Assembly (NCBI RefSeq): GCF_037042905.1
Contig: NC_087250.1
Location: forward strand, 6,512,001-6,572,000
Length of the DNA: 60,000 bases
Direction of reading: 5' to 3'
From: Lytechinus pictus
Lineage: Eukaryota
Below are positions 1 to 60,000 of this stretch, piece after piece. The notes beneath the pieces are model-generated. The model saw only the letters and a list, made by a program, of their open reading frames with translations, did not search any database and was not told where the DNA came from. Positions within the stretch are counted from its first letter, which is position 1, and each line of letters begins with the position of its first letter. Both the position numbers and the translations under genes were made by a program.

Positions 1-799
1 GGTAAGTGCATAATTTCTATTTTCACAATTCATTTGGAGAAATATTTATACCATAAATCACGCTAGTCCCGTGAGTATGGTCAAATACACGGTAAGCCCC
101 TGGGCTGGAACTCCCTGGGTTAATTCAACTGGTACATAATCGACAGGAACAGTGTCCTGTATTATATCGAACTATAGATTTCCTACACTTGAGACGCTTT
201 GCCTAATTTATAATCGCTCACTCGTAAATAGGCCATACTGTAATGTGCTTTGTTACTTCGTAATAAATTGCCAATTTAGTAGGCATAGTAATTAACTTCT
301 TTTAGACATTTCTTATTCAGGAATTACACAAATGACCTCACTGAAAATAATAACAAATTTCTTCAGAACATAAAAATAAATAATTTTAATCATATTCCTT
401 TGTGTGATTGTTATCAATCATGATGAATAAAACAACAATGTGTCTAAAAAAGGAGGCATTGTCATCTAAACCTGAGAAGCTGTATTGTTCACATGAAGAG
501 TGTTGAACCTACTACGTTTAGTCGGTTTCGTTCATTTCATCTATAGGCCCTATATTTAATTCTTATTGATTTATTTATCTTATTATTCATTAATTTATTT
601 GTTTGTTGCAAATCGTTATCCGAAGAAGCTTGTTCAGTTCAAAATTATATTCATGAATATTTGCATGTATTATGTTTAGGCCCAGGACATCTATTCTAAC
701 ATAACCTGTCGTCTGATAATCAGTTGAATGAAAGTTGAAAGATTATGTCTCTTTACGGCGTTTTTTTTTTTTCTTAAGTCTTCATTCAACTTCAGAAGA

Positions 800-1383
800 G
801 GAAAATTTGAATATAGAGGGGAGATAGGGAGAGAAAACAAGATAAATGAGAGAGAGAGGGGGAGAGATTAGAAAGATTAAGAGAAAGGGAATATTAGGAA
901 AACAGAGAGACCCTAAAAGAGATAGAGGAGCTTGAAAGAGAAAGAGGGTAGATAAGGGTAAAGAGATGCAGTAATAACGACAGAGAGTTAGGGGAAGAAA
1001 GAGACAAGAGACAAAGAGAGAGAAAGGGGGGAGATTAGAAAGATTAAGAGAAAGGGAATATTAGGAAAACAGAGAGACCCTAAAAGAGATAGAGGAGCTT
1101 GAGAGAGAAAGAGGATAGATAAGGATAGAGAGATACAGTAATAAAGACAGAAAGAGAGTTGGGGAAGATGGAGATAAGAGACAGACAGATAGGGGAAGAA
1201 AGAGATAGAGACAAAAAGAGAGAGGGGAAGAAATAGATAAGAGACACAAAAATATAATGGATAGAGATCGAAAAGGAATCGGAAACAAAATAGAAGAGCC
1301 ACAAACAGGACATAGCAAGCTAGATAAATTTGGAGAGGACTAAAGAAGATGGGAGACAAAAAGGAAGATAGGGAGAGATATGT

Positions 1384-1419
<36 letters not shown>

Positions 1420-1570
1420 GAAATAGAATGAGAGTGGGGAAAGCAAAAAGGAGATGACGGAATATAACTTTGGAACAGAAACAAGGTATTGCCGCCATCT
1501 GGAGTCAATGCAAAGAGAGGGCTATAGGGAGAGAGACAAGGATAAATGATAAGAAATAGATGATGATGAC
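800..1570. repeat. GA-rich low-complexity tract with an internal ~150-bp direct duplication (~855-990 vs ~1025-1160) and a (TA)n microsatellite at ~1386-1416
   Basis: Purine-rich strand; GAGATTAGAAAAGATTAAGAGAAAGGGAATATTAGGAAAACAGAGAGACCCTAAAAGAGATAGAGGAGCTTGA-type block occurs twice; run of TA dinucleotides. Confidence 0.85.
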
Positions 1571-1579
1571 TAGAGGAAT

Positions 1580-4500
1580 TTAGGTTGTCAAAGAAATGGC
1601 TGACAATGAAGCGTTAGACAAACAAACGTCAAACCAAGGCAGGTTTTTCATAAGATTATTACAAAGTATAAAAGAGACAATAACAAATGATAAGGTTAAT
1701 TTACTTGTAGAAATTAATGATAAAAAATCACAATTTGAATCATACCGTTTGAAAATTATTGATGGTATTAATATGACATCCAAGATAAAGTGGATGGAAT
1801 TTGGTGAAAAGCCATCGCAATATTTCCAGAATTTAGACAAACAAAATAAAGTTAATAAGATTTAGATTTGTAGATTTAATTTTTATTCATTTTCCGTTCA
1901 CAAAGCACAACAAAATCAAACAATACATAGTCAAATTTAAAGAACAACGTCAATCGGAATAAGGTATAAACAATGAGAACTAATGCAAACTAAAGTAACT
2001 TTGACTATAATAACTATATAAAACAGAACGGAGGGGCTTGTCAAGAAAAGCGAAGCTTGTATGGGAGGCAAGCCCCCGTAACTTAGTTTCAATACGTATA
2101 TTACAAAACTATATAAAGGAGAGACGGAAGACAGTTTAAAAGGAGGATATACAAAATATTGAAGGTATATAACAACGAAAGAGTGAACCAAATTAGAAAA
2201 AAATGATAATAGTAATAACAATAATAATAATGAAAAAATAACATTATGGTTAAATAATTGTGATTTTGAGGGAGGAACAGAGAGGCAAATGTAGGGAGAG
2301 AGAGTGGGTGCAGGTACAATTGGAGGTGCAAAGAGGAGCATGGCAGGTGCGAAAACAGGTCGGCAGGCAAGTTGTATGCTGAAGAAATAAAGAAATAAGA
2401 CAACTGTCTACAGGAAATGGAGAAGTTATCACTGGACAAGATGAATTATCCAATGAAATTTATTGATTTTATTCAAGACTTTATGAAAAAAAGGAACAAT
2501 AAAGATGTTGATTTGGCAATACTGAATTTTGCGGATATTCCTAAGTTAACTCCAACAGTGTCAAACATACTAGAAGAACCTTTAGAAGAAAATATAGTGT
2601 AGAACCTGTTAAAAAGTATGAAAATAATAAATCTACTGGGCAAGATGGATTTTCTTTTGAATTTTTTTTTTTTTTTTTTTTAAATATCTAAAACTATTCA
2701 TGGTCAGATCTTTGAATTTCGCGTGTACAACAGATTCTTTGTCTCAATCACAAAACTTAGGGGTGATTACTTTGATTCCCAAGAAAAATAAGCCAAGACA
2801 TTTATTACTAAATTGGCGACCAATTTCACTTTTAAATGTTATATATAAAATTGCAACTGGGTGTAGGGTTAGCTTGCATTATGATATTCTCCTTTACACT
2901 GAACTCAACGATAAACCTGGTATGTTGTTAATGATTGCTTTTGAAAAAGCATTCTATTGTGTATCCCATAAATTTCTACTCAATGTCCTTGACTTTTTTT
3001 CAATTTGGTCCGTCATTTAAGAAATGGATTCATGTATTTTATTCAAAGGCTTCTTCTTGTGTAACAGTGAATTGTTTTTGTACAAAAAGATTTACCATAG
3101 GGAGAGGATGTCGCCAAGGAGATCCCTTATCACCCTATCTCTTTTTACTTGCTAGTGCAATATTAGGACTTTTAGTTAGAAATTCCAATGATATGATTGG
3201 TCTACATGTAGACTGAAAATATAGTAAACTACAGCAATATGCTGACGACACAATTTTTAAACTTAACGGTTCAAAAGAAGATTTAATAGGTGCACTTGAG
3301 ATATTAGGTCATTTTGAAAAAAAAAATTCTGGCCTCAAGGTTAATATATAAAAACTTATGCAATATGGATATAGAAAAATAGATTTTGTAAAAAGCAACT
3401 TCTTCCTGAGTATAAATTGAATTAGGTATCAGAGGGCTACTCTAGGTACTTGGTTATAGATTTTTCTGTTAATCTAGTAGAAATGGTCGACCATAACTAT
3501 ACTGAAAAAAGTAAGGAGATAAAACGTCTAATTGTCTCATGGTCTAAACGAACTTTAACCGTTCCGGGAAGAATTACTGTAGAAAAATCTTTGTTGGTAC
3601 CGAAACTGAATTATTTATTGCTTTCACTTCCAGAACCAAGTCAGGCAATAATAAAAGATACAACTCGTTCACTTTATGCATTTATATGGGGAAACAAACA
3701 TGATAAAATAAGTAGAAGGCAAATGTGTCAACTGTATGATAAAGACGGGGTTAAAATGATAGATATTTTCATACATGCTAAATCTCTGAAGATTTCATGG
3801 ATGAGACGATTTTTAAATGATTCTCAAAACAGTTTTACTTTTCATATGTTCAATGTTTTAGTAGATCCAACACACAAGTTTCACGTGTACATGGGCTCAC
3901 ATTATTACAGAGCATTGGCAGACACGAATTACAATCCATTTTGGAAAGACGTTTTACTTGCTTGGTCAGACTTGCTTGAATTGTTTCCTGATAATATATA
4001 GCCTGTCAGCCCCTCTGGAATAACCATCGAATAAAAATAAATAACAAACCAGTCTATATATTTCAGGTCTTCGGATTTACGAGGAATACATTTTGTTAAT
4101 GGCATTCTTAGAACAGATGGTACCTTCTTTCCATACTTTGAATTCAAACGTGCTTATGGTATACAAACCAATTTTCTACAGCATTACGGTCTTTGTGACG
4201 TGATTAGGTCTGGTTTTCCCACAGATTAGCATATAATGATTAATTCATTGAACCAATCATTCCCAAAGCTCTGCACCTTGTTGTGAAAACACGTGTAGGT
4301 TGCTTAAATATATATCGCTCTTTTCTTAACTTTAAAGTTGAAGAATTTAAGGCTCTTGTCAGCTAAAAAGGTCTGCTAGGTTTTCGAGATGACCTTTGGG
4401 TTGCTTTTTGTTTGATTCCTTTGCAGACAACAATGGATATAAACTTAACATTGATTCAAATTAAAATTTTAAACAAAATATTGTATATAAAAGATTATTT

Positions 4501-5130
4501 ATTGAAATTTGATATGGTAACAAACTTTATGAAATGTACTTTTTGTATTGATAATGATGAAATAATTATGCATATATTTTACCTTTGTACTCATTCTAAT
4601 GTAATATGGTCGGGAATAGAATCATGGATATTTCAAAATACTCGAGAGGTGATCGTATTAACGAATGAAAACAAATTGTTTGGATTTTGTGGTACGAATA
4701 ATAATGCTCTTATCTGTGTCAGGATGATCGTAAGAAAAGAGATATACATAGCCAAATTGAAAAGAGAGCTGCCTTCATTTACCTCAATTATGTCGACTTT
4801 AAAACTTTATTATGAAATGGATAAATATATTTATGAAACAAATTTCAGAGCAAATAAGTTCCAAAGGAAATGGTTTCATTTCAGAAACTTTTTTTCGAAC
4901 AAGCTGGCAATCTGTCACATTAACAAACACAATTATTACCAGGTCTAGTTATATGTATCAGACCTCTTTTTTTTCTTGCCAAATTTGCTTTGGCTGTGAC
5001 AAGTTGATTGTATAATAAGTCAGTTTGACTACATATGTATGTATTATGAATAATGTACATACCATGTTTATTTAATGTTTGTCGGGAAAATTGTAAATGT
5101 TCATACAATGTAACTATGCTTTTTGAAAAA
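1580..5130 (+). mobile_element. Degraded, 5'-truncated Tx1/L1-clade non-LTR retrotransposon ORF2 (reverse transcriptase plus C-terminal CCHC region), with many stops and frameshifts
   Basis: Motifs in successive frames: [47 protein letters not shown] (~3235-3252), WSKRTLTVPGRITVEKSLL, CTFC..HIFYLC. Interrupted at ~1861-2385. Confidence 0.9.
1861..2385 (-). mobile_element. Antisense insertion, probably the 3' UTR/tail of another LINE, inside the Tx1 ORF2
   Basis: Tx1 frame stops after NKVNK (1860) and resumes as NKEIRQLSTGNGEVITGQDE at ~2386; the insert read on the minus strand ends in AATGAATAAAAATTAAATCTACAAATCTAAA and contains a GGGGCTTG..CAAGCCCC hairpin (~2033-2076). Confidence 0.65.
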
Positions 5131-5321
5131 AATAGAACTCTGTGGAAGGGGAGGGGAGGCAAAGTTTTTCATACGTACCGTTGTCTCAACGTTGGTGGTC
5201 ATCATTCTTCGTTGGACCAACAAACGTTAAGATCGACTTTGCAAAGGCAAAGTTTTTCACGACGTTGGCAGACACCATTGCTACCCTGCATTGTAGCAAC
5301 GAAATTGTTCGACCCCCTGTT

Positions 5322-5540
5322 ACACCCACAAATGTAATAATCGCCCACAAATGTAATAACGCCCACAAATGTAATAACACTTTACCCACAAATGTAATAA
5401 CGCCCACAAATGTAATAACACTTTACCCACAAATGTAATAATTTCACCCACAAATGTAATATGCACTTTACCCACAAATGTAATAATTTTTGATCGCCCA
5501 CAAATGTAATAATGACTTTACCCACAAATGTAATACATTT
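5322..5540 (+). repeat. Outer tandem array of the foldback left arm, ~19-26-bp units with core CCCACAAATGTAATAA
   Basis: About 10 copies read directly. Confidence 0.95.
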
Positions 5541-5609
5541 GAAGGGATTTTTGGCGAATCTGTTCTAAACTAAAATCCTATAGTAATGCGTTCATATAGC
5601 ACAAAAGTG

Positions 5610-6292
5610 CAAAGTCTTTTTCCAGACCCGGTTAATAAAACATTATAGTACAATTCCAAAGTCTTTTTCCAGACCCGGTTGTTTCAAAATTATAATATAC
5701 GTCCAAAGTCTTTTTTCCAGACCCGGTTAATTAAAAAATTATAATGCAAGTCCAAAGTCTTTTTTCCAGACCCGGTTGTTTCAAAAATTATAATATACGT
5801 CCAAAGTCTTTTTTCCAGACCCGATTGTTTCAAAAATTATAATATAAGTCCAAAGTCTTTTTTCCAGACCCGGTTGTTAAAAAAATTATAATATACGTCA
5901 AAAGCCTTTTTTCCAGACCCGGTTAATTCAAAAATTATAATATACGTCCAAAGTCTTTTTTCCAGACCCGGTTAATTCAAAAATTATAATATACGTCCAA
6001 AGTCTTTTTTCCAGACCCGATTGTTTCAAAAATTATAATATAATTCCAAAGTCTTTTTTCCAGACCCGGTTGTTTCAAAAATTATATTATACGTCCAAAG
6101 TCTTTTTTCCAGACCCGGTTAATTCAAAAATGATAATAAACGTCCAAAGTCTTTTTCCCAGACCTGGTTAATTCAAAAATTAAAATATAAGTGCAAAGTC
6201 TTTTTTCCAGACCCGGTTGTTTCAAAAATTATAATATACATCCAAAGTCTTTTTTCCAGACCCGGTAGTTTCAAAATTATTATAAGTCCAAA
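5610..6292 (+). repeat. Inner tandem array of the foldback left arm, ~49-bp unit CCAAAGTCTTTTTTCCAGACCCGGTT..AAAAATTATAATATA
   Basis: About 14 copies; degenerate copies continue to ~6800. Confidence 0.95.
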
Positions 6293-6879
6293 CTAAGATA
6301 ATGATATTCTAGTGGAATAAAATGAGAATCGAGCTTAGTCTTTTCTCCAGACCCAGTTAATTAAAATTGGTGGAAAAGTAACAAAGACCCCAACTCTCTT
6401 GTAAATGTTAAATAACGTGGAAATATAGCATAGTCTTTCATCCAGGCCCAGATCTTTCAAATAACAAATGATGAATAATAATAATAAATGAGTAATAATT
6501 AAAAAAAGCAAACAAAGACACACGATCCTCTTTATGTTGAAAAACATGGAAATATAGTGTAGTCTTTCCTCCAGACCCAGTTATAAAAGTCATTTAAAAC
6601 ACAACAACAACAACAAAGACCCTGCAATCTTATCAACATTGAATAACATGGCAATATGGTGTAGTCTTTCCTCCAGACCCAATTATTTCAAAATAACCAA
6701 AATCATTACAAAAGAATAACAGAATCTAAGGCCCAACTATCCTTCAAACTAAGAACCTTCAATGAATAAAAGTTCAGAGAGTTTTCTTTATTCCAGACCT
6801 TGTCATTTCAAAAATAAGATAAATGAAATCCTCATAACTAAGACTCAATCATATTCTTGTGCCTGTTCAACATAGATTG

Positions 6880-7013
6880 GGGGAGTATTTCATCAACATT
6901 TATGTCCGACAAGTTGTCAGATCTGACAACTGTTCTTGATGTTGATTGGTTAAGAAGCAGTGCTACCAGTGTCGGATAAAACGTCAGACAACTCCTTTCA
7001 TGAAATGCTCCCC
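6880..7013. mobile_element. Short MITE (PIF/Harbinger-like) nested in the foldback loop; related copy at 34115-34279
   Basis: GGGGAGTATTTCAT..ATGAAATGCTCCCC inverted ends; internal GTCGGATAAAACGTC is the reverse complement of motifs in the 34115 copy. Confidence 0.65.
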
Positions 7014-7839
7014 GGGCTCTAAGTTTTGATGTTGTTTTTTTAATTATAAATTCCTTTGCCTGGAAGAAAAAATGAATGTTTAATTGCATCATTTATTACA
7101 GAATGTTAGGCTGGAAGAGGGTTAATTTTTTTTTGTTCTGTTTTTTTTAATAAACTGGTCTGGTCAAATTAAGTATGCGTTATCACAAGGGTTTTATAGC
7201 TTGGAAGATGCTGGGGTCTAAGTTTTAAGATTAATGTTTCGCTTAATTTGTATTTTAAAGAAAACTGGGTGAGGGGTAAAGACAACACTCTAAGCCCAAG
7301 CATTTTAAGTGGGTTTAATTTTGAAGATTGGTCTTAGCTGTGATTTTTTTTTCAATATTTGTTTATATTTTAAATAACCGGGTCTAGACGAAAGACTAAG
7401 CATAATACTCGTGTTATTCCACAAGAATAAGAATGTGACAAAGTCTTTTGTTTTTAAGATTGTTTAAATCATTTTTAAATTACTGGGTCTGGAATAAAGA
7501 CAACGCTCTAAACATGTGCTTTTCTACATGCATGGTCTTAATTTTGAGGATTGTTGGTTCTAAGATTCGTTTTGGGGGTTGGGTTTTATTGGGTTTTTTT
7601 CTTGAAATAATTGTGTCTGGAGAATTTTAGAATATTTGTAAAAACTATTTTATTTTTTTCAAATAATAACCGAGTCTGGAGAAAGGATGTTTGCTTTACC
7701 CATGCATTATTACAATGTTTTGTAGGGGTCGTAGTATTATTTAAAAAAACTGGGCGTGGGGTAAAGACATATTTTTTTACTGGGTGAAACTTTGGAAAAT
7801 TGGTCTTAGATATGAAGTTTTTTAATTCATTTTTTAATT

Positions 7840-8935
7840 GCCGGGTCTGGAGGAAAGACTTTGGACTTATATTGTAATTGTTTAATTATTCGGGTCTGGA
7901 AAAAAGACTTTGCACTTTTGTGCTATATGAATGCATTGCTATAGGGTTTAGTTTTAAGTAACCGGGTCTGGAGAAAAGACTATGCTTGATTCTCAATTTA
8001 CTCTTAGCGCATATATTCACAATATACGCCGTATAAGTTGAAACAACAACAAATACATTAATTCCACCAGTTTTAATTAACTTGGTCTGGAGAAAAGACT
8101 AAGCTCGATTCTCATTTTTATTCCACTGGAATATCATTAACGTAACTTAGTTTGTACTTATATTATAATATTTGAAATAACCAGGTCTGGAAAAAGACTT
8201 TGGACTTATATTTTTTTAAACAACCGGGTCTGGAAAAAAGACTTTGGACTTATATTGTAATTGTTTAATTATGCGGGTCTGAAAAAAAGACTTTGCACTT
8301 TTGGGCTATATGAACGCATTGCTATAGGGTTTAGTTTTTAGTTTTAAGTAACCAGGTCTAGAGAAAAGACTACGCTTGATTCTCAATTTACTCTTAGCAC
8401 ATATATTCACAATATACGCCATATAAGTTGAAACAACAACAAAGACATTAATTCCACTAGTTTTAATTTACTGGGTCTGGAGAAAAGACTAAGCTCGATT
8501 CTCATTTTTATTCCACTGGAATATTATTATCGTATCTTAGTATGGACTTATATTATAATTTTTTTAATAAACGGGTCTGGAAAAAGACTGGACTTATATT
8601 AAAATTTTTGAAACACACCGGGTCTGGAAAAAAGACTTTGCACTTGCATTATAATTCTTTAATTAACCGGGTCTGAAAAAAGACTTTGGACTTATATTAT
8701 AATTTTTGAAACAACCGGGTCTGGAAAAAAGACTTTGCACTTATATTATAATTTTTTAAACAACCGGGTCTGAAAAAAAGACTTTGGACTTGCATGATAA
8801 TTTTTTAATTAACCGGGTCTGGAAAAAGACTTTGGACGTATATTATAACTTTGAAACAACCGGGTCTGGAAAGAGACTTTGGACTTGTACTATAATGTTT
8901 AATTAACTGGGTCTGGAAAAAAGACTTTGCACTTT
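7840..8935 (-). repeat. Inner array of the foldback right arm (reverse complement of 5610-6292) including a ~380-bp internal duplication
   Basis: Repeated AACCGGGTCTGGAAAAAAGACTTTGGACTTATATT; block ~7855-8200 recurs at ~8240-8590. Confidence 0.9.
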
Positions 8936-9002
8936 TGTGCTATATGAACGCATTACTATAGGATTTTAGTTTAGAACGGATTCGCCAAAAATCCCTTCAA
9001 AT

Positions 9003-9217
9003 TTATTACATTTGTGGGTAAAGTCATTATTACATTTGTGGGCGATCAAAAATTATTACATTTGTGGGTAAAGTGCATTATTACATTTGTGGGTGAAATT
9101 GTTACATTTGTGGGTAAAGTGTTATTACATTTGTGGGCGTTATTACATTTGTGGGTAAAGTGTTATTACATTTGTGGGCGTTATTACATTTGTGGGCGTT
9201 ATTACATTTGTGGGTGC
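9003..9217 (-). repeat. Outer tandem array of the foldback right arm (TTATTACATTTGTGGG core)
   Basis: About 10 copies, reverse complement of 5322-5540. Confidence 0.95.
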
Positions 9218-9282
9218 AACACCCCCCCCCCCCCCTAATTTGAATAAGATGACGTCACGGATTTACGTCACTTGGCCTGAAT

Positions 9283-9600
9283 AGAGAGTTTTCGATTTTA
9301 CTACGGGAAAACTGTTTACAACGCATCGATTCCTTTAAAAATGTAAGTAAAATCACAATGGAGAGCTGAGGGGATTTTGTCGAAAATTGGTGGACCGGGA
9401 CAGCAGATCATCTAAAGGTTTGCACCGAACGTAAAATTGCAAATATGTTGTTGTCCAGAGTCAGAATATTTCGATCCTGTCCCGGTCAATCAACTTTCGA
9501 CAATAGCCTCTTAGAGCTCTCCATTGTGATTCGAGTTGCATTTTCATAGAAATTGGTGTGTTGTAGAGAGTTTACACGTTGTAAATGCGAAAAGTCCGGA
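9283..9600. mobile_element. Old palindromic MITE-like element
   Basis: AATCACAATGGAGAGCT (~9351) / AGCTCTCCATTGTGATT (~9515); TTGTCGAAAATTG / CAACTTTCGACAA; GACCGGGACAG / CTGTCCCGGTC. Confidence 0.65.
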
Positions 9601-9612
9601 ATATCCCCTTGA

Positions 9613-10065
9613 AGGGAAATGAAATATTTGGAACAAGTGAGCTTGTATGGAAAGAGAAAACTCATAAAATAAGATCAAAGAAAGTTTGAGAAAAAATGGA
9701 CTAATAATGAGAAATTTATGAGCATTTGAATATTGCGAACACTGATTCTATGGAGATCCTCCCATTGGTAATGCGACAAAGATGTTTAATGTCACATGTG
9801 ATCAAATTTTCTTGTGAGGGACTTTAAAATACCCATAAAATGTCCTCTCTTTTTTTGCTTTTTGTTATGGTGATACAAACTCTTCATTTCTAATGTATTC
9901 TTTAAAAATCCGTATTACATGCCTTCTTATAGAAAGAATACAGGATCTACTGATAGATGTGATAACAGAGGCAGTTTACGTGAAATATATAGAAAAGCAA
10001 TAAGAAAGTTGTTCACAAGTCTCATCACACATCTTTGTCGATTTGCCAACTGGGGGGATATACAC
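9613..10065. mobile_element. Partial non-autonomous Kolobok-like element, same family as 35063-35567 in the opposite orientation
   Basis: 9613-9790 is the diverged reverse complement of 35395-35567; internal inverted GCGACAAAGATG / CATCTTTGTC. Confidence 0.65.
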
Positions 10066-12024
10066 TAAGGGAGCTTGTCAAAAGTCCATGCACCGTTCTA
10101 TAGCGTCTTTACCGCATCCGGGTTTTCGCTTCAGCTTTCCCGCCCAACGTTCCCTTGTCTTCAAAGGAACGGCCGCCATCAAAGGCCCATTGACGCCACC
10201 GTTCTTTTGTTCGTCTTTCCTGCATGTCTTAAGTTCTGTCGAAAGACCGAAGAAACTATTCTAAATAGCTCCCTCTACGACCAAAACAAATGCGTGCCTT
10301 CATATTGACTGTCGGATCGGAGAGTTCGGGTTACTGTTCTGAACTGTGGTTCGCATCTATAATGGAAGTTCGGGTGCATTCATAAAGCCACGGTGGCTTA
10401 ATCAAAAATCACGCACGTGTCACAAATCGTTGCTGATCTTTCGAATTTACTGCAATAACCATGAAAACCTCTTTTTTGCAATTGGAAGAGAGTCAATTCA
10501 TGATGTTTTAGGTGGGAAAATAAGATTCCATACATTTTCCTTTCGTAGGCCCAAGCCATTCGTAGAATTCACGTCAACTTGGAATATTCATTATTACTCA
10601 CATCTGAAACAAGTGTCGGGAGCCCCCCCCCCCCCCCCTTCACCCCCCCCCCCCCCCTAAAAAAATAGAAGGAAATAGAATGATAAAAATAAATATGACC
10701 GGAACAGCTCGACACTATTAGGCATAGATAGATAAAAGATTTATTAGAAGCTGTTTTAAACAGTTTGTTCAATTTTTGGACGGGCAACCATTTCCCCAGG
10801 ATAACATATTGTCTCTTAATTTTCTTTATCTCCTTGTTTTAAAGAAGCGGGACCGAAAGGTAAGGTGACAAGAGGAAGAAGAAAACTAAGAATTCATAGG
10901 GAGAGTAAAGGAAGGGGGAACAGAGAGAAAATAAGAAAATAATATTGCGATGGAAGAAGAGGAAGGGTGAAAAAAATATGGAGGAAAAACAGTTGAAAGA
11001 GAAAAAAAATAGGAAATTTGAGAGGGGAAGAAATTTAGGATCGAGAATCAACGGTAGAGGGGGGGGGAATTGGAATATGGAAATGGATAGAGACAGAAAA
11101 TAAGGGGAAAGAAGAAGAGAGAGCTGGTGGACGATGAGGGGAGATATAAAGGGGGTGGGGGAAGAGTGAAAGGGGAACAGAGGGAAGGACATGCAATGGC
11201 CATGCTGAAACGGTTCTTTATTTTTTGTTCATTGTTCAAATGTTCATTCAGGTAACAACAAGAGAATGAAGAAAAAATGAAACCCCAAAACTCGGAGTTA
11301 AATTGGCCGCAACTTTAATCTGATTGCGAACCCCTTCTACCAATATTTCATTAAAAGATATACAGAGCAAAATAAGTGAATAAAAAAGGAAAGATGACCT
11401 TTGAAGGTTTCCATGGTGGAGAGAATATTGAAAGGTTTTACGGTAAAACCTTTCAATAAAAAAGGAAAGATAGAAGGAAAATGAGTGAAAAGAAATTGAG
11501 AGAAAACGAAATAAATAACTAGAAGATTTCAGAAAAATCATGAGAAAGAGAAAGGGAAAATCGTGTATCGAAGAAATGTATTTATACCACATCAGTAATT
11601 ATCAGGATAGGAAAGATAACAAAAGCAAAATGATTATAGGTGTTGAATGGGCTCCTATTTGCGGCGAAAAAATGGATTAAGGATTAAAAGATAAAAGGCA
11701 GAAGAATTAATACAAGGAAACATGACAAGGGGAAGGGATAAAGAAATGAGGAGGTGAAAAGATTAAAAAGAAAGACAGGTGACAAAAATGGAGATGGAGA
11801 ATTGCAAATAGGAAACCCAGTTTCATGTGCAGATCGCTTCCCTAGCTCTGCCATTGCTCATGAGATCTCAGACCTACAAATGTATGATATATTTACCCGT
11901 TCCGCCTGATTGGAATGACTGTGGGAGAACCAACCCGTCGATTTCATTTCACACGAAACAGAAGACCATGCCGTTGCCACCAGAAGGCGGTGCTTCATAG
12001 CGTTTCGCCAATTGAAAAGATGTT

Positions 12025-12880
12025 CTCCAATGAATGCCCCTGTCTGAAGAGGGATAATTTCAAATTCCTCAATCTTTTCCCATTTTTTGACGCTCATAAT
12101 TTTTTTTCCGAAAAACCATGTTTTGCCTCCACAATTTTCTGACTTGGCCCCCCCCCCCCCCTCTGCTTTTGAAAATACTGGTTGTTATAAAATGTCGTTG
12201 AACTGTATGTATTATTGTGTACATGTATTTACCCTGTTACTTCGATTATATCATTTGTTGAACGAAAATAAATGAATCTAAATGTTAAAACTCTGCGATT
12301 AACTTTAGTTTGTAGTAAATAATGTGAATTTTGTAGAGTATTAACTTAATTTTGAATATCGCTCAAGTTTCTTTAATCATACAATAGGAAGCTCTTAATA
12401 TTAGCAAATTCGAATATTCACCCCCACCCCACAAAAAAATAATAAAACAGATGATTCTGTCCTTTCCTTGTACATCAGAAAAATCTGATTAATTAGAGCA
12501 GGTTAAGGTTTCAGAATAATTTCGAAAATTCAGAGATCCAACATTGTTTGCAGGAAGGAGTGTTTTTTCTGCATACATGCACACGTTTTCAACTCTGTTT
12601 TGCGAGTTAAAGATTATTAATAAGGCTAAATTATTTTGATATAAAATCTGATCCGCCCAAGATTGGCATTTTATACCACTCAATGAATTCCATTTCCTGA
12701 AGAGGGATTATTTCAAATTACTCAATCTTTTCCAATTTTTTGACGCTCATACTTTCTTCCTAAATACATTTTTGTCACCCCACCCCAAAATGTTCTAATT
12801 GTCATGTTAAAACTTTTCGATTAACTTTGGTAAATAATACGTAATTTTGTCTTTTGAATTTTGTCGAGTATTAACAAGCA
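12025..12880 (+). repeat. Diverged local duplication
   Basis: CAATGAAT..CTGAAGAGGGAT.ATTTCAAATT.CTCAATCTTTTCC.ATTTTTTGACGCTCATA at ~12029 and ~12682; ATGTTAAAACT..CGATTAACTTT at ~12282 and ~12805. Confidence 0.7.
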
Positions 12881-13539
12881 TTCTTAATTGTTTACAACAG
12901 TGCAGTGGTCATCGGATTTTTTTTCAGATGTCATGAATGAAGCACCATTTCTCGATGATGTTCTATTTTAGAAATAACCTTTTGAGCACCAAACGAAGTA
13001 TGTTGCAATGTTAGTCTGTCCCGATAGATGGTTTCCAATACAAAATACGCGTAAATTTTGATCGGTCGCCAAATCGCTGGAAAAAAGGATGTGTAAAAGG
13101 GCTAAATTTTCCAATAAAACACATTTGATTTCATACCTATCACATCATATTCATTTTAGGGCCATGCTCATATAATATAGTAATCTGGAATGGAATGGTG
13201 ACATGAACTTTTCTGACCGGGATTTACCAATATAATTCTAAACTTAAAAGCTGTAAATCATACAAATGAATATAAGCGGACACACTGCAGTTCAGAAAAT
13301 AAGAATAAATTAAATAGGAGACCTACAAGAAGCATAAAGTGTGTGTGAATTTTATTTCATCAAAAAGTATGTTTCTTGGTATTATTCACTGAATGTGTGA
13401 CTTTCGTAACTTTCAGTATTTTCATTTATTATAATCATCAAGGCTACCGCTACCACATTCACTACCACCACCACCATCATCATCAGTGTTAATTTTCGTC
13501 AATATCATCAGTAGGATCATTATAGTCAATCATGTCAAC

Positions 13540-13816
13540 CAGTGGCGTACCTAGGATTTTCCACAGGGGGGGCAAAACCGTCCGCCAAAAAAAAAAAAAA
13601 GGTCTTCGATCACAAATAAAGGATTTTGTACCAGAAAAATATTGACAAGCAAAAAAGAAGGTCTTAAAGGTCGTCAGGGGGGCAAAAAGGGTTTTTCAAG
13701 CCCGTCAGGGGGGGGGGGGCAAAGATACGTTTTTGCATGGGTTTTGACTCGTCAGGGGGGACAGAGTGCCCACCCTGCCCCCCCCCCCCCCCCCCCCCCC
13801 CGTAGGTACGCTAGTG
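13540..13816. mobile_element. hAT-like MITE with 8-bp TSD
   Basis: Terminal inverted repeats (TIRs) CAGTGGCGTACCT / AGGTACGCTAGTG; TSD ATGTCAAC (13532-13539) / ATGTCAGC (13817-13824); poly-G/C subterminal tracts. Confidence 0.85.
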
Positions 13817-16800
13817 ATGTCAGCAGAACCATCTATGTCATTATCGTAGTTATTGAAATTTTGATAATTTTGGTAAGGAAATAATGAAAATGAGAGAAAG
13901 GTTGTAGCGGGAAGGGGTGGGGTGTGAGTTTGTTCTAAAGTAAAATCAATATGAGTAGATTTAAATTAATGTTTTTATCTACATTGCAGTGATGGTAAAC
14001 ATCATTACAATACTAGGATGCCAAGATGTTCAATAATTTAAGCTTCAAAATTCAGTATCGATCACGGGTGAAGATATGGGGCCGTAAGCTGCAGGGAGAT
14101 ATGTATAATAATATTAACATTAGATCATTACTCTAAAATAGATGGAATGTAATAATTATTTATTATCTATGTTAGTTTATACACTTACTGGCCTAAAAGC
14201 AAAAGCAAATAGGGCCATGATATAGTCTCCTCTATCAAGAGAATTGAACATTATTGACCTTTCAGGATTGCTTGGCATTGATACTCATCGAACTGTTCTT
14301 AGTCATTGCCCAGGCCTATGATCATGAAAAAGCAAGATCACTCACCCGTATAGTAGAGAATCATTCACAATAGCATGTGCCACAGAAAGACGCTCACAGA
14401 CTTTAATTCCCCGCATATCCGCTGTCGTGATTATTGTCGTAATTTCAATAGATGAACCTACTTCAAAAGACCGTTGGCCCGTCCGATGGGGAATCTTTTG
14501 TAATATATAGTGTATTAAAGTACGTGTATGCAGAACTACCGTCCCGACTTCTTTTGTGCTATTTAAAAGATTTCTTTCACCATCATCAAATAGCGATTAG
14601 CGTGTAAAATCGCATTAATTATCTCACATAACGGATCTAATGTTCATGATTACCAGCATCACCATGATCATTACCATTATCTTTCATATATTTTTAATTG
14701 TATAGAATATAAAATTAATACTGGAGAACGACTGGAAATAGATAATGAATGATGGTGATGATGAAAGTGATAATCATAACTTTGAAGTGATATTAACGGA
14801 CATGATAATACGAATAATAATATCAGTGATAATGTTGATGATTTAATATCAACAAATGAAGATGATTTGTATATTTGCGGCAATGAACCATGTATAACTT
14901 GAGACGCGTTTTTCCTTTATCATGTTTGTTTTAAAGGGTTTTCATATCATGATCCTGAAATACAAAGATTATATTAAAATTAAAAAGAGAGAGAATGGAT
15001 GGCCATCTAATTTTGGAAAAGATTTTGCGAGTTGTCAAGTCCGATGCAGTATAAAAAATGATTGCATGTCGAGGTCGATGTGAATTTTATATCAACGACA
15101 TCATCCCCAGAGTCTATCACGTTGTGAGTTTGTGTGCATTTTTAGCAAGATTAACATTTGTAATACGAGATTATTCTTAGTTAGAGTCTGTAACATCCGA
15201 ACTACATGCCATTCCGGCTACGTACGTTTTGAATTCATCGGATATTTCGATTTCTGGATGCATGTTACCTTGCAGTTAAACCGGTGTACGCCTGAATCAT
15301 ATTGATTGTCATTTGTATTAACTTTATAATAACGTCGACATACAAAAACAGAATTCATCAGGTTCTTTATCATTACACCAATGATATGAACGTATGCGCA
15401 TATAGGCCTACGTCTTTTGCTTGATAGAACACTGACCCCCCCCCCCCCTCCATTAGAGCGAGAACAATATCGTGCTTTCAGCTCATTAATATTGATTTCG
15501 ATAAGGAGATCGGGAACGCACGCGATTAATAGTAATTTACATTATTTGTATACCACTTACAAGTGAAGCGCAAAATATGTATCTAAACGCTAAGGAAAAA
15601 ATAGAAAGTGAGAAGGAATTTCACCCAAAATTGAAATAGTTGCACAGTTCACAGTAGGCTGTAAATAATAGAGGGGCTTCACATGCGGCGTATTATTACA
15701 GCGCTTTACTGCAAGTCTAAACTTTTTAGAAATCTAAACCGTAAGCGCTGCGCGCTCGCATACCAGTGCCAAACGGGTCATGCCAACGATCATGCCAATA
15801 AAAGAAAATTATGTATACGCATATCTTTTTTTTCACAAACTCACTTTGAAATATAGTTTAATTTCCAGAGCCCAAAAAAGGAAACTTCCAAACATTTTCA
15901 CTGTTTGGACTCCCCCTTGAGGAAACCAACAAAAATAAGCTTAGGGGGGGATTTTGCGTCCTCTCTCTGTATTGACGAAAGCTGGATCCGCCCTGATAAA
16001 AATGATCCCTTTTCAAGCTCGTCATTCACGCTTGCATTATTTAGTCTGATACTTACCCTCTCGATGACTTTGAAATATTTGGGCTGTAACTAAATCGAGT
16101 GTAACATCTGTTCTATGAAACTTGATTTTGTAACATTTATTATAAAGATGCTTATGAACAAATCATATTGGTTTACATATTATAAAGCGCCTTCTCATAT
16201 TCCAATTTTACCTTAAACGTAAATATCTTATTTTCAAAAGAAATCTATAAAAAGGGTACAGTTCGGCTTTCATTTTGATGCCAAATAGTCTCATAATTGG
16301 GATTAGTTGCAAACACGGTTTTCGATTAGAAGACACATCGGGGAACATCAAAGTATCAAGACAGTCATCAGCGCTGACAAAGTGATAATCTCCCATTGAA
16401 ATACCCCACCAATCAAGAGTTCATCTTTCTATTGTAATCCGCCACCAGTCAGACCACCTCTATGTTCAAGAATAATGGGTAATCTCCCCAATCAAGAATG
16501 GGGTCTACCTTGACAATGGGTTAAGCCGTTAAATACAGCTTGCAATGCGCTGGCCCATGTCATTTTCAACGTCCGGCTTTCGGGGAATTAAAATAAGCAT
16601 CAAATGGGTAGTTTTCTTGTTCTCGTTTTGTCCCCATACTAGAACCTTGATTTTGTTTCTTTTCGTAATGTGCATTTTAATATGGTTTCCATTATATTTC
16701 TCAACATTTCGACATTTAATGTAGTTTAATTAATACTTGCCTTTATAAAGAGCAATATTACATAAAACCTGTTTGGCGAAGCAGATTATAACATAACATT

Positions 16801-17300
16801 CGACTGATATTTTATCAACACATTTTTAATTAACCATGTAACTTCCCTCTATATAGGTCTCCTCTTAATATGAACATTCGAGTTATATTCTTTGCCTACC
16901 ATCTCTCTGTGCATTTTAATAACCAAATATATTTGGAAAAGGGGTGTTTATCAGGCTAAAGTGAAGGTCCTCACCTGTCTATGAACGACATATTCTCATT
17001 AAAATACATGCTGTGAGTTTTATAGGGGGCACACTTGTGTAAAAATGGCATATTTATATCAACAAAATTGATAATGGCTCTCATAGGGGGGGGGGGGCGG
17101 GATTCACTACATAACTGTACCCTCCAGGTGCAGAATATACAACCACTGACTTTTTTTAGTAGAGGTCACAAAATAGACCACAATACTTTTGAGAGCCCAA
17201 CTATTGTTCAAAATAAATACGGCGCCTATTGGATTGTATTGTGTTACTCCGGCAGGATCCGCACCAGCATGCACCCCATCCTTGTTGATCTAGTATGCCA

Positions 17301-17456
17301 AATACCTCGGTCACATTTGTTTTAAGGCGAGTCGAAAACAGTCGTTTTAACAGTTTTTGTACCAGCTAAATATAGGAGGTTTGAATAAAATGAATAAAAC
17401 GGCTGTTTTCGACTCGCCGTATGGCGGCCGTATAGAGCAAATGTGACCGAGTTATT
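17301..17456. mobile_element. Small palindromic MITE
   Basis: CTCGGTCACATTTG / CAAATGTGACCGAG; GGCGAGTCGAAAACAG / CTGTTTTCGACTCGCC. Confidence 0.75.
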
Positions 17457-20400
17457 ACCATTTCCTGTACGTTTATTGATTTTTTGTGCATATTCAAACA
17501 TGCAAGCTTTACAGAATGCAGCTATACGATTAAGAGGTGAAGTACAAAGTTGGAAGGGAAACTAGGCCAAAGAGGCTTTCGTATTACTATGTTTACCTTA
17601 GACACTGGGAATCTAATTTGCAATAATTTGACATACACACATTGCAGATTAATTCAGATATTTGATAGGAAGAAGAAATCAACGGCAATATACACGTATT
17701 GTACAAGTCAAACGTGAAGGTTAAAAAAAGAATAGGTATAGAAAAGATTTAGAAAAATTCAAGGAAGAAATGAAGTTGGATGAAAAAAGGAACCATTAGA
17801 ATTAAGTTGACAAAATTGGATATTGTAAGTAGAACTGGAAAATTAAAAGAAATAATTAAGTTCCCCCCCCCCCAGCGGACTGGTTTGAGGGGGGTGGGGG
17901 TCACCATGCATAAAATCATGGTACTTGTGGAGGCCTCAGCCCCAGACCCCCTTCGGTTCTGTGGCTCCTGGGTGGTAATCAAGAACACTAGGTCACATAA
18001 TACTCTAGATCACAGGGGAAATTCATATAAGAGAATAAAGACGGATCCCAGGTAAAAAGATAATATAGGTTTTCCTGTCCAATATCATGTCGGAGTCACT
18101 TAAATGTGTTAATTTGCATTTTAATTCACGCGACATTTTTCATCGGTCATTCAAAGTTTAGAAGACGCTGTAATTCCTTTATAAACACTCAACTCAATTC
18201 ATGGTCAAGACTACCTCAACTTCTTTGATAATTTCAATATTTATTTTTTAAGTGCTTTTGATTTCGTTCGAAGGCAAAGATGTTTGTAATGGTCCTTCAA
18301 AGTAACGAAAGTACTTTTTGTTCTGAATTTCGGGCAATGAAATTCAAGAATTGTGCATTTAAGCTACAATGACCGATATGACTGCTTGAGCATCCAATTA
18401 AATTTTTAAAGTTCAAATTAATGATACTTTATTCGTTTGTTTTGCACGGCATCTGTATTATGTGTGAATATATAAGTTTCCAACATGTCAATGTTTAAAC
18501 ATGTGTATAATAAGAGTAAAATTGATGTGCACTTTGGCTAAATTAGACATAGGCCTTTGTTTAGCTCAAATTTGAATTTAAACGATGGCCTTAGTTTTCA
18601 TCCTTTTTTCCACAAAAAACGCTTGCATTTTGTGGATGTATTGTTTTTTTTTGTCACAGTAGCTTTTCAATGTATAAATTTAAATGCCATCATTTTTGGA
18701 CCCAGGTATGATTTATATTGCATCATTTACGAGGGGATTTGCATTTCGTTTACAAAGATGAAGGACAATTTTTCCACCCGACAATGTTAACAGTGTGGGC
18801 TCAGGGTGATTTAAAAAAATCTTACCCGCGCCTGAATACTTACTTTTAGAAAGTCAATATCTAACGGTATATTCTTCAAAATAAGGCAACATACTCGTGC
18901 TAAAGGGCTAAAGCTTTATTGTTCTATTAAAGAAATGAAATCTAAATTTAATTGAACTTTGTCATATACTGAAACCCGAAACGAAAAATCATCAAAAGAA
19001 ATTGTGAAAGCGTAACTTTGGAAAATATATACCCCACTGCGACTAGGCACACCGACACAAGGACACAACGATATTCAGATCAGTGACTAGAGATCGGGCG
19101 TTCAATAGTTTGCCTAAAACGCCGATATCGTGGACATAGAGGGCGCTCATGCAAAAACATCTTATCGGAGAGCCAACCGGGGGCGTCAAAAGAAAAGATA
19201 AAAGCGAACGCTTCCGTTTTCGCTGCAAGGGCACGCTGGCGTCTTGAATGGCAAGAGCACTGACCCGTAGGTAAGATAAAAGGACAATGTCACGCTCAGC
19301 GGTTTCGCTGTGGAATATAAAGGAAAAGACGCACACACACTTTTGACAACACGCCTAAGATAATGATCTAAACTTCAAATGCTTATAATTTTCTTACTAT
19401 TCATTCAATTTTTCTCAAAATTTTGTTGATCTGTTTCTTTCATGATTTTGATCTTGTTTCAAATGTTTAAGTTTCCTTTAAACGACGGCAGTCTGAAAAT
19501 AGGTCCTTGCGATATGAAATATTGTTGTGTTCTTAGATGAAAATTATTTGTTCTAATTTATTTACTCACCGACACATGAGCCATGACCAAGCTTCAACTT
19601 TGTCCACAATGTGCCCACAAAAATCGAAGACAAAACTCCACTTCAGATCAGAGAAAATATTCAACAATTATTAAACTTAGCGTGGGAGTCGCCGAGGGTG
19701 CTATAAGGATCGTGACACGAAGCGTGAATTACTTCGAGCTCTTTTATGAACTCGCGGTTGGCCTTACCAAGGGTATTGCACGAATCCCGAAAATCATAAA
19801 ATAATTTCTAATTAAACAAGCGAAGGTCATTGAACGAATAAAATTATTCATGAAATATAAAAATCCATTAAGGTTACATGTAAATCGAAATAAAAAATCA
19901 AAGAAAATGGTTCAAGTAAATCTGTATAGTAAAACCATGAGGTTGCGCAACTATCTAATAAAGTTCGTGTGCAATCAGCCTTTCACGAAGTTGACTCCTC
20001 GAGAAAAAAAAAGAAGTGAAGACAAAAATATTTCCACACAAAAAGTTCCGATCAAGCCAGGCATTGAAATAAAAACGATTGGTTGAACGTCAGTTTGTTG
20101 ACCATAAACAAAAGCTGTCATTCATCCGTAGTTTGAAAACAAAACTGGAGTGGTTGGTCACAAAATCGATAAGGCGTGAAAGCTTAAGAATGCGCGTAGT
20201 ACATGTTGAAGTAATACAAAACAGGAAATGTCTGTACGATTAGAAATATGTGGCACAAACATGCAATTTATAACGGTGAATGGACGAGAAGATACATGCA
20301 ATGTGAATCTAATACTACAAGTACATTCGCCTTGATCATGTTGATTGTCCGTCTAAAAATGCGCTCGTGATTGGCGCTGGCCAAAGTTTCCTCTCACAAA

Positions 20401-21702
20401 TAGCTTTCCATAACATCGCTACCATATGCTACATGACACAAATCTAGGAAGATAAACATCCAACTCGACTCAGTCGGGATCACCTTCCATTTCCCCGATT
20501 AGACATCGTCAGAAATAATTAATTTGCCTTTTATTGATTTATGAAAACCATCGGAGATAATTGCTGGTAATTTCATTTCACAGCAGACCCGTTACGTTCA
20601 TTCACAATTTCTATTTATTGAGGGGAAAAAAAGACATTAATTTTGAATATATGTTTTGTGTAGGCCCTCTAATGGCAAAAAGTAAAGTTGGTCTGAATTG
20701 TCATAAAATAATCTCTATTTTCTATTTAGAAAAAAAATGATGAAAAAAGTTCAGCTTATTTTAGAGCCAAGTTATTGATTGAATTGATTGAAAATCACAT
20801 TTATTTCCTTCAAACAGATACAAAATAATATTTGACATAGTAACGAATACAGTATATATTTCGACACAATTTTGAAGGAGGCGAAAACCCGGAAAGCAGA
20901 GCTTGAGTTGGGGTCGCCAGATACAAATAAATAACAAGTTACGTACTGTAATGATATCATATGTAATTGCATATAAATAAGAAAGTTAAGAGTAGAAAAA
21001 GAAACACAGATGGAGAAGAGGGAGAAGAAATGTAGGCATTAGAAGATAAGTTCATTTGAATAACAGAGTACACTGGTCGCAATTACGTAACATTGGTACA
21101 TGTATAAAGAGCTTTTATAGAATGGATGGGAAAATCCCTGCAATCTGATTGGTTGAGAGCTATGCAATAATTTTTACTGGGCTGCATGAACGATATCCCG
21201 ATAATCAAAACTACATCCACTGTAAACAAGCTATCGTCCGAAAAGGTCATTGTGATGTCATCGCGCATGTACTGTTACGCTTGTTTACGTCAAAATTTTG
21301 AATTTTCGATCAAGGCAGAATGAATCAAATAAAGGATGCAAAATGATCTGTAAGTACAAATACATTACCGTAATTGTCATAGGGATTAAAACTGCCTGCA
21401 TACTCGTTAGTTGAGAAGTCCAGACATACGATCTAACGTTTATAGATCTACTGCCCTGGGCTGGCTGTGCACAGCCAAATCTCCACTGCGGGCCCAGGCA
21501 GCCGTAGGCACTGGCCACCGGCGCGGCCCGGGCATACACACACAGCTATTGGAGGTCTGAGGCTGCCTCATAGATCTAGGCAATGCAAAGCTGTATCTGG
21601 CATTTTGGGTATAATCATGCCTTTGTGCCAACATATTATCAAGTTAGGCATACATATTTATGTTTTCCAGGGTTATCAAAGGGTCTGCATTACATTTTGG
21701 AA

Positions 21703-21826
21703 TTTTCATGCATCCGGTAAAAAATCATGCGTCCGGTAAAAAAAATCATGCGTCCAGTAAATTTTTTTCATGCGTCCAGTAAATTGAATTTACTGGACGC
21801 ATGAAATTATCATGCATCCGGTAAAT
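21703..21826. repeat. Short array of TCATGC(A/G)TCC(G/A)GTAAA units, one inverted
   Basis: Five direct copies plus TTTACTGGACGCATGA in reverse. Confidence 0.8.
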
Positions 21827-21861
21827 CATTAATTTTTGTGGTTTATTCAATAAAATTTTTC

Positions 21862-22048
21862 CATTCTATAAAACAGATGATGCATGGGTTTCTTTCGTGG
21901 GTCAGTGGAACTGTGTGCACGCGGTAACTTTGGCATTATGGTCTAAACACACTCGGCTGCACCTCGTGGGTTAAACCATGCCAAAGTTACCTTGTGCACA
22001 CAGTTCCTACTGACCCACTCTAACCCATGCACCATTTGTATAGAGTGA
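21862..22048. mobile_element. Palindromic MITE-like element
   Basis: GTGGGTCAGTGGAACTGTGTGCAC..GGTAACTTTGGCAT / ATGCCAAAGTTACC..GTGCACACAGTTCC.ACTGACCCAC; TGCATGGGTT / AACCCATGCA. Confidence 0.75.
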
Positions 22049-22129
22049 CATTTGTCTAGCAGAGCAACAGGTAATGCATGTGCATTAATTATCATTAGAA
22101 ATGGGAGGTAGTTCAAGCATGTCAACATG

Positions 22130-22326
22130 TCAATGATCTCTGTCAGTGCAAGCATTTAAATAAAGTTTCATTTTATAAGAGAAAGATTGCAAAGAACGAG
22201 AGTTTTGTAGGCGGGCTGGTAAACTGTTCCAAAATTTTGGCCCAGAGTAGCGAATATCGTATTGAAATCTTCGGGTTCTATGTTTTGGTAAATGAATTTG
22301 GGTAGCGCTTCTCGTGCTATACTTAT
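22130..22326 (-). pseudogene. Displaced C-terminal end of LINE ORF2
   Basis: Hand translation continues in frame from ..CNSDIH as KYSTRSATQIHLPKHRTRRFQYDIRYSGPKFWNSLPARLQNSRSLQSFSYKMKLYLNACTDRDH*, the typical HxYxTR..GPKxWNxLP end of CR1/L2-group ORF2. Confidence 0.9.
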
Positions 22327-23514
22327 TGTAAGATTAGAAAGTGTATTTTTTCTTTGAAATATTTAACATGACGTCAGAGACGTTAATTGAGTTGTAGCAT
22401 CATTTATCTGGGTCGATAGAGGGCGTTGGAAATTTGCCTTGCCAAGATCGACAAAGATTTAAAGTTCAGCCCGTCGTGACTTTACAGTAGAATTCAAGAT
22501 AATCGGTACAAGTCCAATGTTGTAAGTAAAAGGACCTTTATATTTCCGTAATGTAATGTTTAACTGAATATATGGAACCAAAATTAACTCGAGACGATAA
22601 TTAATTTGTTGTTAATTTAGCTCATAACTTTGGTGAAAGTGTTTGGAGTTTACGTATAGAATACACGTGTGATAAACGTATATTGACATTGTACATTGAT
22701 AGGTAATTGGACATGCACATGAAGAGTGTTGCGTAATAGCATATCGGTACGGTACTGTGTGGTAATCTCGCACACAGTGCATAGTAGGCTATTCATGTTC
22801 AGAGTTGTAAACGAAATGGAATGTCAAATAAACAAATGTTGTTCTTTGTTAGCTACATTTGGTTCTAGTTGTTGAAAAGGATACAGTATATGTATGAGTT
22901 TGGAAATAAGGCATTAAAGCCAGTTTTTGGTGCATTTTAAAGCCCTGATAATCTGATAATTACAAATAACACATACAGTGAAGGTGAAATGAAAGCCTAG
23001 TTATTGGTTTGAGTAAAGTTATTGCTAGTCAATAATGCCTCAGAGTATAAAGTTTAGAGGCAAGGTAATATTTAAGTATCGTAGTTGATATAAAGGACAA
23101 ATGAGACAAAGTAAAGGTTTTGTTTATTTAACCGCATATCGCAAAGTTTATTCAAGGTCATTTGAATACATTGACAGAATTTGATAGGTAAATTTGTTAC
23201 AGGAAACCAGAATATTTATTTATGCAAGATTCAAACGTCACAAATAATTTGTGCAATACATAGACTATTTATTTTATATCATGCAAGTACATAAATGTAA
23301 CTGCATATACAGATGCTTATTATTGTTTGTTTATATTTTTATGCTACAGATTGAACATGCTCGATGGTATGATCGATGGTATACTAGATGGTATGCCCAG
23401 ATGGTATGCTTGATGGTATACTTGATGCATCGTATGATAACTGGAAATTCTGCGTCACCGAGTCTTTTGTTTGAGTACTGTCTACTGTCAAGTCACTCGT
23501 AGTTATACGTCACA
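22327..23514 (+). repeat. 5' LTR (1188 bp)
   Basis: TGTAAGATTAGAAAG...TATACGTCACA; repeated at a constant offset of 5491. Confidence 0.95.
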
Positions 23515-23572
23515 TAAAGTTCAATAACAATCGTCACCGTAAGAACAGTCGTCACCGTCAAGAACAGTCGCC

Positions 23573-26188
23573 ATGAGTGGATCATCTGAAAGTATCAAGT
23601 CCGAGGACTCGGCCAGCCAAGGTGGTAAGAGTTCAACAGCGTCATCGAGGATAAAGACGAAGGCCAAGAAGGCAGCCCTGGCAGCAGAGCTAGCATCCTT
23701 GAAGGAACAGCATGAGTTAGAGCTTCAAGAATTTCATCTACAGCAAAAGAAGGCACAGTTCATGTTAGAAACTAAGCTCAAAGTTGCAGCAGCAGAAGAG
23801 GCTGTATATGAACAATTTGATCAGCATCCCAGTCAACTCGACATTAAGATAGAACCCACAAGTGAAGAACTTGGTCAACAGCAGCAGCCCATTCAGCCAC
23901 AGATTCAGGCCAGCGAGCATGGCAACAATGTACGTCAGGAGAATTTGGAAGACACAATGCCATACCTGCAGCACAACCAAGATTTGTATCAGTATCAGCA
24001 AATACAGCATCGTTTGTTGGAAGCAATAAGCCTGTCAAGTGTGGAAATCATGAAGTTTAACGGTAACCCTTTACACTATCATGAGTTCATGGCATGTTTT
24101 GATAATTTGATAGGCTCGTCTACACTAGACAGAGGGACAAAGCTTATGAAGTTGTATCAGTGCTGTGAAGGTGATGTCAAGAACATCATACAGTGTTGTA
24201 TGGTAATGGATCCAGTTCTAGGATATCAACGCGCCAGAGAATTGCTGAGAGAACGCTTTGGCAGTAGATTTAAGATAGGAGAAGCATGGATCGAACAGAT
24301 AACTAATGGTTCAGCACTTCATGCAAATGATAGAACTGGACTACGCAAGTTTGCTGACGAATTACAGGTATGTCTTGAGACTCTTAAGGCATTGAATCTG
24401 ACAAAGGAAATCAGCAGTAACAGAGAGCTGGTCAAACTGGCTGAAAGACTACCATTTCATCTCAAAGCTAGATGGTTGAAAGTAGTGAGAGACATTAGGC
24501 AAAGAGGTCGATCTCCAGATATCACTGACATGGTGAAGTTTGTATTTGATGCCGCCGAAGAAGTTAACGATCCAGTCTTCGGTGAGCTGACTGCGACTTC
24601 TCCAAGATCAGCATCTAAACCAAGCTTCAACAAGCAACATTCAAAGAGCAGCTACTCTACAGCAGTCACTGATAATTCAAGCTTTCCTAAGCCCAAGAAG
24701 TGCTTCAAGTGTTATCAAGACCATACCTTGTTTGGTTGTGACAGCTTTAAGTCTCTGACACCTGATGAGAGATTTAAATTTGCACAAGAGAACAGACTAT
24801 GTTTCAATTGCTTGCAACAAGGTCATACCAGCAGAATTTGTAAGTTGAACCGAACATGCTCAGTACCAGGATGTCAGAGAAAACATACAAAGTTTCTCCA
24901 CTTATTTCGGGAAAGCTTGTCACCTGAAAGAGGTACTCCGCATCAAGAGATAGAGAATCAGCCTCAACCAAATAAACATTTGATATCATCTTCCACTCAA
25001 ACGCCATTTGATGAAATCCAAACAGCTCAGAATAGCTTCATTGATAAGTCGGTCACAGGGGCCGGTAGGTGTGTACTTCCCATCGTTCCAGTTAGGGTAA
25101 GGGCTCACAACGAGAGCAAGTCTGTTGAAACTTATGCTCTCCTAGACACTGGTTCTACCAGCACGTTTTGTACAGCAGCCCTATCCAGACAACTTAATGC
25201 AGTGGAAAGGAAGCAAAGTCTAAATCTATCAACACTTGGAAGATCTAACAGCACAGTAGATACATCAGTTGTTAGCCTCATAGTAGACACAGGCAAAGAT
25301 ACAGAGATAGTGAAGTTACCACGTGTATATACAAGAGAGTCAATCAACGTCAAAGAATCTCACATCGCCAAGATGGAAGACATCAGAGGATGGAACCACC
25401 TAGAAGGAATCAACATTCCTATCGTCACACAACATGAAGTTGGACTTTTGATCGGACAAGATGTGCCTGGAGCATTGATACCTATAGAAATTAGAGCATC
25501 CGAGGATGGACCTTATGCTGTAAGAACCAAATTAGGATGGGCAGTAAGTGGTCCTGTCCAGCCCAAGATGCCAGAAGACATACACACAGCTACTACAAGC
25601 TTTGTTGGTAGCGACATCAAACTGGAGGATGGCAGACTTCAGAGATTCAGGAAGAATGAAAGCTCAGAAGTTCTTCAGAAGGACAAGGTTTCGTCCGTCA
25701 ATGTTAGTAATGCGTCAGCTTTCCGGGAGAGTAGTGGTAAAAAGGATGGAGTTCACAACCTATCGCCAACGTCATTTGAGAAGAAAACGCCAAAACTACC
25801 AGACGACATTTTGACTGCAGAACAGCGTTTGCAGTCGTCACCCAAGAGATTACTGATAGATGATACACTTCAGAAGAAACACCAAGTGGACGTAGAACAT
25901 ATGCTAAGTAACTACTCTATAATGAAAGTTAATAAGACAGAACAATTAGAAGATATAACCTCATTGTACTTACCTCACCATTTATTCATAAGTCCACAAG
26001 TTATTAGTGATTGTGTGGCAAAGCATAATGAAGAAGCATTACCTGACAAGGTTCCACAGGGGCCGGACCTGGCCAATCTGCCCAGAGTGTCACCTGGTAA
26101 ACCTTTATTTGGCTACATGTATTTTGGAGTTGACAGTTTCACACCGTACATTGTAAAACAAAGAAATTCAGAAAAGGGATACGGTTGA
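23573..26188 (+). CDS. BEL/Pao Gag-protease polyprotein (871 aa) ending in fused, degenerate RT-start and integrase-start remnants
   Basis: Coiled-coil N-terminus; KFNGNPLHYHEF (DUF1759-like Gag); three knuckles CFKCYQDHTLFGC, CFNCLQQGHTSRIC, CSVPGCQRKHTKFLH; aspartic protease ALLDTGS; PYAVRTKLGWAVSGP; YLPHH..QGPDL then RVSPGKPLF..GVDSFTP. Confidence 0.92.
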   Translation: MSGSSESIKSEDSASQGGKSSTASSRIKTKAKKAALAAELASLKEQHELELQEFHLQQKKAQFMLETKLKVAAAEEAVYEQFDQHPSQLDIKIEPTSEELGQQQQPIQPQIQASEHGNNVRQENLEDTMPYLQHNQDLYQYQQIQHRLLEAISLSSVEIMKFNGNPLHYHEFMACFDNLIGSSTLDRGTKLMKLYQCCEGDVKNIIQCCMVMDPVLGYQRARELLRERFGSRFKIGEAWIEQITNGSALHANDRTGLRKFADELQVCLETLKALNLTKEISSNRELVKLAERLPFHLKARWLKVVRDIRQRGRSPDITDMVKFVFDAAEEVNDPVFGELTATSPRSASKPSFNKQHSKSSYSTAVTDNSSFPKPKKCFKCYQDHTLFGCDSFKSLTPDERFKFAQENRLCFNCLQQGHTSRICKLNRTCSVPGCQRKHTKFLHLFRESLSPERGTPHQEIENQPQPNKHLISSSTQTPFDEIQTAQNSFIDKSVTGAGRCVLPIVPVRVRAHNESKSVETYALLDTGSTSTFCTAALSRQLNAVERKQSLNLSTLGRSNSTVDTSVVSLIVDTGKDTEIVKLPRVYTRESINVKESHIAKMEDIRGWNHLEGINIPIVTQHEVGLLIGQDVPGALIPIEIRASEDGPYAVRTKLGWAVSGPVQPKMPEDIHTATTSFVGSDIKLEDGRLQRFRKNESSEVLQKDKVSSVNVSNASAFRESSGKKDGVHNLSPTSFEKKTPKLPDDILTAEQRLQSSPKRLLIDDTLQKKHQVDVEHMLSNYSIMKVNKTEQLEDITSLYLPHHLFISPQVISDCVAKHNEEALPDKVPQGPDLANLPRVSPGKPLFGYMYFGVDSFTPYIVKQRNSEKGYG

Positions 26189-27817
26189 ATCTGTACATGT
26201 ACATGTTTGGTCATAAAAATTATCTGATACATATGTATTTTGTTAGAGAAAATATTTGAATTTAAGGCACTACAAAGATATATTTCTCATTGTGGTGAAA
26301 GTGTAAAATGTAGCAGTGAGATCCAAAAGGGACCAGTATAGAAATCGTATTTTTGGAAATAGCAGAAAGTTTAAAATTAGTGAGCGAGGTAAAATAGCAG
26401 TGTCTAAGCTCCCTCCTCCCTGGTCTAAGTGCATTTAACAAGCAAGTTGTGCGGAATATGGATTTGATAAAAGGATAAGGAGTAAATTCATATCTGAGAT
26501 TTATTTGTCAAATCTGTTTAAAATTTTCTTTATATTGAATTTGCTCTTATAGAACAATACAAGAAGATTAGTGTGGTACCAGGTCGATTGAAAATTGATA
26601 ATTTGATAGCACAGCAAAAGCAGGAATTGCTAATCAAGGAAAAGGAATTTGCATCAGTTATCAAGAATTGTTTTGAAATGCTCAAAGGAATGTTCAAAAA
26701 TTTGAAACCAATCATTCTCATTGTTTCGAGATGAATGACTGTTAGAGTGGAGGACATTTTCAAGCAGTTTATCACGACAACATTCAGCCAAGCAGCAAAT
26801 CATTCTTAAAGAATGGAAAGTTTAGAAACATTCAAGACTTAAAACAAGACTATAATGAATCATGAGTTACAACATGAACAGTTTGTAATTGACGACAACA
26901 TGAAGAACTTTGAATTTCAAGATGATGGACATAATAAGTTCCGAAATTCATTAAAACGTTTATTAAATTGTGGATTGAAGAAAGACTATATAAAATGGAT
27001 ATTTCAACTTGATAAGAGACTAGTTGATCTAGTAAATGTATCTCATCCTCAGGATGTATTTTTTGTGTATTTTGTGATCTAAAAGGCATATTTGATGATC
27101 ACAGTTGATAAAGTATGTTATTCAAACAAGACTATTCTTACAAAGGTGTCAGATTTGATGCAGAGAGTTTGATATTGTCATTGCTGATTAAGAGGAGACA
27201 AAAAACAGGTTCACTTTTGAGTTTAAACACCGACTCAATTCAAGTGTTTTTGCAAGAAAAGAATAGTTGGAAATATTCAAAGAGTTGTAAGGATTGAAGA
27301 TACATAACGTTAGATTTATACTTTGTGTATATACTGTATGCTCAGCTAGAATTGGAATTTAATCTGTGAAGACCCAGAAAATTATATGATATTGTGTAAT
27401 AGGGAACACAATGTTTGTAAAAATAATAGGACATGGATGTTAATTTATGTTTTAAAGGGACAATGTTTTATAGATGATTGCGGGAAAAAAGCAATTCATT
27501 ATTTTTCTTGAGCATAACTGAATGTCTCTAGGTCACAAGCATTTAAAGTTTATATCAAATTATTTTCTAGACTGCCATATTGGAAAGGGTTGTCGATTTC
27601 AATTGTTGTCAAAGCCTATTATGTGTACTAAAGCAAATAGTGCATGTTATTATTTATATACAGGTACATGCAATTTAAAGGTATTTGGAGTTCAGTGTAT
27701 TCTTATTTACCAGTCAGTTCAAATGATTAAAGGGAAGCAAGATACAGTGTAAATTTTAATCGTGAAAGAAAAAATTGATAAATGCTCCGTTGTGTCTATG
27801 CATTTAAGGGGCCGGAG

Positions 27818-29005
27818 TGTAAGATTAGAAAGTGTATTTTTTCTTTGAAATATTTAACATGACGTCAGAGACGTTAATTGAGTTGTAGCATCATTTATCT
27901 GGGTCGATAGAGGGCGTTGGAAATTTGCCTTGCCAAGATCGACAAAGATTTAAAGTTCAGCCCGTCGTGACTTTACAGTAGAATTCAAGATAATCGGTAC
28001 AAGTCCAATGTTGTAAGTAAAAGGACCTTTATATTTCCGTAATGTAATGTTTAACTGAATATATGGAACCAAAATTAACTCGAGACGATAATTAATTTGT
28101 TGTTAATTTAGCTCATAACTTTGGTGAAAGTGTTTGGAGTTTACGTATAGAATACACGTGTGATAAACGTATATTGACATTGTACATTGATAGGTAATTG
28201 GACATGCACATGAAGAGTGTTGCGTAATAGCATATCGGTACGGTACTGTGTGGTAATCTCGCACACAGTGCATAGTAGGCTATTCATGTTCAGAGTTGTA
28301 AACGAAATGGAATGTCAAATAAACAAATGTTGTTCTTTGTTAGCTACATTTGGTTCTAGTTGTTGAAAAGGATACAGTATATGTATGAGTTTGGAAATAA
28401 GGCATTAAAGCCAGTTTTTGGTGCATTTTAAAGCCCTGATAATCTGATAATTACAAATAACACATACAGTGAAGGTGAAATGAAAGCCTAGTTATTGGTT
28501 TGAGTAAAGTTATTGCTAGTCAATAATGCCTCAGAGTATAAAGTTTAGAGGCAAGGTAATATTTAAGTATCGTAGTTGATATAAAGGACAAATGAGACAA
28601 AGTAAAGGTTTTGTTTATTTAACCGCATATCGCAAAGTTTATTCAAGGTCATTTGAATACATTGACAGAATTTGATAGGTAAATTTGTTACAGGAAACCA
28701 GAATATTTATTTATGCAAGATTCAAACGTCACAAATAATTTGTGCAATACATAGACTATTTATTTTATATCATGCAAGTACATAAATGTAACTGCATATA
28801 CAGATGCTTATTATTGTTTGTTTATATTTTTATGCTACAGATTGAACATGCTCGATGGTATGATCGATGGTATACTAGATGGTATGCCCAGATGGTATGC
28901 TTGATGGTATACTTGATGCATCGTATGATAACTGGAAATTCTGCGTCACCGAGTCTTTTGTTTGAGTACTGTCTACTGTCAAGTCACTCGTAGTTATACG
29001 TCACA
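27818..29005 (+). repeat. 3' LTR (1188 bp)
   Basis: Copy of 22327-23514; no mismatch noticed by eye. Confidence 0.95.
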
Positions 29006-30532
29006 CTTATGAATATCCGAATTGCAGTTAAAATGACAGAGATTACTAAATTGAGAGGGGAAAATGTTGTTTATGCTTTTGTACATAAAAATACTTTGCT
29101 GATGCAAATTAATATCGCTAAATTTCAATAATTTTAACTCTTTAAATACAGGATTTGTGTGAGATTGAAAATGTAATCCAGATATAATACGAACAATCCT
29201 CTTTTGCAGTATTATAAGCTTTAGGATGCTAGACTTACAGGAATTGGCCCAAATAATATTACAATACGAGAAATATGGAAGTATCAGAGCACCATATAAC
29301 ATACGTAGAATGTGACCTGGCAAGAGATATTTAATTCTAGATATAATACCAATTTTTTTGGATACTTTACTTTCGACATCATGTATATGATCTTTCCATG
29401 TCATAAAACTATCTAAATAAATTCCAAGGAACTTGGCCTTGTCTACCCGTGGTAATATTACGTTGTCGAGTATAACACATGCATCATTCAAATCGACATT
29501 CTTTCTATTATGAAAAACCATGTAGTTACATTTCTTGACATTTACAGATAATTTGTTAGCCTTAAACCATTCACATACATGTACAAGATTTGCATTCACA
29601 ATATCACAAAGGGAGTTCAAGTTTGAATTGCTATGAAATATATTTGTATCATCGGCGTATAATATAAAGGATAGCTCATTTGCTGATTTATAAAGATCAT
29701 TAATATATAATATAAATAACAATGGGCCGAGGAGACTGCCCTGGGGAATTCCACAGGTTATTGTCTTAAAGTCTGACACACACGATTTGTATTTAGTACA
29801 TTGTAAACGATTATTAAGATAGCTAGTGAACCAATTATAAGTAATACCACGTATGCCGTAACGATATAATTTAGATAGTAATATGTTATGGTTAAGTGTA
29901 TCAAAGGCTTTGGATAGGTCGATGAAAACTCCAATAGCGAACTCATTATTTTCAAAAGCATCTATTATTTTACTAGAGAGACTTGTAAGAGCCATGCTTG
30001 TGGAATAATCTTTACGAAACCCAAATTGATTATCATAAAGAATAGAACATTTATCAAGAAATTCGAAAGTCCTCTTGTAAACAATACGCTCTAATAACTT
30101 AGAAAAAACAGATAAAACAGAAATAGGTCTGTAGTTCGTAAATTCACCTTTGTCCCCAGATTTAAAAATTGGTGTCACTTTGGCCTTTTTTAATTCATGA
30201 GGAAATATTCCTTTTGATAAAGACAAATTAAATATATGACACAAAGGTCCACAAATATATGGTACGACTTGTTTGATGACTCTTAGACTATATTCATCCA
30301 AACCAGCCGCTTTATTGTTTTTAAATGTTTTAACAATGTTACAAATCTCATTCTCCGAGGTGGGATACAGATACAAGGAGTCAGTTGGTGGATCATTGAT
30401 AAACTTCAAATAGTCCGTTTGAGTTTCAGGGATTCTGTTCGCCAAAGATGGACCGATATTAGTAAAAAAGTTATTAAACGAATTTGATATAGTGCTCGGT
30501 TCTGTAACAGTTTTCCCGTTATGTTTAAACAC
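29006..30532 (-). pseudogene. LINE ORF2 reverse transcriptase domain, open but cut by the LTR insertion
   Basis: NYRPISVL, NQFGFRK, FIDLSKAFDTLNH, GIPQGSLLGPLLF, LYADDT, KFLGIYLD. Confidence 0.93.
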
Positions 30533-32035
30533 AGAATTTTCACTTGGTTTACTTTTATTAAGTAGTAAATTAATTGTTTTCCAAGTGCGATTAATATTGG
30601 ATTTATTGAGTAAAAATTCATTATGAAAATATTGTGATTTTGTTTTACGAATTAGCGCTGTGAGTAAATTACGATAATTTTTATAAACGGAAGCATTTTC
30701 ATCTGACGGATTACGTATATTTATATAATTTATTATTATGTCGAATAGACTGTAACAGTCCTTTCGTCATCCAGCATTTCAATTTTTTATTCCTAGGCTA
30801 TTTTTTCAACTACGACAGGGAGATTTTTATCATATAGTTTACGAAATTTCGCCTGAAAAAGATTATAACTTTCATTTGGATCGTCATTATTATATACTTC
30901 TCCCCAGTCGACTTCTTGTAAATCCCTATATAAAACTTCAATATTTCTCTCATGTATCATTCTACAGCTAGCCTTTGCATTTGGTGATTTTACATTGCTA
31001 GTGCCGAATTGTGATATATGAAAGACTGGCAAGTGATCAGAGATCACAATACAATAAACCAGAATCAATAGATGAATGTATGTTGTTTGTGAATATGTTA
31101 TCGATTAACGTGGCAGACGACTTCGTAATACGTGAGGGTTTGTTAATTAAAGGGTAGCATGAATTACTAAATATCATATTAATAAAGTTGTTAACAGAAT
31201 TGTTTTGATCATGTTGTAATAGGTCAATATTGAAATCACCCATTAAAAAACTTAATTTGTTTTCGCTGGTGAGTTGGGCAAACACAGCGTCCATTGCTTC
31301 TGAAAAATCGTCAATTGGAACGTTTGGGGGTTTATATATGACACCTACAATAATATTCTGTCTTTTTTCTTGAATTATTTCTATAAAAATAGAGTCGCAT
31401 ATATTTGCATCGAGCATCAGGTCATCTCTTTGAAAATAAGTATATGAGTTTGCAATGTACATTCCGACACCTCCGCCATGTTTATGATGCCTATTCCTAC
31501 AAACAAATGTGTATTCATCGATGTTCAATAAAGGACTATCGTCTGTTAACCAAGTCTCTGAAATACCAACTATATCAAACTGAAAATTTAAGAGGCTCAA
31601 AAAATGTTTAAGGGAATCAAAGTTTTTAAGAATACTCCTTGTGTTAAAATGAATATTGGAAAAAGATTCATTAACATTTATGCTTCTAAATGTTTTAGCA
31701 AAGTTTTCCGCTTCATAATAATTTGAACTGGACGTCGCATAGTCCGCAAAATAATTGATGTCGGGGTCTATATTTACATTATTATTATGCATGTCCCTCT
31801 CAATCATAAATGGGTTAAACCTGAAGTTTAAATTGGCAACTTCGGTGGGGCCCGATATAGCCGATTCCAAATCATCTACGGAATGAAACGGGAACACATG
31901 GGATGAACAATGGATACACATGAGCAGGCTCTCATTCCATTCATTATATACAACGTTACATTTGCATGATTGACAGTAGATTTGATTACGTAATGGGACC
32001 TGATTATCATTAGGCATCAATACAGTACTACTCAT
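30533..32035 (-). pseudogene. LINE ORF2 N-terminus: Cys-rich leader plus AP-like endonuclease, frameshifted near 31040 and 30790
   Basis: HFNTRSI, IVGISETWL, GGGVGMYI, GVIYKPP, MGDFNIDLL, TLIDNIF, with ISDHLPVF in the next frame. Confidence 0.9.
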
Positions 32036-32887
32036 TTAAATACAAGGTTGACAACAAATATCGCGGGCATAACTGAACCTGAGTGAGATGTACGCTGCCT
32101 GGATAAGGTACGACAATGCCTTCGTATGACAATACCGATATTGTGTTTAAAAATAATGTACCCAGAGAACAAACAGTTCGAGAGTTTGCGATACAATGTA
32201 CAAGAAATCTAAGCATGCCAGAGAAAATGGTATAGGTACAGGGATAGAGATGAAAAGAAGGGTAGAAGAACATAGAACAACAACAAGTTAAACAAAAAAC
32301 AGCTGCAGACACAGATTGTGCTGTGAGTGCACAAGAAGAAACAAAATTACAATCAAAGATGGTGTAGGTACCTCTCCGTGTTACAACAAAAATGAAAATA
32401 ACAAACTCGCCGTATATACATTGTACTGTACACACGAAATATCCTAAATGAATCAACTTACCATGTACTCGAGAGGCCTCAGAGCCCAACAATTTTCATT
32501 AGCAAAAAAGAAAGATTAATATTATCTAGAAATCTAGAATTATGTAAAACATTCGACAATGGAAGATGCATTTGATTTTACAGAGTAAAGAATGATAAAA
32601 AGTTTTTTGTTTTCCAGATCATGGCAATAAAGGAAAAACAAGTAGAAATAACTTCTGGTTAATTTATATCGACTAGATATATGTAAATATATATATTTGT
32701 TTTAAATTATACAAACAAAAGCCACTATATTTTTACTGTCAGACCAGTGTAAACATACGATTTCTTATATTCATTACATAATTGGTCACGAAAATCATTA
32801 TCTCATTAACTTTTAGTCAGACTGAAAAATATATACAAAGAAATTTTTTAGTCAATTATCATGTGAACAAAATTATGAGAGATATAT

Positions 32888-33357
32888 TTACAACTCGGCT
32901 ACTGCTTGACACGTCTGCGTAAAGTCAAAAGTGGTTCCATTCCTATGTCGCCATTTCCTGGCCGTGAACTTTAGCTTAGTTCCCTGTTGGTAGAGTCGTT
33001 TTACTTCCTGAGAATATCTTCGCTTTTCTGCAAGGTCTTCCTTGGTAAGGTCATCGACTACGAAGTAGCTTTCGTTGGCCAGTGTGGATCGCGCCGACTT
33101 CATTATGGCTACTTTATCGCGGAAAGATAGGAGCTTAAATAATATGTGTCGGGGATGATCTGGGTCGGTTGATGGCTTACCGTCGCGATGAGCGCGTTCG
33201 ATGCGTGGATTGATCCCGAATTTCTCGCTAATGATGTTCTGTACGATGCCGATGCAGTCCTCATCGGCGGTTTCGGGTTTTCCTACGAGGCGCACGTTGT
33301 TTCGGCGGGAGAAGCGCTCTGCCTTGTTGATGCCTGCCTTCTGCTCAGCCTTCTGCT
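32888..33357 (-). pseudogene. LINE ORF1 C-terminal part (L1-ORF1p/Transposase_22-like RRM and CTD)
   Basis: ERFSRRNNVRLVGKPE..IERAHRDG..PRHILFKLLSFRDK..VDDLT. Confidence 0.8.
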
Positions 33358-33386
33358 ATATCACGAAGAGCTGTAATGAAACTGAG

Positions 33387-33609
33387 CACTGGTGGGTCCA
33401 GGGGGCACATCCGGCCCGTGCCCCACCCCCTCTCGAGAGGCGCAATTAGCATTTGTAATGTAGATATGCCGATCTAAGCAAAGCGTGCACACCCCCCCCT
33501 GAAAGTGTGGACCCTTTTTCTTTCCTCTTTTTTTTTTTGTTTGTCAAATTTTCCTTGGGAAAATTTGCCCCCCACACCCTTTTGAAAAAAAATCCTGGAT
33601 CTGCCCCTG
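33387..33609. mobile_element. hAT-like MITE with 8-bp TSD
   Basis: CACTGGTGGGTCCAGG / CCTGGATCTGCCCCTG; TSD AAACTGAG (33379-33386) / AAACTGAC (33610-33617). Confidence 0.75.
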
Positions 33610-33781
33610 AAACTGACAGTGTCAAAAATCAAGTATTTATCCCGAAGAAGGAGAGAAAATATGCCAAAATTGCCAACCTTATTTCACCACACATAGAGAC
33701 AGTCCTAACAGAGGACTAACCATGTACGTAGGATGAGGGCACCTCATTCAATGTACAGGGTTATGATATAACCTTGTCCTC

Positions 33782-34080
33782 TGCGACCGGTGTGTTGGCT
33801 CAGTGCGACCGATGTGTTGGCTTAGTTGGTAGAGCGTCTGTCTCACAACCGGGAGTTCGGGGGTTCAAACCCCGGCCGCGTCAGACCAAAAGACGTTAAA
33901 AGAGTTGCTGCTACACTGTTTGGCGTTCAACGGTTAAAGGGATAGAGCCTTGTCGATCTGGCGCTGCACAGCGGCTGCCGGGCCCATGATCAATTGGGCA
34001 AAGCAAATTATCGGAGTATTTCATTTCATATCTATTTCGAACGAACAATAAATTATGGATTTTCATTTTCATTTTCATTA
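33782..34080 (+). mobile_element. tRNA-derived SINE with duplicated 5' end and (TTTTCA)n tail
   Basis: A box TGGCTTAGTTGG, B box GGTTCAAACCCC, body, AATAAA and ATTTTC repeats; 22-bp head TGCGACCG.TGTGTTGGCT.AG present twice. Confidence 0.85.
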
Positions 34081-34114
34081 CTATTATTGTTATTCAAGAA
34101 AATAAGACCATATT

Positions 34115-34279
34115 CAGGGGAGCGTTTCAAGAAAGAACATGTTGGACGTTTTATCAGACAAGCCCTGTTTTATCCGACAGGTACCATAGGAACTGTGCTC
34201 CTCAGCCAATCAAAACTTCAAGGAGAGATGTCCAATCAGACAAGTTGACGGACAAAAATGTTGAGGAAACGATCCCCTG
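34115..34279. mobile_element. Short MITE (PIF/Harbinger-like), same family as 6880-7013
   Basis: CAGGGGAGCGTTTC / GAAACGATCCCCTG. Confidence 0.7.
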
Positions 34280-35062
34280 AACTCACAAGACATCATAAAC
34301 AAATGCATTGTACTGAAAAGCCTTTTGTGGGTCAAACAGACTATCTAATGGTACTGATAATATCAAAGCATGTTGAATATTAAATGCATACAGTTCAGAA
34401 GCACTGTGCAAAATATATTGTAATGGAATACTCCAGGATGAATACAATAAGATTATGAATATTTGAACAATTTGATTAAAATCACACAAACCAAACAGTG
34501 AAATTCTATCGAAATCAGACTTCGAATTGCCCCCCCCCCCCCCAAAAAAAAAAAAAAAAAAAAAAAGGAAAGAGAACAGGGTAAAAACATGGTGTTATTT
34601 TTTGAATATTATATAAGAATCTATCACAAAATTTGATTTTTCTAATAAAATGTTGAAATATTGGTTTGATCGCTTCGCTCGCGTGAAGCATTTGATACAT
34701 CATGCCTGATATGTCATGTCTGGCCCTTTCAAATCTTTAGCTCATTCATGAATATGCATTGAGGAAGCCAATGTTGCCTTAGCCCATTATTCTTTTGTGT
34801 TTTATTATTGTACATATTTTATTCAATTTATTCGTCAAAGAATGTATAAACAGAGTTGACTACTAGTCTAATTAATGTGTAATTATCAAAACTGCCAATT
34901 GTTTTGTAACGTATAACGTGGAAGACTTGCTTTAAACACACGTGTCGGAATATGCCATAATCAAGATTTTATGAAATAAAAAGTTAATAAAATGGAAATG
35001 AGGTTATGACATTATCAGCCAACCTAGATTGCACATTTAGGTTTTCACCAGTTATCGCTTAA

Positions 35063-35567
35063 AGGAAAATTAAACTTTTGTTTAGATCATTTTTGTAACG
35101 TAGATCCTCTAATTGGCAATGCGACAAAGATGTGTACCGTCCACTGTATACTATCTGAATGGTATTTATATCAGTGGTAATGACACTCGTGAACATCTCT
35201 CCCATTAATTTTGTATATATTTGTACATATTATCACATTTATCAGTAGATCTTATATTTTTAATGGAGGGCATGAAATACAGATTTTCAAAGAATACATT
35301 GTGAATATAGAGTATGTTTCACAATAAGAAAGAGAAAAACCGATACATTTTTGGGTTTTTTAAGTCCAATAAAGGGCTCGTTGTTCACGTCTGACATCAC
35401 GCATCTTTGTCTCATTGCCAAAAGGGGGATCTCTATAGTGATCGCAATATTCAAATACTCATAACTTTCTCATTGTTTGTCTGCTCTTTCTCAAACTTAC
35501 TTTGATCTTATTCTTTGATTTTTCTGTTTCCACACAAGCCCACTTGTTCCAAAGTTTTCATTCCCCT
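35063..35567. mobile_element. Non-autonomous Kolobok-like element with TTAA TSD
   Basis: TTAA|AGGAAAATTAAACTTTTG ... CAAAGTTTTCATTCCCCT|TTAA; internal inverted ATTGGCAATGCGACAAAGATG / CATCTTTGTCTCATTGCCAA. Confidence 0.7.
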
Positions 35568-38129
35568 TTAACTTTAAATTCAATGACTTCAATTTTCAGA
35601 TTTTGATCAAATTTTGTTGTTGAATCTTACTCATTTTATTCAGATATTAATTATTTTCCGCCTGGAGTTCCACTTTAAAAGACCTAAATGAATATTTATT
35701 ATTGTATCATTATTATTATAACACGTAGTAATTAAGAAATGTTTAAATATGACGTTTTCCTGCAACAAACTCCCCGACGAAGCAAAGTTGTAACAGTTGC
35801 AACTCTTTATGCAACGGTCCCCTGAGGCGTTTAAGGGGATTCTCCGGCCTGAAAATATTTATATCTAAATAATTAGAGTAAAATTCACAAAGCAAAATGC
35901 TGAAAATTCATCGAAATCAGATAACAAAACCAAATTATTGAATGTTAAAGATTTGCACTATGTCTGTGAAAATGTTCTAGGCATGTCTCTGTGAATATTA
36001 ATTAGGTGGGCTGATGATGTCAGATATAATACTTCGAGAAACAGATGATGAAAGAGAAAGAGATGAATGAAAGTACGATAGAGGAGAGAAGAATGATAGT
36101 ATGTCTGTCAAGTCATATCATTCTGATTGGATAGATGATATTATCATAGACACGATAGAGGAACAGTTCTAATACAGCTCTATCGGGTAACACAGACTTT
36201 CTCGGAAAATTTCAGAAATTAAATAAAATTAAGTCTTTTCACGAAAGGACCCTGCAGCTCAGATGTTTGATTACACTCAAATCTATTTCGATTGCAATCC
36301 CCATGCAGTGAGTGGTCAGCGTTAAACCAATAATATTTTGAATGTCTCGGAATAAAAAAAAAAAAGGTGAAACCATCTTTGATCTGTATAAAAAACTCAA
36401 TACAAATATAATGTAGCGTTGCCGCTCTGCATGGAGGGGGGGGGGGAGCAGTACAACATCTTTGCATGAATTCGGAAGTGATGGAGGGAACAACGGCGCT
36501 TGTCATTCGGGCGCTTTTGCATTTTCTAGCTAAATTAAACAATTCAATGCACATATGTAGTGAATTTGTGACAATTCTTGGTAAAATGTAATTTTTTTTC
36601 AAAATTTCTCAATGCAACGTACTGCTCACCCCCGCTACGTACGGCCAGTCGGTCATGCAAGGAAATGAGGATTCCACTTTCTTAAAAGGCGATATTACAC
36701 ATCAAATATATTTTATTTACACAGTTATTTCAAATCGACGAACTTTGAATTTGATAAAGGTGATAATTAAGGGCGCCAACTACGATGGCACCCTGCTTCT
36801 TCAACTGAATAATAACAGTTAATGGGTCAATGCAAGGAGGGGAGTGGGAGTTTTTTGAAAGGACGTATTTTAGGTTGCTTTTCCGACATTTTTTTTTATC
36901 CGAAAAAAACATAGTAACAATGATTCACAGTCAATCAAAATCACGGAAACGGAAAATTGTCAGATTTGACATTTCATTGGATACAATGTTGATGAAACGG
37001 TCCCGGATATCAACCCAGTTAACACAAAAACTTTCTATGAATATTATACAAATATTTTTTCAAACATCATGAAAATAATTTAAGGAGATGTTGAAATAAT
37101 ATGATAATGTTAGGTTTTCTCATTGCCATAAAACATTTTCCTAACGTTAAGCTGCAACATCAACAAATAATTAAACTTATATTCATAATGTATTTTAATG
37201 ATATCAATAAAATGTTGCAATAATATCTTTCTGATGTTTTAGGTTAACGTTCTAAAAACGTTTTTAATCACTTCGGAGACCATCAATTTTAATATGATTT
37301 AAAGAAACAAGAAATCATAATGTTGTTTACGTTTAATGTTTTAAATTTGTTATTTTAATAATGTTAAGAAAATGTCGCAAAGATGATATCTCACTGATGT
37401 TTCAAGTGAATGTTTTCAAAATATAATTTTGTTTCAAGTTCAAGTTCATTTTTACAACTCCATCCCACAACCCATATTATCTTATCCTATATATACTACC
37501 ATGATAGCGGAAACGGTCGTAATGATGTCGCTAACTGGTAATACTGGTCATACGTCGTATATACGACGTCTTTATGACGTCCATTTGACCACTTTCAACG
37601 ACAAGTTCATCTTGCATTTGTTATATGACCAGATAATGACGTGATTATACATTGAGACAAAAAAAGTCAAATTTGATGAAAAATGGACATAACCCCATTT
37701 TCAAGTGAGCTCTTCATATATAAGTTCTGTAGGTCCTCATCGAAAACGCACGTGTAAAAAAAATGCATACAAAACAGGACATGGCGCATCTAATTTTGAG
37801 ATGATATTGGGCTAGTGTGCAAGCTAGCACAAACTCATGTTTGACATTCAACCAAAACAGGTATCGAGTGAAGACTAGTCGCCAAAGGTTTGTGTCGCCT
37901 CGCCAGCCAGCACGTGATCTGTGTATTTGCATGCAACAAACCGTTATACTGAAATCGAGTGTGCTGGACCCCCGCCAATATACTTCCTTAAGTGACTGCT
38001 TTTTTTTTTACTTGTCAAGACACTTCAGGGTAAGCATGATTACTAATATTTATCATCAATTAAGTAAAGAATCCATGCCTAAATTGGCTAAAATTTCAGT
38101 ATAATATTAGAATCACCAATCACTGATGA

Positions 38130-38970
38130 GGGTAAATCTAATCCTAAGAAATTCTGGTAGTATGCAAAATTCAAGACTAACGTTAAGATTGAAATACCAC
38201 CTCTATTACAAGAATATACTGTAAATAGCAATTCATTGACAAATCTGATGCAGAGATATCAAATGCACTCTTGTAATACTTTTCTCGTATATTTAACGAC
38301 GATGCTATTTGGCCTATCCTTTCTATTCAACGCCATGATGTCCCTATTTTGGACAAAGTAATTATTACTGAAGAATGTGTCTTGAAGAAATACAAAAAAT
38401 TGAATGTTTCAAAATCATCAGGTCCGGATGGGTTACATCCACGTGTTTTGCTTGAACTGACATCTATTCTTGCAAAACCTTTGAGGATTATCAACTCGAA
38501 CTCACTTGCATCAGGCTTAGTCCCAAGTATGTGGAAGTTAGCCAATGTTAGTGCAGTATTCAAGAAGGGAGATCGTAAACTCCCGTCAAACTACAGATCT
38601 ATAAGTCTATAATTGTATAATATGTGAAATCATTGAGTCTATTCTAAGGGACGAACTGTGTGAGTATGTGAAAAGCAGTGTAAACCAATTTGGATTTTTA
38701 TCCGATCGATCAACAATGTTGCAGTTGCTCAGTGTTTTAGATGATCGGACATGTATGAAGGATATCGGCGGTGCAGTTGACGTCATATAACTAGACTTCA
38801 TGAAGTTTTTTGATAATGTCCCACACCAGAGGCAAAGTCCCGAACCAGAGCCAAAGTAGAGGGATTTGGCATATCCAAGCCCATATGTGAGTGGGTCAGA
38901 ACTTTTCTGGTCAGTAGGAAGCACCGTGTTTGTGTTAATGGTTCCTTCTCTGACTGGGCACACATCAAGT
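38130..38970 (+). pseudogene. Degraded internal fragment of a CR1-like LINE RT
   Basis: NPKKFW, KSSGPDGLHPRVL, WKLANVSAVFKKGDRKLPSNYRSISL, NQFGF, LDFMKFFDNVPH; several stops and frameshifts. Confidence 0.85.
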
Positions 38971-39990
38971 GTGTGTGTGTATTTCTCTTGACTTTTACTT
39001 TTATTAATGCGAACTAAGCCTCATCATCTGTGGAACTTTCCTTTTAATTTCTGAAAGCAACATTTCAAACGTTTTCATTACAAGTAATAGGCGTCTATCT
39101 TACAAAGAAAATAAGCGGAATGTCATATTGAGTACAATCATTTCAAATAAACGTACAAAGTAAACGTATAACTTACTCACACAGTTCGACCCTTATAATA
39201 GACTCAATGATTTCACATACTTTAATTTTTGCTTTGTATATTATTTAATGCCATTATTTTGGTAATTTATTATATGTTATATATTGTTCTTTGTATACCA
39301 ACAGCCGGAATATGATTTTTGTGCCAATGTAATTTTTATTTTGAGCATGACAATAAATGTTGAATATCTGAATATTTAATGGTGGTAGAATTAGTAGCAT
39401 CAGTGGCATGAACAGTAATAGCACCAGTAGTAGTAGTTGTAAAGAAATTGCAGTAGAAGTAAGAGTACACACTTAAAAATAGGTAGTCAAAATTTGACTA
39501 GTTTGGGTAGTCATTTCAAAATAACCCTGGATGTAGTCAAATTTGACTGCATATGGGGTCAACCTTTCACTGTTTACTTTGCCTTTTGGCTTTTTGACTG
39601 CGCCGGAAGTTAAAAATGACTAGGTGTATGAAGTGGAAAAATAACTTGCCTAAAGAGTCATCATCAAAATGACTGCAATGCAAGTTGAACGGCGGAGGGA
39701 TATATTACTGTGTGCAGTGTTCAATAATCAATAGTTATTTTGCTAATACTTGTAATGTTGTAATAGCAAACAAATTTAATCAGTGTGAAAGAAACAACAT
39801 TTTAAAACTTTCCATGTGTTTCACTTCATTTGCGTTGTGATATATATTATTTTTATCAAAGAACTATTTTACTTCAGGTCGAATCACTCAATGTATGGTG
39901 AGTATGATTTCGAATTTCCCGCCGCGTCTCAAGTAAATGCGAATTTTTTTACTGCAGTCTAGTCTGCATGCGACCGCTTAGTTGGTGTTG

Positions 39991-40048
39991 ATGATGGAGA
40001 GGCTCCTAAATAAGTGGGGATTAGGTGGTTTAGTTGCTGTGTTTGAAG
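39991..40048 (+). CDS. SAM-gene exon 1 (MMERLLNKWGLGGLVAVFE)
   Basis: ATG after an in-frame stop; strong donor GAAG|GTAAGA; supplies the missing first half of the SAM motif in exon 2. Confidence 0.7.
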
Positions 40049-43000
40049 GTAAGAAATTTGTCTTGAGTGTCAAACATATTTGTGTCTTTACTATGTAAAC
40101 TTACATGATTGTAGTATTTCGTTAAGCTTAAGTAATTTCACAAAATAACACGTTGACATTGACATTGCCATTGCAGTGCATGGCATACTGTAACCCAGAG
40201 AGCTCCCGCCCGCGCAGCGGGCGCACGTACGTGCATAGCGCCAACTTAATGTGTTCCGCCATCTTGCTTGTTGGTTGCCGATAAAATGCGCATTTTCAGA
40301 TTTTTTAACGCTCAGTTATTATCCATGACTGAAACATTGACCAATCAAAAACTAAGATTCTACAAGAAATATGAATATTCATATACGAAAGTATAAACAT
40401 AGATAATTCAGTTTTATGTGAAATTTAAACCCAATACTTCAAAATATGGTTAGTTTTATGTCTCTAAAATGACCCTTAAAACCAGAATTTTATTAGTAAA
40501 AAATAAAGGTTTTCCCAAGTTGCCATGGTAACGCAGTCTGAGATATAAAAGCTTAGCAAACACTTCATTTCAGTGATCGAGGATGTATTTGTTTACGGTA
40601 TACGTCTACATAAATTATAACATTTTTTTCCAGACCATGGATGAACTTTCAAAAAGAGACATTTTAGGCAAGTTTTTACGATTTCCGGCAATTTTCTGAC
40701 ACAGGCACTTTGAAGAGGTAATTTTTACAGAATTAGAAGAAGACATCATGGATTTTCCTAATTATCACGACGGATATGCAACTTACTTGTAAACAAATCA
40801 AACAAAGTCTATGATACATTTTCGATAATGCAAAAAGAGACATTCAAGTCTCTGATTGAGAGCCGCAGATTGAACATTCGCACGGCGCAATGGTAGCGTT
40901 TTCGCCGAATTCGTCGGGGCGAAAACTCCAAGAGAGCCGTACCACTCACCAGTCCCGAACGCTGCGCTGTATGTTTGATGATTTATCTGGTGCCATTTCG
41001 TGCTTATAAATTTGTTTTTTCTACAATGCCACTATCTCATTAAAATTGTTTGTCATGATAACATTGGAAATATTATCGTTTAATGGCCCAAAGGATCGAC
41101 TGTAATAAAAGATACTTTGAAATATTGTCAGAGAGTGATTAGTTAGGTGATGTTTATGGTCAAAATTTAGTCATGGCTTCGGGTGAACTTACGCGAACGC
41201 GGTCACTTGCTCACGGGGCGAGTCGGCCTGGCCCTTTGGTGGAAGGCCGTTAGGCAACGTGCAGTGCAGCTAGAGCAGAGTTGGGGAGTTATAGGTATAA
41301 AAATACTTTGAAATAAGTAATCTGCAAATATTTTTGTCTTATCCCTTTGGATTACTTAGATAAGAAATTCAAATTCTCAAAGTTTAAATCAAATTTTAGA
41401 CAGTGACAACAAAGAGTGGTGCTGTATGGGGGGGGGGGGTGGGGTCTTGCATGCCCCCAATTCACGAACAAGAAAAAAAAGGAAAAGGTAAGAGAATCTT
41501 GCGAAATTGTTCAATTGGATTTTTGTAACCAAAAGTGAAAATTATGCTTATGTCGCTTGCTTGCAACTATATATTTTATAAATTTTGCCTGATACGCCAT
41601 ATCGTAGTACCCTCATGCAATTATTTTCACTTGTTACGCCACTGACATGACTGATATAACATCTACTAGTTTATGATAACATTATTTGGTTGCGGGATCA
41701 AAGCATCAGCTATATAGCTAAACATTTATACTTTATGCCTGTTCAACTTCTAATACAGGTTTAGGCCTGTATTTATGAGATGTTAAGATCTATGGGTGCC
41801 TTTATTATTTTCATTTTCAATTAAAACAATTATTAATTATGTATTAATTTAGTATTAACCTCGATGATACATTTTATTGTATTAAATCGTACAATTTATG
41901 TTGTATTGTATTAAGCCCCTTATTAAGCCCTTTTAAAAACATGCTCAGTAGCAGACCCCCCCATATATAAAGACAATAGAAGTGTATATATAGAATTAAT
42001 TGAACCCCCCCCCCTTATTGAGGACAAAATGAAAAAAAATACTCAAAATAATCGACCGCCCCCCCCCCCCCTTTGACGAGGCAGCTGTCGGTGGCCTGAT
42101 GTCTTCATTGACTTCTTTTTGCTTGTAAAAATAATATTAAAGGAATAGGGGCTACTCTAAGTGTCCCCTGTGAAAATTGATTTGGATCTGCAAGTGCATG
42201 AGGCTGCGCCCCCTCCAACGTCATAGCTACCCCATATCTTTAGGTTCTAGCTCTCATATTTTTCAGCTCCCGTGTTTTTTGGAAGAAAAAAAAACGAGGC
42301 GAAAGAAAAGAGTGAAATAAATGAAATACGATTAATCAAAATTTGAGTTGTTTGAAAGAATTATACTTATCAGAGAAACTAAATTAAATTCTACAACCAT
42401 GAAGAATAACAGCAATCTTGATAAATTCTGTTTTTTTTTTCAAAATCAGAACCAATCAACCTTTTTCTGATTATTCTGTCACTTTCCATATTTTGGAGAA
42501 AAAAATAAAAGTGTTCATCGACGCCCTGTACTATACTGCATGATGAAACTGTATCCCCACTCGGCCCTCGTAACCCCCCCCCCCCCCTCTCTCCCTCTCC
42601 TCCTCCCCCACCACAATGCCCCTTGCTCATTTCTCTTATCTCACCTTGACCTTAATTAATTAATCTTAACTATTTGGCGGTACAGTCAAACGTGACTGGT
42701 CGCCATCATAGTTTCATCCCCAACAAACAAGGAACAAACTAACAATTCTGTTTTTCGACCCAACATCATTCCTTTCAATACGCGTAAGGCTATACGTGGG
42801 CATGCACAAACAACGTGGGTTAACAAAAACTGACCCGCGTTTGGACTAAAATTGTGATTAAAATAAAAATGTTATAAATATGAAAAAAATATGTGTATAA
42901 TGAAGGATATCTGATAAACGGAAAAACATCAATCGCTATTTCATAAAAATGCTGGAAAAGATTTGACAGAGGTTTTTAACAACGGTAATCAAGGGGAATT

Positions 43001-46000
43001 AGTGTATGGGTGAATGGCGTTCGAGCTTTAACCGAGCGTTAGCCGGAGAGGGCGCGGGCCAAATCTGCCTGAATCTGGCAATATGGCGTCGTCCATTAAG
43101 CTGACGTTAGCCAGCGGCGACTGCACGTACGTGGGCGGGAGCCCAGAATCTAAGACTAAGACAAGTAACACTTAACATAACAGACATTAATGCTAAGTCA
43201 ATCGTATTTCAACACTGATTATTCTGAAGTAAAGCGTTCCTGAATAAAAGAAACTGCTGAGAATTATACTTATTCATATGAAGATGAAATAGAGGGGATG
43301 GACTAGGCCTAAACTTCAACTTTCAAGCTTGAAGTTTGGGCCTAGTCCGTCCCCGCTATTTTCATACCCCATGACTACATCGACAATCTCGCTAGCCGGC
43401 TAGCACCGGCGATATCAAAGGCCGGATCCCGCTCTGACCATATCCCTACATTGACCTAAATTTGAATAGGCCTAAAATCGACAGTTTGTCGTTACTAAAA
43501 AACAGGAGGTCGGAAACAAGTCCACATCTACCCCTGATAATTGTCTAATCACAATAAAACTGAAATAAAATTAAAGGTTTACTTTGGACCTACATGAAGC
43601 ATTCCGATGAATGTCTAGATCTACGATAAACTATATAGACCCCTAGATATAGTATTTTTTGAGAAACTCAATGATCACACTTATTTGGAAGTCGGGCAAA
43701 AGAAATATTGAAATTGAGGTTTACATAGTGCGTAATACCGTATGGGTACTAGTATTCAACCCGGCATAATTCAAAGATTTTGACATATTCCCCAATATAT
43801 TTAGAAATGGGGAATTTATCTTAATTTCACACCTTTGTTATTTCCAGGGTATTCTGTTGTCGATATTTTCTTTGTCAATCTGTCGACTGTATGCGCGGAG
43901 GGTCGAATTATGCGGCGATGGCCTTTTGCACTGAATGGTACTAGTATTCAACCTAGTGAGGATTGATAGCAAATCTCAAAAGGGTTTAGATTGCTAAATT
44001 AGATCTAGATCTATGTAAGTCTCTGGCTTTGATTAATTCCCTGTTTGGTCTCATCTCAAATGGTCTAGTCCATAGTCGGATGGGACAAGTGCAGATTGAG
44101 AGACAGGGCCATCTTTCATCGCCAGGTTGAATACTAGTACCGACGGGTTGAATACTAGTACCAAAATCCGTCGCCGTATAATTCGATCGCCCGCGCACAC
44201 AGTCAACTGGTTGAAGAAAAAAATAACGGAAAAAGAATAACCAGCATTTGCTCTTGGAAATAAGACGGGTCTGAAATTCAGGTAAATTCTATATTTCTAT
44301 ATATTTGAGGAAACTCTCCAAACGGGTTGAATACTAGTAGTGCCCCTTACGGTACAGGATGAGCCCCGAACCCCGGCAAACACATTACAATTTGCAAGTG
44401 AGATCAAAACATGAAAATGAGCCGCGTAACTTATTTTTATTCCTATGGAATGTCATTAGAATAGTATTGATGTTCCCTCCAAGATTTTCCGCTCCAATGA
44501 AGTTCACTCAGAAACCATGATTTCGAACATCAATTCTATAAACAGATAATTAGTCTAGCTATTTCGTTTCAGAAACTTCAAATTTGCAGAGTCCAAAAGA
44601 ACGACACTTCGCACAGATATCGTAGGGAATTGTGGGACAGAAAAAAATGTTTAATGCATGAGTACATGAATAAAACATTAGCGTTTAATCCAATCATACA
44701 AGTGCATTATGCGTATTTTGACGTCATTCTCATGAATAAAACATTGACCCTCCAAAATCATCCTTCAAATTGTCCGCCGGCAGCCATGTTGGCTATGTGC
44801 AAAACCTATGGGAAATAAAACACGCGGAAAGAGTTCCCTCTCTAGCTCCCTTTGGGAGCTTACGTATACGTAAGATCGTATCTCTGTGCCTACAACACAC
44901 AGTACAATGTCCCATGCAATGTCTATGCGCTTGTGTGCTTTACGCATACACACAACCCAGTGTGTAAGCACTGCGCGCATATCATATGCAAATAGGTAGA
45001 CAGGCCAGTCTATTCTCAAGCAGGGTAGAGTAAGTTACTTACAAAGATAATCAAAGAGTTGCCTAAATTTTAGCAATATCAGTTTTAGGAAGAAAACAAA
45101 CTGAATAATCATGCCTTTAGAATCTATTATAATGCAATGAAAATGATATTTAGCCACTGTATCTTCTGTTTGACATATTTCCCCATTATGTTGATACCCC
45201 TATTCCGAAATTGATGAACCTATATGGTATGATAAGTTTATTGAACTTTATTGAACCCTGTATGTCTAGACTATTCCATTTTCAGTTAGGTATGTGGTGC
45301 ATCATAAATGACTTGGAAGTACTAACAATTGTTTTTCTCACAAGTAAAATGTATTCTTATAACTGCAGGAATTTATTTTTTCATAAAGATGTTATTTCTT
45401 AAGATTTATGTCTATCATTCATCCCATGTAAAGCTCCTACAGGTTGCATAGGGCCAATGTCTTATTACTCTGAAATCATATATCCCCATAAGTAAGAGCT
45501 GTGTTCCACACTAAGTATTGATTAGACTCTCAAGTTGCCAATGGGAAGAGTGGTCATTGAAATCCTCTCTGACAGGCCCTCTGTCGCGAATGAGTTAAAT
45601 CGTAAGCACAGCTTACATCGCAAAATTGGATGTTCAGTTGAATTTTTGGACAGTTGAAAATTAACGCAAAAAATTGCATTTTGAAAATGAATAGAGTTTT
45701 GGGTCTGATATGAAGACAAATATTGGATTTTGGACCCTGAAATTGTTTTTTGATGTTAAGCCGGCATGTACAATTTTGTACGCCAATGTTAGAAAAGACG
45801 CGCAAGCGTTGTTTTAAATCGTAAGTACAGCTTACATCGCAAAATTGGACGTTCGGTCAGATTTTTGGACAGTTGAAAATTAACGCAAAAAATTGCATTT
45901 TGAAAATGAATAGAGTTTTGACAAATAGACAAATATTGGATTTGGGACCCTGAAATTTTTAGAATTGGATGTTTAGAATTGCAAAATTGGACGTTCATTT

Positions 46001-49000
46001 AAATTTTTGAAAATGAATAGAGTTTTGTGTCTGGTATAAAGACAAATATTGGATTTTGGACCCTGAATTTTTTTTTCGGATGTTTAGCCGGCATGTACAA
46101 AAACCCAAATAAAATTCCTCATTGATCTTTTTTGCCTGCCAGGACCAGTAACAAAAGTCTACCAAATTCTGCCTGTTTTTATTTGGTACTACTGATAATA
46201 ATATACTTCCCTACATGTATCTTTTGCCAGGTGTCATTAACATAATCAAGGCCTAGCTCCTTGGTTGCTGGATATTCATTTTGCAATTAGACATTATAAA
46301 TAAATTGACCTCTAGATGACCTTCGACCTGTCGGGTCACTTCAAAACCCCAAGCAATGTAATACTAGTCAGTCAAGGATCCCGTTGACCAAATTTGGTGG
46401 CCAACTTTTTGTGATAAAACAAATTTCACCTAAGTAATCTGCTTAATATGGCCTTTTATCGTGCATAAAAATCTCACTTTTGATGAAAAAATTTCAGGGA
46501 TGATTTTTGGGATCATAACATGCACCTTTAACGGTTAACCTATAGATAGTTAACAAAATAATGGTTCATTTTTTAGTAAATCGCAGAATGCCCCTGCCTT
46601 TAATTTAACTTCCATGAATTGCCAAAGGAAACCAAAAGTGGTTGTGACAATGAATGATTTCAAGTGCTGTAACTTCTGTCACTATTTATGTGTGCAGGTA
46701 AAAAAGTCATGTTTTTGACACTTTTTGACATGTTTTATAATGCTGAACCATCAGAAAATTTGGTACCAGTAACCAAAAAAAAAACGAGAGATCATGGCGT
46801 AGATGTATTTTGAATGACTGAATGTTCATATTTTGTTTTTTCATGTCCGTCTTTTCAGAGAATGGTATAGATGATCATGCCTTTAAACATTTGGAGGAGG
46901 ATAAAGATGCCATAAAGTTGTTGATTCCGAAGTTAGGAGAGAGGATAAAATTTCTTCTGCACTACAGACCATACATAAAACAACTTCAGGTACATGTAGT
47001 ACATTGACCATATACATGTATACTATATATTGACCATGGGATTTGTGTGTTATAAGTGCCAAAACACTATATATTTTGGGTTTCGTTACTACTTAAAGCA
47101 TCTGAGAGTTGTTCATGACATTATCCAAGGAAACCAGTTTAGATGCCCTGTACCTTGTTATCAGGATGGATGTATGAGGACATTTCAATATACTTGGTCT
47201 TTAAAGAGACATTTTAAAAGTGAACATGCACAACTTGAACATGTTGATGATGATCAGCAAAATGAAGAAGCTTTTCAGGAGCAGGACCCTCAGGCTCAGC
47301 AACTTGATTTGGATCTAAATCAAGACATAGCTGATGAAGAAGATGAGGAAAATGAACCAGAAACTGACATTTTCATAAAAAGTGCACAATTTCTTTGCAA
47401 GCTTAAATCTACACGACATGTCACTGGTACCACTGTGTCCCTAGTTCAGCAGTCAACCACAGATCTTATTTCTGACATAGTTGGGTGTATAGGCGAGAAA
47501 GTGAAGACACTTGTTGCAAATTTAGGTGTTGATGAAGAAAATCCGGAATGGCAAGAATTATCCAACTGTCTGAATAATCTTGAACAGCCATTTTCTGAAG
47601 TAAACACAGATTACAAACTGAAGAAATACTTACGAAAATTACAGGGCTTTGTCGAGCCAAAGTCAATTAATTTTATGAATGGAAATCAATTAGCTGTCGA
47701 GTATGTACAAAGAACAGATAGAAAAACCGGAGAAGTGCAGCAAACAGAAATCAACAAAGATTTCCAGTATGTACCATTGAAACTACTCCTTCGACAGATA
47801 CTGATGAGTAAAGGTTTGATGGAAGCTATAATAGAACATCAACAAAATGTTAAGGATGACATTCTTCAGGATTTCCAAGATGGTGAACTGTGCAAAAGCC
47901 ACCTGAATATCTACGGCCATAAAGTCCTCTTGTTGATATATGGTGATGACGTTGAGGTTTGCAATCCACTTGGATCGAGGAAGCATAAAATCGGTTTAAT
48001 GTACTTCACGATCAAGAGTCTACCAAGAAAGTACACATCCGCACTCGAGCATATTTACCTTTTGGCTGTTTATAACAATAATGATGCAAAAGCCTATGGA
48101 ATGGATCAAATCTTACGTCCCATAATCAATGATTTGAAGAGTCTGGAGAGTGATGGGATTGACATTGAAACTGATGTGTTTTCAGGCAACATTCGCTTTG
48201 GAGTGGCACAAGTTGTTGGTGATAATCTGGGTGTCCATGGTCTCCTTGGATTTGTGGAATCTTTTTCAGCAAACTTCCCTTGTCGTCATTGCAAAATCTC
48301 CAGAGATGAAATTCAGACACAATATATTGCAAGTTCTGTTCTTAGGAATGAACATAACTATATGGAGGATGTTGCTATAAATGACGTATCAGCAACTGGC
48401 ATCAGACGGAACAGCATTTTCAATGAGCTTCAGACATTTCACGTAACTAGGAACTATGCCCCAGACATCATGCATGATGTTTTGGAAGGGGTGTGCATGT
48501 GGGAACTTAAGATTGTGATACGAGAACTTATACGAAGCGGTAAATTTACACTGGAACTTCTGAATGGCAGGATAACCAGCTATGATTATGGATTCACTGA
48601 CAAGTGCAACAAACCAACCTGCTTCACAGAAAAAGATCTCAGATCTCCAAATGCTGCAGGACAAACAGCTGCACAGATGTGGTGCATAATGAGGCATTTC
48701 TGTCTTATGATGGGCGACTGTGTTGAAGAAGATAATCAATACTGGGAGGTCATACTTCTCCTGATTGAGTGCATGGACATCATTTTCTCCCCTGTCAATA
48801 CTGTAGGAGAAACTCGCTATCTCACGCAACTCATAAGAGATCATCATCAAATGTATGTTGAAGTGTTTGAAGCTCATCTCAAACCCAAGCACCATTTTAT
48901 GTTGCATTATGCAAAAGCTATCAGAGAGATTGGGCCATTGGGGCAATATTGGGCTATGAGGTTTGAAGCTAAGCATAACGACTCCAAACAGATGGGTCAT

Positions 49001-52000
49001 GTCATTTGCAACTTCAAAAATATACCATTATCATTGGCAGTCAAGCATCAAATGCAGTTGTGCTATACATTGCATACTAGGAAATCATTGGAAGATTCAA
49101 TGTTAGAAGTTGGACCAGGGGAAGCTACAGTACTCGCTTCATTGGATGATGCAGAAATCATCTCAAATCTGTTAGACAACTATCCATTGTTTGATGATGT
49201 TTTCATTGCGAAGTGGATTAAATTCTGTGGCACCATCTACAGAAAAGGTATGATTTTGGTTGTAGGGAAGTGTCCAGATGAGGATCCTAATTTTGGGAAA
49301 ATACATGAGGTCCTTGTTCTGCCAGAATCAAAAGTTAAGTTCATCGTCCAGCCATGGTCAGTAGTAGGGTATTCTCGCCACTTGCATGCTTATGTTGTCC
49401 AGAAACCAAGCATACTTACTAGACTTGCTTCATGTGATGTAGAACAACTGGTAGATTTCCACCCACTTCATGCAACACAGGCTTATATGGAAGGAGACAA
49501 CTGGTACATCAGCCCAAGATACTCACTTTAATGTGGTAAGAAAATAAAAGGTGAAAATGCCTTTACCAAATATGCATCAGTACAGAATGATCTTTTTGTT
49601 CTGTGCTTCTTTAAAATTTATCTGTAAAGTTTATGACCTGTGTAATAAAATAACATTTTGCACACCTTTTAATATACAATTCCAGTTTTAATTTAAGAAA
49701 ACCGATTTTTTAATAAGTCAATTTAACAACAATGCTCAGTTGCTCACACGTTTAGAGGTTAATGTGACTGATACGATTGAGTTGGGAGTGCAAGCGACCT
49801 TTCATTTTTTCACAAGAACATTTTAAATCCCCACCGAATCTTCCTAGCGTGGGTCACACTTGAACGCATTTAACCACTTCAAAGCAAACCCAAGTATCTG
49901 AGTAAACAAAAGAACACTTGAACTTAGCTTTCCTGGTCCATGGGGATGTAATGTATGTGGTAGCTCATTATGTGTTTACTCTTCCAGAAAAGAATCGATT
50001 ATTCAAAATGCCTTCAGCTACATTCTCTGAATCGCACATGAATACAATTAACATGCTGGTACTTATATTTTGTTGTTTTCTTCTTTTATATTGTCTTAGG
50101 GAGAAAATGCTGATGCAGAACTATCTGAAAAGGAACTAGAACCAGGGGAAGTGTGTGAATCTGTGGCAGAAAAGTCAACAAATAGATGGATAAGAAAGGA
50201 AGCTGTGAAGGTACCTGATAAGACAATAATGTCTGTGAGTATATAACCCTATAAGCCCATTCACATTAGAACCAAGCAACCCTTTGGCCTTTGAACCCTC
50301 AACCCTTGAGCGAAGATCTAAAAGAACAGTATGCCAAATTTGGATTTATGTTGTTCAAACTTGGACATGACTTGCTTAAGACTTTGACCTTTATGAAAAC
50401 ACAACTGTTTGCTATTTTCATGTACTTTTTTAACAAATTAGCATAATTTAAAGTAAAACAATAGAAATCGTGTTTTATTTTTTTCCTGAAGGCCTTGAAC
50501 TGTAGTTAGCACAACATACTTGTACATGTACTGTACTTCCGGTGACCTGACCTAGAATGTCATCCGGGTACTTGTTCTTGTTTGGTGCTCAAAAGTTATT
50601 GTTATATGTCATGTTTGTAGCGGAAGGAGTTCTAGTCAAGGATAAGGCATTAAATTGTTTTCAAACTACATTGGACAGTGTTTGTTGTAGTTAACATAGG
50701 TTTTACTTAAACATGCTATGCACACAAATCACAAGAAATGAAGTAAATGAAAAGCCTCACAAATCTGTCGAGCCACTTTTTTTAATTTAGATACTTCAGA
50801 AGTGCCAAAAAAGCACAATGTTTGGGTTTCTCTCGGATCCGAGAGAAAATATTACACTATAGTCTATGGGGAAATGTAATGCACGTAATGATGCATAACT
50901 TGGCAATGCAAAGTTCAAATTGACTGAAATTTTGGAAATAGGGTTTTCTTGGGTGTATCTACTGATACATGTCATTAAAAGTGGGGGTCAAAATCAGGGA
51001 ATGTCCCTTTAATTTGATACATTTTGATACACTGCTACTGCTAATAGGTAGGCCTATATTTTTACATAGTATTGATATTATCAAAACTGTATCAAATTTC
51101 GGCAAGGGAGATAAACAAAGTGAGCAACTTCATGTTTAAGTAATTTTCAAATTTGTCTAGTTTGGCCTTGATTGACCATATTACGGTGTTGCATATATAG
51201 TCATGAATTGCTTCTATAATTCCAGAGTGATGTAGCAATGCTTTCATCTGATAGTGACTCAGCCGAGGAAGAAATTAGTGCAGGACCAGCAAAGAAACAA
51301 AAAACAGAAATGAGTGGACCAGCAAAGAAACCAAAAACAGAAACGAGTGGACCAGCTAAGAAACCAAAAACAGAAATGAGTGGACCAGCAAAGAAGCCAA
51401 TTGTGAAGATGTCCAAGACACCATATGAATTTGTGAGTTTACTAAATTAATATATACCACTTACCAGGTTTAGTGAGGACTGCCTTTCAATAAAAAAAAA
51501 TACTAATCAATAATAAAAACCCAATATTTTGAGCAAAATAGGAGTCATGCTGAATAATAGGCCTACAAAATCAGATTGATGTAAACATTTTGTATTTCGT
51601 TATTCATTGCACTATACATAATTACATGTACATATCAACTCGTTAACAAAAACTTTTGATAACAAAAAGTATTTTTGTCAAATCTCAAGAAAATGCCTCA
51701 CATGGTATAAATTTAAACAGTTCTGACAAGAAGTAAATTCTAATTCCCATGTACTTTAACGAGTAACAAATAATTTTTTTCTGGCCTAACTGAAAAAAAA
51801 TACTGGTATAATAAAAATAACCGTTCAAATATTTGTTTTTTTCTTTACCAAATTCTAGGACATAAGTGCTATTCTGGAAAAGGCTGCTGGTGGCCAGTCC
51901 ATTCTCGGTGAACTTGAAGAAGGTGGACCACAGAGTGCCTCTAACAGACGAAGAATGGTGAGAATAGTTGTATCCCACCTCATGGAGAAATATGGAAACA

Positions 52001-55000
52001 AGTAAGAAAATACTCAAAAATTTACAAACAACTAACAAAATCAATAGACCAGGGTTGGAGCTTAGACCAGTCAAAAGCTATTTTTCACAAAAGTGGTGAA
52101 ATGCAGGTTTCTGGGGATATATGAGGGATGGATATAAGTTCTCAACCTTCAGGTAGAAGGAGAAAAGATAAATTGATGATTTTCATATCCCTGATATGAT
52201 TCAACAACTCTTAAAATTGGGGGGGGGGAAGTTTCATTATAAAAATTAACTGAAATATTTGCTTTGTTACAAAACTTTGACTGTTTCAAGTTTCTGAAGA
52301 TAACTTTTCAATAGAAAATGAAAAGACAGTTACAATCAATATTCATCTCCAAACTTGTTCAGATGCATGAGGGTCATGGTGCAGTGACATCACTGGAAGA
52401 TGATTGCCCTTGCTGTGCTGCTAAAAAGTATGCAGCATAGTTTAAAGGCAGCAGGGAGCATCTGGAAGATGAATGAGTGCAAAATCTATTTACTAATAAA
52501 AGACAAATTTGTTCTTATATTATCTTATAGGTATCTGTAGTAGATCATTATTTTTTTCCTTTCTTCTTGGATCTTTATAATAATAGACCATCTGCTGAAC
52601 AGAAGGTGGGCATGGCAATATCCATGATTCAACAATTTCCAGCACTGAAAGATGTTGAAGGACCTGGTTATGTAAGTATAAGTTTAATCATGTTAAAAGA
52701 ACATCATTTGAAGCAGAAAATTGTGTTGTTATCAACAAGTTGTTTTTGTCCCATTGTACCATATGGCTTTCCCCATGAACAATAACTTTGAACAGAAGAG
52801 AAAATACCGGACTCATCTAACGCTTATTGGTGGCATTTCGGTTTCTCTCGTGCCATATTCTTTCTGTTGTTCAATAACAACAATATGCGTTGTCAACTAT
52901 TTTGCACCATCATAAGTGTTTAAATACTGAATTGAACAAAACTTTTACACTTAAATGTTACACTTTTTTAGGTTGTACTGTAAAGTAGGTGCTGTACAGT
53001 GCGTCCCAAAAAAAACTATACACTTTTGAAATAGCTGCCAAATAAAAAATGTAGCTCTTTGGGGTAAAAGACTTACATAAATGGAAAGCCAATAAAGTCA
53101 ACTTTAAAATGACACCAAAAATTGGAAAACTATTCATGCTTGAGCGAGCACTGCCCACTGAAACAAAGGGTATGAAAATTAGGGTGGGCTGGAATTAGCC
53201 TTCCAATTTATGTAAGTTTTTGAGAGGCAAATCCTTTCGAACTTGCAAAGTTAAGGGCGATGTGATAAATTAATGATCAACCATGACCAGTTTTGGTTGC
53301 TTAAGCAAATTTTATAAATTATTAAATTGAACTTTAATGCATGAGTGAACACAAATTACACTTTTTGGGCAGAATTCCAACTTTATCATGTGGATCTCAG
53401 CAATGTGTTCATGGGAGTCTGGAGAATAGGGGGTGAGATAGGACTTAAGTGAGAGAAGTAGGTTGATGGAATAAGGGTCAACAGAACATTCAGCCCCCGC
53501 CCCTCCCTCTTTCCCGCCCTCCCCTCCTGTTGAGAGATTGATGGCTATTGTCATGTACGCGTGAAGTCCAGAGCAGAATGTTGATTTAATGATTAATTCT
53601 GGATTGGGACATCAACTTTTTCCTATCAATCATTTAATCAACAATTTATCAGTAAATCAACTTATTCAATGTGCAAAGTGATCAATCAAACATTCAGTTT
53701 TTTTTCAATAAATTATTTCATTAATCATCATAATCATTAAATTTCTTGGTAATCATTGAAAAATAAAACTGACCATCAGCCACCGGTCACTTGGCAGTTA
53801 GGTTTTGAATAGGCTACAATGCAGGAAGTGAGACAGAGAGAGGGGGGGCTGGGAAATGGAGGTGATCAGAGGGGAGGGTACATATGACTTTTAATTTGTA
53901 AAAGAAAAAAAAAAGAAGAGGAATGCCCTTTTAACCAAGTCTTAGCATATCTCGCCCTCTTGCTTGTAACGGGTACCATCACATTACTCTGACTCTCACG
54001 AACACACTTCTGAGGTTCACAAGATGAATATGCTACAATAAAATTACAATTCCTGTTCACTCATGCATTAAATTTCAATTTAGTAACTCATGAAATTTGC
54101 CTAAGAAACCAAAACTTATCTCACTCATTAATTTAGCTTAACAAGTTCCAAAGGACTAACCACTCAAAAAAACTGTAAGGCTAATTCCTGCCCAGTCTAG
54201 CTGAGCTTAGTCTCTCAGGAGGAGAGAAGCGGGGGGGGGGGGGTTGAGATTGAGAGAGGGGTTGCTAAATGTTCTGTTGACCTTTATCCCATCAACGTAC
54301 GTCACCTACCTAAGTCATATTACCCCCCTCTTCTCCTGACTGTCGTGAACACATTATTGAGATCCACATGATAAGACATAATGCTGCACCCAATTCATGA
54401 TCACTCATGCATTAAATTTCAATTTAATAACGCATTAAATTTTCACAAACAACAAACTGATCACAACTGATCTTTAATTCACCAAATAACCATCAACTTT
54501 GCAAGTACCAAACAAAGAAACCTGAAAGAAATTGGAAGGCTAATTCCAGCCCACCCTAATTTTCATACCCTTTGTTTCAGTGGGCAATGCTCGCTCAAGC
54601 ATGAATAGTTTTCCAACTTGTTGGTGTCATTTGAAAGTTGAATTTATAGGCTTTCCATATCTATAAGTCTTTTCCCCCAAAGTGGTACATTTTTTATTTG
54701 GCAGCCATTTCAAAAGTGTATAGTTTTTTTTGGGACGCACTGTATATTCACTCATTGCTGTTACATGTATTTCTTTGTATAAATTTCGCACATAGGAAGC
54801 ATGGTATACACCAGCAGTAGAGGGTGCACATGCAAAGGGCTTCATCGAAGAAAGGTTGAAAAATGTGAGAAAGAGAATGCCAAAGCAAGGGTGGACATCT
54901 TTGGAACCTTCAAGTTCAAGTGAGGAGAACCAGAAAGAACCATCAACCAAGGAAAAAATTGAAGAACTAAAATCTAAAGGTATGTTAATGTGCCTAGTTT

Positions 55001-58000
55001 AAGTTTTGTTGCATGCTTTGTGAACATTGAATGTTTAATTATTACTGGCTCATCTTCAAGTTCAAGTTGGGTTTGGTAGGCTTACTTGATTACAATCTTC
55101 AGAATTATCAGATGATTTATAATGTTCCACATTCCACAGGGACCAGTCTTTGGTCTACCAATTTTCACCTCATGATGCTCAGCAGATTGCTTGTGATCAA
55201 GTTAGCTCAATCGGTAGGGCATTGTACTCCAGATCTTAAGGTTGTGTGTTCAAGTCCCAGCGCAGCCATGATTTGTATGTTTGATTGAAATTCCCTTGGC
55301 CACGGAACTAATTGCTTATTGTCTCAGCTACCGGTATAATATTCGGGGACTCCGAGAGCTGGTCCCAGTTGCAATATTGTTCTTCTAGATGTAGGCTGAA
55401 TAGGGTTCTGTGCCCAATAGCAGCTGCATCCCTGGATGATGCTAAATGGAGTGTCTTTTGGGTGAAAGTGATCAATGCCATTTCTCTCAAAGTGTGTTGA
55501 GGCTGTGAGTTTACGCTTTAAATTTGTAGAGCGCACTTTAAAATCATCTGCATGTTTTTTTTTTTGTTTTTTTTTTTGTTGCTTGTAACACTTAATCAAC
55601 TTGCATCAAAGGCATGTTCCAACCTCTTACAAGAAACCTATAACTAGTTTAGATAAATTTTTACAGGAAGCTTAGTCTGATTCCTGCAGTGCATCTGGTC
55701 AGGAACTTACATCCCAGGGGGGGGGGGGGTCTGTCCTCATTGAAAGGGGGGGTATCATGCATGACCAAGGACTTGCCAAAAGCATCCTAAACAAGTATTT
55801 ACAAATGCAAAAATATACACCCTAAATAAGTATGATTATCGGTAATTTGCTACCCTAAGTAAGTAATCCCCAAAGCAAGTAATAACTATTTTCAAACCAA
55901 GCAAATAGTGATATATGTTTTGCTTTCCGTGCATGAGGTCGGGCTAATTCAAGTGTTTGCGGGCATGTGCAAAGTGTTTTTGGCTGGGATTTGGGAATAT
56001 TCCATCATTGTGATAAACTGTAGTGTTAAATGAACATGCAATTAGCCCTAAGTACACAGGTAAGGTGAATTTTTTTTAAAGACACTGAATACGTAACTCA
56101 TCGGTTTAAAAAAAGTGACCCTTTTTCTTGATTTTTTTGTGATTTTGAGACCCTATTTAAGTTACGCACGTAACGTGCATGATTGTAAAAAACACCCTTT
56201 TTACGTGAATTCTTGGTCAAGCATGATACCCCCCCCCTTTCAATGAGGACAGACCCCCCCCCCCCCCCCGGGACTTACATCAGTGCACTAGATCTTAGGA
56301 TTGATTGCCGTCAAATTTTAGAGCCTTAAACAGGTGTCACCGGCATGGTGGCCTAGTGGTTAGAGTGTCCGCCTCATGATCGGGGGGTTGTGGGTTTGAA
56401 CCCCAGCCGGGCCATACCAAAGGCTTTAAAAATGGTACCTACTGCTTTCTTGTCAGGCACTCGACATTAGAAGAATGGAGTAGGGAAGTTAAACACATGG
56501 CTACCAGTGGACTAACCCCCTGCTGTAGTTTCTCTACTTTCCAGTAGACATGTGGCCTAGGTTTATTGAAATGGAGATAGGCGCCGCTCTATGGGCCGAA
56601 AGGCTTGAGAAGGACTTTAACTTTTTGTAAAAGGTAGTTTAGGGTTTGCTGTAGGTAGCCTACTATTGATTTTGTTTTTTATCACCTTGTCTTTTTCAGA
56701 AAAAGATATGGAGCCGGAGAACTTGGAAGAAATGAAGCAATGGCTTCAACATAATAATAGCCCTATCCCTAAAGTGGTGGAATTCATGAAGAAGACTGCA
56801 CTGAAAAGACAAGAAGAAATTCACTCAGAGAAGAAATCTACCGTGCATGACATCGAGTTGCAATGGCCTCGACTCTTTGATGTCCCTAACATGGTATGGG
56901 TAACTTTTGTTTTCTTGGTTTATGTCAAAAGTACAGTAAAGCATTAATTCTTGAGGTGTGCTTCTCAAAAACCCAAATAAAATTCCTCATTGATCTTTTT
57001 TGCCTGCCAGGACCAGTAACAAAAGTCTACCAAATTCTGCCTGTTTTTATTTGGTACTACTGATAATAATATACTTCCCTACATGTATCTTTTGCCAGGT
57101 GTCATTATCATAATCAAGGCCTAGCTCCTTGGTTGCTGGATATTCATTTTGCAATTAGACATTACACATGTGCCCACCCCAAAATTACCATACTGAATCA
57201 AGGTTTTACAATCCTTCTTTATGCATTTTAATTTGCATCACAGATAGATGGTGATTTCAGAGCAGTTCATGGGGATGTGTCTGACAGATTAATCATGAAA
57301 TGGACTCAAGAACTGGCAAAAAAACTACTGCAGTATGGAGAAAAGCAAAGTCCACAAGTGCAAGCCGGTACATATTTTCCCCGGGGGAGGGGCACTCAAT
57401 ATGAAAGTGACGTACGAGTAAGATCACACATCTCGAACATAGGGGTCTTTCGGTGATGCGTTCAAATGAAAAATAGGGGGTCTTTGGGTGACAAATGAAA
57501 AATAGGGGGTCTTTGGGTGACAAGTAAAAAAATAGGGTGTCTTTCAGTGACAGTCTAAAATCTGGGTTTTTCGGTGACACACCAAGCTAAAAAATTGGCT
57601 CTTTTTTAGTGTGATTAAATGGCATTTTTCTGAAAATCAAAAATTTGGGCAATTTTTGGGTCAGAGAGTGCAAAATTCATGGGTCTTTGGGTGACAGAAA
57701 AAAATTGGGTCATCAAATGGAAAAAACGGGGGTCTTTGGGTGACAGCAGTCCAAAAAAGGGGGTCTTTTTGATCGCACATGGTGCGAACTTCAATATTGA
57801 GTGCCCCCACCACCACCACCCCCACCCGGGGTATTTTCTGTAATATTTTGCTTTTCAATAATTTTGTATACTGTTGTAAAAAAGATGCGATTCAGTGTTA
57901 AAATATTTACCATGGAATTGCTCTATTTTAATTGAAGTTTGTTTTCCTTTCAGATATAGATGATCAAAGTGCACAGGATGCAGGTCTGACAGCACTGCCC

Positions 58001-59272
58001 TTGATACTGCCTACAGGAAAACTGTCAAACGCAAAGAAATCCAGGGCTACGGTGAAAGAAGCAATGGAGTCCTTCATTGATTTTCAGCCGGTAAGTATGG
58101 AGTAAATTTTAGTGCCTATACTAAATGAAATGTTTGGGTATAGAGGTGGGATGCAGATGGGATATATCCAATTGGAGGATGTTTTTGTATATCTTCTTGC
58201 ACATAAAATGAAAGAAATGCCTCAAGTACTCCATTTGGTTGAAAGTGATATGTAAAGAATGGGACACGTTCATCAAGACAACAACAGTTTGGCTGATGTG
58301 ATGCTCACACAGTTTGTATTGCATAGATCTGTCTTACTTAATTGTTATCATCGGAGATGCCAGACTTCAGGAAATTTTTTTCAGCATCTCCAGTACAAAA
58401 CAAGATTAAAAATTCATATTTTCAAGAAATTTTATTAGCGTTTCAGGAAAATGTGACCAAAGTCACTGGCATCTCTGTATCATTTTGATTATGGTTCGAT
58501 TAACTGCAGAATTTGCATGCTTGTCGCACTACATTTGTAGCACATCCCACATGCAGCCCAAACTTTCCATGTTTGCTAATTGAAGTTCAGCTGACAGGTC
58601 CCTAATAGAACTCGACTCTCACTCTACACCTAGATCTGTGATAGATCTTTAGAACTGTGATATAAAGAAAGGTTAAGTTTATATGACAACTTCTATCATG
58701 ATCATGGTCAAGTTACAGTAGTTACCCTCACTATATAGATTTGACAGACTGACCCATGATGTCAAACGCCAGGCAGTATAGTCAAATATTGTTCCTCGAC
58801 CAGCAAAGTGTGTGCACACAATGTACATCAGGACCATGCTAAAGCTATATCTATCTACAACCCACTTACCAGTAAGAATTAAGTACGCAGACAGAAAATA
58901 TCTAGATTTATTTTTTAAATGTAAATTAATCAGTAGATTAATTTTCTCTTTTTACAGATAGGGACAAACCTCCCTCAATACTTGGATGGACTCATGTCAA
59001 AGAGGCGGCAACCATTTGTCCTGGCCCTTGGCCCACAGAAAGCGCCAGCACAATATTTTGCTGTGGTTGAGGGCCGTGCCCTTAAGCAAGACAGCCTTCT
59101 GAAGGCTGTTGATGTGTGTTTCAAGTTGTTTTATGTACTTGACCTGGAGTATCCATCTGCGTGCTATACTACATGGGAGTTTATTCAAAAAGTTCTGTAC
59201 CAGGTAAATGCCAAAGACAGGAACACCTCCTCCTGTGTGAGGTCACTAAGGACATATGTCCTTCATACTTAA
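39991..59272 (+). CDS. 11-exon gene, ~570 aa: N-terminal SAM domain, acidic/basic linker with NLS-like repeats, SAMD3-like C-terminal region; probable transposon accessory protein
   Basis: Hand-assembled exons, all GT-AG and phase-compatible: 39991-40048, 46859-46989, 50100-50234, 51226-51432, 51859-52001, 52587-52671, 54796-54979, 56700-56893, 57244-57367, 57954-58090, 58958-59272 (1713 nt, no internal stop). Motifs: LNKWGLGGLVAVFEENGIDDHAFKHL..LIPKLGERIKF; QQFPALKD; GFIEERLKNVRK; QWPRLFD; AVDVCFKLFYVLDLEYP..TWEFIQK. Confidence 0.8.
40200..43144. mobile_element. ~2.9-kb non-autonomous TIR element (possibly PIF/Harbinger) in intron 1
   Basis: GAGCTCCCGCCC..CACGTACGTGCA..CTTAATG..CGCCATCTTGC mirrored by GCAATATGGCG..CATTAAG..TGCACGTACGTGGGCGGGAGCCC; AGA on both flanks. 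Confidence 0.6.
43738..44352. mobile_element. Tc1/mariner-pogo-like MITE with TA TSD
   Basis: TA|CCGTATGGGTACTAGTATTCAACCCG ... CGGGTTGAATACTAGTA..CCCTTACGG|TA; GTACTAGTATTCAACC motif repeated internally in both orientations. Confidence 0.8.
45595..46100 (+). repeat. Local tandem duplication, ~220-bp unit, two copies plus a partial third
   Basis: TAAATCGTAAG.ACAGCTTACATCGCAAAATTGGA at ~45596 and ~45815; GAAAATGAATAGAGTTTTG..GACAAATATTGGATTT three times. Confidence 0.85.
46098..46296 (+). repeat. 199-bp segment duplicated at 56966-57164
   Basis: CAAAAACCCAAATAAAATTCC...GCAATTAGACATTA; one substitution seen (TTAACATA vs TTATCATA). Confidence 0.95.
46859..46989 (+). CDS. SAM-gene exon 2 (ENGIDDHAFKHLEEDKDAIKLLIPKLGERIKFLLHYRPYIKQLQ)
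   Basis: Polypyrimidine tract and TTTCAG acceptor; CAG|GTACAT donor; SAM-like motif. Confidence 0.8.
47036..49531 (+). CDS. CACTA/EnSpm(CMC)-like DDE transposase with two N-terminal C2H2 zinc fingers, 831 aa, intronless and intact
   Basis: CYKC..HLRVVH and CYQDGC..HFKSEH fingers; LIYGDDVEVCNPLG (first D); VGDNLG..PCRHC (second D plus CxxC); PDIMHDVLEG; KHHFMLHY; WAMRFEAKH (E); AATAAA at ~49543. Confidence 0.9.
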   Translation: MGFVCYKCQNTIYFGFRYYLKHLRVVHDIIQGNQFRCPVPCYQDGCMRTFQYTWSLKRHFKSEHAQLEHVDDDQQNEEAFQEQDPQAQQLDLDLNQDIADEEDEENEPETDIFIKSAQFLCKLKSTRHVTGTTVSLVQQSTTDLISDIVGCIGEKVKTLVANLGVDEENPEWQELSNCLNNLEQPFSEVNTDYKLKKYLRKLQGFVEPKSINFMNGNQLAVEYVQRTDRKTGEVQQTEINKDFQYVPLKLLLRQILMSKGLMEAIIEHQQNVKDDILQDFQDGELCKSHLNIYGHKVLLLIYGDDVEVCNPLGSRKHKIGLMYFTIKSLPRKYTSALEHIYLLAVYNNNDAKAYGMDQILRPIINDLKSLESDGIDIETDVFSGNIRFGVAQVVGDNLGVHGLLGFVESFSANFPCRHCKISRDEIQTQYIASSVLRNEHNYMEDVAINDVSATGIRRNSIFNELQTFHVTRNYAPDIMHDVLEGVCMWELKIVIRELIRSGKFTLELLNGRITSYDYGFTDKCNKPTCFTEKDLRSPNAAGQTAAQMWCIMRHFCLMMGDCVEEDNQYWEVILLLIECMDIIFSPVNTVGETRYLTQLIRDHHQMYVEVFEAHLKPKHHFMLHYAKAIREIGPLGQYWAMRFEAKHNDSKQMGHVICNFKNIPLSLAVKHQMQLCYTLHTRKSLEDSMLEVGPGEATVLASLDDAEIISNLLDNYPLFDDVFIAKWIKFCGTIYRKGMILVVGKCPDEDPNFGKIHEVLVLPESKVKFIVQPWSVVGYSRHLHAYVVQKPSILTRLASCDVEQLVDFHPLHATQAYMEGDNWYISPRYSL
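50100..50234 (+). CDS. SAM-gene exon 3 (GENADAEL..PDKTIMS)
   Basis: TCTTAG acceptor, TCT|GTGAGT donor, open phase 0-0. Confidence 0.7.
51226..51432 (+). CDS. SAM-gene exon 4 with ~4 x 33-bp repeats encoding SGPAKKPKTEM
   Basis: TTCCAG acceptor, TTT|GTGAGT donor. Confidence 0.8.
51859..52001 (+). CDS. SAM-gene exon 5 (DISAILEKAAGG..RRRMVRIVVSHLMEKYGN)
   Basis: TTCTAG acceptor, AA|GTAAGA donor. Confidence 0.8.
52587..52671 (+). CDS. SAM-gene exon 6 (PSAEQKVGMAISMIQQFPALKDVEGPGY)
   Basis: TAATAG acceptor, TAT|GTAAGT donor. Confidence 0.8.
52997..54742. mobile_element. Non-autonomous Tc1/mariner element with very long TIRs and TA TSD, in intron 6
   Basis: TA|CAGTGCGTCCCAAAAAAAACTATACACTTTTGAAAT ... 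ATTTCAAAAGTGTATAGTTTTTTTTGGGACGCACTG|TA; close inverted match for ~215 bp, looser to ~500 bp. Confidence 0.92.
54796..54979 (+). CDS. SAM-gene exon 7 (EAWYTP..GFIEERLKNVRKR..ELKSK)
   Basis: ACATAG acceptor, AAG|GTATGT donor. Confidence 0.8.
55196..55268 (+). pseudogene. tRNA-Trp(CCA)-like pseudogene or SINE head
   Basis: TAGCTCAATCGGTAG (A box), ACTCCAGATC anticodon arm, AAGGTTGTGTGTTCAAGTC (B box); acceptor stem does not pair well. Confidence 0.55.
55713..56272. mobile_element. Non-autonomous TIR element with CCC(A/G)GG ends and perfect 8-bp TSD
   Basis: GGGGTCTGTCCTCATTGAAAGGGGGGGTATCATGC.TGACCAAG mirrored at the right end; ACTTACAT at 55705-55712 and 56273-56280. Confidence 0.9.
56338..56626 (+). 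mobile_element. tRNA-derived SINE
   Basis: A box TGGCCTAGTGG, B box GGTTTGAACCCC, core CCATACCAAAGGCTTTAAAAATGGTACCTACTGC, tail GGACTTTAACTTTT. Confidence 0.85.
56700..56893 (+). CDS. SAM-gene exon 8 (KDMEPENLEEMKQWL..QWPRLFDVPNM)
   Basis: TTTCAG acceptor, ATG|GTATGG donor. Confidence 0.8.
56966..57164 (+). repeat. Second copy of the 199-bp segment at 46098-46296
   Basis: Direct comparison. Confidence 0.95.
57244..57367 (+). CDS. SAM-gene exon 9 (IDGDFRAVHG..KWTQELAKKLL..VQA)
   Basis: TCACAG acceptor, CCG|GTACAT donor. Confidence 0.78.
57380..57830. mobile_element. Non-autonomous TIR element with CCCGGG ends, 8-bp TSD and internal GGGGTCTTTGGGTGACA repeats
   Basis: CCCGGG..GGGGCACTCAATAT / ATATTGAGTGCCCC..CCCGGG; ATATTTTC / GTATTTTC flanks. 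Confidence 0.85.
57954..58090 (+). CDS. SAM-gene exon 10 (IDDQSAQDAGLTALPLILPT..SFIDFQP)
   Basis: TTTCAG acceptor, CCG|GTAAGT donor. Confidence 0.8.
58352..58477. mobile_element. Possible tiny hAT-like MITE
   Basis: CGGAGATGCCAG / CTGGCATCTCTG ends; TATCAT on both flanks. Confidence 0.45.
58958..59272 (+). CDS. SAM-gene terminal exon 11 (SAMD3-like C-terminus)
   Basis: TTACAG acceptor; QPFVLALG..YFAVVEG..AVDVCFKLFYVLDLEYPSACYTTWEFIQK..TAA. Confidence 0.85.
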   Translation: MGTNLPQYLDGLMSKRRQPFVLALGPQKAPAQYFAVVEGRALKQDSLLKAVDVCFKLFYVLDLEYPSACYTTWEFIQKVLYQVNAKDRNTSSCVRSLRTYVLHT

Positions 59273-60000
59273 TTTTCAACCATTTAATGGTCAATGTCAG
59301 TTCAATGTCTCCTAATTTGGATATGTCTGTATGCCATGTATGAAATTCAATACTAAAATGGATTTTACAAGTTCAGGTATCGAGGTACGTCAATTCCTCA
59401 AGGCAGCAGCTCCACGTGCGTACTTAAGCAGCATCTTCAATTGCTTGCGTGTGTACGCATGCACCTTTAGGGTTCCTTTGTGACATCAGATAAATGCGTA
59501 TCAATTTCACTGCCTATCCTTTTCAAATCTATTTTAGTCATTCGTTTACAGGGGGGTACAAAGGGTATCCAAATTCCAATACCACATTTTGATTTTAAAT
59601 TTTGCAAGCAACAAAACAAACAAAATTGCAAAGTGGCAAGTATGCCAACATTTTCATTTTGTCTGCTAAATACCTCTGCGTTTTAAATTGTATCTCTGCA
59701 AATTAATGCTAGTGGCTTTAGAAGATGGGTTTGTGACAAAAAGCTCAAACTTGTCATTTTTGTGGCAAATTATGGTTTTTCGATCAGTTAAATTTATAGA
59801 CTAGGTTTAAGCCAAAATGTTTGCACAGATAACATTTAATGTACATAAGTTAATATATAGCAGACACATTAAGCAAGTTTTGACATAATTACCACTGTGT
59901 GATATTGTTTTCTTGACATTAATATTCTGGTAGCAGAATTCAAAGACCTTAGCCCTCATTCATTATACTATGCCATTCATTATACTATGCCATAACCAAG

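Follow-up and report, generated by a model that had tools for sequence, protein, structure and literature searches.

To our knowledge, cut-and-paste transposons that give rise to two products are well studied only in plants, with SmTRC1 as the one described animal case. The plant element En/Spm carries a 13-bp CACTA terminal repeat, is flanked by a 3-bp duplication and has 11 tnpA exons. Across the CACTA/Mirage/Chapaev group, termini start with CACTA or CACTG in inverted repeat, and the target-site duplication measures 2–4 bp. According to the paper on SmTRC1, the abundant tnpA message of En/Spm has an intron that contains the transposase ORFs, the tnpD message has both ORFs one after the other, and TnpA also represses the promoter of its own element (PMC1636069). 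The same paper describes SmTRC1 from Schistosoma mansoni (DeMarco et al. 2006) as a CACTA-like element of an animal that yields several spliced transcripts, including a shorter and more abundant transcript without the transposase domain and one clone with two tandem ORFs (PMC1636069). It also reports Tnp2-like sequences in the Strongylocentrotus and Danio genomes, and its authors found no similarity of SmTRC-PrA/PrB to the products of other animal elements (PMC1636069). An animal CACTA element with a short, abundant splice product that is not a transposase is, in SmTRC1, already in print (PMC1636069).

Here we analyze a 60-kb stretch of Lytechinus pictus DNA, referred to as the window. A first-pass annotation had proposed that a transposase ORF nested in an intron of a SAM-domain gene represents, together with that gene, an animal counterpart of the two-product unit of En/Spm. 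The main inference holds, with the role of the SAM domain refined. The window contains a single + strand unit that extends from position 39468 to the window end, a length of at least 20 kb, and that most likely belongs to a two-product CACTA-like transposon family. It probably covers the left portion and all coding sequence of a multi-copy CACTA-like transposon, organized as one transcription unit with two products and a splicing switch at the SAM domain. What the data show directly are the ORFs, the splice-site layout, the linkage and gene order conserved across genomes, and some of the splice events.

The unit resembles maize En/Spm in its layout and in the part of the splicing seen in RNA. 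The transposase ORF sits inside an intron of what appears to be the more abundant accessory message, the transposase message continues into the accessory exons, and the element end begins with CAC and is followed by subterminal repeats. In contrast to En/Spm, the partner protein has no detected similarity to TnpA and carries a SAM domain, the host is an animal, the end reads CACAC and not CACTA, and the SAM coding exon is common to, or fused with, the transposase in relatives. Unlike the SmTRC1 proteins, which are reported to have no relatives in other animal elements, the L. pictus partner belongs to a large conserved family with a SAM module. What is new compared with the described systems is thus the conserved SAM-bearing partner family and the SAM exon shared with the transposase. 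A search of the literature, with Repbase reports and subscription journals outside its scope, returned no SAM-bearing transposon or transposase and no transposon origin of SAMD3.

Gene model and exon structure

The partner gene is described by an 11-exon model with AG/GT at every internal border. The joined coding sequence of 1689 nt remains in phase and specifies 562 aa followed by a stop codon, which bears out the first-pass annotation of 11 stop-free GT-AG exons, with a product of 562 aa in place of the ~570 aa claimed. The coordinates also confirm the nested position annotated for the transposase ORF, all of which falls in the gap separating exon 2 from exon 3, in the orientation of the partner gene. 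The features of the unit are as follows.

39468..39488, + strand: candidate left terminus, CACACTTAAAAATAGGTAGTC, placed by analogy with the mapped termini of relatives
39483..39539, + strand: three GTAGTCA subterminal repeats (39483, 39507, 39533) at a spacing of 24–26 nt
39991..40048, + strand: exon 1, with the start codon and the N-terminal half of the SAM domain; GT donor 40049 used in RNA
46859..46989, + strand: exon 2, second half of the SAM domain, phase 0 end at a GT donor; placed by AG/GT borders and phase
47036..49531, + strand: transposase ORF, 831 aa, uninterrupted, with two C2H2 fingers and a DDE core
49535..49540, + strand: strong splice donor G/GTAAGA, 3 nt past the transposase stop; RNA joint
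50100..50210, + strand: exon 3, acidic linker; acceptor used in an X2 contig and in the P0002 model
51226..51432, + strand: exon 4, 33-nt repeats that give GPAKKPKTE-like basic units; acceptor used in X2
51859..52001, + strand: exon 5, where the conserved core begins; contains the Met at which NCBI models P0080 and P0081 start
52587..52671, + strand: exon 6; RNA joints 52001 to 52587 and 52671 to 54796
54796..54979, + strand: exon 7; RNA joints
56700..56893, + strand: exon 8; RNA joints
57244..57367, + strand: exon 9; RNA joints, included in 1 X17 read and left out of 4
57954..58090, + strand: exon 10; RNA joints
58958..59272, + strand: exon 11 and stop codon; helix, three strands, three helices

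Exon 11 reads past the donor assigned to it in the first-pass annotation and continues to a stop at 59270–59272, which is the true C-terminus of the protein. Three L. pictus models, P0081, P0082 and P0083, end in the same way, and this ending is also conserved in Holothuria. The repeats of exon 4 form a family (D5) with at least three copies of a 52-nt unit at 33-nt spacing, and exon 3 has an alternative donor near 50234 that is used (joint 50234 to 51226).

Introns 1, 6, 7 and 8 contain foreign repeats, and the region around the unit is rich in other mobile elements.

The transposase

The transposase frame runs from stop to stop over 47000–49531 (+ strand), with the first ATG at 47036 and an 831-aa product (P0001). 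In a profile built from 43 relatives, N-terminal positions 3–63 match solved two-finger C2H2 domains with a best E-value of 2.1e-7. Asp304, Asp396 and Glu644 (D304, D396, E644) are invariant in 43 of 43 aligned sequences and are likely to form the catalytic triad. The two-finger match and the invariant acidic residues support the annotation of the ORF as a C2H2-DDE protein. Further conserved residues in the alignment are C416/C419, H480/D481 and H620/H624/H647.

P0001 itself gives no match to Pfam at E up to 1. Its relatives match Tnp2 (PF02992) in 12 of 43 cases at E up to 0.01 (best 2e-6), and the best of these scores, 27.6 bits, lies just under the cut-off of 28.6. Plavaka (PF18759) is matched by 4 and DUF4218 by 3 of the 43, all under the curated cut-offs. 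The Tnp2 and Plavaka matches (12 and 4 of 43) fall over the first-D region, and as in these two families a long spacer with conserved C-x2-C and H-x3-H separates the second D from the E. Unlike Tnp2 and Plavaka, the L. pictus enzyme has N-terminal C2H2 fingers, and its relatives include forms with an N-terminal SAM domain. On the basis of the sub-threshold Tnp2 and Plavaka scores of the relatives, the invariant D/D/E, the CACAC end with its A-run and the subterminal repeats, the element is provisionally placed by sequence in the CACTA/Mirage/Chapaev (EnSpm-like) kind, in agreement with the first-pass annotation.

The partner protein

A search with the partner core, encoded by exons 5–11, matched 1428 representative clusters at E up to 0.001, of which 305 remain at E up to 1e-10. 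Named relatives occur in all five echinoderm classes and in many teleosts, as well as in a springtail, a wasp and a spider, and nearly all of them are annotated as uncharacterized. None of the 46 partner proteins has a Pfam match beyond SAM or single stray domains, and a sequence comparison with solved structures found none at E up to 1; no similarity to plant TnpA-type families was detected in either search. Fold searches gave no clear match for the partner. Homeodomain-like and dsRBD-like folds are leads only, because their scores are below a meaningful level. Weak matches to clan-CE proteases (SseL, PopP2, SENP3) were rejected on the grounds that the family has no invariant Cys or His. The N-terminal module attached to the core varies: among 40 long partner relatives, six carry SAM, two carry C2H2 fingers and one carries Myb/SANT.

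The fish proteins zgc:113210 and si:dkey-286j15.1 are sequence relatives of the partner core, some of them with a SAM domain. In a protein-language-model atlas, a chordate 'SAMD3-like' cluster scores 0.82 with the partner core and 0.95 with a full SAM-plus-core crinoid protein, scores that the shared SAM domain may drive. No SAMD3-named protein was recovered in any of the sequence searches, including a profile search that scored 13 proteins. A link between the partner and vertebrate SAMD3 is thus possible, as a lead from the atlas scores only.

A SAM module at the 5' end

Taken one at a time, none of the exons matches a SAM profile in Pfam. The spliced N-terminus (aa 2–64) aligns with the N-termini of P0177, P0110, P0088, P0106 and P0120, and exon 1 aligns with the SAM N-termini of relatives. 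P0177 exceeds the Pfam SAM_1 cut-off (28.5 versus 23 bits), as do the relatives P0150 and P0206, and P0143 exceeds the SAM_2 cut-off. The link to the SAM profiles (PF00536/PF07647) is therefore indirect, through aligned relatives that pass the cut-offs, and in this indirect form the SAM domain of the first-pass annotation is confirmed.

Metagenome contigs were scanned with the transposase profile, giving 80 loci on unrelated contigs at 28–45% identity, and a profile of the SAM regions of the family was then run on these loci. SAM sequence resembling exon 2 is present in 21 of the 80, and in 19 it either stands immediately 5' of the transposase or forms part of the same frame. It shares an open frame with the transposase at 7 loci, occupies a separate small frame that ends −12 to 88 nt before the transposase at 12, and lies elsewhere at the remaining 2. 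P0068 is a single continuous SAM-transposase ORF.

The boundary between the two modules has a recurrent layout. Four of the seven fused loci have a phase-0 GTGAG exactly at the SAM end. In 10 inspected loci of the 12 with a separate frame, a GT stands at the SAM end, a stop codon follows 1–6 codons on, and the transposase begins 20–80 nt further on. The window matches this second arrangement, with a phase-0 donor at 46989, a stop at 47005–47007 and the ATG at 47036. In-frame AG acceptors in the window precede 47138, which is the start of an RNA contig, and 47165, which matches a junction of a Holothuria model. A SAM-transposase fusion in the window would need a small in-frame intron, which may end at one of these two acceptors.

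Because the SAM exon precedes or is fused to the transposase in relatives, SAM is best read, from sequence comparison, as a shared 5' module from which an alternative donor would choose transposase or partner. The first-pass annotation had assigned the SAM domain to the partner. It is indeed present there, but it does not belong to the partner alone, as it also adjoins or fuses to the transposase.

RNA evidence for splicing

Three raw RNA-seq runs with the same species label (X17, X18 and X19) and the contigs of X2, a run presumed to be RNA, were aligned to positions 39400–59399. The threshold for accepting a read was 95% identity, and any copy of the family may have been its source. At least 6 of the 10 predicted junctions are seen in RNA (E5-6, E6-7, E7-8, E8-9, E9-10 and E10-11), all of them GT..AG. 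All six occur in X2 contigs and three also in X17 reads (1, 4 and 1 reads). The other four, E1-E2, E2-E3, E3 donor 50210-E4 and E4-E5, are absent among the 15 joints listed out of 19, so that the set of ten junctions in the first-pass annotation is confirmed in part. Neither the junctions of exon 2 nor the donor of exon 4 is found among the 15 joints listed. Spliced reads came from one of the three raw runs, with none in X18 or X19. In all spliced X17 reads the first mate maps to the − strand, the orientation that most stranded libraries give for + strand RNA.

An X2 contig of 2637 nt covers 47138–49534, splices from 49534 to 50099 with GT..AG borders, and contains a second splice from 50234 to 51226 (exon 4). 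The joint from transposase to exon 3 expected of an En/Spm-like unit is therefore present, whereas the commonest form among the joints listed skips exons 2–4. This form joins exon 1 directly to exon 5 (donor 40049 to 51859) and is seen in 6 X17 reads and one X2 contig. Read from the SAM start, this form goes out of frame, and only the SAM-less models of 350 to 359 aa agree with it; the NCBI models P0080 and P0081 begin in exon 5. As an animal counterpart of the En/Spm two-product unit, the locus thus has a conserved unit, a CACTA-like transposase and part of the splice pattern, but the exon 2 junctions are not among the listed joints.

The abundance of the SAM-less form raises the possibility that the partner serves chiefly to regulate or inhibit the element, perhaps by means of a short form that titrates or represses it, instead of being required for cutting and joining. 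In the commonest listed transcript, which joins exon 1 to exon 5, the SAM-less core is all that is encoded, and the start of P0080 and P0081 in exon 5 agrees with this. The contig for this core is about 90 times deeper than that of the transposase (about 1727–2271 for the partner versus 19.6), but contig depth is a poor measure of expression. Paralogues in which C2H2 or Myb/SANT replaces SAM give the impression of an effector core sent to different targets, and repression of its own promoter by TnpA of En/Spm, described in the SmTRC1 paper (PMC1636069), offers a precedent. Retention of the transposase link across deuterostomes, however, fits a required function equally well. We regard a mainly regulatory partner as possible but doubtful.

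Element copies and termini

Several lines of evidence identify the unit as one of many copies. P0001 is 100% identical to the L. pictus protein LOC129263367 (P0002) across 65% of P0001, and P0002 differs from the window at a few residues. P0002 is an NCBI model from another L. pictus copy in which the C-terminal part of the transposase is joined to the exon-3 peptide; this joint implies at least one further copy with the same gene order. Exon 11 is 99–100% identical to three L. pictus models and 69% identical to a fourth. The matching models sit on contigs of 70.6, 42.4 and 32.0 Mb, and two of them represent clusters with 12 and 22 member sequences, so that partner copies with 99–100% identity over exon 11 are present on at least two chromosome-scale contigs. 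The near-identical models and their clusters indicate that the unit is one copy of a young multi-copy family.

The candidate left end starts with CACACTTAAAAA at 39468, that is, with CACAC followed by an A-run and not with CACTA. In the window, CACACTTAAAAATAGGTAGTC is unique when up to 3 mismatches are allowed. The left ends of relatives, placed where the similarity between two copies begins, are CACACAAAAAAG, CACTGAAAAAA and CACGCAAAAAAAA. These mapped ends read CACAC, CACTG and CACGC, each followed by an A-run and then by short repeats. By analogy, 39468 is a plausible left terminus of the element.

Short subterminal repeats of the kind seen in the CACTA/Mirage/Chapaev group follow the end. 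GTAGTCA occurs three times on the + strand of the whole 60 kb, in each case no more than 72 nt from the left end, and the repeats at 39483..39539 are accompanied by AGTCAAA/TTTGACT inverted motifs. In relatives, AAGTGCT/AGCACTT repeats occupy the equivalent position.

No inverted copy of the left end was found in the window at up to 3 mismatches by inverted-repeat and pattern searches, which places the right end outside the window, beyond base 60000. AATAAA and ATTAAA are absent from 59273–60000, and the 3' UTR and the right end are therefore probably located beyond the window. A motif pairing of the CAC...A-run type in the metagenome loci yielded only matches forced by the pattern, with no convincing TIR or TSD. 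The left terminus of the first-pass annotation is thus plausible and resembles the termini of relatives, whereas no right TIR or TSD lies in the window.

A unit of more than 20 kb with foreign repeats in introns 1, 6, 7 and 8 and no right end within the window could be a fossil or a domesticated copy, expressed and no longer mobile, and the same might apply to the whole family in L. pictus. The related single genes si:dkey-286j15.1 and zgc:113210, found in several fish species, are compatible with such a fate. Both reading frames of the unit are nevertheless intact, the partner copies on separate chromosome-scale contigs are 99–100% identical over exon 11, and RNA contigs for both the transposase and the partner align at no less than 95% identity, all of which makes loss of mobility unlikely. 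Its near-identical expressed copies and intact ORFs make the L. pictus family a candidate active element.

Linkage of transposase and partner in other genomes

Of 254 collected proteins, seven contain regions that match transposase and partner, in that order. Their sources are two sea cucumbers, Holothuria leucospilota (3) and Apostichopus japonicus, and the three fishes Anabarilius grahami, Xyrauchen texanus and Merluccius polli. All seven are gene predictions, yet they place the two genes co-linearly on a single strand. In the Holothuria model P0015, SAM, transposase and partner core follow one another within a single protein. The alignment of the crinoid protein P0106 with the spliced product (562 aa) spans residues 2–559 (E 1.5e-69), showing that the SAM-linker-core architecture exists as one protein in another echinoderm class.

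The 80 metagenome loci were searched for the partner by tblastn with the 46 partner proteins. Partner-like matches were found in 25 loci, all 25 on the strand of the transposase and 0 on the opposite strand, with 17 downstream and 8 upstream of it. In 7 of the 8 upstream cases no more than a few dozen bases separate the partner stop from the transposase start that follows it. Loci with a flank of at least 5 kb have a partner match in 10 of 19 cases; the 55 of 80 loci with no partner match include many on short contigs, and several loci in the set are near-duplicates.

Homologues of the two genes are thus linked elsewhere, in 25 of the 80 loci and as fusions in seven gene models. Because other echinoderms and fishes share the pairing, transposase and partner form, as judged from these sequences, one conserved unit and travel together. 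That a single-gene transposon landed by chance in an intron of an unrelated host SAM gene is compatible with the window alone, in a region full of other mobile elements, but is highly improbable and already largely refuted by same-strand linkage in 25 of 80 loci with 0 opposite, fusion in 7 gene models from 5 other species, the splicing of transposase to the exon-3 peptide in the other L. pictus copy (P0002), and the SAM exon that abuts the transposase in 19 of 80 loci.

A proposed splicing switch

We propose that a conserved transposon unit makes both products by a choice of splice donor. The two 5' exons would encode a SAM domain at the head of the unit. Use of the donor at 46989 would splice past the transposase to exon 3 and yield the 562-aa SAM-linker-core partner. 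If this donor is not used, the transposase ORF, which begins 47 nt on, would remain in the mRNA, and the donor 3 nt after the transposase stop would join the transposase mRNA to the partner exons, as in the tnpD message of maize. Low-level production of the transposase may then occur by reinitiation after the short SAM frame or by an in-frame splice to 47138 or 47165.

SAM is a self-associating module in many proteins. In the element it may gather partner and transposase, or several partner molecules, at the element ends. The partner would act in a TnpA-like role in which it binds the GTAGTCA subterminal repeats, regulates the element, or both.

More tentatively, the L. pictus unit may represent a widespread animal CACTA-like lineage in which the SAM exon is a shared 5' module with a donor switch at its end, SAM mediates co-assembly at the element ends, and the accessory family is the source of zgc:113210, si:dkey-286j15.1 and possibly SAMD3.

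The association of the partner family with one transposase lineage in echinoderms and fishes offers an origin for hundreds of unannotated animal genes, and the suggested splice switch at the SAM end is compact and testable. If the link to SAMD3 is true, a transposon would be the source of a human gene whose function is unknown.

Mobile and repeated sequences in and upstream of the unit

The CACTA/EnSpm-like unit, which occupies the + strand from position 39468 to the end of the window, is preceded by retroelements and carries further inserts and repeats within the introns of its 11-exon partner gene.

23543-26188, + strand: open frame of 881 aa with a DUF1759 match (E 1.4e-7)
28994-32035, - strand: LINE with an RVT_1 frame and an endonuclease/exonuclease/phosphatase frame
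46098-46301 (intron 1) and 56966-57169 (intron 8): two copies of a 204-nt sequence, 99% identical
52995-54744 (intron 6): long inverted repeat whose arms measure 135 and 102 nt and are 90-94% complementary
55717-55752 and 56231-56266 (intron 7): perfect 36-nt inverted repeat with a core of G13/C13 runs

The 881-aa frame also contains a CCHC-like and protease-like region, and probably represents the beginning of gag-pol in an LTR retrotransposon of the BEL/Pao type. In the LINE, a 590-aa frame encodes the reverse transcriptase (RVT_1 match, E 8e-35); ahead of it lies a 332-aa frame that carries the endonuclease/exonuclease/phosphatase domain.

Within the unit, read depth in the raw RNA runs peaks by far at 43402-44735 in intron 1, on both strands and with numerous loose ends; this segment is a transcribed and highly repetitive element that sits inside the intron. 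The 204-nt sequence shared by introns 1 and 8 may belong to a small family of repeats or have arisen by duplication. RNA reads and contigs also accumulate on both strands at the intron-6 inverted repeat, which holds additional arms and resembles a nested insert of the foldback or MITE-like type. In intron 7, reads break at the 36-nt inverted repeat.

Gene order and relatives of the partner gene

Among the metagenome contig loci with a relative of the transposase, the order of the two genes is reversed in L010, L019, L043, L044, L045, L047 and L052. In these loci, the entire partner gene lies upstream of the transposase in a tight tandem, with the transposase start no more than a few dozen bases beyond the partner stop codon. 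Locus L027 shows a third arrangement, in which a frame resembling SAM exon 2, the second half of the SAM domain (3995-4174), lies between the upstream transposase and the downstream partner core.

The partner family includes the fish genes named si:dkey-286j15.1 and zgc:113210 (P0088 and P0093, relatives of the partner core, with their cluster members). These genes are present in several species at an identity of at least 90%, and may be domesticated copies of the partner family.

Follow-up and report, generated by a model that had tools for sequence, protein, structure and literature searches.

EnSpm elements make up a large share of many animal genomes, and their production of two proteins is known mainly from plants. 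Elements of the EnSpm/CACTA group are marked by inverted-repeat ends (5'-CAC..GTG-3') together with a target duplication of 2-3 bp.

Maize En/Spm, in the accessible parts of its accounts (PMC2613891, PMC1636069), is one transcription unit in which an intron of the accessory gene houses the transposase ORF. A short spliced RNA encodes the accessory protein, and a long RNA carries the transposase ORF and the accessory exons as two ORFs in tandem. Among animals, the CACTA element SmTRC1 of Schistosoma mansoni yields spliced RNAs that mostly lack the transposase ORF; one clone joins the transposase to downstream exons as two tandem ORFs, and truncated copies give many transcripts (PMC1636069). The available part of that account mentions neither a SAM domain nor a two-donor switch, and its full transposase RNA was predicted and uncloned. 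Related EN/SPM families of Arabidopsis switch between two arrangements, alternative splicing or two tandem genes, with the accessory gene alone retained in those that are non-autonomous (PMC13547354). They encode the plant TnpA, without a SAM exon, and the accessible text describes no in-frame accessory-transposase read-through. Autonomous zebrafish CMC-EnSpm elements are reported to encode two proteins, with the end CACTCAAAAAAAT and a CA duplication (PMC13189230; bioRxiv 10.1101/2024.04.05.588311). Our literature search found no description of a SAM-bearing animal EnSpm element or of such a switch; Repbase Reports and the greater part of the subscription literature, which may contain such a description, lay outside its coverage.

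Here we analyzed a 60,000-nt stretch of Lytechinus pictus DNA (the window), which contains an autonomous-type EnSpm/CMC DNA transposon. Its accessory gene comprises 11 exons with an open frame for a 570-aa SAM-domain protein, and the transposase ORF lies inside intron 2. As in maize, a single unit houses both genes. Three features differ from the maize descriptions consulted. The intron hosting the transposase follows a coding exon, which puts the transposase behind a 68-codon SAM ORF and splits the accessory ORF, whereas that of maize is whole behind the transposase; the sea-urchin transposase is one uninterrupted ORF; and the accessory protein, which has a SAM domain, matched none of the TnpA families in Pfam. 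The probable left end resembles the zebrafish EnSpm end CACTCAAAAAAATGA, which also has a CA duplication (PMC13189230), and short repeats of the GTAGTCA/TGACT type run 3' of it to about 39680. Within the window, no right end matching it was found.

Features of the Lytechinus pictus EnSpm/CMC element, in window positions (X1 and X5, contig runs; a > b, splice junction).
Feature	Position	Strand	Evidence or remarks
Probable left end CACTTAAAAATAGG	39470..39483	+	CAC start; follows CA (39468-39469), a candidate 2-bp target duplication
Coding part of accessory exon 1 (first SAM helices)	39991..40048	+	junction 40048 > 46859 in X1 and X5 contigs
Accessory exon 2 (remaining SAM domain)	46859..46989	+	contig junctions; profile and structure matches
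Proximal donor CAG/GTACAT (accessory form)	46987..46995, cut 46989/46990	+	junction 46989 > 50100, X1 only; P0092
Stop TGA of the SAM-only ORF, reached if splicing bypasses the proximal donor	47005..47007	+	sequence
Intact 831-aa EnSpm/CMC transposase ORF	47036..49531	+	N-terminal zinc fingers; D304, D396, E644; C416/C419; H620/H624
Distal donor GTG/GTAAGA (transposase form)	49533..49541, cut 49535/49536	+	junction 49535 > 50100 in X1 and X5
AATAAA	49543..49548	+	12th base after transposase stop; inside distal-donor intron, no sign of use
Accessory exon 3	50100..50234	+	acceptor 50100 common to both donors (contigs)
Accessory exons 4-5	51226-51432, 51859-52001	+	junctions 3/4 and 4/5 in contigs
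Accessory exons 6-8	52587-52671, 54796-54979, 56700-56893	+	exon 6 start in contigs; 570-aa frame
Accessory exons 9-11	57244-57367, 57954-58090, 58958-59272 (stop)	+	570-aa frame; P0092 identity

The accessory exon model built here is identical to the RefSeq model P0092 (570 aa), which corresponds to the proximal-donor form. Exon 1 contains two tandem ATGs, the second in a strong context. A profile of 22 such SAM exons matched the Polyhomeotic SAM (E 4e-6), and the predicted SAM model matched the BICC1 SAM with an rmsd of 2.0. In En/Spm-type expression the accessory protein binds both the transposase and subterminal repeats; for the protein here, no fold match was obtained outside the SAM domain at E up to 0.001. 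Protein P0082 matched an automatic cluster named SAMD3-like with a score of 0.84 (tool mark 0.9), SAM being present on 12-18% of the members; this likeness, taken from a cluster name, is a lead only.

The transposase has a RAG1/Transib-like fold, with RAG1, BbRAGL and Transib as best structural matches (E 4e-11 to 2e-4). Three acidic residues, D304, D396 and E644, are invariant across 39 sequences and, from this invariance and their position, would be the catalytic DDE residues. The C416/C419 and H620/H624 pairs are also invariant in the alignment, a feature of EnSpm/CACTA transposases. A Pfam scan of the window transposase gave no match at E up to 1; PF02992 (Transposase_21) was matched by 4 of 13 scanned proteins and Plavaka by one, all below the curated cut-offs. 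The exact 831-aa protein is missing from the protein collection searched, in which the helper form is annotated, and this marks a gap in the annotation.

Splicing was followed in four of the ten listed runs: assembled contigs from two runs of two studies (X1, whose RNA origin was guessed by a tool, and X5, with no RNA origin on record) and raw reads from X8 and X9, two of the three raw-read runs on offer, 6 in 100 of each being read. None of the listed runs containing the stretch is recorded as RNA. Contigs do not equal single molecules, and assembly loses rare forms and short tips. The junction between exons 1 and 2, GT..AG like the two from exon 2 to exon 3, was present at depths of 47.4 in X1 and 79 in X5. 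From exon 2, two routes led to the exon 3 acceptor in X1. The proximal junction had a depth of 32.1 and was unseen in X5 contigs, and the distal junction (GT..AG), whose donor cuts 4 nt past the transposase stop, had depths of 15.2 in X1 and 79 in X5. The short-to-long ratio was about 2:1 in X1 and the long form alone was visible in X5, against 100:1 in the maize accounts (PMC2613891, PMC1636069), contig depth being a poor measure of abundance. The long-form exon measures 2,677 nt and includes exon 2 and the complete transposase ORF. Starting at the end of exon 1, a single 6,428-nt X5 contig (record 12; 4 differing letters in 2,678) covers exon 2, the transposase, exons 3 and 4 and sequence beyond, and accessory exons also lie behind the transposase ORF in X1 record 5. 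In X8 and X9, mean depth over exon 2 and the transposase was at most 0.5, with none of the three junctions. A form joining exon 1 to exon 5 reached a depth of 1,724 in X1 and probably comes from other copies of the element. An older RefSeq model, P0001, in which the transposase is spliced in frame to exon 3 from donor 49450, was found in neither contig run and was rejected as a main form.

These results support a shared transcript with a donor-versus-donor switch at acceptor 50100, the two donors being 2.5 kb apart. The first-pass annotation had predicted that splicing of intron 2 removes the transposase and yields the full accessory protein, in agreement with the X1 junction and P0092. It had also called the exon 2 donor weak. 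Its sequence and position were right, and its strength is middling: it matches the consensus at 7 of 9 positions, and on a rough frequency matrix it ranks sixth among the gene's ten donors, scoring 2.6 bits (gene range 0.1-7.3) against 4.3 bits for the distal donor. The stronger distal donor had gone unnoticed in that annotation.

Relatives were grouped into 65 clusters, one of 80 loci (L044, no long ORF) being omitted. The SAM exon lies directly 5' of the transposase in 20 of the 65, and in 13 of these accessory exons also lie behind the transposase; in 7 of the 65, the accessory gene is wholly upstream, comparable to the tandem genes of some Arabidopsis families. On a tree built by a quick method from near-full-length ORFs (52 rows), the nested layout recurs in several deep clades. 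The distal donor is not conserved: a strong donor near the transposase stop was found in 3 of 18 nested clusters, window included, and in none of 7 with downstream accessory exons only. Relatives may therefore end or splice their transposase RNA differently.

The first-pass annotation had placed the other arm of the switch at a polyadenylation site: when the exon 2 donor is skipped, the transposase RNA would mainly be cleaved near 49560, behind the AATAAA. Indeed, the hexamer sits where it was reported, with T-rich sequence and a second AATAAA (49644) downstream, and an RNA whose end lay some 25 nt beyond the distal donor would form a short tip, of the kind that assembly can drop. Both contig runs nevertheless splice from 49535 into exon 3 and continue through the accessory exons, and the hexamer begins at base 8 of the intron thus removed. 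The bin is covered to 0.92, which fits an end at 49535-49536; with an end at 49565 the value would be 0.99. Contig depth in 49570-49999 was about 1. No 3' ends 10-30 nt behind the hexamer were seen in the contigs, which cannot show ends, or in the raw reads, which are too thin there. The + strand of the window holds 84 AATAAA, giving a chance of about 7% of finding one in a given 55-nt stretch; its presence is thus not beyond chance. Counting clusters with an unbroken end and at least 300 nt of flank, 2 of 18 nested ones (the window among them) have an AATAAA no more than 60 nt past the stop, and 4 of 18 have one within 300 nt (2.9 expected, not an enrichment). Clusters in which the transposase comes last have one within 300 nt in 4 of 4 cases (1.2 expected). 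Polyadenylation as the main end of the transposase RNA is thus very unlikely. A minor 3' end near 49560 may exist: both rare forms and short tips are lost from contigs, and raw-read depth there is almost nil.

Contigs show no 5' ends and cannot part overlapping RNAs of the same strand. The long contig could therefore merge two transcripts, with the transposase starting from its own site in exon 2 or in the 46-nt spacer, and poor reinitiation would then no longer be needed. The depths speak against such a start. In X1, the inflow of 47.4 from exon 1 is matched by two outflows summing to 47.3. In X5, the path through exon 2 leads only into the transposase, which leaves an exon 1-exon 2 RNA no other destination; depth is zero in 46130-46559, within intron 1, and the 24.4 of the next bin is the amount that exon 2 alone gives. 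Moreover, three relatives have no transposase ATG of their own and require the SAM-exon frame. We give this explanation a very slim chance. As the first-pass annotation had suspected, the contigs point to a shared transcription unit, with no sign of a promoter in intron 1 or of an in-frame upstream splice onto the transposase; between the exon 2 donor and ATG 47036 there is no in-frame acceptor of a usable kind, the only AG lying 9 nt past the donor.

Read-through of the proximal donor gives a SAM-only ORF of 67-68 codons (a peptide of about 68 aa), and the transposase ATG, in ACCATGG, follows 28 nt past its stop; here the earlier reading agrees with the sequence letter for letter. The bicistronic RNA that it had proposed is borne out by contigs in that the transposase ORF shares an exon behind the SAM ORF, while reinitiation would be the step suggested by comparison among relatives. 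In 13 of the 20 nested clusters (10 of them from one clade, hence not independent cases) the SAM frame stops and an ATG follows 2-93 nt later, in all three frames. All 13 of these ATGs have a purine at position -3, compared with 54% of 1,260 control ATGs, and all are kept at the start of the zinc fingers. The spacers are not depleted in ATG (8 seen, 7.6 expected). After an ORF so long and across a gap so short, the available parts of the literature lead one to expect poor reinitiation (PMC5389480, PMC6614817), and at 47036 it is probably poor. Alternatively, ribosomes on the same RNA could shift by +1 at the stop (CAT TGA C) and so fuse SAM to the transposase. The transposase frame is indeed open from 47000, five bases before the SAM stop and +1 to the SAM frame, and 7 of the 20 nested clusters read through in frame, including the three without their own ATG; P0067 is such a fusion too. 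Among the 13 stop-type clusters, by contrast, frame offsets of 0, 1 and 2 occur in 4, 5 and 4, and just 4 have a transposase frame that stays open as far back as the stop. Together with the retained ATGs, this speaks against a conserved frameshift, which was rejected, and a shift at this locus is highly improbable.

It could also be argued that the long form is unregulated mis-splicing which gives no useful transposase, the element being effectively inert here. The near-zero depth in the two raw-read runs and the decay-target features of the RNA would fit. On the other side, the intact ORF carries every invariant residue, and the layout recurs across several deep clades. Accessory-only models at 14 other gene ids of the species, comparable to the non-autonomous Arabidopsis families (PMC13547354), encode proteins 88-100% (mostly 98-100%) identical, which indicates recent spread. 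We regard inertness as extremely improbable.

We consider it probable that one pre-mRNA carries two 5' donors, 46989 and 49535, competing for the exon 3 acceptor, as for TnpA and TnpD in maize. In the X1 contigs, the proximal donor removes the transposase ORF and gives the SAM accessory mRNA; in the contigs of both runs, the distal donor keeps the long exon, in an RNA that continues through the accessory exons. For the translation, decay and regulation of this long RNA, we infer the following. Ribosomes would translate the SAM ORF first, and a small share would restart at ATG 47036. With nine exon junctions and about 3.7 kb behind the transposase stop, the RNA would be exposed to nonsense-mediated decay. 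The AATAAA, 8 nt behind the cut, would be covered by U1 sitting on the distal donor. The net outcome would be plentiful helper protein and scarce transposase, like TnpA and TnpD. That only the long form is visible in X5 is hard to square with strong decay, or with a short form in 100-fold excess as in maize. A bolder reading, which we think unlikely, takes donor choice at the SAM exon as a developmental gate regulated by the host. Nearly all RNA would be of the transposase form at some stage (X5), and reinitiation and decay would then determine the output. As part of the helper, as a fusion to the transposase in relatives or as the 68-aa peptide here, the Polyhomeotic-like SAM would build or cap SAM polymers by which the transposition complex is assembled or held back, making the upstream ORF a regulator.

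The sea-urchin switch is an animal version of the maize En/Spm arrangement and probably works by competing donors rather than by an early RNA end. Its logic being that of maize, the surprise is limited. At this locus an animal element is intact, both of its RNA forms are seen and its two donors are mapped, where plants have supplied most of the knowledge. As embryos of this species can be injected, the switch is directly testable.

Four of the ten runs containing the stretch were compared over 39250-52149: X1 and X5, given as contigs and coming from two studies, and the raw-read runs X8 and X9. The contigs were taken as RNA because of their GT..AG joints and of zero depth in the intron bin 50430-50859; their RNA origin is thus deduced from both features, the automatic assignment being only a guess. 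Contigs give no RNA ends and no single molecules, and rare forms are dropped. Exon 1 of the helper, the SAM accessory gene hosting the transposase ORF, was joined to exon 2 in contigs of both X1 and X5. Coverage directly upstream of exon 2 was zero in X5. Two paths left exon 2 in X1: one was joined from the near donor to exon 3 (46989>50100, depth 32.1), and the other, a 2,604-nt contig, ran through the transposase and reached the same acceptor from a far donor (49535>50100, depth 15.2). These outflows sum to 47.3, against an inflow of 47.4. In X5, only the far-donor path was visible, as a single 6,428-nt contig. It holds 28 nt of exon 1, then runs through exon 2 with the transposase and through exons 3 and 4, and ends with a further 3,379 nt; subtracting exons 5-11 from this last part gives a 3' UTR of about 2.2 kb. 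In X8 and X9, depth in this region was at most 0.5 and neither competing joint was present.

The first-pass annotation had proposed a switch between splicing at the exon 2 donor and polyadenylation at the AATAAA behind the transposase stop. A switch giving two products from one unit is borne out. Use of the exon 2 donor removes the transposase ORF and gives the helper mRNA, and skipping it gives a long RNA with the SAM ORF, the transposase ORF and all later exons. The polyadenylation arm was not supported, since the contigs splice from 49535 to 50100 and go on. In bin 49140-49569, depth was 0.92 of the transposase depth in X1 and X5, which fits a coverage end at 49535 and not at 49565; in the next bin, the depth itself was close to 1. 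The AATAAA is where it was reported, but one has a chance of about 7% in such a stretch, with 84 on this strand. Since U1 suppresses nearby poly(A) sites, as described in excerpts of PMC3826338, U1 at the far donor would mask it. The far donor, absent from the first-pass annotation, cuts 4 nt behind the transposase stop. Very probably, then, two donors compete for one acceptor, in a donor-versus-donor switch. The contrast between X1 and X5, only two samples, hints that donor choice is regulated. The exon 2 donor, previously called weak, is middling (rank 6 of the helper gene's 10 donors, by a rough frequency matrix); its sequence, the read-through stop and the transposase start and ORF had been read correctly.

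Coordinates of features in the window and on related metagenome contigs (L numbers)
Feature	Position	Remark
ORF, 871 aa	23573-26188	DUF1759; weak zinc-knuckle and aspartic-protease matches
Putative left end of element	39470	likeness to zebrafish EnSpm end, as partly given in its source
Inverted-repeat inserts	43735-44353; 52995-54744; 55717-56266	helper introns
Direct repeat, 204 nt	46098-46301; 56966-57169	99% identical; helper introns 1 and 8
Near donor	46989	CAG/GTACAT
Read-through stop	47005-47007	after 68 codons
Spacer ORF	47016-47033	5 codons; stop 2 nt upstream of transposase ATG
Transposase ORF (+)	47036-49531	831 aa; ATG in ACCATGG
SAM-less helper ORF, far-donor RNA	49470-49535 joined to 50100-59272	529 aa
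Far donor	49535	GTG/GTAAGA
AATAAA	49543	starts at base 8 of far-donor intron
Common acceptor	50100	exon 3
Tandem repeat, exon 4	51283-51400	33 nt, 3.6 copies; lysine-rich motif
Helper end shortly 5' of transposase	L010:5430-5716; L019:5659-6001	also L043, L047, L052, L053
Short coding exon before transposase ATG	L056:640-760; L074:550-665	not SAM-like by profile
Nested CAC...GTG inverted-end pairs	L052:941-8647; L052:1887-8696	around tandem-type element

Among the joints of the compared runs, none linked an upstream exon in frame to the transposase, and none used the donor at 49450 that the older model P0001 has. Depth at a third joint, linking exon 1 to exon 5 (40048>51859), was 1,724 in X1, and X8 had 6 reads across it. 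This joint does not keep the frame, and what stays open is a 361-aa ORF starting like the shorter RefSeq models; the joint therefore probably comes from other, deleted copies still expressing most of the helper protein. Near-identical helper proteins occur in at least 14 other Lytechinus pictus gene ids (from 15 of 22 members of one protein cluster), starting at about exon 5 or later, which we read, from protein models, as deleted, non-autonomous copies. Reads and contigs also jump over some 620 nt at 43735-44353; other alleles or copies therefore lack this insert.

The helper gene has 11 exons, with the transposase ORF in intron 2, and is open for 570 aa, in a model identical to RefSeq P0092. 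Exons 1-2 code for a SAM domain, judging by the match of a 22-exon profile to Polyhomeotic SAM and by the overlay of the predicted structure on BICC1 SAM. When the 22 exons were scanned singly, Pfam SAM_1 gave weak matches to 9 and none to the exon from the window. The exon 4 motif could presumably serve as a nuclear signal. Elsewhere, the 871-aa ORF is what we take to be typical of a BEL/Pao-type retrotransposon.

It is fairly likely that the transposase is translated by reinitiation: ribosomes would translate the SAM ORF, then restart at the transposase ATG with low yield. Leaky scanning is unlikely: a ribosome that had passed the SAM start codons would meet seven further ATGs before reaching 47036, and the second of those start codons has a strong context. 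Reinitiation drops as the ORF lengthens and favours a longer gap (PMC5389480, PMC6614817, in part), so transposase output should be low. The long RNA has nine exon junctions behind the transposase stop. Junctions downstream of a stop are a classic trigger of nonsense-mediated decay, to which this RNA would be exposed. ATG 49470 of the SAM-less ORF overlaps the transposase end in another frame, in weak context, and derives from a conserved His codon; this ORF may be due to chance.

The transposase is 99.6% identical over 540 aa to a Lytechinus pictus RefSeq protein, and those of its 78 relatives with names come from animals. D304, D396, E644, C416/C419 and H620/H624 are invariant among 39 aligned sequences, matching what part of PMC12730594 describes for EnSpm, Mirage, Chapaev and Transib. 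The predicted structure (pLDDT 86.5) matches RAG1 and Transib. Judged by transposase motifs, with termini seen at the left end only, the element is in the same superfamily as maize and Arabidopsis En/Spm; its right end was not found within the 60,000-nt window.

Relatives were drawn from the best 80 of 522 matches in a metagenome contig scan, where 79 loci with a long ORF and window formed 65 clusters at 80% identity. Among these best 80 of 522, a SAM exon lay directly 5' of the transposase in 20 of the 65 clusters, helper exons were downstream only in 7, the helper gene was wholly upstream in 7, and no helper exon was seen in 31, often short contigs. Thirteen of the 20 also had helper exons behind the transposase. 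A phase-0 GT occurred 10-21 codons past the conserved SAM glycine in all 20 (codon 12 in 9), two scoring poorly as donors. Seven SAM exons run in frame into the transposase, three of them without its own ATG, requiring a common transcript. The other 13 stop, with an ATG 2-93 nt on, in any frame. This ATG has a purine at -3 in 13/13 (54% of control ATGs), with p 3e-4 for independent cases, which these are not, as 10 of the 13 belong to one clade. Six loci (L054, L064, L080, L059, L072, L060) show, by eye, a pyrimidine-rich stretch with AG at its end, 26-57 nt past the SAM donor, just before the transposase ATG; such a mini-intron may turn the transposase into an alternative exon in this clade. 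No more than about 20 nt separate the helper stop from the transposase ATG behind it in L010 and L019, which suggests stop-start coupling. AATAAA within 300 nt behind nested transposases was not enriched (4/18, 2.9 expected); behind terminal ones it was present in 4/4 against 1.2 expected, in small numbers. A strong donor near the transposase stop was found in just 3 of 18 nested clusters, arguing against far-donor use as a family-wide rule. In the tree, nested forms occupy several deep branches, with tandem forms interspersed.

In the maize En/Spm element, according to parts of PMC2613891 and PMC1636069, tnpA intron 1 holds the transposase ORF and the long tnpD RNA contains this ORF plus the tnpA exons; Arabidopsis families shift between splicing and tandem genes (PMC13547354, in part). 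On these partial accounts, the sea-urchin element works the same way. The switch itself is real and of a known kind, and the corrected point is its mechanism. Within the limits of the collection searched, no paper was found on the SAM-exon arrangement or on this switch in such an element. Unlike in maize and Arabidopsis, as far as those sources go, the sea-urchin host intron comes after a coding SAM exon, so that an upstream ORF or a fusion is forced.
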